Assembly (NCBI GenBank): GCA_038057515.1
Contig: JBBUDB010000017.1
Coordinates: forward strand, 1 to 44,522
DNA from: Patescibacteria group bacterium
GTDB lineage: Bacteria; Patescibacteriota; Minisyncoccia; UBA6257; 2-01-FULL-56-20
Length of the DNA stretch: 44,522 bases
Direction of reading: 5' to 3'
Part shown: piece by piece, positions 1-44,522 of the stretch
How the letters are laid out: each line of letters starts with the position of its first letter
Position numbering within the stretch: the stretch's first letter is position 1
Made by a program: the position numbers and the translations under genes
The notes under the pieces: model-generated
What the model saw: the letters and a program-made list of their open reading frames with translations, nothing else
Database searches by the model: none
What the model was told of the DNA's origin: nothing

Positions 1-176
1 AATCGGCTCTCGCCGCAGGAACGTCTATTCGCTGATCTCTCAGCGAGGCAGGAGGTAAGAAACCCATTTCCGCCCTCGTGTCTCGCTGAAAACTCAATTC
101 AATGTTCTGCGTACATTATACCACACAAATTGCCAATCTGTCAATATGCCTCCCGGGCCTTGTTTTCCAGGGCTTC

Positions 177-205
177 TTGACCCTGGGCGGCGGAAGAAAT
201 ACAAT
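177..205 (+). promoter_or_regulatory. candidate sigma70-type promoter upstream of rny
   Basis: TTGACC (177-182), 17-nt spacer, TACAAT (200-205). An AT-rich leader of about 100 nt precedes the ATG at 308. Confidence 0.3.
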
Positions 206-307
206 AATGATGTTGCTTACTATTACTAACAAACGTCAATAAACCGATTCCTGAAGAATTCATGCCATTTACTTCTACGGTTCAGAAGAATTTAGGGATC
301 CACATCT

Positions 308-1834
308 ATGGGTACAACAGCACTACTCCTCGGAGCGGTTGGTTTGGGGTTGGGATTAGCGGCCGGATACTTCGGTAGGCGGGCCATCGCCGGTCAAGCC
401 GGTAAAGATGCCGATACCGAGATAACCAAAAAGATCTCGGGCGCCGAGTCGCAGGCCAAAGAGATCATTCTTGAAGCGAAAGAAAAAGCCGCCGCCACGC
501 TCACCGAGGCGCAGAATGAAGAACGCGAAAGGAAGCGGGAGATATCCGCTATTGAAACACGCCTCTTGAAGCGCGAAGAACTCTTGGATGAGCGGGGCGG
601 CACGCTCGACAAGGAGTCATCCGCGGTGAAGCGCCAGGCGGAAGAGTTGAAGACCCGTGAAACGGAGGTGGCTGGTTTGCGCGCCGAGATCGTCACGCGC
701 CTTGAGCGCGTCGGCGGCCTCTCGGCCGATGAGGCCAAGACCGAGATCGTGCGCCAGGTGAAGCAGGCGAACGAACGCGACCTGGCCGACTCTCTTCAGA
801 AGCTCATGAAAGGACGTCACGATGAGCTTGAGGCCAAGGCCGGCGAGGTGGTGACGGTTGCCCTCCAGCGCTTCGCGCGGAGCCATGTTGCCGAGATCAC
901 CACTTCCCAGCTCCCCTTAAAAGACGACGACATGAAGGGCAAGATCATCGGCCGCGAGGGCCGTAACATTCGGGCCTTGGAACGGGCGACGGGCGTGGAG
1001 CTTATCGTTGATGAGGCGCCGGACACGATAATCATTTCGTCTTTCGACCCCTACCGCCGCGAGGTGGCCCGGCTCGCGCTCCAAAAGCTCATCAAGGACG
1101 GCCGCATTCAACCGGCGAAGATCGAAGAGAAGGTGGAGGAAGCGAAGGCCGAGCTCCAAAAGCGCATCGGCGAGATCGGCGACGCCGCCGCGACCGAAGT
1201 CGGCGTCTACGGTTTGCCGCCGGAGATACTCCAGCTTCTCGGCCGGCTTCAATTCCGCACGAGCTACGGTCAGAACGTGCTCCAGCACTCCATCGAAATG
1301 GCTCATGTCGCCGCCATGATGGCCGGCGAGCTCGGCTTGAACGTCGAGGTGACGAGGAAGGGGGCGCTTCTTCACGATATCGGCAAGGCCATCGACCACG
1401 ATGTCGAAGGCACGCACGTGGAATTGGGCCGAAAGCTTTTGAAAAAGTACGGCATTGAGGAGTCGGTAATCGAAGCGATGCAGTCCCACCATGAGGATTA
1501 TCCCTATGCCCGGCCGGAGGCCTACGTGGTGACCGCCGCCGACGTCTTGTCGGCCGCTCGCCCCGGGGCGCGCCGCGACAACCTCGAGAACTACATCAAG
1601 CGTCTGGGTGACCTCGAAAAGATCGCCACCGACTTCCCGGGCGTGAAGACAGCTTATGCCATTTCGGCCGGGCGGGAATTGCGCGTTTTCGTGACGCCGG
1701 AGAAGATAGACGATTTCCGGGCTCTCGAGCTGGCTCGCGAGATTGCGAACCGCGTCCAATCCGAGCTAAAATACCCGGGCGAGATAAAAGTGAACGTGAT
1801 CCGCGAAGTCCGAGCGGTGGAATACGCTCGCTAG
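308..1834 (+). CDS. rny: ribonuclease Y
   Basis: N-terminal hydrophobic anchor, long charged coiled-coil region, KH motif GKIIGREGRNIRALE, HD domain LLHDIGKA..HHE. The length (508 aa) is typical. Confidence 0.9.
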   Translation: MGTTALLLGAVGLGLGLAAGYFGRRAIAGQAGKDADTEITKKISGAESQAKEIILEAKEKAAATLTEAQNEERERKREISAIETRLLKREELLDERGGTLDKESSAVKRQAEELKTRETEVAGLRAEIVTRLERVGGLSADEAKTEIVRQVKQANERDLADSLQKLMKGRHDELEAKAGEVVTVALQRFARSHVAEITTSQLPLKDDDMKGKIIGREGRNIRALERATGVELIVDEAPDTIIISSFDPYRREVARLALQKLIKDGRIQPAKIEEKVEEAKAELQKRIGEIGDAAATEVGVYGLPPEILQLLGRLQFRTSYGQNVLQHSIEMAHVAAMMAGELGLNVEVTRKGALLHDIGKAIDHDVEGTHVELGRKLLKKYGIEESVIEAMQSHHEDYPYARPEAYVVTAADVLSAARPGARRDNLENYIKRLGDLEKIATDFPGVKTAYAISAGRELRVFVTPEKIDDFRALELAREIANRVQSELKYPGEIKVNVIREVRAVEYAR

Positions 1835-1850
1835 TACGCGCCGATTCATA

Positions 1851-3275
1851 ATGCCATTCTCTAGTTCTCTAGCGCACCAATCTACTCGACCCATGTCCAT
1901 CACACTTTTCGGCATGGCCCGAACCGCCGTTTACGCGGCGCTCTTTTCGGTTCTTATCGTGATGTCGTCGACCTTCTTCCCGTTCATCGGGGGAAAATAT
2001 TATTTCTTCCGCGCGGCGGTGGAACTCGGCGTCATCTTCCTCCTGCTCTGGTGGGCCTTTGAGGCCCGGGCCGGCGTGCTGGAGGCGAAACTCCGGAAAA
2101 TCTTCCGCGAGCCGATCGTCGTCGCGGTATCGCTCTTCGCCTTCATGTTCCTCCTCGCGAGCTTGTTCGCTTACGACGCGCACGGAGCGTTCTGGTCCAA
2201 CTACGAGCGCGGCGAGGGCGGCTTCCAGATGCTCCACTACTATGCCTTTTTTCTTTTGCTTGTTCTGCTCTTCGACAAAGAAGACGAGTGGCGATACATC
2301 TTCAAGCTGTCGCTCGTGGCCGCCCTTGGCATGATCCTCTACGGCATCGCGGCGGCGTCGTTCCGCGATGGCTTCGTGGGGCCGTATGGTCAGACAGGCG
2401 GCTCGACGCTCCTCGCGCGGCTATTCCAGAAAGACGCTCGTTTTCAGGGTTCGCTTGGTAATCCGGCCTATGTCGCGCCGTACCTTCTTTTCTCGATGTT
2501 CTATGTCGGATATTTGTGGCTGTCGCGTAAGGCGAAAGCCGCACCGTGGCGGCGCATCGCCTGGTACAGCGGTCTTCTCGTTTTCTTTCTGGTCTTCTTC
2601 GTTCAGAGCCAGACCCGTGGCGCTTTTTTGGGACTTGCGGCGGGCGTGGGCGTGACGCTTCTCTACCTCGTCTTCCGCGACCGACGCTTGCGAAAACCGG
2701 CCATCGGTCTGGCTGTTACCATTCTCGCGCTCTGGGGCGGGTTCTACGCCAATCGGGAAAATCCGGCCATTCAAGCGATTCCTGGGAGTCGCTTCCTCAC
2801 CATTAATATTGCGGAGCGAACCGCCGAGACCAGGTTCTGGACCTGGGGTTCGGCGCGGGCCGGTTTTGCCGAGCGGCCGATATTCGGCTGGGGTCCGGAA
2901 AATTTTAGCACCGTCTTCGACAAGTATTTCGACCCCCGTCACTTCATCCCGGGCGCGAATACCGAGACGTGGTTCGATCGGGCCCACAGCGTTTTCTTCG
3001 ACTACCTCGCCGAAACCGGCCTCTTGGGATTCTTGAGTTATCTCGGCATGTTCGTGGTCTTCTTCTGGCAGTTCAAGAAGCGTCTCGTGGCCTCGGCTGG
3101 TCACGGTTCGCTCTTCGGCCATAGACCCGTTGTCGACGCGCTTGTTTTGGCCATGCCCGTCGCCTATCTCGTCCAAGGCCTCGTGCTCTTCGACGTTTTG
3201 CCCATCTACCTCAACCTCTTCTTCTTCCTCGCCTTTGCGAACTTCCTATTTACGCGCCATGAGCCAAAACCATGA
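1851..3275 (+). CDS. O-antigen ligase/polymerase-like (Wzy_C family) polytopic membrane protein
   Basis: Many hydrophobic segments. Wzy_C-like loop QSQTRGAFLGLAAG. The true start may be the ATG at 1893 (MSITLFG), which would place the CTCTAG tandem repeat in the leader. Confidence 0.6.
   Translation: MPFSSSLAHQSTRPMSITLFGMARTAVYAALFSVLIVMSSTFFPFIGGKYYFFRAAVELGVIFLLLWWAFEARAGVLEAKLRKIFREPIVVAVSLFAFMFLLASLFAYDAHGAFWSNYERGEGGFQMLHYYAFFLLLVLLFDKEDEWRYIFKLSLVAALGMILYGIAAASFRDGFVGPYGQTGGSTLLARLFQKDARFQGSLGNPAYVAPYLLFSMFYVGYLWLSRKAKAAPWRRIAWYSGLLVFFLVFFVQSQTRGAFLGLAAGVGVTLLYLVFRDRRLRKPAIGLAVTILALWGGFYANRENPAIQAIPGSRFLTINIAERTAETRFWTWGSARAGFAERPIFGWGPENFSTVFDKYFDPRHFIPGANTETWFDRAHSVFFDYLAETGLLGFLSYLGMFVVFFWQFKKRLVASAGHGSLFGHRPVVDALVLAMPVAYLVQGLVLFDVLPIYLNLFFFLAFANFLFTRHEPKP
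1857..1872 (+). repeat. perfect tandem 8-mer TTCTCTAG x2
   Basis: ttctctag ttctctag read directly. It ends 21 nt before the ATG at 1893. A related CTCTAG-T-CTCTAG lies 22 nt before the htpX ATG. Confidence 0.8.
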
Positions 3276-3928
3276 CAGAACCCGTTAAACAACTTATCGC
3301 CGTTGCGGCCGCCATTCTTCTCTCCGCCGTCGGGTACTACGGGAACTATCTGCCGCTCGCGAAGTCACAGTCGTTCATCGATACGATGCGCAAAGCCAAC
3401 TCCGGTCAGTATCGTACCGTGGCCGAGTTTGAGAACGGCTTCCGCGCAGTGCTCGACGCCCCGTCGCCCATCGGCCAAGAAGAGCTCGTGCGCAATTTGG
3501 GCTCGATTGTCATGTCGGCCGTGGGCGGGAGCGCGAATAACCCCAAGGTCATCGAAGAGCTCATTAAGTTCATTTCGGAATATTATGACCCCATCATCCA
3601 GAGCGGTCGGGGCATGAGCTCCGGACAGAACGTATTCGTTATGGGCAGCATCAATCAGCTGGCCGGCGTTCGTACTAAAGATCCGAGGTATTTTGAGGCG
3701 GCCAAGCGATATTACTTGCGCGGCCTTGAATCGGCCCCGATCCGGCCGCAGTACCTCTACGGTCTTTTCGATGTCTATCGCAACGGGGGCGATATAGAGA
3801 ACGCGAAGCTTATTGGTGAACGAATTCTTTCGATTTGGCCAACCGATGACCGTCTTCAAAAAATACTCGACGACTTTTTAGCGGCGAGCGCACAGCCGAC
3901 TTCGACTAAGAAGACCGGCACAAGATAG
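3272..3928 (+). CDS. hypothetical membrane-anchored protein, TPR-like C-terminus
   Basis: ATGA start/stop overlap with the upstream Wzy_C gene. One N-terminal hydrophobic helix. No catalytic motif recognised. Confidence 0.5.
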   Translation: MTEPVKQLIAVAAAILLSAVGYYGNYLPLAKSQSFIDTMRKANSGQYRTVAEFENGFRAVLDAPSPIGQEELVRNLGSIVMSAVGGSANNPKVIEELIKFISEYYDPIIQSGRGMSSGQNVFVMGSINQLAGVRTKDPRYFEAAKRYYLRGLESAPIRPQYLYGLFDVYRNGGDIENAKLIGERILSIWPTDDRLQKILDDFLAASAQPTSTKKTGTR

Positions 3929-3931
3929 CCC

Positions 3932-4933
3932 ATGAAAAAAGCCCTTATCTTCGGCATCACCGGCCAGGACGGGAGCTATTTGGCCGAACTCCTCTCCGGG
4001 AAAGAATACGAGGTGCATGGTGTCGTCCGTCGCGTCTCGACAATGAGCCGCCAGCGCCTCGACCGGCTTCATCCCGACCCGCACAGCCCGGCGCTCAAGG
4101 TTACGCTACACTACGGCGATGTGGGGGATGTATCAAGCATTCGGAGCATTATCCAGAAGTCGGCGCCGGACGAGGTGTACAACCTCGCCGCCCAGTCGCA
4201 CGTCCGCATTTCTTTCGACATCCCCGAGTATACGGCGGATGTCACCGGGCTCGGCACGTTGCGGATACTCGAAGCTTTGAAGGACTACGAAACCGCGACG
4301 GGCAAACGAGTTAAATTCTATCAGGCCTCGTCTTCGGAGATGTTCGGCTCGTCGCCGCCGCCCCAGAGCGAGACGACGCCCTTCCATCCCCGAAGCCCAT
4401 ACGCCATCGCTAAGGTGTTCGCCTATTGGACCACGGTGAACTATCGCGAGGCCTACGGCCTACACGCGGTGAACGGCATTCTTTTCAATCACGAATCACC
4501 CCGGCGCGGCGAGAACTTCGTGACCCGCAAGATCACCCGCGGCATCGCCGAGATCAAAACCGGTCTGGCGAAGAAAATATATCTTGGGAATCTCGAGGCG
4601 AAACGCGACTGGGGCTACGCCCCCGAATACGTGGAGGTTATGTGGCGGATGTTGCAAGAGGACGAGCCCGACGATTACGTCATCGGCACGGGCGAGAGCC
4701 ACTCGGTAGGGGATTTTTTGGAAACCGCCTTTCGCCACGCCGGACTGGGGGACTGGCAGTCGTACGTCGAGATCGATCCGCGTTACTATCGTCCGGCCGA
4801 GGTGGATAATCTAGTTGCCGATACCAGAAAGGCGAAAACAAAACTCGGCTGGGAGGCAAAGGTAAAGTTCGACGAGCTTGCGAAAATCATGGTCGAGGCC
4901 GATCTCGTAAGGTTCGGTATCGAGAAGAACTAA
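3932..4933 (+). CDS. gmd: GDP-mannose 4,6-dehydratase
   Basis: [21 protein letters not shown] Rossmann start, [17 protein letters not shown] (YxxxK), [17 protein letters not shown]. These are classic Gmd blocks. Confidence 0.9.
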
Positions 4934-4942
4934 GTTCCAGCA

Positions 4943-5590
4943 GTGATCCTATTTATCATGCGCGCAATGAACACGAATATAGGTTCTTATCTGAATCGAC
5001 TTAAGCAAAAGCTGTACCTGCGTTTCAAGCGAGAGTACTTAGGGAATATGGCCCGGAAACAAAAGAAACTGGCTGGGAGGCCGCTTCGGATTTTAGAGAT
5101 CGGCGCTCTTATGGGAGAAAGCGCAGCCATTCTTTCTCGGCACGGGAAAGTTCTGACAGTTGATACTTGGGAAAATCCAGAAATGAAAAAGGAATTCTTG
5201 CGCCGGACTGCGAATAAGAATGTAGAGTACGTTCAGGGGAACAGCATGGATGTTCTGCCAAAACTGGAGAGTAGCTAAGATTTCATCTATGTTGATGGCT
5301 CCCATCACCATACCGAAACAATGTCGGATATTGAGAACTCCAAACGATTGGTAGACAATGGCGGTATCATCGTTGGTGACGACTTTGATTTGTCGATCAA
5401 CGAAGTTGATCGGCAGGCCCTGGGGAGGGTTCGAGAGACCGACGTTGCGAGAGATCCAAAAACGGGAAAGTTATGCCATCCCGGCGTGACCTTGGCCATC
5501 GCTGGGCAGTTCGGCGATTGGGTTAAAAAGGTGCCACATACATTTTGGGCGGTCCGAAAGATCGACGATAAGTTTGTGAACGCGTTATAA
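4943..5590 (+). pseudogene. class I SAM-dependent methyltransferase interrupted by an in-frame TAA
   Basis: ORFs 4943-5278 and 5321-5590 are in the same frame. TAA at 5276-5278 sits in ...LPKLESS*DFIYVDGSHHHTE...GGIIVGDDF, the usual xFDFIFIDGxH / GGxIvxDD methyltransferase blocks. Lower G+C than the flanks. Confidence 0.6.
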
Positions 5591-5653
5591 AGCTGGCTTG
5601 GGCAGGAGAATAAACTGTCGGGAGAGTTCATCCGGTTCGCGCCCGACAGCGGT

Positions 5654-5681
5654 TTGACTTTTTCTGCGTATATAGTAGAAT
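5654..5681 (+). promoter_or_regulatory. candidate promoter for the Nudix gene
   Basis: TTGACT (5654-5659), 16 nt, TAGAAT (5676-5681). The leader carries a 9-bp GGAA-tetraloop hairpin and the SD GGGGAGG before the ATG at 5734. Confidence 0.45.
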
Positions 5682-5733
5682 ATCGGCCAGCATAGCGTTC
5701 CTGCGGAAGCAGGAGCGTTAGGGGAGGTATGCC

Positions 5734-6282
5734 ATGAAGATCCCGGTGCCGATCGGTGGGCCGGAGGTCGTGTGGAAGAAGTACGGCAAGTCGGTCGTGC
5801 GACAGGACTTCCGCTACCCTGACGGTTCGACGAGAGACTTCTACTTCTGGGGCGGCGGCCGTCCGGCCATAGTGCTCGCGATCACGAAGGACGGCAACGT
5901 CGTTGCGGGTCGTCAGTTTCGCCACGGCGTGAACGCTGTGGTCGACGAGATCCCCGGCGGTCACCGCGACTCGGACGAGGAGACTCTCGTCGACGCCCTA
6001 CGCCGCGAACTTCGCGAGGAAGTCGGCGTCGAAGCCGGCCGTCTCATCGAGCTTCCGTGGTTCTACCTCGACCCGCCGTCGAACGGCGTCGTCGTGACCC
6101 CCTTCCTCGCTCTCGACTGCGAGCGGGTCGGCGGCCAGAACCTCGACTCAACCGAGGTCGTCGAAGTACTCGAGTTGCCGGTGCGCGAGTGGTACGCGCG
6201 GATGCGTCAGCCGGGCGGCGACGCGAAGACGCAGGTCGCGAGCTTCCTCGCGATGCCGTACCTCGAGCAGTACCTCGAGTAG
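5734..6282 (+). CDS. Nudix hydrolase, nucleoside-diphosphate-sugar pyrophosphatase type (NudF/NudK-like)
   Basis: Canonical Nudix box GGHRDSDEETLVDALRRELREEVGV. About 180 aa with an N-terminal beta domain, as in ADP-ribose / GDP-mannose pyrophosphatases. Confidence 0.7.
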   Translation: MKIPVPIGGPEVVWKKYGKSVVRQDFRYPDGSTRDFYFWGGGRPAIVLAITKDGNVVAGRQFRHGVNAVVDEIPGGHRDSDEETLVDALRRELREEVGVEAGRLIELPWFYLDPPSNGVVVTPFLALDCERVGGQNLDSTEVVEVLELPVREWYARMRQPGGDAKTQVASFLAMPYLEQYLE

Positions 6283-6359
6283 GTTCTCGAGGAGGCTCAT
6301 CATCACGGCGCGTTTCCCAGATACATCGGGGGACGCGCCGTTCGCATTTCAGGCCGACA

Positions 6360-6388
6360 TTGATTTCTTTATTTAGTTAATGCATAAT
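6360..6388 (+). promoter_or_regulatory. candidate promoter for the IMPase-family gene
   Basis: TTGATT (6360-6365), 17 nt, CATAAT (6383-6388) in an AT-rich spacer. SD GAGGAAGGG lies upstream of the ATG at 6459. Confidence 0.4.
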
Positions 6389-6458
6389 AGCGTCAGCTTT
6401 TGTAGCTCGGAACCAACCGAGCGTTTGATACGGTAAGCCAGAGAGGAAGGGCCGAACA

Positions 6459-7307
6459 ATGAGCAAAGAGACGACGATCGTGGGAGGTTCGTTCGAGGCC
6501 GTTTTCAATCCGGTGATCACCGACGCGCTCATCGCCGCCGGTCGGGAGGCCCTGCGGATCCGTATCTACGGGGCGCTCGGCGTGGAGGAGAAGACCTCCC
6601 CGCAGGACATCGTGACGGAAGCCGACAAGGCCGTCGAGCGTCTGCTCGTCGCGCGCATCGCCGAGCAGTTCCCCCAAGACGGCATCATGGGCGAGGAAGG
6701 CGCTACTCGGAACACCGAGAACGGCAGGGTGTGGTATCTCGATCCCATCGATGGCACTACGAACTTCGCTGCTGGGAGCGACTTCTTCGGCATCTCGGCG
6801 GGTCGGTTTGATGCCGACGGCCGTCCCGAGATAGGAGCCATTCACTTTCCGGCGCTCGCCAACAGGCCGACCGTTTACGCGGTTCGCGGGGGCGGCGCGC
6901 TCCATCGCTCTGATAGGGTGGAAAGAATCGTGACCCCGCTCTTTGACGGCGGTCTCTCGGAGGCCCTCGTCAGTGTTGGGCTCACGAAGGATAAGAGCCA
7001 CATTTTCGCGCCACTTCACTCCAGGGCGCGGAATGTCGTCGCCTTCGGCTCGTTCGTCTACGAGGCGATGCTTGTCGCCGAAGGCAAGCTCGCGGCCTAC
7101 GTCCACACCGGGGCGACCATCTTCGACGTGGCCGCCGCCGTCACCGTCTGTCGCGAGGCGGGGTGCCTCGTTTCGGGCATCCACACGGTCGAGGTGGATT
7201 TCGCCGCAAAGAGGATTCCCATCATGATCACGCGCGGCGAGCGTCTCACGAGCGAGCTCCGCGAGGTCTTCGTCGCAAACTGGATGTCGCCCGATTGGCA
7301 GCCGTAG
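6459..7307 (+). CDS. inositol monophosphatase family sugar-phosphate phosphatase
   Basis: IMPase motifs EEG...WYLDPIDGTTNF and a C-terminal FDVAAA-type block. Confidence 0.75.
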   Translation: MSKETTIVGGSFEAVFNPVITDALIAAGREALRIRIYGALGVEEKTSPQDIVTEADKAVERLLVARIAEQFPQDGIMGEEGATRNTENGRVWYLDPIDGTTNFAAGSDFFGISAGRFDADGRPEIGAIHFPALANRPTVYAVRGGGALHRSDRVERIVTPLFDGGLSEALVSVGLTKDKSHIFAPLHSRARNVVAFGSFVYEAMLVAEGKLAAYVHTGATIFDVAAAVTVCREAGCLVSGIHTVEVDFAAKRIPIMITRGERLTSELREVFVANWMSPDWQP

Positions 7308-7334
7308 CCACGAGGTGGCGTATCGTCAAAAAAA

Positions 7335-7370
7335 GCGCGCGTTTCTCATGTCGGGGAGCGCGCGTCTTTT
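7335..7370 (+). terminator. possible intrinsic terminator after the IMPase gene
   Basis: A-tract, self-complementary GCGCGCG at 7335-7341 and 7358-7364, then TCTTTTGCTCTT. Confidence 0.35.
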
Positions 7371-7383
7371 GCTCTTCGGCGTC

Positions 7384-7413
7384 TTTACGACGTTTTCTTG
7401 CTCGTGCTATGAT
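7384..7413 (+). promoter_or_regulatory. candidate extended -10 promoter, leaderless geometry
   Basis: TTTACG, 18 nt, TGcTATGAT (-10 at 7408-7413). Only 9 nt separate the -10 box from the ATG at 7423. Confidence 0.4.
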
Positions 7414-7422
7414 GGGTGGATT

Positions 7423-8436
7423 ATGAGTGGTTTCGAACCAGCCCGGGGGCAGAAAACAGCCCTCGTTTGCGGCGGCGGCGGGTTTATCGGCAGTCATCTC
7501 GCCCGGCGCCTGAAGGACGAGGGATTCTGGGTGCGCGTCGTGGATCTCAAGCGTCCCGAATTCAGCGAGACGGCCGCGGATGATTTTGTGGTCGGCGATC
7601 TGCGTCATGAGGTGACCTGGGAAAAAGTTCTCGACCGCCCGTTTGACGAGGTGTATCAACTCGCGGCCGATATGGGCGGCGCGGGCTATATATTCACTGG
7701 CGAGCACGACGCCGAGGTGATGCACAACTCGGGGAGCATTAATCTGCACATGGCCCATTACGGCGTCTCCCGTAGCGTCGGCAAGATATTCTATTCTTCA
7801 TCGGCTTGCATTTATCCGGCCTACAACCAGGAAGATCCGGATAATCCGAAGTGTCACGAGGACTCCGCCTATCCGGCCGCGCCCGACAGCGAGTATGGCT
7901 GGGAAAAGCTTTTTAGCGAGCGGATGTATCTCTCGTTCCACCGGAACAACAACCTCGATGTGCGCATTGCTCGTTTCCATAATATTTTCGGACCTGAAGG
8001 CGCCTGGCGCGGCGGACGCGATAAGGCGCCGGCGGCCGTCTGCCGTAAAGTGGCGGAGGCAAAAGATGGCGGCGAGATAGAAATATGGGGAGACGGCAAG
8101 CAGACCCGTTCGTTTCTTTACATTGACGAATGCCTGGAGGGGATACGACGACTGATGGATGCAAAGGACTTCCGCGGCCCGGTCAATATCGGTTCCGAGG
8201 AGATGGTGACCATCAACCAGCTCGCCGGGATGGCCATGGAGATCGCCGGCAAAAAACTCAACATTAACCATGTGCCGGGGCCCCTAGGAGTGCGCGGCCG
8301 GAACTCCGACAACCACCTTATTAAAAGGGAACTCGGCTGGGCGCCGAGCCGACCCCTCCGTGAGGGGCTTGCGAAGACCTACGCCTGGATTGAGGCTCAG
8401 GCTCAACGCCTCAAAGAAACGGAGGCAAAAAAATGA
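7423..8436 (+). CDS. GDP-mannose 3,5-epimerase-like SDR
   Basis: GGGGFIGSH Rossmann motif. The block RFHNIFGPEGAWRGGRDKAPAAVCRK closely matches my recollection of plant GME (RFHNIYGP.G.WKGGREKAPAAFCRK). YGWEK gives YxxxK. The listed ORF starts at 7315 but the N-terminal extension looks non-coding. Confidence 0.7.
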   Translation: MSGFEPARGQKTALVCGGGGFIGSHLARRLKDEGFWVRVVDLKRPEFSETAADDFVVGDLRHEVTWEKVLDRPFDEVYQLAADMGGAGYIFTGEHDAEVMHNSGSINLHMAHYGVSRSVGKIFYSSSACIYPAYNQEDPDNPKCHEDSAYPAAPDSEYGWEKLFSERMYLSFHRNNNLDVRIARFHNIFGPEGAWRGGRDKAPAAVCRKVAEAKDGGEIEIWGDGKQTRSFLYIDECLEGIRRLMDAKDFRGPVNIGSEEMVTINQLAGMAMEIAGKKLNINHVPGPLGVRGRNSDNHLIKRELGWAPSRPLREGLAKTYAWIEAQAQRLKETEAKK

Positions 8437-9578
8437 AGATCGTCTTCACTACGCCGGAGTACCACCAATACGATCCTCGGAAGGGGAAAACGAACGAGTA
8501 CAATAATTTTTATCTCGGGCTCAAGGCCGCCGGCCACGAAGTGATTTTCGCACCCTTCGACCGCATTCTTGAAGGGGCAAGCGAGGCGCGGCGGGGCTTT
8601 GCGGCTAAGATGTTCGATCGCAACATCACGCTCGGTCTGTTCGACCGAGGGGCAGCCGCCGGTCGGCGCCGGTTTAACGAGGAGCTTCTGGAAACCGTAC
8701 AGCGAGAAAAACCAGATCTCTTTTTCGCTTTTCTGTACACCGACGAGCTCGAACCCGCGACGCTCCGAGAGATCAAAAAGCTGACGACGAGCGTTGCCTG
8801 GTTCTCCGACGACTCGTGGCGTTTCTGGAATTACGCGGCCGAGTGGGCGCCGCGTTTCACGTGGGCGATCACAACGTACCCTTGGCGGGTAAAGGATTAC
8901 GCGCGTGTCGGTCAGCCGAACGTTGTCGTTTCTCAATGGGGCGTGAACGAGAACTTCTATCACCCTCTCCACGACCCCATTCCCGGAGGCGTGCCGGAGG
9001 TTTCGTTTGTCGGTTCGTGGAGCGCGCCGCGCGGCCGGATCGTGGCATCGTTGCTCCGCGCCGGCATTCCGGTTTCGGTCTACGGGGCCGGCTGGCAGTC
9101 GGCCGGCTGGGCAAGCCGGCGGGTGACCGACGAAGAGATGCTTTCGATCTTTACGCAAAGCAAGATCAATCTAGCGCTAAATCCGGCTCCGGGGCTTTGG
9201 AACATCACCTCTCTCGGTCAGCTGCTCGGCCGCCGGTCGGTGGATCGTTTCGTGCCGGACCTCCGACTGATCAGGAACTGGAGCGCCTTTCTCGACCATC
9301 GCATCCCGCAGATCAAAGCCCGTCACTTCGAGGTCGCGGCCTGCGGCGGTTTCACGATCGCCGGCTGGGCCGAAGGGATTGAGCAGTACTACGCGCCCGA
9401 CAAGGAAATGGTGTTTTACAAGAGTATGCCGGAGCTTATCGAAAAGGTGCGTTGGTATCTTGACCATCCCGCCGAACGCGAGGCAATCGCTCGAGCCGGC
9501 TACGAGCGGACGGTCCGAGATCACACCTACCGTCGGCGGTTCGAGGATATTTTCCGGGCGATTGGTTTTACCAAATAG
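8433..9578 (+). CDS. CgeB-like glycosyltransferase (DUF3880 / Glyco_trans_1_2 type)
   Basis: C-terminal KARHFEVAACGGF...YYAPDKEMVFY...HTYRRRFEDI is typical of the CgeB family. ATGA overlap with the upstream epimerase. Confidence 0.6.
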   Translation: MKIVFTTPEYHQYDPRKGKTNEYNNFYLGLKAAGHEVIFAPFDRILEGASEARRGFAAKMFDRNITLGLFDRGAAAGRRRFNEELLETVQREKPDLFFAFLYTDELEPATLREIKKLTTSVAWFSDDSWRFWNYAAEWAPRFTWAITTYPWRVKDYARVGQPNVVVSQWGVNENFYHPLHDPIPGGVPEVSFVGSWSAPRGRIVASLLRAGIPVSVYGAGWQSAGWASRRVTDEEMLSIFTQSKINLALNPAPGLWNITSLGQLLGRRSVDRFVPDLRLIRNWSAFLDHRIPQIKARHFEVAACGGFTIAGWAEGIEQYYAPDKEMVFYKSMPELIEKVRWYLDHPAEREAIARAGYERTVRDHTYRRRFEDIFRAIGFTK

Positions 9579-9608
9579 CCGGCGCCCGAACTGCCCGATA
9601 CTTGCAAC

Positions 9609-10073
9609 ATGTCGAAGGAACCCCGAAGATTAAGCGACGAAGAATACCGGTTCACGTACAGTCGGGCGCCCCGGATATGCGTCGACCTAATCGTTCACAA
9701 AGAAAACAGTTTTCTTTTAACGAAAAGAGCGATAGAACCGTTCAAGGGGCTTTGGCACTTTCCCGGCGGCCGGATCTTTTATAAAGAGTCCGTTGACGAG
9801 GCGATAGCGAGAATTTCGGAAGCGGAAGTCGGCCTGACGGTGAAGAATAAAGAGCTCCTAGGCTATCTTGAGGTTTTGGAGGACGGCAAATACGTCCACA
9901 GCGTGAGCATGGTCTTTCTCGTTCAGTTCGACTCCGGAGAGATACGCGGCAGTCTGCAGGCGCAGGAAGTAAAGATCTTTGAAGAAATTCCCGAAGACAC
10001 GCACCCCGTTCATGAAGAATTCTTGCGTACTCACTGGAGTTACATTTCGAGCAGGTTGAAGAATCCGGCCTAG
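9609..10073 (+). CDS. Nudix hydrolase, GDP-mannose mannosyl hydrolase-like (Gmm/NudD type)
   Basis: Degenerate Nudix box GGRIFYKESVDEAIARISEAEVGL resembles E. coli Gmm GGRVQKDETLEAAFERLTMAELGL (R-[LI]-[ST]-x-A-E-x-G-L). It sits directly before fcl. Confidence 0.55.
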   Translation: MSKEPRRLSDEEYRFTYSRAPRICVDLIVHKENSFLLTKRAIEPFKGLWHFPGGRIFYKESVDEAIARISEAEVGLTVKNKELLGYLEVLEDGKYVHSVSMVFLVQFDSGEIRGSLQAQEVKIFEEIPEDTHPVHEEFLRTHWSYISSRLKNPA

Positions 10074-10079
10074 AAAACC

Positions 10080-11048
10080 ATGGCGATCAATCTTAAGGGG
10101 AAAAAAATCCTCGTCACCGGCGGCCACGGGTTTTTGGGCGGCCACGTGCTTCATCGTCTCCGGGCGATTGGCGTGCCAGGAGAAAATATTTTTACGCCCT
10201 CCGCGACGGAGCTTGATTTGCGGCGACTGGAACATTGTGAGCAAGCCGTTGTCGGGCAGCACATCGTGATTCATCTTGCCGCCAAGGTGGGCGGCATCGG
10301 GTTCAATCTGGAAAAGCCGGGTGAGATTTTCTACGACAATCTTTTGATGGGCGCCCAGTTGATGGAATCGGCTCGCCGCGCCGGCGTCGAAAAATTCGTG
10401 GCTATAGCCACCATCTGCGCGTACCCAAAACTTGCCCCGGTGCCGTTTCGCGAAGAATATCTCTGGGACGGCTACCCCGACGAAATAAACGCGCCTTACG
10501 GTCTCGCGAAGAAAATGCTTCTCGTCCAAGGACAGGCCTATCGCCGCCAGTACGGCATGAACGCCGTGACGCTTTTCCCGGTAAACCTCTATGGTCCGGG
10601 TGATAACTTCGACCCGGGCTCAAGCCATGTGATTCCGGCGCTCATTAAGAAGGTCGCCGACGCGAAGCGGGAGGGTAGTGATTTTATCGAGGTCTGGGGA
10701 ACCGGCAAGGCGACTCGTGAGTTCCTTTACGCCGCCGATGCGGCCGAGGGTATCGTCTTGGCGACCGAGCGTTATGATAAATCCGATCCCGTAAATCTCG
10801 GCTCCGGGAAGGAGGTTCCCATCAAGGAAGCCATCGAAACGGTTTGCCGCCTCATGGACTTTCGCGGCGAGATTCGTTGGGACCAGACGAAACCCGACGG
10901 CCAGCCCCGTCGAATGCTTGACGTCTCGCGCGCCGAGCGCGAGTTTGGTTTCCGGGCGAAGACCGATTTCGAGACGGGCCTTAAGGAAACGACCGTCTGG
11001 TATCTTGGGACGTACCCACAAGGATACGAAGGAGGCAAGAGGGCATGA
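10080..11048 (+). CDS. fcl: GDP-L-fucose synthase (GDP-4-keto-6-deoxymannose 3,5-epimerase/4-reductase)
   Basis: [15 protein letters not shown] (YxxxK), [37 protein letters not shown]. These are canonical Fcl blocks. Confidence 0.85.
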
Positions 11049-12130
11049 TACTGAAAGATACAAAGATCATTATCGTCGGGGCGAGCTGGTACGGCCACTG
11101 GGCGAAGGACTTCTGGGAAGGCCTTACAGAGATCGGTGCCGATGCCGAGATCATCTACACAAATCTCGTCGGCGGTGCCCAGCCGACGGGCGGGACGCCA
11201 TCGCTACGAACGCAAATATTCGCTCTCGCGAAGCGGTTCCTGCGGCGCTTCGCGCCGACCGTTGTGGATTTCGTGAAACGGCGAAGCCAGAGCGGCGCCG
11301 AGAGAACGCTCCTGGAACGTGCTGATAACGTTATTGCTTCGGGGAAAAAGGTGCTTGTGATTTTTGTCTGGACGCCGCCCTCGGAAACAGCTCTTCGGGA
11401 ACTCAAAAAGCGCCCAGTGGCGCTTGCCTTGTGGCAGGGCGAACCGACGGCTCGCGATTTGGGCTGGGAGCCGCTCTTCGATTATTTTGATCATCTTTTC
11501 TGCGTGGATGACGATTGGATGGCGCGGTTTGCCGAAGAACGGAACCGCCGGCGAGCCATCCTCCTGCCGCTCGCGACCAATCCCCGCATTCATCGTCCCG
11601 TGCCGCCGAGTAATGATCCGAAATACCAGGCGGATGTCGCTTTCGTGGGTTTCTACCGGCCGCAGAGAGCCGACATGCTTTCGGCCATCAAACACTTAGA
11701 CCTCAAGATTTATGGCTATGATTGGGAAGAAGGATTTCACGACTTTCCGTGGATGAGGGAAAAATATTTCGGCACGCTTGCCGATGAAGAAGTGAATCTT
11801 ATTTTCAACACGGCCAAGATCTCGATTGGCACACTTGGTATTACCCAGAATCCCGGGCCGACCACCACCCAGCGCACTTTTGATATTGCTCTTGCCGGTG
11901 GTTTCCAGATTTCCGGCTGGGCCGCCCTTACCCCGAAGCTCTTTGGCGATGCCGTCGTGCTTTTTCGGACGAAAGAAGAACTTGCCAATCTCGTGAAGCA
12001 TTACCTCGCGCGTCCGGACGAGCGCCGGGATATGGCGGAGCGAGCTCGCCTTATCGCGACGGAGGGCCATACCTACGCTCACCGCGCCCGCGTTATACTC
12101 AAAGCGTGCGGGATCTCTGTTAATGATTGA
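11045..12130 (+). CDS. CgeB-like glycosyltransferase, paralogue of 8433-9578
   Basis: Same C-terminal architecture ([12 protein letters not shown]...[10 protein letters not shown]). ATGA overlap with fcl. Confidence 0.55.
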
Positions 12131-12171
12131 AAAGCAAATCGAGAATTATATCGCCCGCGCCACTAAGTTTC

Positions 12172-12750
12172 ATGATCAATCGGATTAATCGACAAATCGA
12201 GGATTACATCGCCTTGGCCGGCGTATTTCGGGATCCGGCGTTTGCCGAGCGGATGATCGCCGCCATCCGCCTCATCGAGGCGGCGTTTCGGCAGAAAGGC
12301 AAGGTGCTCGTTGCCGGCAATGGCGGCTCGGCCGCTGATGCCCAGCACTTCGCGGCCGAGTTCGTGTGCAAGTTTAAGCGTGAGCGGCCGGGATACGCGG
12401 CCATCGCGCTCACGACCAACACCTCCGTTTTGACCGCCTGGAGCAATGATTACGATTTCAAAGATGTTTTTGCTCGCGAGGTCGAGGCGCTCGGCCGTGC
12501 CGGTGACGTATTTGTCGGTATTTCTACTTCCGGGAACTCGGAGAATGTAATCCGAGCCATCACGAAGGCGAAAGGGATTGGCCTCACGACCGTCGCCATC
12601 CTCGGCCATGATGGCGGACGCACGAAAGGCGTGGCCGATATCGAGATCGTCGTGCCGTCGAATAATACACCGCGTATTCAAGAGGCGCAGATGTTCATCT
12701 TGCACGCAATCGCCGAGGAGGTTGAGGCCCTGCTCGCGGGACAAAATTAG
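12172..12750 (+). CDS. gmhA: sedoheptulose-7-phosphate isomerase (SIS domain)
   Basis: VAGNGGSAADAQHFAAEF, ISTSGNSENV, QEAQMFILH. The listed ORF begins at a TTG (12127) overlapping the upstream stop, so the ATG at 12172 is preferred. Confidence 0.8.
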   Translation: MINRINRQIEDYIALAGVFRDPAFAERMIAAIRLIEAAFRQKGKVLVAGNGGSAADAQHFAAEFVCKFKRERPGYAAIALTTNTSVLTAWSNDYDFKDVFAREVEALGRAGDVFVGISTSGNSENVIRAITKAKGIGLTTVAILGHDGGRTKGVADIEIVVPSNNTPRIQEAQMFILHAIAEEVEALLAGQN

Positions 12751-12799
12751 CCCCACCGGCAGTTTTCTGATATATAAACTAAGTACTTATTCTCCAAGC

Positions 12800-13765
12800 A
12801 TGGCCCAGACCATCGTCCCGGAACCGAAGAATACCGAGATAAAAAGTATCACCGCTGGGGACTTTGCCGCCTGTTTCGGCGAAGAGCTTTCGCCGCGGAC
12901 GCGCGCTGTCGCCGAGGCAGGGGATTTTCGTTTCTTCGAGCTTACGCCCGACGAGCGCGACGTTTGCATTCGGACGATCGTCGAGAAGTTTGTTGACCCG
13001 GCCTTCGATCGTTCTGGCGCGCACCGGATCGATAAGTGGGAAAGGGGCTGGGGCGAGAACCTCGCCGAACTTCAGGCCGCGAGCGGAACCGACTTTGCCG
13101 CCACGATCCGGCCGAAGTATTTCGATAAATACGACATTGTTCGTTTTCGCGGTCGGTTCATCAAGGCGCTCGCTTCCGATTTCGAATACCAGATGTTGCG
13201 CGTGATTCTAGCGTGGCTCTTTGAAAAATATCTCGCCACGGCGCCGACGGTCTATGAGTTCGGCTGCGGCACGGGTCACAATCTGCTCTGGCTTCGCGAG
13301 TTCAACCCCGGAGCGAAGCTCGTCGGCCTTGATTGGGCCGTTTCGTCGCAAGAAATCATCGCCGAAATGGTGCGTCGGGGGATACTCGCGGATGCCGAGG
13401 GACGACGCTTCGATTTTTTTAATCCCGATAAAACTCTGGCTCTCGAACCCGACTCGGCTGTTTACACCGTTGCCGCGCTTGAGCAGGTGGGAGAGGAAAG
13501 CGGCAAGTTTCTGGACTATCTTCTCGGGCAGAAACCGTCGGTTGTGGTACACGTCGAGCCGATGGCCGAGTTCTTCGATCCGCAAAACCCCTTGGACGCG
13601 CTTGCCATCACCTACTACAAGAAACGCAATTGGCTTTGGGGGTTGCTCACGAATCTGCGAAAACTTGAAAGCGAGGAAAAGATAGAGATTCTCGAGGCCC
13701 GTCGCACGCATTTGGGACACCTTCTGACGGATGGTTATTCCGTGGTCGTGTGGCGGCCAAAGTGA
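12800..13765 (+). CDS. class I SAM-dependent methyltransferase
   Basis: VYEFGCGTGHNL motif I, LVGLDW motif II. The ORF listed from 12578 overlaps gmhA, so the ATG at 12800 (MAQTIVPEP) is preferred. Confidence 0.65.
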   Translation: MAQTIVPEPKNTEIKSITAGDFAACFGEELSPRTRAVAEAGDFRFFELTPDERDVCIRTIVEKFVDPAFDRSGAHRIDKWERGWGENLAELQAASGTDFAATIRPKYFDKYDIVRFRGRFIKALASDFEYQMLRVILAWLFEKYLATAPTVYEFGCGTGHNLLWLREFNPGAKLVGLDWAVSSQEIIAEMVRRGILADAEGRRFDFFNPDKTLALEPDSAVYTVAALEQVGEESGKFLDYLLGQKPSVVVHVEPMAEFFDPQNPLDALAITYYKKRNWLWGLLTNLRKLESEEKIEILEARRTHLGHLLTDGYSVVVWRPK

Positions 13766-13784
13766 CCTTCTGCGCTGGCTTTTC

Positions 13785-13813
13785 TTGCATCACCACCGGA
13801 CCGGGGATATACT
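13785..13813 (+). promoter_or_regulatory. candidate promoter, leaderless geometry
   Basis: TTGCAT (13785-13790), 17 nt, TATACT (13808-13813), then 9 nt to the ATG at 13823. Confidence 0.45.
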
Positions 13814-13822
13814 GGGAAAATA

Positions 13823-14338
13823 ATGGAATTCGTCAAAACTAAGCTTTCAGGCGTTGTTCTTGTAAAACCGGACGTTCAGGAGGATTTTCGAGGCGGCTAC
13901 GTCGAGACGTACAACAAGAAGGCCTATCAGGGGAATGGCATCGCGCCGGAATTCGTCCAGGACGACATGTCGTTCTCGACGAAGCACGTTTTGCGCGGGA
14001 TTCATGCCGATCAAGAGATCGCGAAACTTGTGTCCTGTGCCTACGGCCGATTTTACTGCGTCATCGTGAACTGCGATGAATCTTCGCCGGACTTCGGCAA
14101 ATGGGAATCGTTCAATTTGTCAGATCGCAATCGTTGGCAGGTCTATGCGCCGCCGAAGCACGGCGTGGCCCACCTTGTCATGAGCGACTACACGATCTTC
14201 CACTACAAACAATCGGGATATTACAATCCGTCGAATCAGAAGAGCTATCGCTTCGACGACCCGCGCTTCAAAATCTGGTGGCCGGTTAAGGCCCCGATCC
14301 TTTCCCGTCGCGACGAAGAGGGAAAATATGTCGACTAG
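13823..14338 (+). CDS. RmlC-like cupin sugar-nucleotide 3,5-epimerase
   Basis: FRGGYVETY, VLRGIHAD, KLVSCAYGRFYCVIV, GVAHLVMSD, FHYKQSGYY. This is the dTDP-4-dehydrorhamnose 3,5-epimerase fold signature. Confidence 0.8.
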   Translation: MEFVKTKLSGVVLVKPDVQEDFRGGYVETYNKKAYQGNGIAPEFVQDDMSFSTKHVLRGIHADQEIAKLVSCAYGRFYCVIVNCDESSPDFGKWESFNLSDRNRWQVYAPPKHGVAHLVMSDYTIFHYKQSGYYNPSNQKSYRFDDPRFKIWWPVKAPILSRRDEEGKYVD

Positions 14339-15281
14339 TCCCAAAAAAATCCTCGTGACCGGCGGTGCCGGCTACATCGGCTCGGTTCTCGTGCCGGAGC
14401 TTTTGCGTCTCGGCCACGAAGTGACGGTTATCGACAGCTTTCTCTACGGCCAGACGCCGCTTCTCGATGTCGTTCACTATCCAACACTCACCGTTGTTCG
14501 GGGCGATGCCCGAAACGAAGAATTGATTAAAAAACATCTCGAGGGCAAAGATGTCGTCATCCCGCTGGCGTGTCTTGTGGGCGCGCCGCTCTGCGACAAG
14601 GACCCGATCGCGGCCGAGACCACGAATCTTGAGGCGATCAAAATGATCGTGCGGTTGCGCAACAAGGCGACCCAGCAGATTATCTTTCCGAACACGAATA
14701 GCGGCTACGGCCGGATGGCTGAAGGCGTGGCCTATTGCGATGAAAATAGCCCGCTTGAACCCGTGTCGCTCTACGGCAAGCTAAAAGTAGAAGCGGAAAA
14801 ACTATTGCTTGCCGACGGCAATGCCATCACCTTTCGGCTCGCCACGGTTTTTGGGGCGAGCCCTCGGATGCGTCTCGATCTTCTCGTGAACGACTTCGTG
14901 TACCGGGCCGTGAACGACCGCGTGGCGGTGCTTTTCGAAGCGCACTTCAAGCGGAACTACATTCACATTCGCGACGTGGCGGCCGCGTTTATCCACGCGA
15001 TGGACAACTTCGAAACGATGAAGAACCAGCCCTACAACGTCGGTCTTTCGGAGGCGAATCTCTCGAAACTCGAGCTTTGCGAGGAGATCAAGCGCGTTTT
15101 GCCCAAATTCGTTTTTATTGAATCGAAGATCGGTGAGGATCCGGATAAGCGTAATTACATTATCTCTAATGCAAAGATCGAAGCGACGGGGTATAAGCCA
15201 AAGGTATCGCTCCCGGTGGGCATTCGCGAGCTCGTGAAGACATACGAGATCGTGAAACGGAACCACTTCGCGAATATCTAA
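14328..15281 (+). CDS. extended SDR, NAD-dependent sugar-nucleotide dehydrogenase/epimerase
   Basis: ILVTGGAGYIGS, YGKLK (YxxxK). Overlaps the RmlC-like gene by 11 nt. Confidence 0.7.
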   Translation: MSTSPKKILVTGGAGYIGSVLVPELLRLGHEVTVIDSFLYGQTPLLDVVHYPTLTVVRGDARNEELIKKHLEGKDVVIPLACLVGAPLCDKDPIAAETTNLEAIKMIVRLRNKATQQIIFPNTNSGYGRMAEGVAYCDENSPLEPVSLYGKLKVEAEKLLLADGNAITFRLATVFGASPRMRLDLLVNDFVYRAVNDRVAVLFEAHFKRNYIHIRDVAAAFIHAMDNFETMKNQPYNVGLSEANLSKLELCEEIKRVLPKFVFIESKIGEDPDKRNYIISNAKIEATGYKPKVSLPVGIRELVKTYEIVKRNHFANI

Positions 15282-15303
15282 GGGCTTACATCTTGGGCTC
15301 TCT

Positions 15304-15330
15304 GGACGGCCAAAAGAGGCCGTTTTATTT
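15304..15330 (+). terminator. rho-independent terminator
   Basis: ACGGCC-AAAAGA-GGCCGT followed by TTTATTTG. Confidence 0.6.
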
Positions 15331-15340
15331 GCCCTAAATT

Positions 15341-15364
15341 CCTTTCCGGCGTACCATGGAAAGG
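15341..15364 (+). promoter_or_regulatory. hairpin sequestering the purine tract before the ATG at 15367
   Basis: CCTTTCC (15341-15347) pairs with GGAAAGG (15358-15364). The latter is the only SD-like sequence, 2 nt before the start codon. Confidence 0.3.
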
Positions 15365-15366
15365 TT

Positions 15367-16329
15367 ATGGCGGAGATAAAACGCAAGAGGATCCTCGTGA
15401 CTGGCGGTAATGCCGTTGCGGGTGATGGCCTGAAGAGCGTCGTTGCGGCGGGCGAATTTTCTGGCCGCGAGTTCGTCTTTCCGGGCTCAAAGGAGTTGAA
15501 TCTTTTGGACGCCGCGGCGACGAGAAAATACGTTGCCGACTGGAAGCCCGATGCTATCGTGCATTTTGCAGCGATCTCTGGCGGCATTCAGCTTACCCTC
15601 GATCATCCGGCGAGTGTGATGCGCGATAATATTCTCATGAACCTCAACGTCGTCGAAGCGGCGCGTCTTTCGGGTGTGACGAAAATAATCATGACGCTTT
15701 CCGCGGCGATCTATCCCATGAATGCCCCGGTGCCGATGAAAGAAGAATCTCTCCACGAGGGCTATCCGCACGAGACGAACTACAGTTATGCGTTCGCAAA
15801 GCGGCTCATTGACCCAATGGCGAAGGCCTATCACAAAGAATATGGTATGGATATCGTTGGTATCATCCCGGGGGCGATCATCGGCCCGAAGAGCAGTTTC
15901 GATCCAAAAAGCTCCACGGCCATCCCGGCGATAATTCGCCGCTTTTACGAGAACCGAGAGGGGGATGGTCCGCTTGTTGTGTGGGGTGATGGATCACCCT
16001 TGCGTCAATTCACTTCCGGTGATGATATTGGTCGGGTGGCCATGTGGTGCGTCGACAATTATAACGAGCCGCAGATGCTGAATGTAAGCACGATGGAAGA
16101 AACCTCCATTAAGGATGCGGCATATATGATCGCCGAGTTTCTGGGAATCGACGCAAAACGCCTAACATTCGACACTTCAAAACCCGCCGGAACGCCTCGT
16201 CAGGCGATCGATAACACGAAGTTCATGAGCTTATCGCATTTCACATATATGCCAGCGCGAGAAACGATAAAAAGAACCGTTGAATATTTTGCGGCGAACT
16301 ATCCCGATCCGAAAAAACTCCGACTCTAA
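15367..16329 (+). CDS. Fcl-like SDR (second GDP-fucose-synthase paralogue), probable NDP-4-keto-sugar reductase
   Basis: LSAAIYP, YSYAFAKR (YxxxK), SSTAIPAIIRRF, VVWGDGSPLRQF. These blocks are collinear with Fcl. Confidence 0.65.
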   Translation: MAEIKRKRILVTGGNAVAGDGLKSVVAAGEFSGREFVFPGSKELNLLDAAATRKYVADWKPDAIVHFAAISGGIQLTLDHPASVMRDNILMNLNVVEAARLSGVTKIIMTLSAAIYPMNAPVPMKEESLHEGYPHETNYSYAFAKRLIDPMAKAYHKEYGMDIVGIIPGAIIGPKSSFDPKSSTAIPAIIRRFYENREGDGPLVVWGDGSPLRQFTSGDDIGRVAMWCVDNYNEPQMLNVSTMEETSIKDAAYMIAEFLGIDAKRLTFDTSKPAGTPRQAIDNTKFMSLSHFTYMPARETIKRTVEYFAANYPDPKKLRL

Positions 16330-16331
16330 AG

Positions 16332-17303
16332 ATGAACTATCGACCACTCGGCAGAACGGGTATCACTGTTTCGGAAGTTGGTTTTGGCACGTGGGGCATC
16401 GGCGGAGAAACGCCCGGCGCCACGTCCTATGGGCCGACCGACGATACCGAATCAAAACGCGCCCTCGAAACCGCTTTTGAGAACGGCATTACGTTCTACG
16501 ACACATCGGATCTTTACGGTGCTGGCCACGCCGAGGAACTCTTGGGAGAGGTCTTCTCGAATCGCCGCGAGAAGATCGTCATCGCGAGCAAGGTTGGCTA
16601 CGTCCAGCATGGGGGACCGCACGATTTTCGACCGATGTGGATCCGCGCGCGGGTCGAGGCAAGTTTGCGCCGCCTCAAGACCGACTACCTCGACGTTTAC
16701 CAACTCCATAGTCCGCCGATGGATCAGCTTCGCGCGACACCTGGCGCGATTGAAGAGATGCACGCATTAAAGAGAGAAGGTAAGATTCGTGCCATCGGTA
16801 TCTCCGTAAAGAGTCCGAAAGATATTCAGGCGGCAATCGAAGAGTTTGGCGCCGAGACCATTCAGGTTAATTTCAATCTCATTGATCAGCGGGCGCTTGA
16901 TGACGGTTGGTTCGCGTTCGCCGGTAACCGGGGCGTTGGCATCATCGCGCGCACACCACTCGGCTTCGGATTCTTGAGCGGCGCCATCACCGATCTTCAT
17001 TTTCCGCCAAGCGATCATCGTTCGAACTGGCCCGAGGGCCAGCTTCGTCGCTGGGCCGAAGCACCGAAGCTTTTCGCGTTTTTAGGCGAGGGGCGCGAGG
17101 CATCGCCCACCCAGATCGCTTTGAAATTCTGCACGAGCTTTTCCGAGGTCGGCGTCGTGATCCCCGGCATCCTGCACCCGTCGGAGGCGGTAGAAAATGC
17201 CGCCGCGAGCGAAATCCAGAGCTTCACGGCCGAAGAGATTGCCCGAGCCCGCGAGGTCTACAAGGACAACGAATTTTTCGACAAATCGCTGAAATCGAAG
17301 TAA
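16332..17303 (+). CDS. aldo/keto reductase
   Basis: LGRTGITVSEVGFGTWGIGG, FYDTSDLYGAGHAEELLG, IASKVG, YQLHSP. These are AKR signatures. Confidence 0.8.
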   Translation: MNYRPLGRTGITVSEVGFGTWGIGGETPGATSYGPTDDTESKRALETAFENGITFYDTSDLYGAGHAEELLGEVFSNRREKIVIASKVGYVQHGGPHDFRPMWIRARVEASLRRLKTDYLDVYQLHSPPMDQLRATPGAIEEMHALKREGKIRAIGISVKSPKDIQAAIEEFGAETIQVNFNLIDQRALDDGWFAFAGNRGVGIIARTPLGFGFLSGAITDLHFPPSDHRSNWPEGQLRRWAEAPKLFAFLGEGREASPTQIALKFCTSFSEVGVVIPGILHPSEAVENAAASEIQSFTAEEIARAREVYKDNEFFDKSLKSK

Positions 17304-17316
17304 ACTGGGCTCCACG

Positions 17317-18141
17317 ATGATAGAAGCTGCTCTTGGGGAGGATTTATTTGGCCGGGCGAAGCACATCCGCCGGGACATCGTCGAGATGATCTACCGGGCG
17401 AAAAGCTCTCATATCGGTTGCGCGCTTTCTGCGGCCGATATTCTTACCGCGCTCTACTTCGGCGGGGTTTTGCGCATTGATCCGAAAAGCCCAAAAGCGC
17501 CGGGGCGGGACCGGCTCATCTTAAGCAAGGGCCATGCGGTGACGGCTGTGTACGCCGCTCTCGCCGAGCGCGGTTTTTTCCCAAAAGAAAAACTTCTTGA
17601 ATATGGGACCGATGGCACGACGCTCGCGAGCCATATCGTCCTTGATGTTCTACCGGGAACGGAAACCTCAAGCGGTTCCGGGGGTCACGGCCTACCGATG
17701 GGTGTCGGCATGGCGCTTGCCGCTCGGGCGGATAAGAACGGCGCCCGGATATTCGTGCTTTCGGGTGACGGCGAGCTCGAAGAAGGATCGGCGTGGGAGG
17801 CGATGCTTTTTGCCGGACATCATAAGCTTTCGAATTTGAAACTTATCGTTGATCGTAACGATCTTCAAGACGGCGTGGATGGTCTTCGGGTGAGCGATGT
17901 TCTTGATCTGAATCCTTTAGACGAAAAGTTCCGAGCCTTCGGCTGGGAAGTTGATATCGTTGACGGCCATGATCCGGCCGCCCTCATCCCAGCGCTCAAA
18001 AAGGAGACGGCTCGACCACACGCCATAATCGCGAAGACAGTAAAGGGAAAGGGGGTATCTTTCATGGAAAATCGGGGCGAGTGGCATGGGAAGTGCCCGA
18101 ATGCCGATGAGTACGCAATCGCGATAAAAGAACTATCTTAA
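17317..18141 (+). CDS. transketolase, N-terminal (ThDP pyrophosphate-binding) subunit
   Basis: GHIGCALSAADIL, LSKGHAVTAVYA, GSGGHGLPMGVGMA, LSGDGELEEGSAWEA. Confidence 0.85.
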   Translation: MIEAALGEDLFGRAKHIRRDIVEMIYRAKSSHIGCALSAADILTALYFGGVLRIDPKSPKAPGRDRLILSKGHAVTAVYAALAERGFFPKEKLLEYGTDGTTLASHIVLDVLPGTETSSGSGGHGLPMGVGMALAARADKNGARIFVLSGDGELEEGSAWEAMLFAGHHKLSNLKLIVDRNDLQDGVDGLRVSDVLDLNPLDEKFRAFGWEVDIVDGHDPAALIPALKKETARPHAIIAKTVKGKGVSFMENRGEWHGKCPNADEYAIAIKELS

Positions 18142-18149
18142 TTATCATC

Positions 18150-19064
18150 ATGCGCTTCTCCGTCATAGAAACTATCTATAAAGCCGGCCTCAAGGATCCG
18201 AATCTTTGCTTTATCACCGGTGATCTTGGGCACATGAATACGGCGGAGTTTCGCCGGGATTTCGCCGGCCGTTTTTGGAACGCTGGCATGTCCGAGCAGA
18301 ACATCATTGGCATGGCGGCGGGTTTAGCTCTTTCGGGCAAACAAGCGGTGGCCTATTCGATCGTGCCATTCATCACCCTCCGTTGTTACGAACAGATCAA
18401 GGTTGATGTTTGCGACCACAATGCGAACGTGATCATCGTCGGTGTCGGCGGGGGATTTGCCTACGGTTCGGCTGGGCCGACCCACTATTCAATTGAAGAG
18501 GTTGCGGCCTTGCGGGTACTGCCGAATATGAAGATAGTTTGTCCGGTTAATCCGACCGAAACCAGGGTTTTGACCGAGCAAATCTTGCGGGCCGGTGGAC
18601 CGGCCTACATTCGCATCGGTCGTGGTAAGGAACAAGATTTTGAGCTTGGATATGTTCCCGTGCTTGGCAAAGCCGGTGTTCTCCGGGCGGGAACGGATAT
18701 GACGATCATTGCAAGCGGCACGATCGGGACCGAAGCGCTTCGTGTCGCCGACATGTTGCAAGAAAAGGGATTTTCCGTCGAGGTGGCGAATATGCATACG
18801 ATAAAACCCATCGATGCGGATTTCATCGCCGATCGGGCGAAATCCCGGCGGGCCATCTTTACGCTCGAAGAACACAGCGTTCTCGGCGGTTTAGGCGGAG
18901 CCGTTGCCGAGGTGCTCGCAGAGCTTCCCGCGCGGCCGCTCTTCAAACGTTTCGGTGTTGCCGATATCTGGCCAGAGGTTGTCGGTTCCCAGCAATATCT
19001 TCGCGATCACACTGGTATTTCGGCTGAAAAGGTCGCGCTGGCAATCAAACGCATTCTTTCGTAA
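18150..19064 (+). CDS. transketolase, C-terminal (pyrimidine-binding) subunit
   Basis: FWNAGMSEQN, GMAAGLALSGK, GPTHYSIEEVAALRVLPNM, EEHSVLGGLG. Confidence 0.85.
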   Translation: MRFSVIETIYKAGLKDPNLCFITGDLGHMNTAEFRRDFAGRFWNAGMSEQNIIGMAAGLALSGKQAVAYSIVPFITLRCYEQIKVDVCDHNANVIIVGVGGGFAYGSAGPTHYSIEEVAALRVLPNMKIVCPVNPTETRVLTEQILRAGGPAYIRIGRGKEQDFELGYVPVLGKAGVLRAGTDMTIIASGTIGTEALRVADMLQEKGFSVEVANMHTIKPIDADFIADRAKSRRAIFTLEEHSVLGGLGGAVAEVLAELPARPLFKRFGVADIWPEVVGSQQYLRDHTGISAEKVALAIKRILS

Positions 19065-19068
19065 CCAG

Positions 19069-20070
19069 ATGATCATCACCCGAACTCCATTCCGCGTGTC
19101 GTTCTTTGGCGGAGGCACTGATTATCCCGTATGGTACGAGGAGAACGGCGGGGCCGTGCTATCGACGACGATAGACAAGTATTGCTATATTTTCGCTCGA
19201 GAGTTTCCGCCGTTCTTTCCTCAAAAGCTCCGCATCGTTTGGTCCAAGATCGAGTTGGCCGATAACCCCGACGGTATCGAGCACCCTTCTGTTCGTGAGG
19301 TTTTGAAACATCTTGGGCTTCGTGAGGGTATCGAGATTCATCATAACGGCGACTTGCCGGCACGTTCGGGTCTCGGCTCAAGCTCGGCGTTCACGGTGGG
19401 ACTCTTGCACGCGCTTCACGCCTTGAAGGGTGAAATGATGTCGAAGCACGATCTCGCCCACGAAGCGATCCACGTGGAACAAAATCTCATTGGCGAGAAC
19501 GTTGGTTCTCAAGACCAAGTGGCGGCGGCCTTCGGCGGATTCAACAAGATCACGTTTGCCTCAGGCAAGCGCATCGCTGTTGAGCCGATCGTGTTGCCGA
19601 ACGGCCAGCTCGATGAACTGCAAGATCACCTAGTACTTTTCTTTACGGGACTTTCGCGAAACGCTTCCGAGGTGGCCGCCGAGCAGATGCGAAATACGCC
19701 GAAGAAAAACGCAGAACTTAAAAGGATGCATGAGATGGTCGATGAGGCGATTGCCATCCTTAAAAAGGGTACGATGGCGATCGGTGATTTCGGCAGACTG
19801 CTTCATGAGACTTGGCAGTTAAAACGCAGCCTCTCGTCCTCAATCAGCACGTCGGCAATCGACGAGATCTACGACCGAGCTCGGAAGAACGGGGCGGTTG
19901 GCGGGAAACTCTTGGGCGCGGGGAGCGGTGGCTTCATGCTGCTTTTCGTGCCGCCAAAAGACCAGGAGCGGCTAAAGACGGCCCTCAAGGGTCTTTTGTA
20001 CGTTCCTTTCCGATTCGAAAACGCCGGTACGCAGATTATCTATTACGGCCCGAAGACAATTGCTCGTTAG
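19069..20070 (+). CDS. GHMP-family sugar kinase, HddA-like (D-glycero-D-manno-heptose 7-phosphate kinase type)
   Basis: TPFRVSFFGGGTDYP, DLPARSGLGSSSAF (GHMP motif II), GKLLGAGSGGF. The listed ORF from 18904 overlaps the transketolase, so the ATG at 19069 is preferred. Confidence 0.65.
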   Translation: MIITRTPFRVSFFGGGTDYPVWYEENGGAVLSTTIDKYCYIFAREFPPFFPQKLRIVWSKIELADNPDGIEHPSVREVLKHLGLREGIEIHHNGDLPARSGLGSSSAFTVGLLHALHALKGEMMSKHDLAHEAIHVEQNLIGENVGSQDQVAAAFGGFNKITFASGKRIAVEPIVLPNGQLDELQDHLVLFFTGLSRNASEVAAEQMRNTPKKNAELKRMHEMVDEAIAILKKGTMAIGDFGRLLHETWQLKRSLSSSISTSAIDEIYDRARKNGAVGGKLLGAGSGGFMLLFVPPKDQERLKTALKGLLYVPFRFENAGTQIIYYGPKTIAR

Positions 20071-20076
20071 CCGCCG

Positions 20077-21033
20077 ATGAACACGCAGAATCCGAAACTC
20101 TCCATCGTTGTTCCGGCGTTGAATGCCGAGCGGTACCTGGACGCAACCATCCAAACCGTCCTTGATCAGACTTTTCAGGATTGGGAGATGGTGATCGCCG
20201 ATGGCGGTTCCAAAGACCGAACGCGCGAGATGCTTTCGGCCTATGCCGCCGGGGATCCGCGCATTCGGCCGGTGTTCAAGCCCGACGAGAGTCCGTTTCA
20301 TGGAATTTGGAACGGTGTTGCCGAAGCCCGAGGCGATTATCTCTGTATTTTAGCCATTTCGGACGGCTATCTCGATCGGGAGTGGCTCGCGAAGTGCGTC
20401 GCGGCTCTCGATACCGATCCGGAGCTTTCGATCGTGTGGGGGATTCCGTTCGACATGAGCGAGGCGGGTGAGATTCTCGGTCCCGCCTACGTTTACGCCC
20501 ATTTTCTTGAGGGTGATTTTCCAGGTCGCCGCCCGTCGGTGCTGAAAAAAATCCTCACGAAGATTGACCTCCGGCACCCATCATCCATCTTTACGCTGTT
20601 CGGTAAGGTAAACCGGGCGAACGTCGCGGCCGCTCGCCAAATGCTCGGCCATGTGACCGTCTCTCAAAAACGCGACTGGTTTCGCTATTGGCTTCGGACC
20701 GGCACTATTTTCCCTGATGGCAACACCGTGCTTTCCCGCCGGGTGTTCCTCGAGTGCATGCCGCCCTATCGGATGGGCACCCGAGAGCCCGGGGATTGGA
20801 TGGGATTTTATTTCAACTTGAACAGTAAGGGCTATCTTGCTCGTTGCCTCCCGACGCCCGCGAATTCTGGCCGGATTAACGCGGGGCAGGTGAGCGAGGT
20901 ATGGAAGAAATATAACGACGATAATCGCCGCGAATATTTTACGAAGCTCGCAGCTTTCCGGCGGCAGACCGCCGAACGCCCCGGATCGTTCCACTTCGTC
21001 GACCGCGACGGCAACGCGCTACTAAACCAATGA
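20077..21033 (+). CDS. family 2 glycosyltransferase
   Basis: LSIVVPALNAERYL...VIADGGSKDRT. Confidence 0.75.
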   Translation: MNTQNPKLSIVVPALNAERYLDATIQTVLDQTFQDWEMVIADGGSKDRTREMLSAYAAGDPRIRPVFKPDESPFHGIWNGVAEARGDYLCILAISDGYLDREWLAKCVAALDTDPELSIVWGIPFDMSEAGEILGPAYVYAHFLEGDFPGRRPSVLKKILTKIDLRHPSSIFTLFGKVNRANVAAARQMLGHVTVSQKRDWFRYWLRTGTIFPDGNTVLSRRVFLECMPPYRMGTREPGDWMGFYFNLNSKGYLARCLPTPANSGRINAGQVSEVWKKYNDDNRREYFTKLAAFRRQTAERPGSFHFVDRDGNALLNQ

Positions 21034-22898
21034 AACTTCACCTCGGTTGCGGAGAAAAATATCTTCCCGGGTATGTCAACATCGACCATCCGGCGACGGA
21101 GCATACGGTGATAGACGTGCGGGCGGACATTTACGCCGATATCCGCACGCTTTCCTACGCCGAGAACTCCATCGAGGAGATCCGCAATCATCACATGTTC
21201 GAGCACTTCACCCGCACCGAAGCGCTGAAATTGCTCTTGACCTGGCGCCGGTGGTTGATGCCCGATGGGCGGCTCGTCATCGAAACACCAGACTTTGCGG
21301 CATCGGTTCGCGCCTATGTTCGCGCCTGGTCGCGCCGCCGCCGGCTCCAACTCGGGCGCCATATCTTCGGTTCCCAGGAAGCGGCTTGGGCGAATCATCT
21401 CGATTTTTGGGACGAAGGCAAATTCCGGTTCGTGCTCACGCGGCTGGGATTCAAAAATATCCGCGTCCGTCGCTTCCGGAACTCTTTCGCCCAGCATTTT
21501 TCGCCGAGCCGCCTTACCGACCCGTTCTTCAACGCCGTCGGCAACCTACTGCCCGAATCATTCTATCGGGATCATGGCGGTAATAAGATGCCGAACATTC
21601 TGGTCGTTTCCGAAAAAGACGGCGGTTTCGAAGCGAACGATAGAACCGCCGTTTGGGAGATCCTCTCGGAGTATCTTGTCGGCCGGGAAGGCGACAAGCT
21701 TTTGAACGCGTGGTTTGCGGAGATGCGCTTCTCTTCAGTGCGCCCGGGCCCGGAGCGGCTACGGCTTTTGTTTACGGTGGAATTCTATGAACCGAGAATC
21801 GGCGGCGCCGAGGCGGTGGTGCGCCAGCTCGCCGAACGCCTGGCCCGCGAGGGCCACGACGTGACGGTTGCCACCACGCGCCTAAGGGGATCTCCCCGTC
21901 CCGCCGAAATGAACGGCGTTCGGATCCGGGAATTCCGCCTTTCCGGCAATGTGGTCACGGGGATCGGGGGTAGCCGCGTCGAAGTCAGCCGCTACCAGGC
22001 GCTCCTTGGGGGCGATTTCGATCTGGTTTTGAACTATGCCGCCCAGAGCTGGACGACCGACCTCGCTCTGCCGATCCTCGATACCATGTCGGCGAAGAAG
22101 GTGATGGTGCCCTGCGGCTATTCCGGCTTGCGGAACGCCCGCTACCGCGAGTATTTCGCGCAACTGCCAGCGTTTCTCGCGCGCTACGATGCCCTCGTCT
22201 ACATGTCGCCGAACTACCGGGATAAGGTCTTCGGCGATGAACACGAACTGGGCGCGCGGGCGGTCTTGATTCCGAACGGCGCGGCGGCGGAAGAGTTTTC
22301 GTCCGGAACGAATAACGATCTGCGGCAACGTTTCGATATTCGCACTCCGCACGTTGTGATCTCTGTGGCCAATCACTATGTGGCCAAGGGGCACGATTTC
22401 GTGATAGACGCTTTCCGGAAGATGCACCGCCGCGATACGACGCTTCTCATCGTGGGCGCCGAAGGATTGCCGCGAACATGGAAAGAGTGGGGGCATTGGA
22501 TGCTCGACTACGTTCCGTGCCTCTGGCACCGGTGGACCACGCCGAACGTCCGTCTGGTGGACGGTCGCCGTCGTGAGGACGTTCTCGCCGCGTACAAGAT
22601 CGCGGACGTTTTTCTTTTCGGTTCACGCGTCGAATGCGCCCCGCTCGTCATGTACGAATCATTCGCCGCTGGCGTACCGTTCGTAACCCGCGAAGTCGGT
22701 AACGTAACCGATCACCGGTCGGCGATTAAGATCATCTACACGCCGACAGAAATGGCGGTTGCGGCCAACGATCTCCTTGACCACCCGGACGGACATCGGG
22801 CGCTCGTCGAAGAGGGGCGCAAGGTTTGGCGCGCCGGTCACGATTGGGGAAAGATCGCTGATACTTATGAGAAACTTTTTGATCGTTTGGCTTCCTAG
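21030..22898 (+). CDS. fusion protein: N-terminal SAM methyltransferase plus C-terminal GT4 (group 1) glycosyltransferase
   Basis: MKLHLGCGEKYLPGYVNID and HMFEHF (Methyltransf_11/23-like) for about 200 aa. Then GGAEAVVRQLAERLAREGHDVTV and a C-terminal EC.PLVMYESFAAGVPFV GT-B block. Confidence 0.7.
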   Translation: MKLHLGCGEKYLPGYVNIDHPATEHTVIDVRADIYADIRTLSYAENSIEEIRNHHMFEHFTRTEALKLLLTWRRWLMPDGRLVIETPDFAASVRAYVRAWSRRRRLQLGRHIFGSQEAAWANHLDFWDEGKFRFVLTRLGFKNIRVRRFRNSFAQHFSPSRLTDPFFNAVGNLLPESFYRDHGGNKMPNILVVSEKDGGFEANDRTAVWEILSEYLVGREGDKLLNAWFAEMRFSSVRPGPERLRLLFTVEFYEPRIGGAEAVVRQLAERLAREGHDVTVATTRLRGSPRPAEMNGVRIREFRLSGNVVTGIGGSRVEVSRYQALLGGDFDLVLNYAAQSWTTDLALPILDTMSAKKVMVPCGYSGLRNARYREYFAQLPAFLARYDALVYMSPNYRDKVFGDEHELGARAVLIPNGAAAEEFSSGTNNDLRQRFDIRTPHVVISVANHYVAKGHDFVIDAFRKMHRRDTTLLIVGAEGLPRTWKEWGHWMLDYVPCLWHRWTTPNVRLVDGRRREDVLAAYKIADVFLFGSRVECAPLVMYESFAAGVPFVTREVGNVTDHRSAIKIIYTPTEMAVAANDLLDHPDGHRALVEEGRKVWRAGHDWGKIADTYEKLFDRLAS

Positions 22899-24237
22899 GG
22901 CGGCGGCCGCGTTTTTTGCCGTGGCGATTTTCTTGCTCACTTGGCGGGTCGGCTGGCCATGGGCGGCACTGAAATTCTCGGAGTTTTTCTTCGCTCTCGC
23001 CCTGGGATCGCTTGGCTTAACCCTTATGATATCCGCGCCAGCGCGCGCCCGTCTCTGGCGCATCCTGCTCGTCCTGCGCGTTGAGGGGCGGTGGCTCGGC
23101 TTGCTTCTTCTTGCCGCAGTCATTGGGCATGCCGCGAGCATTTTTTTGTCTCTCGACTGGCAGGCCTACGCCGGCGAGATCTGGCTGGAATATAGTCGGT
23201 TGCTCTTATCGGTTTTGCTGTTCTTTGCGGTTATTTACCTTTGCGTTGCGTTTCGGAATTTAAACGCGTATCTTCTCGGCATCGTGATCGTTTCGCCGCT
23301 TACTCTGTGGGCGTCTCTCTTCCCGGCTTGGTATCGGGTGTTTTTCCTCGCCGTTGACGAACGTTTGCGCGGGCCAGGCAGTGATCCGAATTACCTGGGT
23401 AGCTGGCTTGGGTTGGGCGTAATCACCGCCTTCGCCGTTTTTCTTTGGGCGAGAGGCGGGCGGCGCTGGCTGGGTTTATCGGGAATGGTCGGCCTGTTTC
23501 CGCTTCTGCTCTGGACCTCTTCCCGGGGCGCAATCTTGGCTGTCGGTTTGGGGTTTGCCGCCACAGGCTTGAAATATGTGTTGGGCGGCTTCACGCTCCG
23601 GCGCGCGGGTTCGGTCGCGACGGCTCTCACGGCGCTCCTCGTCGGATTTTGGTTATCGTTTGCCGCGGCGCCTCCCCCGGTTCGTGCCGCCATAACTGAT
23701 CGTCTTGTGGTGCCTTTTGTCGGCAGACAAAGCGCGATAGTGATGTTTTTGAACCCGGGCCTCCGCGCCGCTTCGGGCAGTTTAAGCGGCGTGGAGGCGC
23801 CGGTTTTTGAATTAGGCGCGGATCGCCGTAAGCTGTTCTTCGGTGGCGGTCGCCTTTTGCTCGGACATCCCTTTGGCTTCGGCCCGGCTTATTATCGCTG
23901 GCAGCCGGTTGCTTATGCCGGAGACGGCGCCAAGCTCGGCCCTCACAATTTATTTCTAGAAGCGGGACTGACCGGGGGCTATTTGGGCCTCATCGCCCTT
24001 CTTGGTTTTCTTTGGAGCATTGCTCGCCGGTTGGCCGGGTTTTCCTCCGGCGAAAATTGGGTTGGCGGCGCCTTAATCGGGTGTTTTGTGGCGCTTCTCG
24101 CCGTTTCGTTTTCTCTCGACACGCTTACGTTACGGTGGCTGTGGCTTATCATGGGTCTCGTCGTCGCGCGTTCTTTGGATAGTGATTTAACTATCGCGTC
24201 GAGCGAAGGGTTGAGAGACAATGGCGATGAATCGTAA
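22867..24237 (+). CDS. Wzy_C-family O-antigen polymerase/ligase-like membrane protein
   Basis: About 10 or more hydrophobic segments. WTSSRGAILAVGLGF loop, HNLFLEAGLTGG. The ATG at 22867 overlaps the upstream gene by 32 nt. Confidence 0.65.
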   Translation: MRNFLIVWLPRAAAAFFAVAIFLLTWRVGWPWAALKFSEFFFALALGSLGLTLMISAPARARLWRILLVLRVEGRWLGLLLLAAVIGHAASIFLSLDWQAYAGEIWLEYSRLLLSVLLFFAVIYLCVAFRNLNAYLLGIVIVSPLTLWASLFPAWYRVFFLAVDERLRGPGSDPNYLGSWLGLGVITAFAVFLWARGGRRWLGLSGMVGLFPLLLWTSSRGAILAVGLGFAATGLKYVLGGFTLRRAGSVATALTALLVGFWLSFAAAPPPVRAAITDRLVVPFVGRQSAIVMFLNPGLRAASGSLSGVEAPVFELGADRRKLFFGGGRLLLGHPFGFGPAYYRWQPVAYAGDGAKLGPHNLFLEAGLTGGYLGLIALLGFLWSIARRLAGFSSGENWVGGALIGCFVALLAVSFSLDTLTLRWLWLIMGLVVARSLDSDLTIASSEGLRDNGDES

Positions 24238-24814
24238 GTTAAAAAAGCGCGCTGTTTTTCTCGATCGTGACGGTACCCTGGTGCATCTGAAGCTTGGGGA
24301 GTACACAACCAGTCCTAAGCAATTACGTCTTTTGCCCGGCGCCGCCACGGCAGTCCGGGCCTTAAATCGGATAGGATATTCGGTGGTTATCATTACAAAT
24401 CAGGGCGTTATTGCGAAGGGAAAAACGACGCACAAGGAAGTTGACTATTTGCACGCAATACTTATCGATCGATTAGGAAAGAAAGGAGCGCGCGTGGACG
24501 CCGTTTATTACTGCCCGCACCACCCCGAGGGGAAGATCCCGAAATATGCCATTCGTTGCCGCTGTCGGAAGCCGGAGATCGGCATGATCACCAAGGCCAT
24601 GAAAGATATGAGTATTGATATGAAAAAAAGTTTCTTGATCGGCGACACAACGGGCGATATTCTGACCGGCCATCGCGCGGGCCTTACTACCATCTTGGTC
24701 AAAACCGGCTATGGCGGACGGGATAAGAAGCACGACGTGAAACCGGATTTCGTTGTTCGCAATCTCACCGCCGCCGTGCGCTATATCAAGAAACATGCCC
24801 AACCCCAAGGTTAG
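24221..24814 (+). CDS. gmhB: D-glycero-D-manno-heptose 1,7-bisphosphate phosphatase (HAD, GmhB type)
   Basis: FLDRDGTL, TNQGVIAKG, zinc motif CPHHP...CRCRKP, GDTTGDI. Confidence 0.8.
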   Translation: MAMNRKLKKRAVFLDRDGTLVHLKLGEYTTSPKQLRLLPGAATAVRALNRIGYSVVIITNQGVIAKGKTTHKEVDYLHAILIDRLGKKGARVDAVYYCPHHPEGKIPKYAIRCRCRKPEIGMITKAMKDMSIDMKKSFLIGDTTGDILTGHRAGLTTILVKTGYGGRDKKHDVKPDFVVRNLTAAVRYIKKHAQPQG

Positions 24815-25622
24815 CATCCTTCTGCCCGTCTATAACGGCGCGCGCTTCATTGCCGACGCAATAAAGAGCGTTCTGGCCCAGACCTTCCGCGACTGGGAGC
24901 TCATCGTGCTTGATGACGGCTCGACCGACGAGACGGAGGCAGTCGCTAAGAAAGCCGCCCTCGCCGACCGGCGCATCCGCTATAAGCCGAACGGAACCAA
25001 CCTCGGAATCCAGAAAACTCTGAACCGGGGACTTGAACTCGCTTGCGGCGAGTACGTCGCGCGGATTGATGACGATGACGAGTGGGCCGACCCGGAAAAA
25101 CTGGCTGCCCAGGTTTCCTTTCTCGACGTGCATGGCGACTACGCCCTCGTCGGCACCGGCGCCGTGGTCGTCGATGAAGACGGCCGCGAGCTCTTCCGAT
25201 ATCTTTTTCCGGAAAGAGACGCCGCGATCCGCAAACGAATACTTTTCAAGAACTGCTTTATCCACTCAAGCGTACTTTTCCGGCGGGCGGCAGTCATGGC
25301 GCTCGGGGGTTATGGCGAGGGCGAGACGACGCGCCATGTCGAGGACTACGATCTTTGGCTTCGCTTAGGGCGGACAGCGAAGTTCGCCAATTTGCCGCGA
25401 TACGCCGTTCGCTTCCGCCTCCGGCCGGGAAATATCAGTTCGCAAAATAAGGCCGAGCAATTACGTCGAGGTCTAGTGCTCGCGTGGCGTTACGGTGCGG
25501 ATTACCGGAACCGATTCCTTGCGGCGGTGTTTGGCGCCCTCCGTCTTTTCGGGTATCGGATATTCTTATTTTTGCCGATGACTGTCCGGCAGTCCATTCT
25601 CCGAAGATACAAACAATTCTAG
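24795..25622 (+). CDS. family 2 glycosyltransferase
   Basis: VSILLPVYNGARFI...LDDGSTDET...DDDDEW. The ATG at 24795 overlaps gmhB by 20 nt. Confidence 0.75.
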   Translation: MPNPKVSILLPVYNGARFIADAIKSVLAQTFRDWELIVLDDGSTDETEAVAKKAALADRRIRYKPNGTNLGIQKTLNRGLELACGEYVARIDDDDEWADPEKLAAQVSFLDVHGDYALVGTGAVVVDEDGRELFRYLFPERDAAIRKRILFKNCFIHSSVLFRRAAVMALGGYGEGETTRHVEDYDLWLRLGRTAKFANLPRYAVRFRLRPGNISSQNKAEQLRRGLVLAWRYGADYRNRFLAAVFGALRLFGYRIFLFLPMTVRQSILRRYKQF

Positions 25623-27118
25623 GCGCCACGGAGCCCGCCGAGCGTTCTTCGCGCCTCGCGGAGGATCGGTTCGCGGAGCAGGACGAGGATGGCGAAATAT
25701 ACAAGAGCAGAAATGGCGATATTAACGACCGTCGAAGCGCCAATGGCGTCGAGGCCGTAGACGATTGCCGCCATGGCGATGGTGGCGGGAATGATCTTTT
25801 TGAGGTGTGGCAGAATATGGAAGGGCAAAACGAACTTGGTGACCCGCCAGAGGTAGGCGATGGCGACGAACTGCACGATAAAGGTGGCAATCGCTGAACC
25901 GATGATACCGAACGGCGGGATGAGCAGAATATCCAGGATGACGTTCAGCCCACCGCCGATAGCGGCATAAATGATGAGGTAGCGTTGACGGTCGTAGGCG
26001 AAAACGACATTGCTTAAGATGACCCCGGCAAAGGTTGCGGCGAGCGTGAGGGTTAAGATCGCGAACGCCGGGGCGGCGGGCGAATAGGCATCGCCGAAAA
26101 GTGTTTGAATGATGCCCGGCGCGAGGAGCCATCCGCCGGCCATAATCGGCAGAGCGGCGAGGAATGCGACGCCGAGGGTGAACTCCGTGAGTCGTCGCGC
26201 TCTTACGGCATCGTGTTTCGCAGTCCGGGCCAGTGCCGGAAAAATACTCGTGGCGAGCACGCCGGGAATGAGATAGAGGAAGAAAACGACGCGCTGGGCC
26301 ACCGAATAAAAGCCGACCTCTTCGGCCGTGCGCAACCAGCCGATGAGCAGCACGTCCGTGCTAATCATTAACCCGCCCAAAAGGCCGGAGAGCGCGAAGG
26401 GCCAGGCGGAAGCGAGAATCGGCCGGACGAGTTTACGCTCGAAGTGCGAAAAGGGCTTTCGGAGGTGGTCACGGAGCGGTAGAAGGGCCGCCACGGCGCC
26501 CAGGCCCGTACCAACCGCATAGCTCCAGGCAAACGAAGTGATTGTGGGCGAGAGGGCGAGAAAGACGAAGCCGAGTCCGGTGATCGCGGCATTCGTGAAA
26601 ATGAAGGCGCGCGCCTCGAACTCCATTTTTTCGTGCGCCCGGATGACGGCGAAGCCGAAGTCGCGGATGGTATCGAAGGCGAGAATAATGGCGACGATCG
26701 GCAGGATGGCGCGCGTGGCGGCAAGCGAGGTGATGACGGGGCCGAAGAAGACGACAAAAAGCATACTCGGCGCGAGAAGAACGACCTTCATGATGAGCGC
26801 TGTCGCAAGATAGCGAGTCTGCTCGGCTGGATCGCTGCGCTTCGTGATTTCGCGCGTTAAGATGCTGTTCACGCCGAAGTCCGTGACGATGGTGAGCATG
26901 CCGATGAGAGTGATGGCGTAGGAAAAAGCGCCCCACTCGCCGGCGCCGAGAACCCGCGCGGCATAGACGATGATAATTGCCCGCAAGAGACGCCCGCCGA
27001 CGTTCGAGACGGTGAGCCAAAAAGTATTTTTTGCGAGCGTTTGGCGGACACTCGTATTATGGAACAAAAATGACCTTACCCCGTAAAATCCTCGGGAGAT
27101 TTTTGCCTTCAGCGTCAT
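25619..27118 (-). CDS. Wzx-type (MOP superfamily) polysaccharide flippase
   Basis: About 14 hydrophobic segments, typical length. ATG at 27118; the listed ORF starts two codons earlier at a TTG. Its stop shares a CTAG with the convergent GT2 gene. Confidence 0.7.
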   Translation of the reverse strand: MTLKAKISRGFYGVRSFLFHNTSVRQTLAKNTFWLTVSNVGGRLLRAIIIVYAARVLGAGEWGAFSYAITLIGMLTIVTDFGVNSILTREITKRSDPAEQTRYLATALIMKVVLLAPSMLFVVFFGPVITSLAATRAILPIVAIILAFDTIRDFGFAVIRAHEKMEFEARAFIFTNAAITGLGFVFLALSPTITSFAWSYAVGTGLGAVAALLPLRDHLRKPFSHFERKLVRPILASAWPFALSGLLGGLMISTDVLLIGWLRTAEEVGFYSVAQRVVFFLYLIPGVLATSIFPALARTAKHDAVRARRLTEFTLGVAFLAALPIMAGGWLLAPGIIQTLFGDAYSPAAPAFAILTLTLAATFAGVILSNVVFAYDRQRYLIIYAAIGGGLNVILDILLIPPFGIIGSAIATFIVQFVAIAYLWRVTKFVLPFHILPHLKKIIPATIAMAAIVYGLDAIGASTVVNIAISALVYFAILVLLREPILREARRTLGGLRGA

Positions 27119-27188
27119 GTTCAACTAGCCTTTGTTAAATAGTTCTTGATTAAAACTCCGGTTTTTCAGCACGTAATGATCTACGGGG

Positions 27189-27216
27189 TTTACTCTTGGC
27201 CACATTGGCTTATAAT
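27189..27216 (+). promoter_or_regulatory. candidate promoter, leaderless geometry
   Basis: TTTACT (27189-27194), 16 nt, TATAAT (27211-27216), then 10 nt to the ATG at 27227. Confidence 0.4.
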
Positions 27217-27226
27217 CTCAAGCATT

Positions 27227-27928
27227 ATGAAGGCGGTACTTCTCGTCGGTGGGCAAGGGACCCGGCTTCGGCCGGTGACCTACGAAATCCCAAAGCCGCT
27301 TATCACGGTGGGGAAAAAACCGATCGTGAACCATGCCATCGAATTTCTTGACCGGCACGGTATCGATGAGGTCGGCCTGCTCGCCGCTCGCGGCCACGCG
27401 GACGACTTCCGGAGGTGGCGGAAGGGCTGGGCGGATGAGTTGCCCGCGGTGAAGATTAACATGTTCTATGAGGAGTCGCCACGCGGCACCTTCGGCGGCT
27501 TTGAGGTGCTCCGCGAGTGGCTCGGTAACGAAACATTTGTCGTTTCGAATGGCGATGATCTCAAAGATTTCGATCTCACGGCGATGATCGTTGCGCATCG
27601 CAAAAGCGGCGCCGTGGCGACCGTGGCTCTGATGCGCGTGCCCGACCCGGAGAATTTCGGCGTACCCCTTATGGAGGGGAATCGCATCGTTCGTTTTTTG
27701 GAAAAACCGTCCAAGCCGCCGTCGGATTTCGTGAACGGCGGTCTCTACGTGATGGAGCCGGCGGTTTTTGACTACGTTGATTTTAAGAAGCCCACCGTGA
27801 TGATCGAGCGCGACCTTTTCCCGGCGCTTGCCGAGGGGGGTTTGCTCTACGGTTTTCGCGGCGAAGGCGCCCGGTGTTTCGATTGCGGCACGCTTGAGCG
27901 TTGGGAACGGGCGATGAACGAGTGGTAA
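27227..27928 (+). CDS. sugar-1-phosphate nucleotidyltransferase (HddC/ManC-like)
   Basis: MKAVLLVGGQGTRLRPVTYEIPKPL signature, FLEKP, GLYV. Confidence 0.75.
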   Translation: MKAVLLVGGQGTRLRPVTYEIPKPLITVGKKPIVNHAIEFLDRHGIDEVGLLAARGHADDFRRWRKGWADELPAVKINMFYEESPRGTFGGFEVLREWLGNETFVVSNGDDLKDFDLTAMIVAHRKSGAVATVALMRVPDPENFGVPLMEGNRIVRFLEKPSKPPSDFVNGGLYVMEPAVFDYVDFKKPTVMIERDLFPALAEGGLLYGFRGEGARCFDCGTLERWERAMNEW

Positions 27929-27958
27929 AAAATGACCATTTAGTTTTTAAAAACACCA

Positions 27959-27989
27959 ACACCGCAACGGGATAGTTCCGTTGCGGTGT
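27959..27989 (-). terminator. 12-bp hairpin terminator between convergent genes
   Basis: ACACCGCAACGG-GATAGTT-CCGTTGCGGTGT. On the minus strand it is followed by TGGTGTTTTTAAAAA. Confidence 0.6.
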
Positions 27990-28022
27990 GAAATTCGGCG
28001 CGCCGGCGATGGGCGCCTACGA

Positions 28023-28868
28023 TCAGATGGGCATGTTCCCCGAGAGACACCGGAGGGCCGCCTCGTGGACGAGGCCGTTCGAGAAGATCAGGTTCGCGAA
28101 GTTCGCGAACGACCACGGCTGGCCGTAGACACCGGTCACTTTTCCGCCCGCCTCCTCGGTCATCAGGATGCCGTGGATATTGTCCACGGGTTTCGTGTTG
28201 CCCATGGCGAGGCAGAGCTCTGCCGAAAGCTTCTGGTTGTTGCTCCCGGCGAGACGCGTGAATGAGATGGCGCACGACATGTTGTTGCGCTTGCGCCTCA
28301 CGGCGTCCCACAGACGCCGAAACTCGTTCGAGGCCCCGGTGAACTGCGGTGGCCCCTCGAAGAAGGCGAAGCTTTGGTCGAGACGGTCGACCTTGGACAC
28401 GCGGAGCTTCTTCCAGATGCCTCGGACGCGTTGCCAGGCGCCCTGGCCGCGGATGGCGAGATAGAGGCCGTCGCCGCAGACCTCTTCCTGCCAGGGAACG
28501 AGGATGACCGTTGCGGCGAGCTTCCTGTTGGAGATCGCGGTCAGCATGCACCCGAAGGTGCCGAGACCGACGGCCTCGTTGTGGGTGCCGTCCAACGGGT
28601 CGAAGACCAGGCAATTCGGGGTCTTCGGCGGCCAGACGTACGCTTGTTCCTCGCTCACGATGGCGTGAGAGGGGAAGCGGCGCTTGGTCATCTTGAGGAA
28701 CGCCTCCTGGACGGCGATATCGAGTTCGCCGACCTTTTCGCCTCCTTCCTTTTCGGTGAGTTCGCCGTTCCTGAACTTCGGATCGGTGAAAGTGGGTTGC
28801 GCCACGTCATCAAAGAAAGCGATGAGCGCACGCTCTTCGCCGCTAAGTTCCGGCTCGAGAGAAGACAT
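28023..28868 (-). CDS. IMPase/FBPase-family sugar-(bis)phosphate phosphatase
   Basis: SEEQ...VFDPLDGTHNE motif. The ATG at 28868 is preceded by AAGGAG at good spacing. The listed ORF extends to 28940. Confidence 0.7.
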   Translation of the reverse strand: MSSLEPELSGEERALIAFFDDVAQPTFTDPKFRNGELTEKEGGEKVGELDIAVQEAFLKMTKRRFPSHAIVSEEQAYVWPPKTPNCLVFDPLDGTHNEAVGLGTFGCMLTAISNRKLAATVILVPWQEEVCGDGLYLAIRGQGAWQRVRGIWKKLRVSKVDRLDQSFAFFEGPPQFTGASNEFRRLWDAVRRKRNNMSCAISFTRLAGSNNQKLSAELCLAMGNTKPVDNIHGILMTEEAGGKVTGVYGQPWSFANFANLIFSNGLVHEAALRCLSGNMPI

Positions 28869-28966
28869 CGATCGTTCTCCTTGGTTAGTGCCCTGTGACA
28901 AATCCGAAAAAACAATCCGGTAGCTATGAGTACAATGCAAGATAATCTTAAGATAGTCAAGTTCCG

Positions 28967-28995
28967 TTGCGTGATTTCCGCGCGGGGACGATAAT
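28967..28995 (+). promoter_or_regulatory. candidate promoter for the second nucleotidyltransferase
   Basis: TTGCGT (28967-28972), 17 nt, GATAAT (28990-28995), then 13 nt to the ATG at 29009. Confidence 0.4.
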
Positions 28996-29008
28996 AAATC
29001 AATTACGC

Positions 29009-29707
29009 ATGAAGGCCATCATCCTTGCCGGCGGTCGGGGCACGCGCCTCCGACCGGTCACTTATGAGATTCCGAAGCCGCTCGTGCCGGTCAAAAAGCG
29101 GCCGATCGTTAATCACCTCATCGAGTTTTTCCGCCGCCACGGCGTTGAGGATATCGGTATTCTGGCGAGTCGGGACCACGAAGAAGATTTTCGGCGCTGG
29201 CAGAAAGTTTGGGATGACGAAGTGGTCAAGGGGATAACGATGTTCCACGAAGAAACCCCGCGCGGCACTTTCGGCGGGTTGGAGCCGCTCCGCGAGTGGC
29301 TGGGCGGCGAGCGTTTTATTCTCTCGAATGGCGATGAGCTCAAAGATTTCGACCTCGCGGCGATGGAAAGATTCCACGGCGCCCAGGGAGGTACGGGCAC
29401 GATCGCGCTGGTTGAGGTGCCGAATCCATCGGAATATGGCGTGCCCGTTATGGATGGCCACCACATCAAACAATTTTTGGAAAAACCAAAAGAGCCACCG
29501 TCCAATTTCATCTCCTCGGGGCTTTATATGCTCGAACCAGAGGTCTTTAAACACGCTGACTTCAGCCAACCGATCGTCATGATCGAGCACGACATCTTTC
29601 CAAAACTAGCCGCCGAGGGTAAGCTCTATGGATTCAAGCCGCCGAATGCTCGTTGGTATGATTGCGGCACACTCGAACGCTGGGAGCGGGCGATCAAAGA
29701 GTGGTAA
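29009..29707 (+). CDS. sugar-1-phosphate nucleotidyltransferase, paralogue of 27227-27928
   Basis: MKAIILAGGRGTRLRPVTYEIPKPL. Collinear with the first copy along the whole length, roughly 60% identical by eye. Confidence 0.75.
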   Translation: MKAIILAGGRGTRLRPVTYEIPKPLVPVKKRPIVNHLIEFFRRHGVEDIGILASRDHEEDFRRWQKVWDDEVVKGITMFHEETPRGTFGGLEPLREWLGGERFILSNGDELKDFDLAAMERFHGAQGGTGTIALVEVPNPSEYGVPVMDGHHIKQFLEKPKEPPSNFISSGLYMLEPEVFKHADFSQPIVMIEHDIFPKLAAEGKLYGFKPPNARWYDCGTLERWERAIKEW

Positions 29708-29717
29708 AAATTAGTTC

Positions 29718-29745
29718 CTAGCTGACTAGTGACTAGCTTACCTAG
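29718..29745. repeat. CTAG-rich intergenic motif with tandem TGACTAG x2
   Basis: Four CTAGs in 28 nt. TGACTAGTGACTAG lies at 29723-29736, between convergent stops. It shares AGTGACTAG / GCTAGTCAC with the groES-groEL spacer. Confidence 0.7.
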
Positions 29746-30661
29746 CCGATTTCACCGTGCTTCTGATTCCGTCGGCAAGTTTTATTTTCGGCGTCCAGCC
29801 GAGAACGCGCTTGGCGCGGCGCGCATCAAGCGAGATGCGGTAGACCTCGCCTTTGCGATAAGGAGCGTAGCGCGCTTTTTGCTTGAAGCCGACATGGCGG
29901 GCGACGGCCGCGAAGATCTCGTCGTCGGTTACGAGGCGCCCCGTGCCGAGGTTCATGGTTTCGCCATTACCCTTCCGGAGGCCGAGGACGTTCGCGCGCA
30001 CGACATCGGCGACGTGGAGATAGTCGCGCGCCTTCGTGCCGTCGCCGAAGATTGTCGGCCGTTTCCCTTCGGCGAGAGCCAGGCGGAAGATGGCGACCAC
30101 GCCGGCTTCGCCCTTCGGATTTTGGCGCGGGCCGTAGATATTGGTGTAGCGAAAAATAACGTAGTCGAAGTCAAACTCGCGGGCATAGAAACGAATGGCG
30201 TGCTCGGCCAGAAGTTTCGAGAGGCCGTAAGGCGAGAGCGGGTCGGGCGGTGTCGTCTCGGCGGCCGGGACTTTCTTCGGTTCGCCGTAGATCGCCCCGC
30301 CGGTCGAAGCGAAGATAAAACGGCGATGTTTACCCCGGCCGAATTCGCCGAAAGCGAGCAAAAGGTTGATGGTCCCGAGGAGATTGCCGTCGAAGGTCGC
30401 GAGCGGTGCGCGCAGGGACTCGACGACCGAAACAAGCGCGGCATGATGGTTGACGACCTCGGGCCGCTCTTTTTTCATAATCCGTTGCATGGCCGCGAGG
30501 TCGCGCACGTCGGCCTTATAAAATTTCGCTTTTGGATTCAGATTGCGGCGGTTGCCGGTCGTAAGGTTGTCGATAACGGCAACACGGTGACCCGCAGCCA
30601 CGTAGGCGTCCACGATGTGGCTTCCAATAAATCCAGCTCCACCAGTAACTAATACTTTCAT
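29738..30661 (-). CDS. NAD-dependent sugar-nucleotide 4-epimerase (GalE family)
   Basis: MKVLVTGGAGFIGSHIV, SPYGLSKL (YxxxK). Confidence 0.75.
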   Translation of the reverse strand: MKVLVTGGAGFIGSHIVDAYVAAGHRVAVIDNLTTGNRRNLNPKAKFYKADVRDLAAMQRIMKKERPEVVNHHAALVSVVESLRAPLATFDGNLLGTINLLLAFGEFGRGKHRRFIFASTGGAIYGEPKKVPAAETTPPDPLSPYGLSKLLAEHAIRFYAREFDFDYVIFRYTNIYGPRQNPKGEAGVVAIFRLALAEGKRPTIFGDGTKARDYLHVADVVRANVLGLRKGNGETMNLGTGRLVTDDEIFAAVARHVGFKQKARYAPYRKGEVYRISLDARRAKRVLGWTPKIKLADGIRSTVKSAR

Positions 30662-30704
30662 AAACGTGTTTTTAAGAATTTTCGACCGAATCCAGTTGGT
30701 TAAT

Positions 30705-32054
30705 TTATTTTTGATTGATGAAAAACGACTTCAGGGTCTTTAAGATTATGGCAACATCCATGATAAGCGAACGATTCTTGAGATAGTATAGATCGTATTC
30801 AAGTTTACGGTAGGCGTCGTCAACGGAGGCGCCGTAGCGGTAGTTGATCTGCGCCCAGCCGGTGATGCCCGGTTTCACGAGATGGCGGATGTCGTAGTAG
30901 GGGACCTCGCCCTCGATCACTTTCACGAATTCCGGTCGTTCGGGCCGTGGCCCGACGAACGACAGTTCGTTCCGCAGGATGTTAACGAGTTGAGGCAGTT
31001 CATCGAGGTGTGAGGCGCGGAGGAATTTGCCGAAGAACGTCGTGCGCTCATCTTTCGCCCGCGTCCAGGCCGCGCCGTTCGTTTCTGCGGAGCCGTCCGC
31101 GGCGAGCGCTTTCATGCTACGGAATTTATAGAGTGTGAATGACTTCGTTCCCTTGCCGATGCGTGTTTGGCGATAGATGACCGGTCCCGGCGAAGAGATC
31201 TTGACGCCGAGCGCTATCAAAAGCTCTATCGGCAGAAGTACGAGCCCCAGGCATAGCGCCGCCAGAAATTCCCCGGCGCGCTTCAGGTCGTCGTAAAAAT
31301 CGTGCCGGCCGAGATGGTGATCGACGAACCACGACTCATCGATGTCGGCGAGCGGAATCTTTCGGAGGACCATCTCGTAGAATGCCGGCAGGTCGAGGAT
31401 CTCAATGCCGGTGGTGAGCAGTTCATAGAGTGCCCGGCGGGTTGTGGCGTCGTGTTTGAGCTTCGCGGGCACGACGACCAGGTTCACGGCGTGCCGCCCG
31501 ACGAGTTCCTGGATCTCGCTTGCGAGACCCCCCTCCCAGCCGCGCTCCGGCCAGGCAACGACGGTGTAACCGAGATGGGGGTTCTTGAGTTCCGCGTTAA
31601 TCTCTCCGGCGCGCGGACTACGGTCGAGGAGGAGAATATTCACGAGACCGTCGCGGAAGCTTAGTCGCATGTTGAATGAATGCCGCCACCAGGCCTCGAT
31701 GGTGACGAGAATGACGATAAAGAGGAAAAGGTTGGTTTTCGGCGCGATGCCGAATGCGGGAACAAGATAGAACAGGGCGACGGTAATGAGGACATTAACC
31801 GCCAGGGCGAGCGATAGCGTTTTCGCGAAATCAATGTTATTTCGCAGGCGGCGCGGATCGTAGAGACCGGCGACGTAGAAGACCAAAAGCCATATTAAGA
31901 AGATGAAAGTGAACGGCCGAAAATGATTCAAAACGAATTGGTTGGCGAAGTCGTTCCCATAGCGGAGGTATAGGGCGGCGGCGAGAGCCGCGTAGAGCGC
32001 GATGATGTCGCCGACGACGAGAATCGAAATACGAGTGCGTTGCGAAAGTTTCAT
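30705..32054 (-). CDS. polyprenyl-phosphate glycosyl-1-phosphate transferase (WbaP/bacterial sugar transferase)
   Basis: N-terminal TM bundle. C-terminal PGPVIYRQTRIGK...YKFRSM...DELPQLVNILRNELSFVGPRPERPEF. Confidence 0.85.
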   Translation of the reverse strand: MKLSQRTRISILVVGDIIALYAALAAALYLRYGNDFANQFVLNHFRPFTFIFLIWLLVFYVAGLYDPRRLRNNIDFAKTLSLALAVNVLITVALFYLVPAFGIAPKTNLFLFIVILVTIEAWWRHSFNMRLSFRDGLVNILLLDRSPRAGEINAELKNPHLGYTVVAWPERGWEGGLASEIQELVGRHAVNLVVVPAKLKHDATTRRALYELLTTGIEILDLPAFYEMVLRKIPLADIDESWFVDHHLGRHDFYDDLKRAGEFLAALCLGLVLLPIELLIALGVKISSPGPVIYRQTRIGKGTKSFTLYKFRSMKALAADGSAETNGAAWTRAKDERTTFFGKFLRASHLDELPQLVNILRNELSFVGPRPERPEFVKVIEGEVPYYDIRHLVKPGITGWAQINYRYGASVDDAYRKLEYDLYYLKNRSLIMDVAIILKTLKSFFINQK

Positions 32055-32800
32055 GAGTGGTGGCCGGGCCGAACGTCCCGCGAGGCGGTGGTGAACGGTT
32101 TCCCCGAAAAGAGGACCCAGAGATAGTTTGCCGCGTAGCGGAGCCCTATGGCAAGCACGCCCTCTTCCGCGAGCCGGCGGCCGGACGAGAGCATCGGCAG
32201 GCCGAATGTGAACTTCACGGGGCCGAGGCGGGAAAGACGACGGGCGATGTCGGTATCCTCGCCGTAGAAATCAATGGTCGTGTCGAAGCCACCGGCCCGT
32301 TCCAGGGCCTCTCTCCGCAGGACGAAGTTGCCGCCCTGCACGAGGGAGCCGCTCCGGAACACGAAGCGGGCGAGAAGATAGAAAAAAAACCCGAACCCGT
32401 AAAACAATTTAACGAGGAATCGTATACCGGGCGAGAGATCGTGGTAGATGAGAGGACCAGAAATACACACGAGGCGAGGATGGCGCTCAAACTCCCGGAA
32501 TACCCGCTCGATCCAGCCGGGAGTAAGCATGGCATCGGCGTCGACGTTCGCAATGAGCTCACCCGTCGCTTCCCGGAAGCCCCGCGCCCGCGCCCAGACG
32601 ATGCCTTTGTGTGATTCGGCGACGACCCGAACGCCCGGATACCGCCGGGCCACTTCTGCGGTCCGGTCGGTGGAATCGTTGTCAACGACGATAATCTCAA
32701 CATCGTGCCTTTCTCCGTCAAGCTCCCGCATTATCGACTCAAGGCAGGCGCCCAGGTGGTGCTCCTCGTTATAGGCCGGAATGACGAAAGAAAGTTTCAT
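32051..32800 (-). CDS. family 2 glycosyltransferase
   Basis: LSFVIPAYNEEHHL...VVDNDSTDRT...DADA. Confidence 0.75.
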   Translation of the reverse strand: MKLSFVIPAYNEEHHLGACLESIMRELDGERHDVEIIVVDNDSTDRTAEVARRYPGVRVVAESHKGIVWARARGFREATGELIANVDADAMLTPGWIERVFREFERHPRLVCISGPLIYHDLSPGIRFLVKLFYGFGFFFYLLARFVFRSGSLVQGGNFVLRREALERAGGFDTTIDFYGEDTDIARRLSRLGPVKFTFGLPMLSSGRRLAEEGVLAIGLRYAANYLWVLFSGKPFTTASRDVRPGHHS

Positions 32801-32804
32801 GGCG

Positions 32805-33536
32805 TTAGCGCACTTGGGACCACTCCTTGTGATAGGAGCGATTGAAAAACTTCACAAAGAAGGCATTGAGGAACCATTCGAGGAGAAGCCGTGGCCAGCC
32901 GATCTGGTGTGCTCGGCGGCCGGTGTGATATACCGTGAGCAATCGTTCGAAAAACGTCCGACCGCGCTTCGCGAGCCGAACAAACATTTCGTTGTCCTCG
33001 GCGACGGCCAGATGTTCGCGATAGCCGCCGAGTTCGTGAAAAATGCTCGCGCGGATCATTTGGAATTCGCCCGAGCCGCTACCGGTGTGGGTGACGTTGT
33101 TGTTGAACCAATGGGTAAGGTTCACGAAGCCGAAACACAACCGGTCGGCGAGCGTGGCTTCTTCGGGGAAAACGCGAAGTTTGACGGTCAGAGCCACAAT
33201 CGTAGGGTCGCCCATGAATCGGCCGAGGGCGACCCCGAAGAAGGCGTCGGGATTGGGAACAACCACGTCGGCGTCCACGAACACGAGATACTCTCCCCTT
33301 GCCCCCGAGGCGCCGCGGTTCTTGCCCCGGGCGATTCCCCGGGGAAGCTCCTCCGGACGTTGCGCGATTCGGGCGAATTTTTCGGCGATCGCCTGGGTGC
33401 CATCGGTCGAGCCGTCGTCCGCGACAATGACTTCGTAGGGATACGCCGTGAGGTGATCGGTAAAGGCCCGAAGCGTTTTCTCGATGGTTTTCACTTCATT
33501 GAGCGTCGGCACGACGATGGAAAGAATGGGCTTCAT
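32805..33536 (-). CDS. family 2 glycosyltransferase (short, polyprenol-phosphate glycosyltransferase-like)
   Basis: LSIVVPTLNEVKTI...VADDGSTDGT...VDADV. Confidence 0.7.
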   Translation of the reverse strand: MKPILSIVVPTLNEVKTIEKTLRAFTDHLTAYPYEVIVADDGSTDGTQAIAEKFARIAQRPEELPRGIARGKNRGASGARGEYLVFVDADVVVPNPDAFFGVALGRFMGDPTIVALTVKLRVFPEEATLADRLCFGFVNLTHWFNNNVTHTGSGSGEFQMIRASIFHELGGYREHLAVAEDNEMFVRLAKRGRTFFERLLTVYHTGRRAHQIGWPRLLLEWFLNAFFVKFFNRSYHKEWSQVR

Positions 33537-33545
33537 GGGCGTCGG

Positions 33546-34139
33546 TTAAAAGGCATTTCTCAGATCGCGTTTGCGGAGCGCCCGGCTCACGCCGGCGATC
33601 GCCGCGATGACGATGACGACGAAAGCCGCGATTGCCGCCACGCGGAGACCTTCGTTCACCACGAGGTACAATTTGCCGAAGAAGTAGCCGACGCTCATCA
33701 GGATGCCGGTCCAGGCCATCTGGCCGACGGCATTGAAAATGAGATACTTCCGGAAGGGAATGCGCACCGCGCCGGCGGTGATGAGAATAACGAGCGCGAA
33801 ACCGAGCCCCATGGTGATCTTTGAGAGAAACAAGACCTTGTTCTGGTGGCGATGAAATGCCGCCGCCGTTTTTTCGAAGAGTTCTTCTGAGATGTTCACC
33901 CAGTGGCCGTATTTGAGGATGAGCGCTCGGCCGCCCCAGTAGCCGACCGCGTACCAGATGACGTCGGCGAGGAGATCGCCGACCATGAGGGTGATGTAGA
34001 GCGGCCAGAAGCTGAAGTAGCCGAGTTTGAGAAGGAATCCGCCGAGCGTCATCACGATCGGCCCCTCAAGAACCGCGAGGGGAAAGACGATCGGGTAGCG
34101 GTACTGGATAAGCCAAGTAGCGATGGTTTCGAGGGTCAT
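33546..34139 (-). CDS. DedA family membrane protein
   Basis: About 197 aa with 4-5 hydrophobic segments. The layout ...GGFLLKLGYF...GYWGGRALILKYG is typical of DedA/SNARE-associated proteins. Confidence 0.65.
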   Translation of the reverse strand: MTLETIATWLIQYRYPIVFPLAVLEGPIVMTLGGFLLKLGYFSFWPLYITLMVGDLLADVIWYAVGYWGGRALILKYGHWVNISEELFEKTAAAFHRHQNKVLFLSKITMGLGFALVILITAGAVRIPFRKYLIFNAVGQMAWTGILMSVGYFFGKLYLVVNEGLRVAAIAAFVVIVIAAIAGVSRALRKRDLRNAF

Positions 34140-34196
34140 CCGTCTTCGGGGGGTCGGCCCCCGTATCTACTCATTGTACCCCGCCCGGGAATCATT

Positions 34197-34205
34197 TGAT
34201 ATACT
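34197..34205 (+). promoter_or_regulatory. candidate extended -10 promoter
   Basis: TGaTATACT, 15 nt before the ATG at 34221. Divergent from dedA. Confidence 0.3.
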
Positions 34206-34220
34206 GGGGATACTGTTTCC

Positions 34221-34886
34221 ATGAAGTGGTTTTTCTCGCGTCATGTCGGTTTTTGGACGAGGCGTCGGCTCGGTTCCTTCGGTCTCAGTTTCGCTCTTCT
34301 CGTGCTCAGCTTACTCGTGCAGATGAGCGCCGGAGCGGCCTCGGCCCGGAGGGCGCTCTCCTCAAGCGCGGTACACGACATCATCCTCGACAATATTCCG
34401 GTCGTCGATCTTAGCTTCGTGATCGTCCAGGGCGCGCTGATCTTTGCCCTGGGGTTTATCGCCACTGGGATCATTCGGCCCCGATACCTCATTTTCGGCA
34501 TGAAAGCGACCGCCCTCCTCGTTCTCACCAGGGCCGTCTTCATTAATCTCACGAACCTGGGCATCCACCCGAACGAACTCTTCCTGGGCGCGATGGCGTC
34601 GGCGAGCTATTCGCTTTACCAGCTGGTTGATTTTCCCGGCAATTATTTTTTCTCCGGGCACACTGCCTTGCCGCTTCTCGCGGCGCTCATCGTTTGGCAA
34701 GAACGCCCTTGGCGCCTGGCGTTCCTCGCGGCGAGCGTTTTCTTCGGAGCCAGCGTGCTTTTGGCTCATATCCACTATTCCATCGACGTCTTCGCCGCGC
34801 CCTTCATCGCTTATGGGGTGTACCGGGTCGCCGCCAAGCTTTTCCCGGCCGATTACGCGCTCGCGGTCGAAGAAGCGGCGGTTTGA
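34221..34886 (+). CDS. PAP2-superfamily membrane phosphatase-like protein
   Basis: Polytopic. SGHTALP and HIHYSIDV (HxxxD) resemble PAP2 C2/C3 motifs. Confidence 0.55.
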   Translation: MKWFFSRHVGFWTRRRLGSFGLSFALLVLSLLVQMSAGAASARRALSSSAVHDIILDNIPVVDLSFVIVQGALIFALGFIATGIIRPRYLIFGMKATALLVLTRAVFINLTNLGIHPNELFLGAMASASYSLYQLVDFPGNYFFSGHTALPLLAALIVWQERPWRLAFLAASVFFGASVLLAHIHYSIDVFAAPFIAYGVYRVAAKLFPADYALAVEEAAV

Positions 34887-35014
34887 CCCGGTAGCACAAC
34901 GGCGATACCTAAGAAGACGAGCATTTAGGGTGTCCGGGAAACGAAGAGCACTCTGGTCTTCTCTCGCATTGGCAAGGATTTCTTGTCTATTTTGTCGCCG
35001 TTGTGCTACCGGGT
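34886..35014. repeat. inverted-repeat element, copy 1 (20-bp arms, 89-nt interior)
   Basis: ACCCGGTAGCACAACGGCGA (34886-34905) is the exact reverse complement of 34995-35014. It starts at the stop codon of the PAP2 gene and ends at the -35 box of the next promoter. TTTGA flanks both sides. Confidence 0.85.
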
Positions 35015-35044
35015 TTGACATCCGAAAAACGTGACTGGTAGAAT
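35015..35044 (+). promoter_or_regulatory. candidate promoter, leaderless geometry
   Basis: TTGACA (35015-35020), 18 nt, TGgTAGAAT (-10 at 35039-35044), then 9 nt to the ATG at 35054. Confidence 0.5.
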
Positions 35045-35053
35045 GGACGGACT

Positions 35054-35869
35054 ATGAACGAAGAACACAAAAAAGAAGAAATTGCAGAAACAGAAGAAAT
35101 CATCTCCGCGGACGCAAAGTTTTCGGACGAGGTCGAGTTGGGGAACAGGACGGCAAGCGTCGCGAAACCGAACGACAAATTTTTGCCGGCGAGCATCTTG
35201 ATTGCCGCCGTCATGATTTCCGGATCCGTTCTCTACGCTTTGGGCGGAGGCGGCCGGACGGCAGGGACGCCGCCGGCGCCTAGCGCCGGTGATAATGTCG
35301 ATCCAACCGTCGCCCAGGCGGCGCTTCTCGAGCTCCGCCCGCGCGATACGATCTTGGGCGATCCGAATGCGCCAGTCACGCTCATCGAATACGGCGACTA
35401 CCAGTGCCCGTTCTGCGGCCGGTTCTTTACGCAAACGGAGCCCCTCATCAAGGAGGCCTATGTGAAGACGAACAAGGTGAGGATGATTTACCGCGAGTTG
35501 GCGTTCCTCGGACCCGAATCCGTAGAAACAGCCAAGGCGGCGGAGTGCGCGAAAGATCAGAGCAAGTTTTGGGCATACCACGACGCTCTCTTTACGGCCG
35601 AGATAAAGGACGGCGCGGAGAATAACGGCAACCTCAACAAAGAACTTTTTGTGAAAATCGCCAAGGACCTCAAAATGAATGTGGGCGATTTCACGAGCTG
35701 TCTCGACGCGAATAAGTACGCCGATGAGGTGACGGCGGTGACGGACGCCGCTCGGGCGGGCGGTATCAACGCCACACCCATGACTTTTGTGGACAAAGAG
35801 CTCGTCCAAGGCGCCCAGCCATTCGCGGTCTTTAAAACCGCCATTGACAAGGCGCTCGAAGCGCAGTAA
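35054..35869 (+). CDS. membrane-anchored DsbA-family thiol:disulfide oxidoreductase
   Basis: Acidic N-terminus, one TM helix, thioredoxin fold with EYGDYQCPFCGRF. Confidence 0.75.
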   Translation: MNEEHKKEEIAETEEIISADAKFSDEVELGNRTASVAKPNDKFLPASILIAAVMISGSVLYALGGGGRTAGTPPAPSAGDNVDPTVAQAALLELRPRDTILGDPNAPVTLIEYGDYQCPFCGRFFTQTEPLIKEAYVKTNKVRMIYRELAFLGPESVETAKAAECAKDQSKFWAYHDALFTAEIKDGAENNGNLNKELFVKIAKDLKMNVGDFTSCLDANKYADEVTAVTDAARAGGINATPMTFVDKELVQGAQPFAVFKTAIDKALEAQ

Positions 35870-35973
35870 ATTGATTGCATAACGAAGTTAGCCGACGGCG
35901 CGACGATACGTAGGTAGTCCGCTCCGAATGCGCTCTCGTTCGTCAAAGGGCGAAAAACAAGAGAATCATCGTA

Positions 35974-36174
35974 ATGGACTATCAGAATGGACCTCGGCCG
36001 GAGCGCGTCATGCACAAGGCCGGTGATGCTGACGGTTGCACCGGCGAATGGGCCTGCTCGAAATGCGGGGCCAAGATCGACCAGCTTCCGTTTGCGCCGG
36101 ACCCGAGCCGGTTGGGCCAGCTGAAGTGCCGCGACTGCCATAAGGCGTCGATGGGCAACTTCCGCCGCTACTAA
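35974..36174 (+). CDS. small zinc-ribbon protein (CxxC-x17-CxxC-like, here x20)
   Basis: CSKCGAKIDQLPFAPDPSRLGQLKCRDCH. The PF.P core resembles the CxxC-x17-CxxC domain family. Confidence 0.45.
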   Translation: MDYQNGPRPERVMHKAGDADGCTGEWACSKCGAKIDQLPFAPDPSRLGQLKCRDCHKASMGNFRRY

Positions 36175-36205
36175 GATCCGAAAGTTCGAGATCTTCTCGC
36201 AAAGA

Positions 36206-36234
36206 CCCCTGCCTACGCGGGGGTTTTTGGTTTT
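36206..36234 (+). terminator. rho-independent terminator
   Basis: CCCCTGC-CTAC-GCGGGGG followed by TTTTTGGTTTT. Confidence 0.65.
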
Positions 36235-36262
36235 GACGCCTCGCGCGTCGGCAGGGTAGAAT
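36233..36262 (+). promoter_or_regulatory. candidate promoter, leaderless geometry
   Basis: TTGACG (36233-36238), 18 nt, TAGAAT (36257-36262), then 7 nt to the GTG at 36270. Confidence 0.4.
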
Positions 36263-36269
36263 CAATTTC

Positions 36270-36479
36270 GTGATCGTACCCTCCGTTCATCTCGGTCTCG
36301 GTTTATGGATCATGGTTTCGCCATGGCTCCTGGGCTCGAGCGGCAACTCGCTCATGCTTTGGAGCAATACCGCCGTTGGCCTGGGACTTTTGATCGCCGC
36401 CCTCTGGGAGTTTTTCGGTCACAAAGACAAGGCGGTATCGGAGATAGAGAATAAAAAGGTCGTTAGTAATTCAAGATGA
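36270..36479 (+). CDS. SPW-repeat small membrane protein
   Basis: Two hydrophobic helices and the VSPW motif. GTG start. Confidence 0.45.
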   Translation: MIVPSVHLGLGLWIMVSPWLLGSSGNSLMLWSNTAVGLGLLIAALWEFFGHKDKAVSEIENKKVVSNSR

Positions 36480-36754
36480 CGCATAATCTAAGCATGGATA
36501 CGGCAAACGTAAAAAAGGCGAGCGTGAAGATGTACACGACCCCAACGTGCGTGTACTGCAAAATGACGAAAGAGTTCTTTACGAAGAACAAGGTGGAATA
36601 TTCCGAAGTGAATGTTGCCGAAGATGATGCCGCGCGCGAAGAAATGATCCAGAAGTCCGGACAGCTCGGCGTGCCGGTCATTGATGTGAATGGTGAGATT
36701 TTCATTGGCTTTGACAAGAAGGGTCTTTCGGAGGCGCTGGGAATCGCGGGATAA
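36476..36754 (+). CDS. glutaredoxin-like (NrdH/YruB-type) protein
   Basis: YTTPTCVYCKMTKEFF CxxC, GVPVIDVNGE. The start is ambiguous (36476, 36494 or 36530). Confidence 0.7.
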   Translation: MTHNLSMDTANVKKASVKMYTTPTCVYCKMTKEFFTKNKVEYSEVNVAEDDAAREEMIQKSGQLGVPVIDVNGEIFIGFDKKGLSEALGIAG

Positions 36755-36809
36755 AAGTCGCTCCTAAACCCCAGGTTTCCCGCTCGGGGCGCGGAATATC
36801 TCGGGCTTG

Positions 36810-36818
36810 TGATACGAT
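36810..36818 (+). promoter_or_regulatory. candidate extended -10 promoter, leaderless geometry
   Basis: TGaTACGAT with no convincing -35 box. 10 nt to the ATG at 36829. Confidence 0.25.
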
Positions 36819-36828
36819 AACAAAAACG

Positions 36829-37752
36829 ATGTATGAATTACTAATCATCGGCGGTGGTCCCGGCGGCGTTGCCGCCGGTATTTACGCTGCCCGAAAAAGG
36901 ATTCCGGCGGCGATCGTGGCCGAAAGCTTTGGCGGCCAGTCCATCGTGTCTGCCGACGTGCAGAACTGGGTAGGCACGAAATCCGTTTCGGGCTTTGAGC
37001 TCGCGAAGATGCTCGAAGAGCACTTGCGTGCCCAGGAAGGCATCGTGATTGTGGACGAAGACACGGTTTCGGCCGTGGTCGATAAGGGCGATCACTTCGT
37101 GGCCACGACGGCGAAGGGCCAGACCATTGAAGCGCGGCGACTCTTAATCGCCTCTGGGTCGCGGCGGCGGAAGCTCGGCGTGCCGGGAGAGAAAGAGCTC
37201 GACGGTCGGGGCGTGGCCTACTGCTCCACTTGCGATGCCCCGATCTTTAAGGGAAAGACGGTCGCGGTCGTGGGCGGCGGGAACGCCGGCCTCGAAGCCG
37301 TTCTTGATCTTTTGCCCTATGCCGAAAAAATATATCTCCTTGAATACGGCGAATCTCCCAAGGGCGATGCGGTGACACTCGCGAAAATCAAAGCCGACCC
37401 GAAGGTGGAGATAATCACCATGGCCGCGACGAACGCGATCCTCGGGGGAAAAACGGTAACAGGCTTGCGCTACGAAGATCGCCGTACGAAAGAGAAGAAG
37501 GAGCTCTCCTTGGGCGGCGTCTTCGTTGAGATCGGCGCCATTCCGAACGCGGACTTCGTGAAGGGACTCGTCGAGCTGAACTCTCTCGGCGAAATTATCG
37601 TCGACCATAAAACCCAGCGTGCCTCGCACCCGCGCATCTGGGCGGTGGGGGATGTTTCCGACGTGCTTTATAAGCAGAACAATATTTCCGCCGGCGATGC
37701 CGTGAAGGCGATCTTGAATATTGCCGAGGAGATGGCCAAGGGGAGTTTGTAG
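36829..37752 (+). CDS. trxB: thioredoxin-disulfide reductase
   Basis: IIGGGPGGVAAGIYAAR FAD motif, redox CSTCDA, second GGGNAGLEA NADPH motif, WAVGDV. Confidence 0.8.
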   Translation: MYELLIIGGGPGGVAAGIYAARKRIPAAIVAESFGGQSIVSADVQNWVGTKSVSGFELAKMLEEHLRAQEGIVIVDEDTVSAVVDKGDHFVATTAKGQTIEARRLLIASGSRRRKLGVPGEKELDGRGVAYCSTCDAPIFKGKTVAVVGGGNAGLEAVLDLLPYAEKIYLLEYGESPKGDAVTLAKIKADPKVEIITMAATNAILGGKTVTGLRYEDRRTKEKKELSLGGVFVEIGAIPNADFVKGLVELNSLGEIIVDHKTQRASHPRIWAVGDVSDVLYKQNNISAGDAVKAILNIAEEMAKGSL

Positions 37753-37774
37753 AAGGCGCCGGGGGCGGGGATCG

Positions 37775-37840
37775 ACCCCGTTAGAGGTCGCCCCGCCGCA
37801 GGCGTGGCCACGACCACCTCGGGGCGGTCTACCTCTCACG
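37775..37840. repeat. imperfect palindrome of the ACCCCGTTAGA family, copy 1
   Basis: CGTTAGAGGT-CGCCCCG (37779-37795) pairs with CGGGGCG-gtct-ACCTCTCACG (37820-37840). It shares the ordered blocks ACCCCGTTAGA, GCCCCGC and CCGCAGG with 41735-41773. Confidence 0.6.
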
Positions 37841-37918
37841 GTGTCAACCCGGTAGTACAACGGCGATGATGTCTTTTTGGAGTTGTTTTGTCGCCGTTGT
37901 ACTACCGGGTTGACACCG
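37839..37918. repeat. inverted-repeat element, copy 2 (28-bp perfect arms, 24-nt loop)
   Basis: GGTGTCAACCCGGTAGTACAACGGCGA (37840-37866) is the exact reverse complement of 37891-37917, plus the c37839/g37918 pair. The core differs from copy 1 by one compensated position (C/T). Confidence 0.9.
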
Positions 37919-37938
37919 ACCGGCAACCCGCCTAAGAT
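37910..37938 (+). promoter_or_regulatory. groESL promoter candidate
   Basis: TTGACA (37910-37915, inside the right repeat arm), 17 nt, TAAGAT (37933-37938). Confidence 0.5.
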
Positions 37939-37941
37939 GAC

Positions 37942-37968
37942 TTAGCAACCTTAGGCAAGGGTTGCTAA
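37942..37968 (+). promoter_or_regulatory. CIRCE-like operator (HrcA site)
   Basis: TTAGCAACC-N9-GGTTGCTAA versus the consensus TTAGCACTC-N9-GAGTGCTAA. It lies immediately downstream of the -10 box and upstream of groES. Confidence 0.7.
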
Positions 37969-37997
37969 TTAGTCGGTTTTTGATGTAATAAAAACAC

Positions 37998-38288
37998 ATG
38001 AACTTCAAACCATTATCAAATCACATCTTCCTCGAACCGCTTGAGGAGGAGAAGGCGACGAAGTCGGGAATCCTGCTTCCCGAAACGTCAGAGAAGGAGC
38101 GCCCCATCCGCGGCACGGTCGTGGCCGTCGGCCCCGGCAAGAAGAACGAAAAAGGCGAACTCCAGCAGATGTCCGTCAAAGTCGGCGACAAGGTCCTCTT
38201 TAAAAAATACGGCCCGGACGAGATCGAGCTCGACGGCAAAAAGTATCTGGTCGGCGACGAAGACGATATTTTGGCAATCATTAACTAG
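37998..38288 (+). CDS. groES: co-chaperonin GroES
   Basis: 96 aa; KPL.N...EP.EEEK.T.SGILLPE...GTVVAVGPG...GDKVLF.KY. Confidence 0.92.
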   Translation: MNFKPLSNHIFLEPLEEEKATKSGILLPETSEKERPIRGTVVAVGPGKKNEKGELQQMSVKVGDKVLFKKYGPDEIELDGKKYLVGDEDDILAIIN

Positions 38289-38292
38289 GTAG

Positions 38293-38310
38293 CTAGTCAC
38301 CAGTGACTAG
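38293..38310. repeat. CTAG-rich palindrome in the groES-groEL spacer
   Basis: CTAGTCAC-CA-GTGACTAG. The spacer 38286-38327 carries stop codons in all frames. Confidence 0.7.
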
Positions 38311-38327
38311 TAAGCTAATCTGAAACC

Positions 38328-39986
38328 ATGTCCAAAGAAATAAAATTTAACGACGAAGCGCGCGTAGCGATCAGAAAGGGCATCGATAAGCTCGCCGAGG
38401 CGGTCAAGATGACGCTTGGTCCGAGGGGCCGGGCGGTCGTCATCGAGAAGTCCTACGGCCCGCCGCAGGTCACCTTTGACGGCGTGACGGTGGCGAAGGA
38501 GATCGAACTGCAGGACAAATATGAAAATCTTGGCGCCGAATTCTTAAAACAGGCGGCCGATAAGACGAACGACAATGTCGGCGACGGCACGACGACCTCG
38601 GTGGTTTTGGCCCAGGCCATGATCGACGAGGGCGAGAAGGCCATTCACGAGAAGGGCTTCAACGTCATTCACTTGGCCGAAGAACTGAAGAAGGGAGCGG
38701 GGGCCATCTTAAAGGCGCTTGAAGACCAAAAAGAACCGATCAACGACACGAAAAAGATAGAGGAGGTCGCCACGCTTTCGTCTAAGGACGCCGAGATCGG
38801 CGGGCTTATCGCCGAAGTGATGGAAAAGATCGGCCGCGAGGGCGTGGTTACCATCGAGGACTCGAACACCATCGGCAACGCCTACGAGATGGTGGAAGGC
38901 ATGCAGTTCGACCGCGGTTATTTGAGCCAGTACATGATCACCAATCAAGAGCGGATGGAATCGGCTCTGGAGGATCCGTACGTTCTCGTGACCGATAAGA
39001 AGATCGGTTCGATCCAGGAGCTTCTGCCGGTTTTGGAAAAGATCGTGGCGAGCGGCAAGAAGGAACTCGTTATCATTGCCGAAGAAGTCGAGGGCGAGGC
39101 GCTGGCCACGCTCGTCGTCAATAAGCTGCGCGGCGTCTTCAGTGTCCTGGCGGTCAAAGCCCCGGGCTTCGGCGATCGCCGCAAAGAGATGCTTCAGGAT
39201 ATCGCCGTCGTTGTGGGCGCGGAGTTCATCTCCGACGAACTCGGCAAGAAACTTGACTCTGTTGATCTCGAGTCGCTCGGTCATGCGGGTCGCGTCGTGG
39301 CCACCAAAGACAACACCATTATCGTCGGCGGCAAGGGCGACAAGAAGGCGATCGCCGAGCGCGTTGCCCAGATCAAGGCCCAGATAAAAAAGACCGATTC
39401 TGATTTCGACAAGGACAAACTTCAGGAGCGACTCGGCAAGCTCTCCGGCGGCGTGGCCGTCATCAAGGTTGGCGCGCCGACCGAGTCCGCCCAGAAGGAG
39501 TTGAAACAACGCGTCGAAGATGCGGTTTCGGCCACGCGCGCCGCGATGGAGGAGGGCATCGTGCCAGGCGGCGGTATGGCGCTCTTTAACGCGCGGTTGA
39601 AGCTCGAACATCACGGGGAAAAACCAGTGAGCGAAACAGAGAAGGCGGCCGGCGAAATATTGAAGCGCGCCATGGAAGCGCCACTCGGCGCCATTATCGC
39701 GAATAGCGGCGAGTCGGTAAGCAAGATAGACGAACTGCGCCGCAAGAAAACCGAGTCGAAAGATATCTGGCTGGGCTTCAACGCCATCTCGAACAAGATC
39801 GAGGACCTCAAAGCCGCCGGCATCATCGATCCCCTGAAAGTCACGAAGACGGCGTTCCTGAATGCCGTTTCCGTGGCTTCGACCTATCTCGTGATCGGCG
39901 CGGCCATCACCGAGATCCCCGAAAAGAAAGGCGCCCCGATGGGCGGCGGGGGAATGGATATGGGCGGCATGGGGATGGGGATGTAG
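38328..39986 (+). CDS. groEL: chaperonin GroEL
   Basis: AVKMTLGPRGR, DGTTTS, VAVKAPGFGDRRK, GGG(M) C-terminal tail GGGGMDMGGMGMGM. Confidence 0.95.
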   Translation: MSKEIKFNDEARVAIRKGIDKLAEAVKMTLGPRGRAVVIEKSYGPPQVTFDGVTVAKEIELQDKYENLGAEFLKQAADKTNDNVGDGTTTSVVLAQAMIDEGEKAIHEKGFNVIHLAEELKKGAGAILKALEDQKEPINDTKKIEEVATLSSKDAEIGGLIAEVMEKIGREGVVTIEDSNTIGNAYEMVEGMQFDRGYLSQYMITNQERMESALEDPYVLVTDKKIGSIQELLPVLEKIVASGKKELVIIAEEVEGEALATLVVNKLRGVFSVLAVKAPGFGDRRKEMLQDIAVVVGAEFISDELGKKLDSVDLESLGHAGRVVATKDNTIIVGGKGDKKAIAERVAQIKAQIKKTDSDFDKDKLQERLGKLSGGVAVIKVGAPTESAQKELKQRVEDAVSATRAAMEEGIVPGGGMALFNARLKLEHHGEKPVSETEKAAGEILKRAMEAPLGAIIANSGESVSKIDELRRKKTESKDIWLGFNAISNKIEDLKAAGIIDPLKVTKTAFLNAVSVASTYLVIGAAITEIPEKKGAPMGGGGMDMGGMGMGM

Positions 39987-40016
39987 TTTTCTGCTTCGCT
40001 TTCGCGTAAAGCAAAG

Positions 40017-40041
40017 ACCCGCATTTCGGTGCGGGTTTTTG
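40017..40041 (+). terminator. rho-independent terminator of groESL
   Basis: ACCCGCA-TTTCGG-TGCGGGT followed by TTTTGATT. Confidence 0.7.
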
Positions 40042-40063
40042 ATTATTACAGAAACATTCGTGG

Positions 40064-40110
40064 TTTTCCGAGCAGGGAACCCGCTCCGCTTAGGTTCCGC
40101 GCTCGGAAAA
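40064..40110. other. orphan two-tier hairpin in a non-coding spacer
   Basis: TTTTCCGAGC (40064-40073) pairs with GCTCGGAAAA (40101-40110). The inner GGAACC (40076-40081) pairs with GGTTCC (40093-40098). Confidence 0.4.
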
Positions 40111-40224
40111 GCGCTCACTTTATGGCGAACAAAGAGGCCGCGAGTTTTATCAAGACAACACGGCAGATGTTCGAATCCAAACACGATAATCATCTATAAA
40201 TAGCAAAAAGCCATATTCAAATAA

Positions 40225-40257
40225 AACGACTCACCGCACCGGAGAATTCCGGTGCGG
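40225..40257 (-). terminator. terminator of the minus-strand hypothetical gene
   Basis: CCGCACCGG-AGAATT-CCGGTGCGG. On the minus strand it is followed by TGAGTCGTTTTATTT. Confidence 0.45.
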
Positions 40258-40285
40258 CGGATGGTTTGTGTTCGAGCTACGTTGA

Positions 40286-40672
40286 CTAGGCCGGAGGCTG
40301 CGAGATGAGCACGCAGATGGCCTTGCCCCCGTATATCTCTTTGGTTTCGCCGTTTATGGCGCTCCAAGTGCCATACCAGCCGCCCATGCTATCGTTCACG
40401 AGGGCGTAGGTGATAGGCCCCTTGGCCGCCCACGCGGGCGGGTTCAGGTAGGTCTTCTCAAAGACCATCGATCTCCACTGGCCCGAAACCATGGCGCCCA
40501 CGATGCGGGCTTCGCCGTTCTCGTCCGTTACCGAGCCGGTGAAGCGTCCATCTCGGTCAGTCAAGATCTCGCCGTTGAAGCGTCCGATGGTCCGCCGGAT
40601 GTCGTTGATCCTTGGATCATCGAAGGCCGTCACGATGCTGGGAAACCAGAGCCCTATCATCATGTATCGCAT
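40286..40672 (-). CDS. hypothetical protein (128 aa), no recognisable domain
   Basis: GGAGGTG SD 6 nt upstream of the ATG. It has its own terminator and is the only minus-strand gene between groEL and lemA. Confidence 0.55.
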   Translation of the reverse strand: MRYMMIGLWFPSIVTAFDDPRINDIRRTIGRFNGEILTDRDGRFTGSVTDENGEARIVGAMVSGQWRSMVFEKTYLNPPAWAAKGPITYALVNDSMGGWYGTWSAINGETKEIYGGKAICVLISQPPA

Positions 40673-40814
40673 TTCAGCGCACCTCCAGCGTTAGGTTCGA
40701 GTGAAGCTGTCGGAAGGGTAGAAAAAACCAGGGCGTCTGTCAAACAAAGCGGTCTACTTATAGAGGCGTCTTGGGCGCTCCTTCCCAGCGCGGGTTTTTG
40801 ATTCTTGACACGGG

Positions 40815-40823
40815 TGGTATAAT
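40815..40823 (+). promoter_or_regulatory. extended -10 promoter, leaderless geometry
   Basis: TGgTATAAT (-10 at 40818-40823), then 9 nt to the ATG at 40833. Confidence 0.45.
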
Positions 40824-40832
40824 ACAAGAGTT

Positions 40833-41375
40833 ATGACCTACATACTCATCGCGGTCGTCGTAGTCGCGGCCTGGCTTATTCTCGACTATAACAAGCTCGT
40901 CCGACTTCGCGTCCGGGCGAAGGAAGCCGCCTCGGATATCGAGGTCCAGCAAAAGCGCCGCTACGATCTCATCCCGAACGTCATCGAGACGGTGAAGGGC
41001 TACGCCAAACATGAAGAAGGCGTTTTCACGAAGGTGACAGAGGCCCGAAGCCGTGCCATGAGCGCGACGAACCCCAAGGAAAAGCTCGCGGCCGAAAATA
41101 TGCTCTCGAACACGCTGAAGTCGCTTTTCGCGGTTTCCGAAAGCTACCCCGAGCTTAAGGCGAACGTGAATTTCCTGGAGCTTCAACGCGAGCTGGCCGA
41201 CACCGAAAACAAGATCCAGGCGGCGCGCCGGTTCTCAAACACGAATGTGCGCGACTTGAACACGGCCATTGAAACCTTCCCGACGAATATCATGGCCAAG
41301 ATGTTCGGCTTCACGGCTCTGCCGTTCTACGACGCCGAAGAAGAAACCGAAAAGCCGGTGCAGGTGAAGTTCTAA
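40833..41375 (+). CDS. lemA: LemA family protein
   Basis: N-terminal TM, YNKLVRLR, QQKRRYDLIPNVIETVKGYAKHE, ELKAN.NF..LQ.EL. This is the canonical LemA layout. Confidence 0.85.
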   Translation: MTYILIAVVVVAAWLILDYNKLVRLRVRAKEAASDIEVQQKRRYDLIPNVIETVKGYAKHEEGVFTKVTEARSRAMSATNPKEKLAAENMLSNTLKSLFAVSESYPELKANVNFLELQRELADTENKIQAARRFSNTNVRDLNTAIETFPTNIMAKMFGFTALPFYDAEEETEKPVQVKF

Positions 41376-41407
41376 AAATATTTTCCAGAGACCATAAAAA
41401 TGATGAG

Positions 41408-41432
41408 AGCCCGTCCAACGCATGGACGGGCT
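41408..41432. terminator. hairpin between convergent lemA and the small ORF
   Basis: AGCCCGTCC-AACGCAT-GGACGGGCT. The minus-strand side is followed by CTCATCATTTTTA. Confidence 0.5.
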
Positions 41433-41462
41433 TCTTCATGATGTGTCTTTCATGTCGACCTC

Positions 41463-41636
41463 CTATCGGCCGGTGAGGGCCGAGGAGATCTCGGCGGCGT
41501 CGGACGACGGACCGAGCGTGCCCTTGGCCAGAAAGCCGAGGCCGATGAGAATCATCGCCCCCAGGACGATCGCGAGGACCTTCCCGAGAGTGAAACCCGC
41601 ATCGTGCTCGCCGTGCCGGACGGGCAGGGTGGACAT
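41463..41636 (-). CDS. unlisted small membrane protein (57 aa)
   Basis: Hand translation: MSTLPVRHGEHDAGFTLGKVLAIVLGAMILIGLGFLAKGTLGPSSDAAEISSALTGR. TAAGGAGG lies 6 nt upstream of the ATG. One clear TM helix. It falls below the 60-aa cut-off of the ORF track. Confidence 0.55.
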   Translation of the reverse strand: MSTLPVRHGEHDAGFTLGKVLAIVLGAMILIGLGFLAKGTLGPSSDAAEISSALTGR

Positions 41637-41734
41637 GACGTTCCTCCTTAATGAAGCCCGGAGCGGACTCCTGCTACTTTTAGTGAAGCAGAAAACGATA
41701 AAATCGGCAAATCCCGGTCGGTGGATAAAATTTT

Positions 41735-41843
41735 ACCCCGTTAGAAGCAAAATGCCCCGCGGCTTGCCGCAGGGATGAATGCCAATACTACTCTTTGGCG
41801 AACACGGGGTTTAATGCCCCGCGTGAGCTTCTAACGGGGTTTA
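41735..41843. repeat. palindromic element of the ACCCCGTTAGA family, copy 2
   Basis: ACCCCGTTAGAAGC (41735-41748) is the exact reverse complement of 41827-41840. Internal direct repeats: AATGCCCCGCG (41751, 41813) and ACGGGGTTTA (41804, 41834). Confidence 0.8.
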
Positions 41844-41938
41844 CTTAATTAATGAGGTTCTCCGGGCAATTCTTGCCCCTCGTCGGTCGCCTCGGGAGAC
41901 CTCGCTCGGGACAACTGATTTATACGACCTTGCTATTG

Positions 41939-41967
41939 TTGCTGAATTAGCTCGTATTTGGGATAAT
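41939..41967 (+). promoter_or_regulatory. candidate htpX promoter
   Basis: TTGCTG (41939-41944), 17 nt, TGgGATAAT (-10 at 41962-41967). The 60-nt pyrimidine-rich leader has no SD. Confidence 0.4.
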
Positions 41968-41993
41968 GGCGCTGTTATTCGTATTCCTCTCTC

Positions 41994-42006
41994 CTCTAGT
42001 CTCTAG
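41994..42006 (+). repeat. CTCTAG-T-CTCTAG tandem in the htpX leader
   Basis: Read directly. It ends 22 nt before the ATG at 42028 and is followed by AACCATCT, as after the 1857-1872 copy (ACCAATCT). Confidence 0.75.
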
Positions 42007-42027
42007 TTTTCTAACCATCTCATCATT

Positions 42028-42936
42028 ATGACCGCCCCGAATCTTTATACGCAATCCGGTTCGAACATCCGCCGCACGTGGGCGCTCTTTACTTTTTTCT
42101 TTGCCGTCGTCATAGGTGTCGGCTGGGTCTTCTCGCGGGTCTACGGCGACCCTGGCATTCTCGTTATCGCCGTGGGTTTCAGCACCATCACGAGCTTTAT
42201 AAGCTACTGGTGGTCCGATAGCATCGTGCTTCGGATGGCGAATGCGCGGGCCATCGCGATGAAAGACAACCCCGAGCTCTATCGCATCGTCGAGAACCTC
42301 GCCATCACTGCGGGGCTACCCATGCCGCGCATTTACATCATTCCCGAACGACAACTCAATGCTTTTGCGACCGGCCGAAATCCGGAGCACGCTGTTGTGG
42401 CAGTTACCGAAGGCCTATTAGCCAAACTCGACCGTTCGGAGCTTGAGGGCGTCTTGGCGCACGAACTTTCCCATGTCGGTAACCGTGACATTCTCGTTTC
42501 GACCGTAGCCGTGGTCCTCGTCGGTTTCATCTCTCTTATTTCCGATATGTTCATGCGTTCCATGATGTGGGGCGGGCGGCGAAGCAACGATCGTGAAAGC
42601 GGAAACGGGGTGATGCTCCTTATCGCCATCGCTTTCGCCATTTTCGCGCCCATTTCGGCGACTCTCATCCAGCTTGCTATTTCACGGCGGCGTGAATCTT
42701 TGGCCGACAGCTCCGGCGCGCTCCTCACGCGCTACCCCGAGGGGCTCGCCAAAGCCCTCGAAAAGATCGCCGCCGATGTCGTGCCCATGGCCACGGCCAA
42801 GAACACCACCTCGCACCTTTGGATAGACGATCCCTTCACGGGCGACAATCGCAAGTCGTGGTGGCACAGATTGTTCATGACCCATCCGCCCATCGAAGAA
42901 AGAATTGCCGCCTTGCGGGGTATGCAAGTTAAATGA
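42028..42936 (+). CDS. htpX: M48 zinc metalloprotease HtpX
   Basis: HELSHV zinc motif, four TM segments, ESLADS, C-terminal HPPIEERI. Confidence 0.9.
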   Translation: MTAPNLYTQSGSNIRRTWALFTFFFAVVIGVGWVFSRVYGDPGILVIAVGFSTITSFISYWWSDSIVLRMANARAIAMKDNPELYRIVENLAITAGLPMPRIYIIPERQLNAFATGRNPEHAVVAVTEGLLAKLDRSELEGVLAHELSHVGNRDILVSTVAVVLVGFISLISDMFMRSMMWGGRRSNDRESGNGVMLLIAIAFAIFAPISATLIQLAISRRRESLADSSGALLTRYPEGLAKALEKIAADVVPMATAKNTTSHLWIDDPFTGDNRKSWWHRLFMTHPPIEERIAALRGMQVK

Positions 42937-43586
42937 TCATGAAAATTCTTATTGGCACCAAAAATCAGGCCAAGGCGCGGGAGATGAAGGAGATCTTGGG
43001 CGAGGAGTTCGAAATAGTTTCTCTTGCCGATCTACCGAACGCGCCGGATGTCGAAGAGTCGGGGAGGACCTTTGAAGAAAACGCCAAGCTGAAGGCCGAG
43101 GCGTATCACGATTTTTCGGGCCTACCGACGATCGCTGATGACGGCGGTTTCGAAATCGATGTTTTGGGCGGCGAACCAGGCGTTTTGAGCCGTCGCTGGC
43201 CTTCTATGGCCGAAGTTATCGAGGGCAAACCATGGCGTGAAGCGACCGACGAAGAGCTTGTAGAGATGACGCTCGAAAAACTTTCCGGCATGCCGAGAGA
43301 CCTGCGTTCGGCTCATCTCACGACCGTGGTTGCCTTTTTTGATGGCACGCGGATGCTGACCGCGCGCGAGAGCGTTGATGGTTTCGTTGCCAATAAGGCC
43401 GCGCCGATCAAGGAGAAGGGATTTCCGTTCCGGGCGCTTTTTCTTTTGCCGCAATTCGGAAAGCTGTATCAGGATCTCACCCCCGATGAGCACAAGGAAG
43501 TGAATCATCGGCGGCGCGCCTGGTTGAGGTTGCGAGAGATGATCAAAGCGCCGGCGGCGAAATCCGTCGAGGGTGCCACAGTATGA
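42933..43586 (+). CDS. rdgB: non-canonical purine NTP pyrophosphatase (RdgB/HAM1)
   Basis: ILIGTKNQAKAREM, EESGRTFEENAKLKA, IADDGGFEIDVLGGEPGV. Confidence 0.8.
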   Translation: MIMKILIGTKNQAKAREMKEILGEEFEIVSLADLPNAPDVEESGRTFEENAKLKAEAYHDFSGLPTIADDGGFEIDVLGGEPGVLSRRWPSMAEVIEGKPWREATDEELVEMTLEKLSGMPRDLRSAHLTTVVAFFDGTRMLTARESVDGFVANKAAPIKEKGFPFRALFLLPQFGKLYQDLTPDEHKEVNHRRRAWLRLREMIKAPAAKSVEGATV

Positions 43587-44275
43587 GGCCATCCGCTTCG
43601 AAAACCATCGTTATCGCTTTCGGCGGTTCCATTCTCCACCCCGACGAAATAGACGTTTTATTCTTGAAGCAATTTGCCAAGTTCGTGCGCGGTGCCGCCC
43701 GTCGCGGTCGTCGCCTCGTGCTTGTCGTCGGCGGCGGGCGACTCTCGCGCCGCTTTCAGGATGCCGCCGGACGGGTGGCTCGCCTCACGAACGAAGATAA
43801 AGATTGGATCGGTATTCATGCCACGCGCCTTCACGCTCATCTTCTGCGCACCGTTTTCCGCGATATCGCCGACCCGGTGGTGATAGACAAGCGGCACCGT
43901 CTCAAAAAACTGACCCATCCGGTCACTATCGCTTCCGGCTGGCGGCCGGGCTGGTCCACCGATTACGTGGCCACCGCGCTCGCGAAGGACTTCGGCGCCC
44001 GCGAGTTCATCGTGGCCGGAAAGCCGGCGCACGTGTACGACAAAGACCCGGAAAAACACACGGACTCCAGGCCGCTCAAAGAGATTTCCTGGGCCCACTA
44101 TCGCAAGCTCATCCCGGCCAAATGGGCGCCCGGCTCCCATGCGCCGGTCGACCCGGTGGCCGCGCGCCTGGCGCACGGAGCGCATCTTGCCGCCATCATT
44201 ATAAATGGCAAGGACCTCAAGAATTTCGCGCGCCTACTCGAGGGAAAGCCGTTTGTCGGAACGACTATCAAATAA
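43583..44275 (+). CDS. pyrH: amino-acid-kinase fold protein, archaeal-type UMP kinase-like
   Basis: IVIAFGGS, VVGGGRLSR, GWRPGWSTDYVA, HVYDKDP. Short form (230 aa) without the bacterial KRVLLKLSGE start. Confidence 0.55.
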   Translation: MRPSASKTIVIAFGGSILHPDEIDVLFLKQFAKFVRGAARRGRRLVLVVGGGRLSRRFQDAAGRVARLTNEDKDWIGIHATRLHAHLLRTVFRDIADPVVIDKRHRLKKLTHPVTIASGWRPGWSTDYVATALAKDFGAREFIVAGKPAHVYDKDPEKHTDSRPLKEISWAHYRKLIPAKWAPGSHAPVDPVAARLAHGAHLAAIIINGKDLKNFARLLEGKPFVGTTIK

Positions 44276-44337
44276 TATCGCCATCGTTGGACAGGCGAGT
44301 GGCGCGGATGGTATCGTGGTTTCGTAAAACCAGCGCT

Positions 44338-44422
44338 GGAGGGGTCGCATAGCGGTCTAGTGCGCACGCTTGGAAAGCGTGTGTGTCGAAAGGCACCGAG
44401 GGTTCGAATCCCTCCCCCTCCG
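44338..44422 (+). tRNA. tRNA-Ser (anticodon GGA)
   Basis: Hand-folded. Acceptor GGAGGGG/CCCCTCC. Anticodon stem CACGC/GCGTG with loop TTGGAAA. Long variable arm GTGTC-GAAA-GGCAC. T arm GAGGG-TTCGAAT-CCCTC. Discriminator G. No encoded CCA. Confidence 0.85.
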
Positions 44423-44471
44423 CATTACCAAAGAACGATGCCCCTTGTGGGTATCGTTCTTTGGTAATGCG
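44421..44471 (+). other. very long hairpin immediately after the tRNA
   Basis: CGCATTACCAAAGAACGAT (44421-44439) is the exact reverse complement of 44453-44471, with further pairs extending into the loop. No U-tail. AT-rich sequence follows. Confidence 0.6.
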
Positions 44472-44522
44472 GTATTCATTGTACAAAGTTCGAATGTATT
44501 TTGCTGATAATCCTGATGCCGA

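Follow-up and report, generated by a model that had tools for sequence, protein, structure and literature searches.

A GDP-mannose 3,5-epimerase gene next to a separately conserved Nudix-phosphatase pair in a bacterial glycan cluster

The gene at 7423-8436 clearly encodes, as judged by its sequence, a true GDP-mannose 3,5-epimerase (GME), and the Nudix and inositol-monophosphatase-family (IMPase) genes preceding it form a separate, older conserved module that is independent of GME. We consider it probable that GME is a lineage-specific sugar-donor gene in a glycan cluster and that the Nudix-IMPase pair is a separate drain on GDP-sugars. The window, the whole stretch of 44,522 nucleotides that was analysed, holds a cell-surface glycan (O-antigen-like) cluster around GDP-sugars, namely GDP-L-fucose (Gmd, Fcl) and GDP-heptose (a set of GmhA, HddA-like, GmhB and nucleotidyltransferase genes), and encodes Wzy and Wzx as well as an initiating sugar transferase. 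The host is a groundwater bacterium, probably one of the Patescibacteria/CPR. A previous sequence-only reading had proposed that Nudix, IMPase and GME constitute an analogue of the plant L-galactose route. The three ORFs lie on the plus strand at the coordinates given in Table 1, and the peptide strings quoted in that reading are present in them. The window shows zero differences from the NCBI MAG copy (L001) over 5734-9578, which makes this comparison uninformative about selection on the triad. Contigs of independent sequencing runs and assemblies span the Nudix-IMPase-GME junction, which is therefore not an assembly chimera.

Table 1. Features of the window discussed in the text
Feature	Coordinates	Strand	Description	Basis
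Gmd	3932..4933	+	GDP-mannose 4,6-dehydratase; conserved upstream neighbour of the pair	TIGR01472, 499 bits vs cutoff of 415
Nudix1	5734..6282	+	NDP-sugar/ADP-ribose pyrophosphatase subfamily (dimeric)	PF00293, E 1e-11
IMPase1	6459..7307	+	Inositol-monophosphatase-family sugar-phosphate phosphatase	PF00459, E 3e-44, 152 bits
Terminator-like hairpin	7331..7370	+	Intrinsic-terminator-like, in the IMPase/GME gap	A-tract, 13-bp GC-rich stem, U-tract; consensus scan
Promoter match	7384..7413	+	Sigma-70-like, 5' of GME	TTTACG, 18 nt, TG-TATGAT; consensus match only
GME	7423..8436	+	GDP-mannose 3,5-epimerase orthologue	2c59 match at 5.6e-94, catalytic residues kept
GT-like1	8433..9578	+	Glycosyltransferase-like	PF13524, 3e-29; start overlaps GME stop (ATGA)
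Nudix2	9609..10073	+	Small Nudix, Gmm/WcaH-like	NF011963, 1.3e-12, 48 vs 146 bits, under cutoff
Fcl	10080..11048	+	GDP-L-fucose synthase-like SDR	NF047922, 272 bits; stop overlaps GT-like2 start
GT-like2	11045-12130			Start overlapped by Fcl stop
AKR	16332..17303	+	In block SDR15367, AKR, TK-N, TK-C, GHMP kinase	PF00248

In the PDB search, GME matched Arabidopsis GME (2c59) with 318 bits (E 5.6e-94), whereas the next family, UDP-glucuronate decarboxylase, reached 93 bits (1.6e-25) and GDP-fucose synthase 68 bits. The earlier assignment of this SDR to GME is thus confirmed. The protein shares 49% identity with AtGME over 311 residues, and none of the other extended-SDR families compared comes as near to its sequence as the characterised GMEs do. 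In GMEs, catalysis involves a Ser/Tyr/Lys triad (YxxxK), an acid/base Cys (C145 in the Arabidopsis enzyme), a Lys (At K217) and an Arg (At R306) (PMC6678494). The window protein carries the NAD-binding motif (GxxGxxG) as GGGGFIGSH at residue 17, together with C129 (SSSAC), Y158 and K162 (YGWEK), K201 (GGRDKAP) and R293 (GVRGRNSDN). The motif and C129, Y158, K162, K201 and R293 are invariant among the 15 homologues aligned. The predicted reaction is the conversion of GDP-mannose to GDP-L-galactose together with GDP-L-gulose. We placed the start at ATG 7423; the database copy of the protein has 337 residues, and the homologue alignments begin at about residue 10. A longer form starting at GTG 7315 was rejected because the extension crosses the terminator-like hairpin and is left uncovered by the homologues.

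The bacterial enzyme of Methylacidiphilum fumariolicum (MfGM35E) has been characterised as active and is about 50% identical to plant enzymes (PMC6678494). The window GME resembles 2c59 and MfGM35E in its extended-SDR signature, its catalytic Cys, Tyr, Lys, Lys and Arg, and its identity of about 50% to plant GME. It differs from them in lying in a Patescibacteria-type glycan cluster and in being coupled to a PF13524 transferase-like gene. Bacterial GMEs had been presumed to be uncommon; one has been characterised, and homologues proved plentiful in environmental bacteria. The presence of GME alone is therefore no sign of an ascorbate-type pathway. Elsewhere, GME is found in the context of glycan synthesis. 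The most frequent families among the 131 nearest neighbours at 33 GME loci are GT4 (18), methyltransferases (10), Gmd (7), GT2 (6), Bac_transf (5), PF13524 (5) and Wzy_C (4). A Nudix1-like gene was present at none of 80 metagenomic GME loci, and an IMPase gene at one. In the window, GT-like1, a paralogue of GT-like2 (22% identity, 5e-13), probably uses what GME makes.

The IMPase1 clade comprises about 30 relatives with 34-54% identity, mostly on small-genome Patescibacteria-type contigs. A profile search of genome contigs with an 11-sequence IMPase alignment returned mostly generic IMPases of at most 39% identity, the useful loci being L009, which is identical with L007, and L010. GME is absent within ±10 kb, as far as the contigs reach, in all nine independent relatives with an IMPase orthologue; the comparison is confined to these neighbourhoods, of about 20 kb each and less on short contigs (11 kb in L005). 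In L005, L089, L090, L091 and L172 the IMPase orthologue has a Nudix orthologue directly 5' of it, again with no GME nearby, while L007, L010, L173 and L174 have an IMPase orthologue without GME in its vicinity. The Nudix and IMPase genes overlap by 4 bp in L090 and L091. The order Gmd, Nudix-IMPase, Fcl is found in L005, L090 and L172, where Fcl (orthologues scoring 351-538 bits) is directly 3' of IMPase. In L089 and L091 the pair adjoins a split transketolase, a placement that a simple drain role leaves unexplained. Distant Nudix1 relatives (P0254, 37% identity) have no IMPase partner and lie in unrelated contexts, so the pairing is restricted to the glycan-cluster clade. No Nudix2 orthologue was found beside the pair in the relatives. 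Conservation of the three-gene neighbourhood, on which the sequence-only reading had relied as a test, is not what the relatives display: the pair recurs without GME, and GME loci elsewhere are without the pair. The Nudix-IMPase pair is the sole mildly new element here.

A break in transcription signals and in composition separates IMPase1 from GME. GC3 is 0.86 in Nudix1 and 0.81 in IMPase1, and 0.68 in GME, with neighbouring genes at 0.62-0.74. The MFE fold and the centroid fold alike retain the hairpin in the gap (z = -2.3 for the region). The caveat that the three genes might have separate promoters stands, since a promoter-like site precedes each gene and the GC-rich 13-bp hairpin with its U-tract splits IMPase1 from GME, although both kinds of signal were called with E. 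coli-type consensus sequences and may not be those of the host. A search for RNA-seq runs that would bear on the transcription units returned none.

Nudix1 had been described as a Nudix of NDP-sugar type, and the PF00293 match agrees with this, as does the fact that its best solved relatives are NDP-X hydrolases. It shares a subfamily with NudK (YffH, 3o6z), Bd3179 (5c7q) and plant AtNUDX9, which convert GDP-mannose to GMP and mannose-1-P. However, its match to E. coli NudK is only 9e-5, and among solved structures Ndx2 of T. thermophilus, a hydrolase of ADP-ribose and FAD, comes nearest (2e-22); Bdellovibrio Bd3179 matches at 1e-13. The Bd3179 alignment spans residues 21-175 and includes the N-terminal region, where enzymes of the NudK/Bd3179 type have a β-domain for a domain-swapped dimer. 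The Nudix box with the catalytic glutamates (REx2EE), RRELREEVGV, occupies residues 90-99, and the box loop carries a one-residue insertion relative to Ndx2. An Asp-X-Lys motif on helix α3, at about G22N+65, has been put forward as a marker by which NDP-sugar hydrolases, those preferring GDP-sugars, can be told from ADP-ribose pyrophosphatases (PMC4629899). Nudix1 has DAK at exactly G22N +65 to +67, aligned with DVK of Bd3179, which favours NDP-hexoses over ADP-ribose as probable substrates. The motif is kept as DAK or DSK in seven of the ten Nudix1 clade members and is absent from the L005 orthologue. DSK also occurs in 8wv3, an ADP-ribose pyrophosphatase-like PDB entry, and the marker is therefore imperfect.

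IMPase1 contains the metal- and phosphate-binding motifs of the fold (EE, DPxDGT, WD/FDxAA) as GEEG (78), DPIDGT (95) and FDVAAA (222), which together with the PF00459 match corroborate its earlier assignment to the IMPase family. No NCBIfam equivalog scored over its cutoff, the top one being HisN with 125 vs 275 bits. The top PDB match is the T. maritima IMPase/FBPase 2p3n (1e-27), and HisN is also among the best solved relatives, while eukaryotic (mammalian) IMPases reach only about 1e-17 to 1e-18. The PDB and NCBIfam comparison revealed no specific kinship to VTC4 or to eukaryotic IMPases. A role as histidinol-phosphatase, the best NCBIfam match, or as CysQ was rejected in view of scores far under the cutoffs and the glycan-cluster context.

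In the reading that we favour, this lineage would have gained a module of GME, the PF13524 GT-like gene and the Gmm-like Nudix within the otherwise conserved series Gmd, Nudix, IMPase, Fcl. GME would turn GDP-mannose into GDP-L-galactose or GDP-L-gulose, and the translationally coupled transferase would place the GME-derived L-sugar in the glycan. We infer this use of the product by the adjacent transferase, as well as the substrates and which of the two hydrolyses comes first. Nudix1 is predicted to act first, cleaving an NDP-sugar (here a GDP-sugar) to NMP (GMP) and sugar-1-phosphate, and IMPase1 second, stripping the phosphate to yield free sugar. Like Gmm or NudK, the pair may thereby act as a drain on, or a proofreader of, a pool of GDP-sugar for whose sugar-1-phosphate there is no recycling. 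The hydrolysis of GDP-sugar to free sugar by Nudix and then phosphatase is the activity that we consider most likely for the pair, and it is not tied to GDP-L-galactose. This corresponds to the fallback offered by the sequence-only reading, with GME feeding a glycosyltransferase and the Nudix and IMPase acting in pool control, and that proposal holds, the use of the product being the presumed part. If so, the surface glycan would carry L-galactose or L-gulose besides L-fucose and heptoses, and the locus would be a further case of glycan diversification by modular gene insertion, with no new pathway. The recurrent pair is a simple and testable candidate system by which organisms of otherwise very reduced metabolism would hydrolyse GDP-sugars with two enzymes.

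The E. coli colanic-acid operon has the arrangement gmd-fcl-gmm (wcaH/nudD), whose Nudix presumably trims the pool of GDP-sugars. The window is similar in having Nudix genes among gmd and fcl, and the best family of Nudix2 is Gmm, GDP-mannose mannosyl hydrolase. Unlike E. coli Gmm, Nudix1 belongs to a NudK/ADPRase-like, dimeric subfamily and is predicted to release NMP and sugar-1-P instead of GDP and sugar. It also has a phosphatase partner, which the E. coli operon lacks.

In the plant-type alternative, GME would supply GDP-L-galactose, Nudix1 would replace VTC2 (yielding GMP and L-Gal-1-P), IMPase1 would replace VTC4, and the AKR would oxidise L-galactose. The triad is adjacent and on the same strand, Nudix1 is of NDP-sugar type with DxK present, the IMPase family includes VTC4, and the AKR resembles L-GalDH at the level of the family (1e-22). 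By analogy, the pair would resemble VTC2/VTC4 in taking off first the nucleotide and then the 1-phosphate, with an IMPase-family second enzyme; it would differ in starting with a Nudix hydrolase where the plant has a HIT phosphorylase. We nevertheless regard this Smirnoff-Wheeler-like route as very improbable. None of the nine relatives with an IMPase orthologue, five of them with an adjoining Nudix, has GME in the stretch examined, and such unlinked recurrence makes it unlikely that the triad copies the route by which plants make vitamin C. GME loci elsewhere without the pair, and the hairpin and GC3 break between IMPase1 and GME, likewise argue against it. The gene proposed as the dehydrogenase is a real AKR but not specifically L-GalDH-like, with IolS matching at 2.7e-34 vs 1.1e-22 for L-GalDH. 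It lies 8 kb off in the SDR-AKR-TK-N-TK-C-GHMP kinase block, which recurs in L007 and L091 with no GME in the stretch covered in either. Pfam scans of the window's large ORFs revealed no HIT-family/VTC2-like gene and no FAD-linked lactone dehydrogenase/oxidase gene; unlike in the Smirnoff-Wheeler pathway, the downstream dehydrogenases are absent. IMPase1 is no nearer to eukaryotic than to bacterial IMPases, and free L-galactose would be of no evident use to so small a genome.

The remaining alternatives concern the pair itself. Often translationally coupled, it could act on a pathway by freeing a modified aldose from a GDP-sugar, to which a split transketolase or E1-like ThDP enzyme would add a two-carbon unit or branch; AKR/SIS would then reduce or isomerise the product, and GHMP kinase and nucleotidyltransferase would activate it again. 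Such a route to higher-carbon or branched sugars would be previously undescribed, and GDP-L-galactose could be an input here. In L089 the pair is immediately 5' of TK-N, TK-C and GHMP kinase, and in L091 it has the same position relative to SDR, AKR, TK-N, TK-C and GHMP kinase; in L173, ThDP enzymes and a split TK follow the IMPase gene, and L090 has another Nudix1-like gene with E1_dh and Transket_pyr genes after it. The window carries the same genes within 12 kb. We find this proposal quite unlikely, however, as the SIS, GHMP kinase, HAD and nucleotidyltransferase genes, whose best NCBIfam matches form a GmhA/HddA-like/GmhB/nucleotidyltransferase set, are fully explained as GmhA, HddA, GmhB and HddC, and the transketolase by sedoheptulose-7-P supply. 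In four lineages, moreover, the pair sits between Gmd and Fcl, not beside TK. The literature search returned no biochemical precedent for a Nudix, IMPase and transketolase/heptose module, which also counts against it, and nothing on Patescibacteria GDP-sugar clusters. Precursor supply or housekeeping, which we consider unlikely, would make IMPase1 an FBPase/SBPase-type enzyme feeding GDP-mannose or GDP-heptose through fructose-6-P or sedoheptulose-7-P, Nudix1 a general ADP-ribose/NDP-X pyrophosphatase, and the adjacency to GME incidental. It is consistent with the dual T. maritima IMPase/FBPase as top PDB relative of IMPase1, with an NCBIfam bifunctional FBPase/IMPase match (1e-19), with the broad ADP-ribose/FAD hydrolase Ndx2 as top PDB relative of Nudix1, and with the location of a distant IMPase relative (L174) among tRNA synthetase genes. 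Against it, all family scores are far under the equivalog cutoffs, and the DxK motif points to NDP-hexoses. Five lineages have the two genes tightly paired within glycan clusters, stop and start codons overlapping in L090 and L091, and this argues instead for consecutive steps on one substrate.

The ORF listing, Pfam and a match to Arabidopsis GDP-mannose 3,5-epimerase (AtGME) confirmed that three consecutive plus-strand genes encode a Nudix protein (Nudix1), an IMPase-family protein (IMPase1) and a GME-type SDR, as the sequence-only reading had proposed. AtGME is the best solved-structure match of the SDR (5.6e-94, 318 bits; 49% identity over 311 residues), and the runner-up family, UDP-glucuronate decarboxylase, reaches only 93 bits. 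The SDR contains the NAD motif GGGGFIGSH and keeps the Ser/Tyr/Lys triad (Y158, K162), the acid/base pair (C129 and K201, corresponding to C145 and K217 of AtGME) and the conserved arginine R293 (R306 of AtGME); the functions of the catalytic residues follow PMC6678494, and none of these positions varies in an alignment with 14 homologues. Because of the match, the identity and the invariant catalytic residues, the SDR is, judged by its sequence, a GME orthologue. It adds one more to the known GMEs, since a bacterial enzyme has already been characterised and homologues are common. This enzyme, MfGM35E, is active and likewise about 50% identical to plant GMEs (PMC6678494). The idea that bacterial GMEs are uncommon is contradicted by at least 8000 proteins passing 1e-30 with the GME query, a set that may include other SDR families. 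Patescibacteria and Planctomycetia are among the sources of the best 120 of these matches (74-81% identity).

The triad proved to be unlinked from both sides, so the conserved neighbourhood expected for it was not found. A metagenome scan for GME gave at least 600 matches. Of the 80 best GME loci among the matches listed, 46 span 8 kb or more; a Nudix1-like gene was found in none of the 80 and an IMPase in one, with all positive controls recovered. In a Pfam scan of the two nearest ORFs per side at 33 GME loci, the families met most often were GT4, methyltransferases, Gmd, GT2, Bac_transf, PF13524 and Wzy_C, and NUDIX and Inositol_P fell outside the top 25. On the IMPase side, nine independent neighbourhoods of IMPase1 relatives (usually ±10 kb) held no GME: the query scored at most 82 bits, the level of Fcl-like SDRs, against 789 bits for the window GME with itself.

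The Nudix and IMPase genes recur together in these relatives, a Nudix orthologue lying directly 5' of the IMPase in five lineages. The order is Gmd, (cupin), Nudix, IMPase, Fcl at three loci (L005, L090, L172) and SDR, Nudix, IMPase, (SDR, AKR), both transketolase halves (TK-N, TK-C) and GHMP kinase at two (L089, L091); the Nudix stop and IMPase start overlap by 4 bp in L090 and L091. Elsewhere the IMPase lies inside an SDR/AKR/TK-N/TK-C/GHMP kinase block, preceded at a distance of 5 kb by a weak Nudix-like gene (L007), adjoins genes for a GHMP kinase and an SIS protein, 3 kb from Fcl and Gmd (L010), adjoins ThDP enzymes and a split transketolase (L173), or sits among housekeeping genes (L174). 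At 19300-20795 of L090, a second Nudix1-like gene is directly beside a two-subunit ThDP enzyme (E1_dh and Transket_pyr), and at 10001-16559 of L173 the IMPase1-like gene is directly beside E1_dh, a TPP enzyme and the split transketolase, echoing L089 and L091. As far as we searched the literature, this conserved pair of Patescibacteria-type glycan clusters is undescribed, and it is worth modest follow-up.

Base composition sets the pair apart as well. GC3 is 0.86 in Nudix1 and 0.81 in IMPase1 versus 0.68 in GME and 0.62-0.74 in other neighbours, and GC is 0.66 and 0.64 versus 0.57 for the rest of the contig. These raised values suggest that the pair shares a history, for example joint acquisition, apart from GME and the other neighbours. 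Since Fcl lies directly 3' of the IMPase in relatives, GME, the glycosyltransferase-like gene GT-like1 and Nudix2 look like a lineage-specific insertion. The GT-like1 start overlaps the GME stop (8433-8436), and the start of GT-like2 likewise overlaps the Fcl stop. A GT-like1 orthologue follows Fcl in L090 and L172; its position would fit transferases for L-fucose and its 6-hydroxy analogue L-galactose.

Genes and local signals in the window
Feature	Position	Strand	Evidence or remark
Wzy-like gene	1851-3275
Gmd	3932-4933		TIGR01472, above cutoff
Methyltransferase-like gene	4943-5590	+	class I, SAM
Nudix1	5734-6282	+	ORF listing; Pfam NUDIX 1e-11
IMPase1	6459-7307	+	ORF listing; Pfam Inositol_P 3e-44
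Hairpin	7331-7370		GC-rich, 13 bp, A-tract and U-tract flanks; between IMPase1 stop (7307) and GME start (7423)
Promoter-like site	7384-7413		downstream of hairpin
GME	7315/7423-8436	+	ORF listing; Pfam NAD-dependent epimerase/dehydratase family 3e-39
GT-like1	8433-9578		PF13524
Nudix2	9609-10073		Gmm is best family match
Fcl	10080-11048
GT-like2	11045-12130		PF13524
AKR	16332-17303
Split transketolase	17317-19064
Sugar-1-P nucleotidyltransferase	27146-27928	+
Second IMPase-family gene	28023-28940	-	divergent; PF00459 2e-17
Sugar-1-P nucleotidyltransferase	28967-29707	+

The window, the entire 44.5-kb contig of a groundwater-well MAG (0.1-µm size fraction), is a surface-glycan cluster centred on GDP-sugars. 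A near-identical copy is held in GCA_964360165.1 (NCBI), and contigs from independent assemblies and runs cross the Nudix1-IMPase1-GME junction. The genes run RNase Y, Wzy-like protein, hypothetical protein, Gmd, a methyltransferase split by an in-frame TAA, Nudix1, IMPase1, GME, GT-like1, Nudix2, Fcl, GT-like2, GmhA-like SIS, hypothetical protein, RmlC-like protein, two SDRs, AKR, split transketolase, HddA-like GHMP kinase, GT2, GT4, Wzy-like protein, GmhB-like HAD, GT2, Wzx, nucleotidyltransferase, second IMPase, nucleotidyltransferase, SDR, initiating sugar transferase and GT2, then housekeeping genes. A candidate GDP-D-glycero-alpha-D-manno-heptose set is complete within 12127-29707, comprising GmhA (204 bits versus a cutoff of 209), the GHMP kinase, the HAD and HddC/ManC-like nucleotidyltransferases; beside it lie the RmlC-like epimerase, the two SDRs, the AKR and the split transketolase. 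The second IMPase-family gene, flanked by nucleotidyltransferase genes, matches IMPase1 locally over 64 residues only, and the cluster therefore has two IMPase paralogues.

The closest solved relatives of Nudix1 are T. thermophilus Ndx2 (2e-22) and then the Bdellovibrio NDP-sugar hydrolase Bd3179 (1e-13); NudK matches weakly (9e-5). Asp-X-Lys at G22N+65 has been proposed to mark GDP-hexose-preferring NDP-sugar hydrolases versus ADP-ribose pyrophosphatases (PMC4629899). In Nudix1 a DAK occupies exactly positions +65 to +67 and lines up with DVK of Bd3179, although the marker is imperfect because DSK also occurs in an ADPRase-like PDB entry. IMPase1, which has intact metal and phosphate motifs, belongs to a clade of about 30 relatives (34-54% identity) and falls below every curated equivalog cutoff (HisN, 125 versus 275 bits; FBPase/IMPase, 71 versus 264 bits). 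Gmm is the GDP-sugar pool drain or proofreader of gmd-fcl operons. The best-supported reading, which we consider rather probable, is that GME feeds a coupled transferase and that Nudix1 and IMPase1 form a separate two-step GDP-sugar hydrolysis. The putative GME would make GDP-L-Gal or GDP-L-gulose for the transferase; Nudix1 is predicted to convert a GDP-sugar into GMP and sugar-1-P, and IMPase1 to release the free sugar, thereby removing a non-recyclable sugar-1-phosphate. The pair would thus drain or proofread the GDP-sugar pool, as Gmm does, with GDP-Fuc, GDP-Man and GDP-heptose as candidate substrates. That IMPase1 is instead an FBPase/SBPase for precursor supply and Nudix1 a general ADP-ribose pyrophosphatase seems unlikely.

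The recurrent adjacency of the pair to split transketolase or E1-like genes led us to consider that it frees a sugar for the adjoining ThDP enzyme, which we regard as quite unlikely. An analogue of the Smirnoff-Wheeler route is very improbable. Neither a HIT-family (VTC2-like) gene nor an FAD-linked lactone dehydrogenase gene was seen in the window, and the AKR, put forward as a member of an L-galactose route, fits it poorly: it lies 8 kb downstream in a separate conserved block (an SDR, AKR, TK-N, TK-C, GHMP kinase), which L007 and L091 keep with no GME in the stretch fetched, and its best solved relatives are IolS/YhdN-type AKRs (2.7e-34) versus 1e-22 or weaker for L-galactose dehydrogenases.

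The methyltransferase-like gene is probably a pseudogene. Its halves (4943-5278 and 5321-5590) share one frame, with a single in-frame TAA at 5276-5278 and 'DFIYVDGSH' right after the stop. It shows zero nucleotide differences from the NCBI copy, and relatives either carry a cupin gene in its place (L005) or lack a gene there. The stretch 5734-9578 is also identical in the two copies. Inside Fcl, 340 bp (10355-10694) are missing from the NCBI copy, which would disrupt its Fcl. Logan contigs from several runs are fragmented here: one variant has 37 mismatches, and loose ends occur at 10366, 10464 and 10695. This favours strain heterogeneity, or assembly breaks driven by paralogues, over a clean deletion. 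The first Wzy-like gene differs at 26 positions, all in a 110-bp patch at 2702-2810 (14 synonymous, 12 non-synonymous), and RNase Y at 8 further positions in a 117-bp patch at 542-658; both patches resemble short tracts of recombination or strain variation.

Follow-up and report, generated by a model that had tools for sequence, protein, structure and literature searches.

A putative GDP-heptose operon in a Patescibacteria surface-glycan locus with an aldo-keto reductase and a variant split transketolase

Which sugar is made by the Wzx/Wzy-type surface-glycan locus of an uncultured groundwater Patescibacteria bacterium, and how closely does its gene set follow that of the Campylobacter jejuni capsule heptose module, as was suggested in an initial annotation? 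Within the window (the whole 44,522 nt stretch of DNA analysed), every reading frame named in that annotation was recovered in place with strong family matches, including the four tailoring genes 3′ of gmhA, which were verified as a SAM methyltransferase fold, an RmlC-type cupin, an extended SDR and an Fcl-like SDR. The inventory of positions 12172-20070 had, however, overlooked an aldo-keto reductase (AKR) and a split transketolase (16332-19064). The genes concerned are:

12172-12750, + strand: GmhA, sedoheptulose-7-phosphate isomerase (SIS domain; TIGR00441, PF13580)
12800-13765, + strand: class I SAM-dependent methyltransferase-like protein of an unnamed family (AF2 and Foldseek)
13823-14338, + strand: RmlC-type cupin, putative C3/C5 epimerase of GDP-4-keto-heptose (PF00908)
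14328-15281, + strand: Cj1427-like GDP-D-glycero-D-manno-heptose C4-dehydrogenase, extended SDR (PDB 6vo6)
15367-16329, + strand: Fcl paralogue (Fcl2), putative reductase-only C4-ketoreductase (dyad lost, triad kept)
16332-17303, + strand: AKR (PF00248; D-Y-K-H tetrad)
17317-18141, + strand: split transketolase-like N (ThDP diphosphate-binding) subunit, TKN (PDB 6yak)
18150-19064, + strand: split transketolase-like C (pyrimidine-binding) subunit, TKC, with a non-canonical substrate pocket (PDB 6yaj)
19069-20070, + strand: HddA-type GHMP kinase (D-glycero-D-manno-heptose 7-phosphate 1-kinase; PDB 3k85/4usk/4n3o)
24221-24814, + strand: GmhB-type HAD-IIIA heptose 1,7-bisphosphate 7-phosphatase (NF006506, TIGR00213, motifs)
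27227-27928, + strand: short nucleotidyltransferase NT1, GDP-mannose-pyrophosphorylase (GMPP)-like (PDB 7d72)
29009-29707, + strand: nucleotidyltransferase NT2, paralogue of NT1 (61 % identity)

From 12172 to 25622 all genes lie on the + strand and either overlap or are spaced by 2-85 nt, such that this stretch looks like a single operon. It probably directs synthesis of a GDP-activated heptose from sedoheptulose-7-phosphate (S7P), followed by remodelling, with the AKR and variant transketolase forming an extra tailoring branch.

The route from S7P to a nucleotide-activated heptose is encoded in full, as originally proposed, by GmhA, an HddA-type kinase, GmhB and GMPP-like nucleotidyltransferases. 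Judged by homology, GmhA would convert S7P to D-glycero-D-manno-heptose-7-phosphate, the kinase would generate the alpha-1,7-bisphosphate and GmhB would take off the 7-phosphate. GmhA scores 204 bits against TIGR00441 (cut-off 209) and matches PF13580, and the motif GGSAADAQHFAAEF previously quoted for it is present in 12172-12750. The kinase groups with heptose kinases and not with galacto-, fuco- or mevalonate kinases: its best PDB matches are 3k85, 4usk (WcbL) and 4n3o (C. jejuni HddA, at 1e-40), with E-values of 1e-40 to 6e-43 and 143-151 bits, compared with 1e-19 (74 bits) for fucokinase and 1e-13 or worse for galacto- and mevalonate kinases. Its best NCBIfam match is NF049969 (HddA) at 168 bits, under the cut-off of 600. 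GmhB scores 155 bits against NF006506 (cut-off 178) and 116 bits against TIGR00213, and contains the motifs DRDGT and CPHHP...CRCRKP.

NT1 and NT2 had been described as HddC/ManC-like, which holds in so far as both are NTP_transferase proteins resembling GDP-mannose pyrophosphorylases; they are not HddC equivalogs, reaching only 70-75 bits against a cut-off of 300. Both match GDP-mannose pyrophosphorylases (130 bits) better than RmlA (65-83 bits) or GalU. NT1 scores 130 bits against GMPPB (7d72), 65-83 bits against RmlA and 52 bits against HddC (6jq8), and, amongst NCBIfam models, 140 bits for man1P_GTase and 75 bits for HddC. NT1 is thus a candidate heptose-1-phosphate or mannose-1-phosphate guanylyltransferase. 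An orthologue of NT2 (61 %) is the sole nucleotidyltransferase of a syntenic Patescibacteria locus, L085, where it occurs alongside GmhA, HddA and GmhB. Against a role in GDP-heptose formation, both enzymes fall far short of the HddC cut-off and could be plain ManC proteins for the fucose and L-galactose branches.

An oxidise-epimerise-reduce triad like that of Cj1427, Cj1430 and Cj1428 is likewise encoded. The SDR at 14328-15281 aligns over its full length (residues 6-316) with PDB 6vo6 at 56 % identity (E=1.4e-110), with Tyr149 and Lys153 conserved, and its second-best PDB match is only 2.8e-25. Going by the depositor's molecule name, we take 6vo6 to be Cj1427, a GDP-heptose C4-dehydrogenase. 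By homology, this SDR would oxidise C4 of the heptose, after which the translationally coupled cupin, the 3′ end of which overlaps the SDR gene start by 11 nt, would epimerise the 4-keto intermediate at C3, C5 or both. The cupin (PF00908, 1e-46) harbours His61, Lys68, Tyr128 and Asp164, whilst Ser50 and Val119 stand where DdahB has Ile56 and His123, residues said to accommodate C7. Its sequence does not separate a GDP-heptose epimerase (C. jejuni 8db5/8dco, 101 bits) from a dTDP-type RmlC (109 bits). Homologues of it are present in five other Cj1427-like loci.

Reduction at C4 would fall, again by homology, to Fcl2. This protein retains the Ser107/Tyr136/Lys140 triad but has lost the epimerase dyad (Cys109 to Ala, His179 to Thr), whilst Fcl1, also in the window, retains Cys109/His179. 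The C. jejuni reductases MlghC and DdahC are similarly devoid of the Cys/His dyad of GDP-fucose synthases (PMC7949155), and we infer that Fcl2 is a reductase-only C4-ketoreductase, functionally analogous to Cj1428/MlghC. It lies nearer to true GDP-fucose synthases (3e-58, 200 bits) than to the C. jejuni reductases (7m13/7anc, 6e-26; Cj1428, 95 bits). Amongst related loci, 42 that lack the cupin encode, no more than 3 kb from the Cj1427-like gene, an Fcl-like protein in which the dyad is intact, whilst the dyad-less type occurs in the window and in a second syntenic Patescibacteria locus, L088, both of which bear the cupin; L085 also has a dyad-less Fcl, yet no cupin within the stretch examined.

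The methyltransferase returned no Pfam match above threshold and no PDB sequence match. All of the top Foldseek matches to its AF2 model (pLDDT 95) are SAM methyltransferases that act on small molecules, AtmM, a sugar O-methyltransferase, being one of them, and the motif VYEFGCGTGHN is present; on at least 12 occasions a homologue lies on the same contig as the variant TKC. By homology it would add a methyl group to the heptose. Methylation at 6-O is not supported: no relationship to Cj1426 was detectable and nothing points to that position. The further suggestion of a deoxy-heptose made via Gmd (3932) was not borne out. Gmd scores above the GDP-mannose dehydratase equivalog cut-off and is accompanied by an Fcl that is intact (GDP-fucose), by a Nudix gene and by a GDP-mannose 3,5-epimerase, indicating that it serves fucose or L-galactose.

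The capsule module of C. jejuni NCTC 11168 (HS:2) comprises Cj1423 (HddC), Cj1424 (GmhA), Cj1425 (HddA), Cj1427 (C4-dehydrogenase), Cj1430 (C3/C5-epimerase) and Cj1428 (C4-reductase) (PMC10680097, PMC7949155). The claim that the window carries the same enzyme set is sustained for the passage from S7P to GDP-heptose and for C4 oxidation, cupin epimerisation and reduction by a dyad-less Fcl-family enzyme, but not for an HddC equivalog or a Cj1426-like methyltransferase. The C. jejuni module belongs to an ABC-transporter capsule, whilst that of the window is part of a Wzx/Wzy locus, and only the latter contains an AKR and a variant split transketolase. As these have no counterpart in Cj1423-Cj1430, the product previously predicted is probably incomplete. 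The S-layer glycan of Aneurinibacillus thermoaerophilus also uses the GmhA/HddA/GmhB/HddC route; unlike the window, that system has no genes for C4 oxidation, epimerisation, reduction, methylation or ThDP enzymes. To our knowledge, no characterised heptose pathway contains an altered two-part transketolase together with such a reductase.

The AKR (PF00248, 1.6e-59) has an intact tetrad of Asp57, Tyr62, Lys87 and His126, and with Fcl2 brings the number of reductases to two for the one ketone made by the Cj1427-like enzyme. TKN and TKC best match the split transketolase of Carboxydothermus hydrogenoformans (6yak, 244 bits; 6yaj, 191 bits), with which they share the two-gene architecture and the ThDP-binding and catalytic residues. 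In E. coli transketolase numbering, TKN retains equivalents of His26, His66, His100, His261, Asp155 and Asn185, and TKC those of Arg358, Glu411, His473 and Arg520. In the substrate-binding pocket of TKC, however, His461 is replaced by Gly and Asp469 by Ala, and Ser385 is deleted, whilst all three are present in the E. coli and human enzymes and in the biochemically characterised 6yaj. The same signature occurs in 120/120 nearest homologues. Non-canonical split transketolase-like proteins form a very large radiation (146/150 nearest cluster representatives), and hence His461 loss alone is no pointer to nucleotide-sugar chemistry.

Judged from gene context and active-site changes, the AKR and variant transketolase may draw on the 4-keto intermediate generated by the Cj1427-like SDR. 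With a ketose or hydroxypyruvate as donor, the ThDP enzyme would attach a hydroxyacetyl group (two carbons) to this keto sugar, and the ketone thus created on the side chain would be reduced by the AKR, giving a C2-branched, nine-carbon heptose derivative. Close relatives of the variant transketolase are encoded in glycan loci, where 4-keto-forming enzymes are the usual neighbours and GmhA is a rare one: across 22 loci the pair is flanked by Cj1427-like genes in approximately 10, other SDR/Gmd-like genes in approximately 4, HddA in approximately 5 and GmhA in 1. L085 and L088 conserve the order Cj1427L-Fcl2-AKR-TKN-TKC-HddA-GT2, which in L085 continues with GT4-Wzy-GmhB. AKR orthologues adjoin the pair in these two loci as well as in L006 and L012, and amongst the 62 Cj1427-like loci that span 12 kb or more, the AKR, cupin and methyltransferase occur only where the N subunit is also found.

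A ThDP-dependent branching of keto sugars, followed by reduction, is known for YerE/YerF (yersiniose A) and ErwE/ErwF (erwiniose) (PMC9306805), and alpha-keto-acid-dehydrogenase-type pairs serve keto-sugar branching in aldgamycin and kibdelomycin (PMC12247030). For miharamycin and amipurimycin, split-gene transketolases have been proposed, but never tested, in this role (PMC12247030, section 2.3), and a bioinformatic survey lists 13 putative keto-sugar split transketolases, all from Streptomyces and none characterised (PMC12247030). The window resembles YerE/YerF-type systems in placing a ThDP enzyme gene beside those of an NDP-4-keto-sugar-making enzyme and an NAD(P)H reductase, and the miharamycin proposal in its gene architecture. 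YerE and ErwE, by contrast, are members of the decarboxylase superfamily (acetolactate-synthase-like) and act on a CDP-3,6-dideoxy-4-keto-hexose, whilst here GDP-4-keto-heptose would be the likely acceptor, and the setting is a surface-glycan locus found in uncultured phyla. Against such a branch, the retained Arg358 and Arg520 bind phosphate and would suit a sugar-phosphate substrate, and in L009 the order is TKN-TKC-GmhA-NT-GmhB, with the pair directly upstream of GmhA. Moreover, we know of no transketolase for which a ketone acceptor has been demonstrated.

The two arginines and the gene order in L009 favour a different assignment, namely that the split transketolase is a dedicated supplier of S7P (from ribose-5-phosphate and xylulose-5-phosphate) for GmhA, with the AKR either removing the glyceraldehyde-3-phosphate co-product or being unrelated, and the sugar a Campylobacter-type epimerised, methylated GDP-heptose. 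S7P is a textbook transketolase product and the substrate of the operon's first enzyme, the closest structure is a genuine split transketolase, all catalytic histidines of the N domain are intact, and the AKR weakly matches L-glyceraldehyde-3-phosphate reductase (65 bits). We nevertheless regard this as rather unlikely: the three residues lost throughout the close homologues bind the acceptor phosphate and C2-hydroxyl, the usual neighbour of the pair is a 4-keto-forming SDR and not GmhA, and in L086 and L089 the pair occurs without heptose-phosphate genes nearby. The variant also exists in phyla expected to have a normal pentose-phosphate pathway. The altered pocket could alternatively serve to build a non-standard ketose phosphate, for example by adding C2 onto hexose-6-phosphate or heptose-7-phosphate, or by using an acceptor of opposite C2 configuration, prior to activation by GmhA, HddA, GmhB and a nucleotidyltransferase; this would yield, in the end, an octose or nonose, or else an unusual isomer of heptose. 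The small replacements would widen the acceptor site and relax Asp469-dependent stereoselectivity with both arginines kept, the pair is tightly packed with HddA in the window, L085, L088, L017, L019 and L054, and the lincomycin octose route (LmbR/N/P/K/O) reuses the same GmhA/GHMP kinase/HAD phosphatase/nucleotidyltransferase logic. This seems unlikely, as the likeness of the SDR (56 % identity) to Cj1427, which is specific for GDP-heptose, suggests that the substrate is an ordinary heptose, and the rarity of GmhA beside the pair, and the occurrence of the pair in loci where its partners are confined to SDR, DegT or methyltransferase genes, speak against it too.

Finally, the cupin, SDRs and nucleotidyltransferases might form part of a rhamnose-like pathway for a 6-deoxyhexose linked to dTDP or another NDP, given that the top PDB and NCBIfam matches of the cupin are dTDP-4-dehydrorhamnose 3,5-epimerases and that the nucleotidyltransferases score 132-136 bits against rmlA_long. 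We consider this very improbable. The window has no RmlA/B/D set and encodes neither RmlB nor RmlD, the SDR whose gene overlaps that of the cupin is far closer to the GDP-heptose dehydrogenase than to any other structure, the same operon carries GmhA, HddA and GmhB, and GDP-mannose pyrophosphorylases are the better match for the nucleotidyltransferases. The 37 % identity of the cupin to E. coli RmlC is, in addition, on a par with the 37-38 % of the C. jejuni GDP-heptose epimerases themselves (PMC7949155).

With regard to the conservation of the GDP-heptose pathway favoured here, the analysis recovered over 520 homologous loci, from Patescibacteria, Dehalococcoidia, Omnitrophota, Planctomycetota and others. 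The core module is thus widespread in uncultured phyla, and is not specific to Campylobacter.

The window is matched by contig CAYHVN010000001.1 of MAG GCA_964360165.1 ('Patescibacteria group bacterium' at NCBI) and by the Hainich groundwater assembly Hain_H51_01um. Its surface-glycan locus forms one large block (~1851 to 32800), flanked by RNase Y at one end and by thioredoxin reductase and GroEL at the opposite end. Besides many nucleotide-sugar enzymes and no fewer than eight glycosyltransferases, the block encodes a Wzx flippase, two Wzy-like proteins and a Bac_transf priming transferase. The gene content reported in the initial annotation is confirmed, with every named gene found at its assigned position, and the interpretation placed upon it, a Campylobacter-capsule-like GDP-heptose pathway, is borne out in part. 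A variant of a known GDP-heptose tailoring system, the locus has an ordinary and widespread core, and embedded within it are an aldo-keto reductase (AKR) and a variant split transketolase that are unexplained, conserved and testable. Within 12172-20070 the genes listed earlier are present, including the methyltransferase-like protein, RmlC-type cupin, extended SDR and Fcl-like SDR that follow gmhA; the AKR and the split transketolase, at 16332-19064, had gone unmentioned.

Genes of the predicted heptose pathway and its surroundings in the window
12172-12750, GmhA
12800-13765, methyltransferase-like protein (MT)
13823-14338, cupin
14328-15281, Cj1427-like SDR (Cj1427L)
15367-16329, Fcl-like SDR (Fcl2)
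16332-17303, AKR
17317-18141, transketolase N subunit (TKN)
18150-19064, transketolase C subunit (TKC)
19069-20070, GHMP kinase (HddA)
24221-24814, GmhB
27227-27928, nucleotidyltransferase NT1
29009-29707, nucleotidyltransferase NT2

GmhA, in which the motif quoted previously is present, matches TIGR00441 best (204 bits, 5 under the equivalog cut-off of 209) and is a predicted SIS-domain sedoheptulose-7-phosphate (S7P) isomerase. For the GHMP kinase, the top three PDB matches are heptose kinases (3k85, WcbL 4usk and C. jejuni 4n3o; E-values of 1e-40 to 6e-43), with other GHMP kinases at 1e-19 or worse; by this search it groups with the heptose kinases and not with fucokinase, galactokinase or mevalonate kinase, all far weaker matches. 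The NCBIfam HddA model is its best match, yet at 168 bits against a cut-off of 600. It is thus predicted to be a heptose-7-phosphate kinase of the GHMP rather than the ribokinase family, which would yield the alpha-anomer. GmhB scores 155 bits against NF006506 (cut-off 178) and carries the CPHHP...CRCRKP Cys/His loop, as anticipated for a putative HAD-IIIA heptose-1,7-bisphosphate 7-phosphatase with a Zn-binding loop.

NT1 and NT2, labelled HddC/ManC-like earlier, are paralogues (61 % identical). Both are GMPP-like, with 127-140 bits against man1P_GTase and 130 bits against human GMPPB, compared with 52 bits against Yersinia HddC and 75 (NT1) and 70 (NT2) bits against the HddC model, well under its cut-off of 300. 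Since neither is RmlA- or GalU-like, the outcome that the initial annotation had named as contrary to its prediction was not encountered. As an alternative role, both could serve mannose-derived branches. Amongst the related loci (L numbers), nucleotidyltransferases fused or adjacent to GmhB (L087, L009) show the same GMPP-over-HddC profile as NT1 and NT2, and those adjacent to HddA (L007, L081) are HddC-like. The fusion in L087 (14406-15692) is a single 428-aa protein made up of a GmhB-type phosphatase and a GMPP-like nucleotidyltransferase, encoded beside an HddA-type kinase. In the window, an inositol-monophosphatase-family gene (28023-28940) lies between NT1 and NT2 (27227-29707), on the strand opposite to both.

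Cj1427L matches PDB 6vo6 over its full length, with an E-value of 1.4e-110 and 56 % identity; the runner-up in the PDB stands at 2.8e-25. By the depositor's molecule name, we take 6vo6 to be Cj1427. With Tyr149 and Lys153 of the SDR Tyr-x3-Lys motif invariant, Cj1427L is a predicted Cj1427-type C4-dehydrogenase. Cj1427 itself holds a tightly bound NADH that is recycled by alpha-ketoglutarate in a ping-pong mechanism (PMC10680097).

The cupin possesses His61, Lys68, Tyr128 and Asp164, the RmlC-fold catalytic set (residue roles from PMC7949155). It scores 109 bits against dTDP-type RmlC and 101 bits against the C. jejuni GDP-heptose epimerases 8db5/8dco, and has Ser50 and Val119 at the positions of DdahB Ile56 and His123, a combination found neither in DdahB (Ile/His) nor in RmlC (Ser/Phe). 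As the C. jejuni epimerases are themselves merely 37-38 % identical to RmlC (PMC7949155), specificity was judged by context and not by sequence; because the cupin stop codon overlaps the start of Cj1427L by 11 nt, a GDP-linked, C7 substrate is inferred. A dTDP-rhamnose reading was rejected, RmlB and RmlD being absent from the window.

Fcl2 retains Ser107, Tyr136 and Lys140, whereas Ala and Thr occupy the two positions of the Cys109/His179 epimerase dyad of GDP-fucose synthase (aligned residues S-A-Y-K-T, against S-C-Y-K-H in E. coli Fcl and T-C-Y-K-H in Fcl1, the second Fcl-like protein of the window). The same dyad is missing from MlghC and DdahC (PMC7949155, from which this criterion is taken), and Fcl2 is accordingly classed as a putative reductase-only enzyme of the Cj1428/MlghC/DdahC type. 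Across related loci, 42 that lack a cupin carry a dyad-intact Fcl-like gene no farther than 3 kb from their Cj1427-like gene, and the dyad-less type occurs in the window and in L088, both cupin-bearing; L085 also has the dyad-less type, with no cupin in the stretch examined. This distribution mostly fits a division of labour. The earlier assignment of a Cj1430/Cj1428-like pair is supported by the cupin overlap, the loss of the dyad in Fcl2 and this pattern across loci. MT yielded no Pfam match above threshold and no PDB sequence match, and its class I SAM-methyltransferase fold is confirmed at the level of a predicted structure: the AF2 model (pLDDT 95) matches, by Foldseek, class I SAM methyltransferases, among them AtmM, which acts as a sugar O-methyltransferase. 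Methylation at O6 in the manner of Cj1426 is not supported.

Further nucleotide-sugar genes lie in the same block.

Genes of the probable fucose and galactose branches in the window
3932-4933, Gmd, passing the GDP-mannose dehydratase equivalog cut-off (499 vs 415)
5734-6282, Nudix gene, and 6459-7307, inositol-monophosphatase-family gene, adjoining the epimerase homologue
7315-8436, GDP-mannose 3,5-epimerase homologue (E=5e-94 to Arabidopsis GME, PDB 2c59)
10080-11048, Fcl1, Cys/His epimerase dyad kept, partner of the canonical Gmd

It had been suggested that the heptose might be deoxygenated via Gmd. This is not supported, as Gmd, Fcl1 and the GDP-mannose 3,5-epimerase homologue, accompanied by Nudix genes, are the ordinary GDP-fucose/GDP-L-galactose set. 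A heptose 4,6-dehydratase role for Gmd was rejected on its equivalog score and on its neighbours in L088, where the orthologue has a GT11 (fucosyltransferase-family) gene on one side and the Fcl1 orthologue on the other, and a GDP-mannose 3,5-epimerase orthologue lies just upstream. Gmd and Fcl1 are an ordinary GDP-L-fucose branch; the epimerase homologue, for which an identity as the Cj1428 homologue was rejected, suggests together with its neighbours a GDP-L-galactose or GDP-L-gulose branch within the same locus. The NCBI contig copy in L001 (5986-6718, against 10073-11045 of the window) is ~240 bp shorter inside Fcl1, leaving a 96-aa ORF where the window has a 322-aa protein, a strain or assembly difference.

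The biochemistry of Cj1427-type heptose tailoring has been worked out mainly in Campylobacter, and the module had been likened to the capsule genes of that genus. It is not specific to it. Scanning one genome per species with Cj1427L recovered more than 520 confirmed relatives, the core being widespread in uncultured phyla; the best 80 of these are 62-76 % identical and derive from Patescibacteria (closest), Dehalococcoidia, Omnitrophota, Planctomycetota, Verrucomicrobiota, Kiritimatiellia and others.

Partner genes in 62 Cj1427-like loci of at least 12 kb
HddA, 54 of 62 loci
Fcl-like gene, 46 of 62
B12-radical SAM, 45 of 62
DegT aminotransferase, 43 of 62
Nucleotidyltransferase, 36 of 62
Transketolase C subunit, 25 of 62
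Transketolase N subunit, 15 of 62
GmhA, 7 of 62
Cupin, 5 of 62
AKR, 3 of 62
MT, 2 of 62

Amongst these loci, cupin, AKR and MT are confined to those with the transketolase N subunit. Two Patescibacteria loci, L085 on a contig of 840 kb and L088 on one of 827 kb, show synteny with the window and share Cj1427L-Fcl2-AKR-TKN-TKC-HddA-GT2; in L088 GmhA-MT-cupin lies upstream of this block, and in L085 the block is followed by GT4-Wzy-GmhB-GT2-Wzx-NT. This synteny, too, argues against a Campylobacter-specific module, and shows that within this lineage the AKR and transketolase are conserved members of it. A different recurrent module, present in 45 of the 62 loci (Omnitrophota, Planctomycetota, Dehalococcoidia and Verrucomicrobiota; e.g. 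L007, L010, L016, L017, L019, L022-L026 and many others), combines a Cj1427-like gene with HddA, a B12-binding radical SAM protein, a DegT aminotransferase and a dyad-intact Fcl-like gene, implying an amino, possibly C-methylated, heptose. The window has neither the radical SAM nor the DegT gene.

TKN and TKC find their best PDB matches in the characterised split transketolase of C. hydrogenoformans (244 and 191 bits). Comparison with E. coli TktA and with 6yaj from that split transketolase (E. coli numbering throughout) reveals equivalents of His26, His66, His100, His261, His473, Asp155, Asn185 and Glu411, the ThDP-binding residues and catalytic histidines all being conserved. Arg358 and Arg520 are likewise kept in TKC, whose 'MR' start aligns with Ser357-Arg358. 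Of the usual transketolase ligands, His461 and Ser385 hold the substrate phosphate and Asp469 the acceptor's C2-hydroxyl; in TKC, His461 is replaced by Gly and Asp469 by Ala, and Ser385 is deleted, so that the canonical ligand set of EC 2.2.1.1 is incomplete, whereas 6yaj keeps all five of Arg358, Ser385, His461, Asp469 and Arg520. In every one of the 120 nearest TKC homologues (50-70 % identical), position 461 is Gly and position 469 is Ala, Tyr or Cys. Amongst the 150 nearest 50 %-identity cluster representatives (P0241-P0390), 146 lack His461, with Gly in most, and just two bear the full S-H-D-H-R set of canonical transketolases. The radiation of non-canonical split transketolase-like proteins is thus very large and mostly unstudied, and the lost-ligand signature alone does not specify chemistry.

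The pair lies in a glycan locus in every context examined, flanked by a Cj1427-like gene ~10 times, another SDR or Gmd-like gene ~4 times, HddA ~5 times and GmhA once, and in at least 12 cases an MT-family homologue is found on the same contig as the pair. The AKR, whose catalytic tetrad is intact, is found with the pair directly upstream of the Cj1427-like gene in L006 and L012. By gene context, the pair thus stands beside a 4-keto-sugar-forming enzyme and a reductase, as a branching enzyme might. A chimeric ORF in L007 (6685-7866) was left out of the evidence, both of its halves (Fcl-like SDR and transketolase N domain) being truncated; it is probably a frameshift or pseudogene and not a true SDR-TKN fusion.

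Of the roles considered, we tentatively favour, as the likeliest, branching of an NDP-4-keto sugar followed by reduction. The variant transketolase would act as a nucleotide-sugar carboligase, joining a hydroxyacetyl (C2) unit to the keto group at C4 of the GDP-4-keto-heptose supplied by the Cj1427-like enzyme; the adjacent AKR would reduce the new side-chain ketone, and a 4-C-branched nine-carbon sugar would result on the patescibacterial surface. YerE/YerF and ErwE/ErwF are established cases of ThDP-dependent branching of NDP-4-keto sugars with subsequent NAD(P)H reduction (PMC9306805). The window fits this logic in that it unites an enzyme forming a 4-keto sugar, a ThDP enzyme whose acceptor pocket is altered, and a reductase to spare. 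A bioinformatic survey lists 13 putative keto-sugar split transketolases, all from Streptomyces, and carboligation onto a ketone acceptor is shown for no split transketolase (PMC12247030, section 2.3 for the survey). Our literature search for transketolases in heptose or O-antigen clusters gave nothing specific.

More conservatively, the pair may be a dedicated source of S7P, a role that retention of the phosphate-site arginines Arg358/Arg520 and the position of the pair ahead of GmhA in L009 would suit; loss of His461, Asp469 and Ser385, and the single GmhA flank in the neighbourhood statistics, make it rather unlikely. Extension of a sugar-phosphate chain, in the manner of lincomycin octose synthesis, appears improbable. 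As loss of His461 is near-universal in the nearest TKC cluster representatives, caution applies to branching, S7P supply and chain extension alike. Should the pair do no more than supply S7P, the locus simply adds an ordinary member to the GDP-heptose family. Should it act on a nucleotide sugar, the recurrent subset of loci coupling the Cj1427-type core to a conserved, active-site-altered split transketolase and AKR would offer an experimentally tractable example of a reaction as yet only proposed for miharamycin and amipurimycin, and would suggest that Patescibacteria, a group with an envelope chemistry that is, to our knowledge, essentially unstudied, bear an unknown branched or extended surface sugar. 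Branching as favoured here would make this the first transketolase shown to accept a ketone or a nucleotide sugar, and the pathway the first to a branched heptose, with 4-C-branched nine-carbon sugars expected in many other uncultured phyla via the related loci.

A separate arrangement is seen in L086 (8240-13128), where two tandem ThDP enzyme pairs, one transketolase-like and one E1-dehydrogenase-like, are followed by DegT and SDR genes, with no heptose-phosphate genes nearby.

Follow-up and report, generated by a model that had tools for sequence, protein, structure and literature searches.

A split transketolase-like gene pair in a CPR surface-glycan locus as a candidate for two-carbon transfer onto a nucleotide keto-sugar

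The two neighboring genes at 17317 to 19064 of the window, by which we mean the whole analyzed stretch of 44,522 nucleotides, encode the two subunits of a specialized paralogue, a ThDP enzyme with transketolase fold and alpha2beta2 composition, and not the transketolase of the pentose phosphate pathway. Gene neighborhoods, domain fusions and the pattern of residues suggest that this glycan pair may transfer a ketol unit onto a GDP-keto-sugar, after which an aldo-keto reductase (AKR) would reduce the product, a reading to which we give a probability of roughly 0.55.

RESULTS

The pair lies in a surface-glycan locus of the Wzx/Wzy kind in a CPR bacterium from groundwater; the locus also includes glycosyltransferases and a GDP-heptose pathway (Table 1). 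As originally predicted, the N- and C-terminal transketolase halves (TK-N and TK-C) are separate genes: the open reading frames lie exactly where they had been placed, their Pfam domains match, and both are intact and of full length compared with their relatives. The solved split transketolase 6YAK/6YAJ was matched by TK-N with 244 bits (6YAK) and by TK-C with 191 bits (6YAJ). Likewise, the tight packing claimed for the run from AKR to heptose kinase holds, with spacers of 13 nt (AKR/TK-N), 8 nt (TK-N/TK-C) and 4 nt (TK-C/kinase, the likely start of the latter being the ATG at 19069, MIITRTPFRVSFFGG), and the Fcl-like gene precedes the AKR gene by 2 nt. This spacing suggests that AKR, TK-N, TK-C and kinase are co-transcribed. 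The terminator proposed upstream of this run is a real hairpin in an 85-nt gap that parts the upstream sugar genes from the Fcl-like/AKR/TK/kinase genes; it is absent from the list produced by a simple terminator scan of the window, and folding supports it. Within three genes of the TK pair are a Cj1427-like extended SDR, the Fcl-like gene and the AKR gene. The name of the SDR derives from PDB 6VO6, which is Cj1427 according to the deposited molecule name.

Table 1. Features of the glycan locus (coordinates refer to the window)
Feature	Coordinates	Strand	Evidence
Gmd, GDP-mannose 4,6-dehydratase; alternative source of the GDP-4-keto acceptor	3932..4933	+	PF16363, 448 bits
GmhA-like sedoheptulose-7-P isomerase	12127..12750	+	TIGR00441, 204 bits; SIS_2 domain
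RmlC-like cupin, probably a C3/C5 epimerase acting on a 4-keto nucleotide sugar	13823..14338	+	PF00908, 159 bits
Cj1427-like extended SDR, probable GDP-heptose C4-dehydrogenase making the 4-keto acceptor	14328..15281	+	373 bits (E 1e-110) vs PDB 6VO6/6VO8
Intrinsic-terminator-like hairpin	15304..15330	+	8-bp GC-rich stem, then UUUUAUUU (U-tract); -21.7 kcal/mol, z = -4.5
Fcl-like epimerase/reductase	15367..16329	+	~200 bits vs GDP-L-fucose synthases
Aldo-keto reductase (AKR)	16332..17303	+	PF00248, 202 bits
TK-N, transketolase-like N-terminal (PP-domain) subunit	17317..18141	+	274 aa; Transketolase_N PF00456, 122 bits
TK-C, transketolase-like C-terminal (Pyr + TKC) subunit	18150..19064	+	304 aa; Transket_pyr 94.5 bits, Transketolase_C 86.5 bits
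HddA-like GHMP kinase, heptose-7-P 1-kinase type	19069..20070	+	GHMP domains; ~150 bits vs solved heptose kinases 3K85, 4USK, 4N3O
GmhB-like heptose bisphosphate phosphatase	24221..24814	+	NF006506, 155 bits
Sugar-1-P nucleotidyltransferase, HddC-like candidate	27146..27928	+	PF00483; paralogue at 28967-29707; 125 and 136 bits

According to the original prediction, this pair being the only transketolase of the genome would have pointed to housekeeping supply. It is not the only one: a second transketolase, also split but of the housekeeping type, is encoded on contig C13 in an operon RpiB-Rpe-TktN-TktC-PfkB that is flanked by GAPDH and class II aldolase genes. The glycan and housekeeping copies share 44% identity in the N half and 37% in the C half, and the combination of one housekeeping and one glycan copy is seen in four of five related CPR genomes. 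A phylogeny of the split pair against housekeeping copies, which had been suggested as a check, separates the two. In quick tree searches, with SH-aLRT values as the only measure of support, one branch of the TK-C tree (SH-aLRT 95) parts 79 glycan-locus sequences from 6 housekeeping sequences, the window TK-C falling on the glycan side, and a clade of the TK-N tree (SH-aLRT 97), in which the window TK-N lies, contains 78 glycan-locus sequences and 16 fusion proteins. The fusion partners inside this clade are a nucleotide-sugar SDR, a TylC3-type C-methyltransferase, FkbM, TylF, other methyltransferases, Bac_transf, GNAT and PhyH; by type, they include SDRs for nucleotide sugars, C- and O-methyltransferases of sugars and a priming transferase. 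Outside the clade are TAL, PfkB, PGM and HAD fusions as well as full-length transketolases. In all, the clade is represented at 80 genome loci, which belong to many phyla and include loci of large genomes. Cultured carriers are Solidesulfovibrio carbinolicus DSM 3852, Desulfobacter latus AcRS2 and Paenibacillus cellulosilyticus KACC 14175. On a plasmid of the last, rfbF, rfbG, a C-methyltransferase, an SDR::TK-N fusion, TK-C, a TylF methyltransferase and a glycosyltransferase are encoded in a row.

Residues were assigned by mapping onto E. coli TktA, the numbering of which is used here. The window TK-N retains H26, H66, H100, D155, N185 and H261, and TK-C retains R358, E411, H473 and R520. The equivalents of D155 and N185 belong to the ThDP/Mg-binding GDG...N motif, and the PP, Pyr and TKC domains all score above the Pfam cut-offs. 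The window pair has E411, H26, H261, H473 and H100, as do at least 73 of the 78 clade members. The TK-C subunit begins at the equivalent of R358 (MR...), and M1 and R2 are invariant in an alignment of 19 TK-C sequences of the family. That the glycan pair is a pseudo-enzyme is ruled out by the conservation of all catalytic residues, and a DXS or E1 identity is ruled out by Pfam/NCBIfam scores together with the conserved H100 and H473. The Pfam matches of the window pair include no decarboxylase-type ThDP-enzyme family, and E1_dh reaches just 19 bits, below its cut-off.

What sets the window TK-C apart is the substitution of S385 by M, H461 by G and D469 by A, at three positions that are all retained in E. 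coli and in five of five housekeeping CPR split transketolases. In characterized transketolases, these residues bind sugar phosphates and the acceptor 2-OH. Thus, the sugar-phosphate set R358/S385/H461/R520 reads R, M, G, R in the window and R, S, H, R in E. coli and the five housekeeping CPR copies, while D469, which binds the acceptor 2-OH, is A in the window and D in all housekeeping copies compared. Among the 78 clade members, position 461 is G in 70 (as it is in the P. cellulosilyticus TK-C) and A in 7, and position 469 varies by subclade. According to PMC5073344, S385, D469 and R520 are the sites mutated in a variant that was evolved stepwise from phosphorylated to nonphosphorylated aldehyde acceptors. 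The glycan enzymes retain R358 and R520 (R or K), which would allow for a phosphorylated substrate. The two retained arginines are also compatible with a phosphorylated donor or with the diphosphate of GDP.

Gene neighborhoods, compiled by crude open reading frame calling and BLAST clustering on metagenome-assembled contigs, contain nucleotide-sugar enzymes more often than heptose genes. An extended SDR lies within about three genes of 52 of the 78 clade TK-C genes, and an AKR, an adh_short reductase or a DegT aminotransferase is near 45. HddA is present in the locus for only 20 of the 78 and GmhA for 6; overall, only some 25% of the clade loci have heptose genes close by. Orthologues of the Cj1427-like SDR (50 to 77% identity) occur in 19 and those of the RmlC-like cupin (45 to 64% identity) in 14 of the 80 loci, and the Fcl-like and AKR genes, a conserved pair, occur alongside the TK pair in 8 loci, one of them archaeal. 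The subclade of the window TK has 12 members, 10 of which have the AKR, 6 the Cj1427-like SDR and 5 HddA. The complete set of TK pair, Cj1427-like SDR, Fcl-like gene and AKR recurs in six loci.

DISCUSSION

For the glycan pair, we infer a nucleotide-sugar substrate, a donor, attack at C4 and a sequence of steps as follows. A ketol donor, which could be a ketose phosphate or hydroxypyruvate, would give the usual dihydroxyethyl-ThDP (activated glycolaldehyde) on the enzyme. From there the two-carbon unit would pass not to an aldose phosphate but to a keto-sugar that is activated with GDP and produced by the locus itself. The neighboring Cj1427-like C4-dehydrogenase probably supplies this acceptor, most likely GDP-D-glycero-4-keto-heptose, with the Gmd product as an alternative. 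Two carbons would thereby be added in the form of a hydroxyacetyl-type group, the new keto group of which might be reduced by the adjacent AKR, possibly jointly with the Fcl-like reductase, before the glycosyltransferases, Wzx and Wzy encoded in the locus use the finished sugar. Only one new keto group would result from attack at C4, but two reductases are present, and the attack site may therefore differ from the one proposed.

A more far-reaching version of this proposal is put forward tentatively: hydroxyacetyl transfer onto GDP-D-glycero-4-keto-heptose and reduction by the AKR could yield a nine-carbon C-branched heptose in a CPR surface glycan, and the wider clade could represent an undescribed set of tools of general use, with which many phyla of bacteria and archaea branch or extend nucleotide sugars by two carbons. 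To our knowledge, the predicted branched sugar is part of no known glycan structure.

Among the alternatives, the one that fares best keeps the enzyme at the level of nucleotide sugars but has it carry out other chemistry: it might extend a chain at a sugar aldehyde, draw on a nonglycolyl donor (pyruvate, as DXS does) or cleave a ketol side chain. The two reductases that accompany the TK pair are in line with this, as is the score of the C half with DXS models, 139 bits compared with 164 for transketolase models. However, among the enzymes of the locus we identified none that would form a sugar aldehyde. Furthermore, H100 and H473, which in transketolases hold the hydroxymethyl group of the donor, are conserved and hence favor a glycolaldehyde donor unit. 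We consider such other chemistry unlikely, albeit worth bearing in mind.

The pair might instead make another ketose phosphate, for example octulose-8-P from hexose-6-P, which GmhA, HddA, GmhB and the nucleotidyltransferase would then convert to a higher-carbon GDP-sugar. The same logic underlies the GDP-octose route of lincomycin, with a transaldolase in the place that the transketolase has here. R358 and R520 are retained, the kinase gene adjoins the TK pair, and the remodeled pocket could take a longer acceptor. Against this, D469 as the binder of the acceptor 2-OH is lost, the GmhA-like protein scores just below the canonical family-model cut-off (204 versus 209 bits), and the kinase resembles solved heptose kinases. 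In addition, most clade members have neither kinase nor isomerase nearby, and the fusion partners within the clade act on nucleotide sugars rather than on sugar phosphates. We regard this route as quite improbable. The position of the TK pair next to the heptose kinase, which the window shares with the two relatives closest to it in synteny, is compatible with an enzyme that works on sugar phosphates and is a counterpoint to the nucleotide-sugar reading.

Least probable by our estimate, and very much so, is the first option of the original prediction, an ordinary transketolase duplicated into the operon as a dedicated supply of sedoheptulose-7-P for GmhA, HddA, GmhB and the nucleotidyltransferase: the HddA-like kinase adjoins the pair, GmhA and GmhB are in the locus, loci L005 and L006 share the gene order of the window, and a transaldolase was not found in the source genome (86% complete), but the C13 transketolase already makes sedoheptulose-7-P, and the loss of the three residues that all housekeeping copies keep, a separate glycan clade with few heptose genes, its occurrence in large genomes and its fusions to nucleotide-sugar enzymes disfavor this supply. 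The second option, two-carbon transfer onto an NDP-keto-sugar with reduction by the AKR, fits the evidence better.

If two-carbon transfer onto a nucleotide keto-sugar is correct, a very common uncharacterized clade gains a function, namely, that of a transketolase forming carbon-carbon bonds on activated sugars. Uncultured bacteria, among them CPR, Omnitrophota, Planctomycetota, SAR11 and Nitrospira, would then be expected to have branched or higher-carbon sugars in their envelopes, and biocatalysis would gain a natural transketolase that takes ketones or bulky nonphosphorylated acceptors. For annotation, "transketolase" calls in glycan loci should not be equated with pentose phosphate capacity, a point of relevance to metabolic reconstructions of the tiny CPR genomes.

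The heptose branch of the locus has a counterpart in Campylobacter jejuni, where the C4-reductase of GDP-heptose modification is Cj1428. The other C. jejuni enzymes are Cj1424 (GmhA), Cj1425 (HddA), Cj1427 and Cj1430 (PMC10680097, which also includes a C4-reductase), and the window has a similar set of GmhA, HddA-like kinase, Cj1427-like C4-dehydrogenase, cupin epimerase and Fcl-like reductase. The TK and the AKR are the additions of the window relative to this pathway. In the survey of the C. jejuni heptose enzymes (PMC10680097), transketolase is mentioned zero times, and its abstract does not have AKR among the enzyme classes that it names. Our search of the literature on transketolases with heptose, O-antigen or capsule clusters returned nothing relevant. 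Among the papers searched, none has both bradyrhizose and transketolase in its text, and in Busset et al. 2016 (PMC4743980) transketolase does not occur.

With the split transketolase of Carboxydothermus hydrogenoformans (ChTK, 6YAK/6YAJ; PMC7661550) and the C13 pair, the window pair has in common the split architecture and the ThDP-binding and catalytic residues. It differs from both in the S385M, H461G and D469A substitutions, in belonging to another clade and in residing in a glycan locus rather than a pentose phosphate operon. As to the proposed chemistry, AviB1/AviB2 are also E1 alpha/beta-like sugar-branching enzymes. The proposed reaction resembles that of YerE (yersiniose A) and KbDH (kibdelomycin; PMC12247030), in which two carbons are added to an NDP-4-keto sugar with the aid of ThDP before the carbonyl of the branch is reduced. 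Yet YerE is of the decarboxylase type and KbDH, AviB1 and AviB2 are of the keto-acid dehydrogenase E1 type, whereas the window pair belongs to the transketolase superfamily; YerE and the E1-type enzymes form an acetyl or hydroxyethyl branch from pyruvate, whereas a transketolase would give a hydroxyacetyl branch.

Two-carbon transfer onto a keto sugar, which the original prediction held would be new chemistry for this enzyme type, is not wholly new: split-gene transketolases have been proposed, though not demonstrated, to provide the hydroxyacetyl branch of miharamycin and amipurimycin, and 13 Streptomyces split transketolases were found in silico (PMC12247030). The miharamycin and amipurimycin enzymes, likened here to the window pair by description and not by sequence, come from Streptomyces nucleoside-antibiotic clusters, in contrast to a CPR Wzx/Wzy surface-glycan locus. 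What the systems share is a two-subunit transketolase fold in a cluster for sugar tailoring, an oxidoreductase that is proposed to act first and form the keto sugar, and a proposed hydroxyacetyl transfer, the function being putative in both.

RESULTS

The window spans an entire contig (44.5 kb); the genome it belongs to measures 644 kb and is 86% complete. The open reading frames, short spacers, and hairpin fold agree with the original prediction of a split transketolase with an aldo-keto reductase (AKR) downstream of a terminator. The spacers measure 2 nt (Fcl-like gene/AKR), 13 nt (AKR/TK-N, the N-terminal subunit gene), 8 nt (TK-N/TK-C, the C-terminal subunit gene), and 4 nt (TK-C/kinase), from which we infer co-transcription of the run from the AKR to the kinase. 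The hairpin folds at -21.7 kcal/mol (z = -4.5), with a U-tract directly 3'.

Coordinates of the genes and loci discussed (L-numbers denote loci)
Feature	Position	Strand	Remarks
Cj1427-like SDR	14328-15281	+	373 bits to PDB 6VO6/6VO8
Hairpin	15304-15330
AKR	16332-17303	+
TK-N	17317-18141	+	274 aa, Transketolase_N
TK-C	18150-19064	+	304 aa, Transket_pyr + Transketolase_C
GHMP kinase, after TK-C	likely start ATG at 19069		resembles solved heptose kinases
Housekeeping operon, contig C13	L003:2074-12584	-
Two TK pairs, L029, L031, L036	about 7300-10900
Two TK pairs, L011	3534-5400, 9210-10900
Two TK pairs, L018	9150-10900, 12733-14600
Two TK-C genes, plasmid pDCAR1	L090:1-835, 10001-10939
Unannotated ORF, pDCAR1	8902-10008		368 aa
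SDR::TK-N fusion and the TK-C after it, plasmid NZ_CP054609.1	L089:8097-10927		fusion 635 aa

The surrounding Wzx/Wzy glycan locus carries Gmd, two Fcl-like genes, a GDP-mannose-epimerase-like SDR, GmhA, the HddA-like GHMP kinase, GmhB, two nucleotidyltransferases, an RmlC-like cupin, and the SDR at 14328-15281 that matches PDB 6VO6/6VO8. PDB 6VO6 we take to be Campylobacter jejuni Cj1427, a GDP-heptose C4-dehydrogenase. Cj1427 requires alpha-ketoglutarate as co-oxidant; to our knowledge, the TCA cycle is usually absent from CPR cells. Since the SDR at 14328-15281 matches Cj1427, whose GDP-heptose chemistry has been described (PMC10680097), and is accompanied by heptose genes, the locus is equipped both for synthesis of GDP-D-glycero-D-manno-heptose and for its oxidation to the 4-keto sugar. 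In the loci compared (the window, L052, L074, L078, L079, L041, and L065), conservation of the Cj1427-like SDR (58-77% identity) and the HddA-like kinase (55-64%) is unusually high for phyla as far apart as CPR, Nitrospira, and Desulfobacterales, and the transketolase pair often adjoins these genes.

The glycan pair is not the only transketolase in the genome. A second split pair, whose N and C halves share 44% and 37% identity with the glycan copy, lies on another contig (C13) in an RpiB-Rpe-TktN-TktC-PfkB operon flanked by GAPDH and class II aldolase. Likewise, four of five related CPR genomes encode a single TK-N of housekeeping type, scoring 194-205 bits against Pfam, and at least one lower-scoring glycan-type copy. 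In the C13 operon a 210-aa ORF without a Pfam match separates TktN from TktC, and the class II FBP aldolase lies further downstream. No transaldolase was found in the 86%-complete genome, which would fit a sedoheptulose-bisphosphate bypass replacing transaldolase.

A protein search returned hundreds of ~300-aa relatives (50-70% identity), and a genome scan located 80 loci with relatives in CPR lineages, Omnitrophota, Planctomycetota, Nitrospira, Thermodesulfobacteriota, SAR11, Chloroflexota, and archaea. In the TK-C tree (IQ-TREE), a single branch (SH-aLRT 95) divides 79 glycan-locus sequences from six housekeeping ones; the TK-N clade is likewise SH-aLRT supported (97*). TK-N adjoins TK-C in 74 of 78 clade members. 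An extended nucleotide-sugar SDR lies within about three genes in 52/78, an AKR, short-chain reductase, or DegT aminotransferase is near 45/78, and B12-radical-SAM enzymes share the locus in 26/78. Heptose genes are scarce (HddA-like kinase, 20/78; GmhA, 6/78). The window's sub-clade (n = 12) has an AKR in 10, a Cj1427-like SDR in 6, and HddA in 5 loci. Eight loci, one from a Methanocellaceae archaeon, combine the transketolase pair with the Fcl-like/AKR pair, and six of these also have the Cj1427-like SDR.

Some single glycan loci hold two different split pairs of different sub-clades; the pairs are arranged in tandem in the Geobacteraceae and Desulfuromonadaceae loci, whereas several kilobases separate them in Brennerbacteria and Yanofskybacteria. 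Plasmid pDCAR1 of Solidesulfovibrio carbinolicus DSM 3852 has two TK-C genes near pseB, pseC, methyltransferases, and a radical SAM gene; its gene table lists no TK-N in the stretch before the second TK-C, where an unannotated ORF is found.

Residues were mapped onto E. coli TktA (NC_000913). Of the positions involved in cofactor binding and catalysis, the window pair retains H26, H66, H100, D155, N185, H261, E411, and H473. R358, the second residue of the C subunit, and R520 are also kept, whereas S385 is replaced by M, H461 by G, and D469 by A; the five housekeeping CPR pairs match E. coli at every mapped position. We take S385, H461, R358, and R520 to hold the substrate phosphate and D469 the acceptor 2-hydroxyl. 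Because catalytic residues are kept and substrate-binding residues changed, the glycan transketolase looks catalytically competent yet re-targeted. S385, D469, and R520 are the sites mutated in a variant evolved stepwise from phosphorylated toward non-phosphorylated aldehyde acceptors (PMC5073344). Among 78 relatives, glycine occupies position 461 in 70 sequences and alanine in 7, and position 469 differs by sub-clade and cluster type: D in radical-SAM + adh_short cassettes, A or C in AKR or Cj1427-like loci, Y with SDR + DegT, and L or M elsewhere. This tracking of cluster type suggests that position 469 reads the variable acceptor.

Longer relatives of TK-N were searched for and placed in the tree. 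The 97* clade comprises the 78 glycan-locus TK-N and 16 fusion proteins, with FkbM, TylF, other methyltransferases, a TylC3-type sugar C-methyltransferase, Bac_transf, GNAT, PhyH, and nucleotide-sugar SDRs as partners; transaldolase, PfkB, phosphoglucomutase, and HAD fusions and full-length transketolases fall outside. Such fusions connect the clade with nucleotide-sugar tailoring rather than sugar-phosphate metabolism. Among longer relatives, those nearest to the TK-N of the window, at 51-56% identity, are ~600-aa proteins of the FkbM-methyltransferase::TK-N type (P0121-P0128, P0131-P0138), one from a Myxococcota MAG. The cultured Paenibacillus cellulosilyticus KACC 14175 has a plasmid operon of rfbF, rfbG (CDP-glucose 4,6-dehydratase), C-methyltransferase, SDR::TK-N, TK-C (G at 461), TylF methyltransferase, and glycosyltransferase, in which the fusion is annotated merely as 'SDR family oxidoreductase'.

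DISCUSSION

Two roles had been envisaged for the glycan pair, and ThDP-dependent two-carbon transfer onto an NDP-keto-sugar is the best fit to these sequence comparisons. A ketol donor would yield dihydroxyethyl-ThDP on the enzyme, the dihydroxyethyl unit would be added to a GDP-keto-sugar, here probably the product of the Cj1427-like SDR, and the new carbonyl would then be reduced by the AKR. Where on the acceptor the attack falls, which donor is used, and what the co-conserved Fcl-like reductase contributes are inferred in this scheme; simple C4-branching would leave the two reductases that travel with the transketolase unaccounted for. The other role, supply of sedoheptulose-7-P, is disfavored because the genome already has a housekeeping enzyme, the glycan copy lacks phosphate- and 2-hydroxyl-binding residues, most of the clade occurs without heptose genes, and the fusions indicate nucleotide sugars.

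The function of the pair is directly testable, and cultured carriers exist. Billing two-carbon transfer as new chemistry for this enzyme type needs tempering, as such a reaction has already been proposed, if not so far demonstrated, for the split transketolases of miharamycin and amipurimycin; 13 Streptomyces split transketolases have also been predicted in silico, none being characterized in vitro (PMC12247030). YerE and E1-like enzymes work in a manner like the proposed reaction but belong to other ThDP superfamilies. Given these proposals and analogues, the chemistry has been foreseen but not demonstrated; the novelty lies in the surface-glycan/GDP-heptose setting, the spread across phyla, the residue signature, and the fusion evidence.

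What the first reader, a model, noticed from the sequence alone, without database searches (positions are those of the whole stretch)
34882..35020. Repeated inverted-repeat element (core CCCGGTAGYACAACGGCGA) fused to -35 boxes, copy 1 with possible TTTGA target duplication
Two intergenic loci carry the same long palindrome.
- Copy 1 has 20-bp arms (34886-34905 and 34995-35014) around an 89-nt interior.
- Copy 2 (37839-37918) has 28-bp perfect arms around 24 nt.

The single difference in the core (C versus T) is compensated in the partner arm of each copy. That argues for selection on pairing, or for copying as a unit. The right-hand side is conserved beyond the arm: TTTTGTCGCCGTTGTRCTACCGGGTT(T)GACA.

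In both cases the right arm runs straight into a TTGACA -35 box, for the DsbA-like gene and for groES. In copy 1 the left arm begins at the stop codon of the upstream gene. In copy 2 a second palindrome (37775-37840) fills the gap after the trxB stop at 37752. Copy 1 is flanked by TTTGA on both sides (34882-34886 and 35014-18).

Candidate explanations: a MITE-like mobile element that brings or creates promoters, a shared operator for a stress regulon, or an RNA hairpin acting as an atypical terminator or stabiliser (no U-tail).
Basis: seen in the sequence. Interest (0 to 1): 0.65.

Follow-up and report, generated by a model that had tools for sequence, protein, structure and literature searches.

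The report
Small mobile palindrome inserted into promoters
The repeated palindrome is a tiny transposon-like element (no gene of its own) in an uncultured groundwater Parcubacteria genome. It has inserted exactly into the TTGACA "-35" box of three already existing strong promoters (dsbA-like, groES, 16S rRNA) and rebuilt the box by duplicating TTGA, so it is a new MITE-like family with an unusual target, not a regulator site.

Summary
**Observation.** Confirmed in every detail.

**Copies.** The 19-mer arm occurs 4 times in the window against 0.01 expected by chance. A third copy lies directly on the -35 box of the 16S rRNA promoter, on another contig from the same groundwater sample.

**Empty sites.**
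- A sister species (about 88% nucleotide identity) has precise empty sites at both window loci.
- The promoter (TTGACA plus the -10 box) is already present in those empty sites.
- The element, 62 or 127 nt, sits between TTGA and CA, with TTGA repeated on both sides.
- A 99%-identical strain carries the groES copy with the direct TTGA repeat. The window's 28-bp perfect arm is therefore a secondary extension.

**More distant relative.** One relative carries a palindrome with different arms in the same position (TTGA|CCCCG...CGGGG|TTGA|CAC) at the same two promoters. Six other relatives have none at either promoter's -35 box.

**Conclusion.**
- This is a non-autonomous element with terminal inverted repeats, MITE-like, that targets TTGA^CAC.
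- It does not bring the promoter.
- It is not a conserved operator.
- It lacks a U-tail, so it is not a canonical terminator.
- No transposase was found, so the insertion mechanism (staggered cut or hairpin-type) remains inferred.

**Verdict.** A new member of a known kind, with a notable preference for -35 boxes. Moderate interest.

The parts
34887..35013 (+). Type-A element, copy 1 (long form, 127 nt). Terminal inverted repeats are CCCGGTAGCACAACGGCGA / TCGCCGTTGTGCTACCGGG, with a unique interior of about 89 nt.
   Evidence: It is absent, as a clean 132-nt gap, from the sister species (L073/L074) in alignment A1. The interior is single-copy in the metagenome runs.
34882..34886 (+). Left copy of the duplicated target TTTGA. 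The maximal direct repeat is GGTTTGAC, 34880-34887. It contains the TGA stop codon of the PAP2-family gene.
   Evidence: The empty site reads GCGGC-GGTTTGACA-CCCGG, with one copy only.
35014..35018 (+). Right copy of the duplicated target TTTGA. It forms the -35 box TTGACA (35015-35020) of the dsbA-like promoter. The -10 box TAGAAT is at 35039-35044, preceded by TG.
   Evidence: The promoter is conserved in seven lineages.
37848..37909 (+). Type-A element, copy 2 (short form, 62 nt). Terminal inverted repeats are CCCGGTAGTACAACGGCGA / TCGCCGTTGTACTACCGGG, with a 24-nt loop.
   Evidence: It is absent from L086 (sister species) and present with a direct TTGA repeat in L088 (99% identical strain), alignment A2.
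37839..37847 (+). Left flank CGGTGTCAA. It extends the palindrome to 28 bp (TCAA instead of TTGA). This is a derived state specific to this strain.
   Evidence: L088 and the X4/X7 contigs read GGGGTTGA|CCCGG at this position.
37910..37915 (+). TTGACA -35 box of the groES promoter. TTGA (37910-37913) is the right target copy. The -10 box TAAGAT is at 33-38 of the 379xx block (37933-37938).
37942..37968 (+). CIRCE-like inverted repeat TTAGCAACC-N9-GGTTGCTAA, between the groES promoter and the start codon. It is context only and not part of the element.
   Evidence: It is conserved in relatives.
37775..37844 (+). Degenerate type-B palindrome (ACCCCGTTAGAGG...CCTCTCACGGTGT), directly left of copy 2. 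It lies inside a divergent patch, 37728-37846.
   Evidence: It is absent from L088, L086 and the X4 contig.

Best explanation
The palindromes are copies of a small non-autonomous insertion element ("type A"), MITE-like.

**Anatomy (shown)**
- It has 19-nt terminal inverted repeats beginning CCCGG.
- It has no coding capacity.
- There is a 127-nt long form (copy 1) and a 62-nt form that looks internally deleted (the groES and rRNA copies).

**How it most likely works**
- Inferred: a transposase supplied in trans, not identified here, inserts it at the sequence TTGA^CAC.
- Shown: TTGA is repeated on both sides of the element.
- In a compact genome nearly every intergenic TTGACA is a sigma-70-type -35 box, so every known copy sits inside a promoter.
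- The right-hand TTGA plus the original CA rebuilds TTGACA at the original distance from the -10 box. The promoter therefore survives and the insertion is tolerated.
- Only the DNA upstream of -35 is replaced, by a strong hairpin.

**Later changes (inferred)**
- The 28-bp perfect arm in the window's groES copy is best read as a hairpin-templated (quasi-palindrome) correction, or as import of a divergent patch.
- The same kind of hairpin-templated correction, or selection on a hairpin intermediate, is a likely cause of the C/T difference that is mirrored in both arms.

**Effect on the host (inferred)**
- Probably neutral.
- At most the hairpin insulates the promoter from read-through.
For: **Structure and statistics**
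- Terminal inverted repeats are present, and the 19-mer is far above chance.

**Third copy**
- A third copy has a 92% identical sequence, loop included. It is fused to TTGACA-N16/17-TATAAT about 290 nt upstream of the 16S rRNA gene.
- Its sequencing depth matches that of the window contigs.

**Empty versus filled sites**
- dsbA locus: in the sister species (86-91% identity) the PAP2 stop and the dsbA start are 35 nt apart. The site reads GGTTTGACA...TAGAAT. The window has the same sequence plus a clean 132-nt insertion bounded by GGTTTGAC repeats.
- groES locus, three alleles that encode identical GroES: empty (L086), element with direct GGGTTGA repeats (L088), and element plus type B (window).
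- rRNA locus: a probable element-free allele, TGTG|CGGGTTGACACCCC.

**Independent relative**
- Relative L077 (DsbA 63% identical) carries a palindrome with different arms (CCCCGCACCTTT). It has the same junctions, TTGA|CCCCG...CGGGG|TTGA|CAC, at both the dsbA and groES promoters.

**Sporadic distribution**
- No palindrome abuts the -35 box of either promoter in the relatives surveyed. L078, L079, L081 and L082 were checked at both dsbA and groES, L080 at dsbA only and L083 at groES only.
- L081 does carry other palindromes nearby.

**Target statistics**
- The window has 41 intergenic TTGA/TCAA sites but only 6 intergenic TTGACA, one of which was made by the element itself.
- If insertion into intergenic TTGA were random, about 1 site in 8 would be a TTGACA. 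Five of five then has a probability of about 3e-5.
- All five targets continue TTGACA-C/T. Four or five of them read TTGACAC.

**Similar elements in the clade**
- Type B has the terminal repeat CCCCGTTAGAG. Its flanking repeats are TTTA, ATCAT and TGA. Its interiors are not conserved.
- Type C in L081 is inserted at the dsbA start codon, and the ATG is regenerated.
-.

**No family match**
- There is no Rfam family here.
- No transposase domain is present in the window.
Against: **No transposase**
- No cognate transposase or autonomous element with matching ends was found.

**Low copy number**
- Only three insertion loci were seen across eight groundwater runs. That is low for a MITE family.

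**Window groES copy**
- It has inverted flanks (TCAA...TTGA), not direct ones, so it needs a secondary event to explain it.

**Ambiguous duplication**
- The duplication length (4-8 nt) cannot be fixed, because the element ends (GGG) overlap the repeat.
- A true target duplication therefore cannot be told apart from an element-borne terminal TTGA, as in insertion 3' of TTGA without duplication.

**Direction of the change**
- Empty sites could in principle be precise deletions between the direct repeats.
- The outgroups L080 and L078, which lack the element, favour gain.

**Parallel with L077**
- In both the window and L077 the dsbA copy has a long interior and the groES copy a short one. This could hint at ancestry rather than independent insertion.

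**Missing data**
- No expression data exist.
Confidence: 0.8

Rival explanations
1. The unit is mobile, but by a different chemistry. It would be a hairpin element moving as single-stranded DNA (IS200/IS605-derived, or REPIN/RAYT-like), or a substrate of a site-specific recombinase. It would insert 3' of the tetranucleotide TTGA without duplicating it, and the right-hand TTGA would belong to the element.
For: **Target**
- The target is a specific, non-palindromic tetra- to heptanucleotide.

**Orientation**
- All three type-A copies have the same orientation relative to TTGACA. This is judged from the asymmetric loop and the TTTTG inner border.

**Empty sites**
- The empty sites are seamless.

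**Pairing**
- The difference between copies is mirrored in both arms, so the stem still pairs. This fits a hairpin intermediate.

**GTAG motif**
- The arms contain GTAG, the tag of many REPs (PMC3733652, seen in the listing).
Against: - IS200/IS605 ends are two different subterminal hairpins, not one long terminal inverted repeat.
- REPs are GTAG-headed, 20-40 nt and usually in high copy number. Here GTAG is internal to the stem and there are only 3 copies.
- No Y1/HUH gene is present in the window.
- Three of three copies in the same orientation has only a 1-in-4 chance value.
Confidence: 0.25
2. The palindrome is a cis-regulatory site: an operator or upstream activating sequence for a dimeric or looping regulator. 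This regulator would co-control rRNA, groESL and the dsbA-like redox cluster.
For: - The element occupies exactly the -36 to -60 region of three strong promoters, always in the same orientation.
- The arm centres are 43 and 109 bp apart, roughly whole numbers of helical turns.
- A different palindrome occupies the same position at the same two promoters in L077.
Against: - It is absent from the same promoters in the sister species. Six other relatives, which keep the -35, the -10 and CIRCE, have no palindrome at the -35 box of either promoter.
- The arm sequence is not conserved between lineages, and it is far longer than a typical half-site.
- The loop sequence is also 88% conserved between copies, which indicates copying rather than convergence.
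- The flanking direct repeats and clean indels are signatures of insertion.
- groES already has its own CIRCE operator.
Confidence: 0.07
3. The hairpin evolved in place as an RNA element at the 3' end of the upstream transcript. It would act as an atypical terminator, an RNase III site or a stabiliser, shielding strong promoters from read-through.
For: - The RNA hairpins are very stable on both strands.
- The left arm of copy 1 starts in the stop codon of the upstream gene.
- MITE hairpins are known to be co-transcribed and to affect mRNA stability (PMC3184786).
Against: - There is no U-tract after the stem.
- The rRNA copy is already preceded by a canonical hairpin-plus-T-run terminator.
- The sister species has no hairpin in the 22-35 nt gaps trxB-groES and PAP2-dsbA.
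- Identical sequence at three loci cannot arise in place.
Confidence: 0.05

Closest known systems
Bacterial MITEs, especially Correia elements (CREE) of Neisseria
   Same: - Size is about 60-160 bp.
- They have terminal inverted repeats, fold into one long hairpin, encode no transposase and are flanked by a short target duplication.
- They show presence/absence differences between close strains.
- They often lie just 5' of genes and are linked to promoters (PMC3184786).
   Different: - Correia elements duplicate TA and carry their own outward promoter parts and an IHF site. They occur in more than 100 copies.
- Here the duplicated target is TTGA, inside a pre-existing -35 box, so the promoter belongs to the host.
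- Only 3 copies are seen.
- The host is an ultra-small Parcubacteria (CPR) genome.
REP / REPIN elements mobilised by RAYT transposases
   Same: - Extragenic palindromes that form a hairpin.
- The between-copy difference is mirrored in both arms.
- A GTAG motif is present in the arm.
   Different: - REPs are GTAG- or CGTC-headed short stems in high copy number, have no target duplication and are usually found at gene 3' ends.
- Here GTAG is internal, direct repeats flank the element, there are 3 copies and all lie at -35 boxes.
Target-specific insertion sequences (IS200/IS605 with tetra/pentanucleotide targets such as TTAC or TTGAT; IS1397 and IS621 into REP; IS186 in the lon promoter). This comparison comes from general knowledge, not from a test here.
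   Same: - Strict choice of a short sequence motif.
- Seamless empty sites.
- Orientation bias.
   Different: - Those elements are autonomous and encode their own transposases.
- None is known to target the -35 hexamer as such and rebuild it.
IS1380-family ends (a recollection: ends CC..., 4-5 bp duplications). This is a lead only.
   Same: - The element ends start with CC(C).
- The duplication is 4-5 bp.
   Different: - No IS1380-type transposase or matching full-length IS was seen.
- This was not tested.

Membership tests
MITE (non-autonomous TIR element) | Small (less than about 400 bp), with no transposase ORF | tested here: met
   The elements are 62 and 127 nt. No ORF fits inside them.
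MITE (non-autonomous TIR element) | Terminal inverted repeats | tested here: met
   The arms are perfect over 19-20 nt in all three loci.
MITE (non-autonomous TIR element) | Flanking direct repeat (target-site duplication) | tested here: met
   - TTTGA at copy 1.
- TTGA at the rRNA copy, at the L088 groES allele and at both L077 copies.
- The window's own groES copy is the exception, with TCAA...TTGA.
- The length is ambiguous, 4-8 nt.
MITE (non-autonomous TIR element) | Empty versus filled sites in close relatives | tested here: met
   - Precise at dsbA and at groES.
- Probable at the rRNA promoter.
MITE (non-autonomous TIR element) | Repeated in the genome | tested here: met
   Three loci were found. 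No more were seen in eight runs at the sensitivity of contig laying.
MITE (non-autonomous TIR element) | A cognate autonomous IS or transposase with the same ends | not testable with these tools
   - Only 44.5 kb of the genome is held, and it has no transposase domain.
REP/REPIN-RAYT | A GTAG- or CGTC-headed 20-40 nt imperfect palindrome, in high copy number, without target duplication | tested here: not met
   GTAG lies inside the stem, there are 3 copies and direct repeats are present.
IS200/IS605-derived element (PATE) | Distinct subterminal hairpins at the left and right ends, with insertion 3' of a fixed tetra/pentanucleotide and no duplication | tested here: inconclusive
   - The fixed target TTGA and the seamless empty sites fit this family.
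- The ends, however, are one long inverted repeat rather than two separate hairpins.
Transcription-factor operator (for example HrcA/CIRCE-type) | Conserved at orthologous promoters, with fixed half-site spacing | tested here: not met
   - The element is absent from the sister species. Six further relatives have no palindrome at the -35 box of either promoter.
- Spacing is 24 versus 89 nt.
- The true CIRCE lies separately at 37942-37968.
Intrinsic (Rho-independent) terminator | GC-rich stem followed by a U-tract | tested here: not met
   The stem is followed by TGACAC. The terminator scan does not call it.
Integron attC site | RYYYAAC...GTTRRRY core sites, extrahelical bases and a neighbouring integrase | tested here: not met
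   GTTGACA does not fit GTTRRRY, the stem pairs perfectly and no integrase is present in the window.

The most novel reading that the evidence does not exclude
This would be a family of "promoter-homing" palindromic elements in Parcubacteria/CPR genomes.
- Its transposition machinery would recognise the sigma-70 -35 context TTGACAC itself.
- It would always regenerate the hexamer by duplication, giving it a safe harbour in genomes with almost no spare DNA.
- As a side effect it would place a strong cruciform or hairpin insulator at position -36 of the cell's strongest promoters (rRNA, groESL).
- Two lineages with unrelated arms hitting the same two promoters would then reflect shared target recognition, not chance.
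Probability: 0.35. Interest if true: 0.65.

Novelty: new member of a known kind. Interest (0 to 1): 0.45.

Why it matters
**Mobile DNA in CPR bacteria**
- CPR/Patescibacteria genomes are about 1 Mb and are thought to be poor in mobile DNA.
- Here small palindromic insertion elements are active on the time scale of strain divergence within one aquifer. They produce promoter-region polymorphisms at rRNA, groESL and a redox gene cluster.

**Target preference**
- If the preference for -35 boxes holds up, this would be a bacterial counterpart of eukaryotic retroelements that home to promoters.
- It would also give a natural example of an insertion site that is tolerated because the duplication restores the disrupted signal.
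- The same logic appears in a relative, where another palindrome sits in the dsbA start codon and regenerates ATG.

**Practical points**
- Such palindromes break assemblies.
- They can be mistaken for operators or small-RNA genes when CPR genomes are annotated.

Tried and rejected
**Searches that gave nothing useful**
- Genome-contig scan with a 17-specified-base pattern. It gave 67 single hits in unrelated phyla. About 69 are expected by chance for 596 Gb, and none had both arms, so there is no real relative among the GTDB species representatives.
- Metagenome scan. It found only two contigs and missed known carriers such as L088, so it cannot be used as a census.
- RNA runs for groESL. None were found, so transcription start sites and read-through are untested.
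- Viral contig scans for type-A and type-B ends. No hits.
- Rfam. Only a tRNA and the 5' end of the 16S rRNA.
- Literature searches for CPR MITEs or elements that target -35 boxes. Only general MITE/REP reviews turned up.
- One look-up was wasted on an ORF with the wrong start codon.

**Ideas rejected**
- The element carries the -35 box. The empty sites already have it.
- Integron attC. The core sites do not fit.
- REP. The tag position, copy number and flanking repeats do not fit.
- The interiors of the long forms are homologous between types or genomes. The alignment shows that only the ends are conserved.

**Relatives**
- GroEL-based relatives were at most 84% identical. The sister species' groES region was therefore reached through the identical GroES protein instead.

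Full report
**1.

- Copy 1 has perfect 20-nt arms (34886-34905 and 34995-35014) around an 89-nt interior. Copy 2 has perfect 28-nt arms (37839-37866 and 37891-37918) around a 24-nt loop.
- The 19-mer CCCGGTAGYACAACGGCGA occurs four times, against 0.01 expected.
- The single C/T difference between the copies is mirrored in the partner arm.
- Each right arm abuts a TTGACA with a well-spaced -10 box. These are 35015 TTGACA-18-TAGAAT before a DsbA/thioredoxin-fold gene, and 37910 TTGACA-17-TAAGAT before groES-groEL.
- The upstream PAP2-family ORF ends at TGA 34884-34886, inside the TTTGA that is repeated at 35014-35018.
- The hairpins are far more stable than shuffled sequence.

**2. Source and context**

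- The identical DsbA-like protein is encoded on contigs from 0.1-µm-filtered groundwater metagenomes and on a MAG, GCA_964360165.1.
- Its relatives are named Parcubacteria, Liptonbacteria or Paceibacterota by the sources that hold them.
- The window encodes cell-envelope sugar metabolism, a dsbA-grx-trxB-groESL cluster and an M48 peptidase. It encodes no transposase.
- A CIRCE-like repeat (37942-37968) sits downstream of the groES promoter and is conserved in relatives. groES therefore already has its usual operator.

**3. A third copy**

- The metagenome scan found L072.
- There the same unit reads GGGTTGA|CCCGGTAGC...24-nt loop...GCTACCGGG|TTGA|CACCCC and runs into TTGACA-N16/17-TATAAT, about 290 nt upstream of the 16S rRNA gene.
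- It is 92% identical to the groES copy, loop included.
- Its depth matches that of the window contigs in the same runs.
- A canonical hairpin-plus-T-run terminator lies about 60 nt upstream of it. The palindrome is therefore not needed as a terminator there.

**4. Empty and filled sites**

*dsbA locus*
- The closest other DsbA (85% identical) comes from a sister species with 86-91% nucleotide identity.
- There the PAP2 stop and the dsbA start are only 35 nt apart: GCGGC-GGTTTGACA-CCCGGAAAAC...TAGAAT.
- The window is identical in layout except for a clean 132-nt insertion bounded by GGTTTGAC on both sides.

*groES locus*
- Contigs encoding the identical GroES show three alleles.
- L086 (sister species) is empty: CGGCGGCG-GGGTTGACAC.
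- L088 (99% identical to the window) has the 62-nt element with a direct repeat: GGGGTTGA|CCCGG...CCGGG|TTGA|CACC.
- The window strain has the element plus a second palindrome and a diverged trxB 3' end. Its left flank reads TCAA.
- Logan contigs from another study show the L088-type flank again.

*rRNA locus*
- A contig in run X8 shows the rRNA promoter without the element.

*What follows*
- The promoters pre-exist. The element inserts between TTGA and CA of the -35 hexamer, and TTGA ends up on both sides.
- The window's 28-bp perfect arm is a derived state. It most simply arose by hairpin-templated correction of the left flank or by import of the divergent patch 37728-37846. This step is inference.

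**5. Distribution in relatives**

- L077 (DsbA 63%, GroEL 82% identical) has palindromes with different arms (CCCCGCACCTTT) at both the dsbA and groES promoters. Their junctions are exactly the same: TTGA|CCCCG...CGGGG|TTGA|CAC.
- The other relatives keep the -35, the -10 and CIRCE but have no palindrome abutting the -35 box of either promoter. L078, L079, L081 and L082 cover both promoters, L080 covers dsbA only and L083 groES only.
- The distribution is therefore sporadic and lineage-specific, which is not what a conserved operator would show.
- Outgroups that lack the element favour gain in the window's lineage over loss in the sister species.

**6. Target preference**

- The window has 332 TTGA/TCAA sites. 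Of these, 41 are intergenic. Only 6 intergenic sites are TTGACA, one of them created by the element itself.
- Five independent insertions (three of type A, two in L077) all lie in TTGA^CA of promoters that have a proper -10 box.
- If intergenic TTGA sites were hit at random this would have a probability of about (1/8)^5, or 3e-5 (my arithmetic on the counts).
- All five targets continue with C, or with T in one strain, giving TTGACAC.
- The simplest reading is a target motif of 6-7 nt that coincides with the -35 consensus, plus survival of insertions that leave the promoter intact.

**7. A wider set of similar elements**

*Type B (ends CCCCGTTAGAG)*
- One copy occupies window 41736-41839 and is flanked by TTTA. 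A degenerate copy lies at 37775-37844 and is missing from strain L088.
- It also occurs in L077 and L083.
- Only its ends are conserved between genomes.

*Type C in L081*
- It has 19-nt arms and a 90-nt interior.
- It sits in the dsbA start codon, with TGG/ATGG duplicated so that the ATG is regenerated.

*Patterns across types*
- Full-length forms of all types have interiors of about 80-92 nt. The 62-nt type-A copies therefore look like internally deleted derivatives.
- Types A and B share the terminal octamer CCCGKTAG.

**8. Mechanism**

*Shown*
- Terminal inverted repeats.
- Flanking direct repeats.
- Precise presence/absence alleles.
- The promoter pre-exists.
- There are three loci.
- The same junction logic appears in a second lineage.

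*Inferred*
- Mobilisation in trans by an unidentified transposase, with a staggered 4-bp cut at TTGA.
- Alternatively, a hairpin or single-strand route that inserts 3' of TTGA. The consistent orientation of the three copies and the seamless empty sites leave this open (about 25%).

*Effect on expression*
- This is untested, because no RNA runs were found.
- The element replaces the -36 to -60 region and adds a hairpin of -55 to -66 kcal/mol, without a U-tail.

**9. Comparison with known systems**

- The element meets the defining features of a bacterial MITE, except for an identified autonomous partner.
- Its closest functional analogue is the Correia element of Neisseria: a hairpin-forming MITE at gene 5' ends, with promoter effects and strain polymorphism (PMC3184786).
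- It differs from Correia elements in three ways: its target (TTGA within a host -35 box, not TA), the fact that it does not supply the promoter, and its copy number.
- It fails the tests for REP/REPIN, attC, an operator and an intrinsic terminator.
- No paper describing MITEs in CPR bacteria, or targeting of -35 boxes, was found.

**10. Verdict**

- This is a real feature, correctly observed.
- It is best explained as a new, low-copy MITE-like family in a Parcubacteria species, inserted into TTGACA -35 boxes that it regenerates.
The claim that the element brings or creates promoters is not, and the operator and terminator ideas are not supported.
- Interest is moderate. It would be higher if promoter homing is confirmed genome-wide.

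Noticed in passing
window 41732-41843: A second palindromic element family, type B. It is 104 nt (41736-41839), with 14-nt perfect ends ACCCCGTTAGAAGC, and is flanked by TTTA on both sides. The same ends (CCCGTTAGAG) occur in relatives: L077 at 9104-9223 and about 17999, and L083 at 8572-8809 as two tandem copies. The interiors are unrelated.
   Followed up: partly
window 37728-37846: A 119-nt patch covering the trxB 3' end and a degenerate type-B palindrome. In strains that are otherwise 99% identical (L088, X4 contig) it is replaced by 46 unrelated nt. This looks like a recombination import or an insertion next to the type-A element.
   Followed up: partly
window 37942-37968: A CIRCE-like inverted repeat, TTAGCAACC-N9-GGTTGCTAA, between the groES -10 box and the start codon. 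Relatives have TTGGCAATC-N9-GGTTGCTAA at the same place.
   Followed up: partly
window 44338-44472: A tRNA gene (44338-44422) is followed immediately by a near-perfect hairpin (24-nt arms with one mismatch, 5-nt loop; 44420-44472) that has no T-tail. Its function is unknown.
   Followed up: no
L081 191-332: In a relative, a 128-nt palindrome (19-nt arms TCCCTCACCTATTGGGGAG) is inserted in the dsbA start codon. TGG/ATGG is duplicated so that the ATG is regenerated. This is the same "duplication restores the signal" logic as at the -35 boxes.
   Followed up: partly
L079 7905-8050; L077 13510-13600; L082 9530-9600; L083 1375-1460: The groES 5' UTRs of several relatives, between CIRCE and the ATG, carry foldbacks. 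These are built from short degenerate tandem repeats on one arm and their complements on the other (for example TAGGGG... facing CCCTAAA...). The window's own UTR is short and lacks this.
   Followed up: no
window 27454-27931 vs 29233-29710: Two segments 1779 nt apart are 77-81% identical. They correspond to paralogous nucleotidyl-transferase genes (27146-27928 and 28967-29707).
   Followed up: no
L086 ~1700-1870: This public contig has a run of N and a duplicated groES 5' end just after the promoter. It is probably a scaffolding artefact. It does not affect the empty-site junction read upstream of it.
   Followed up: no
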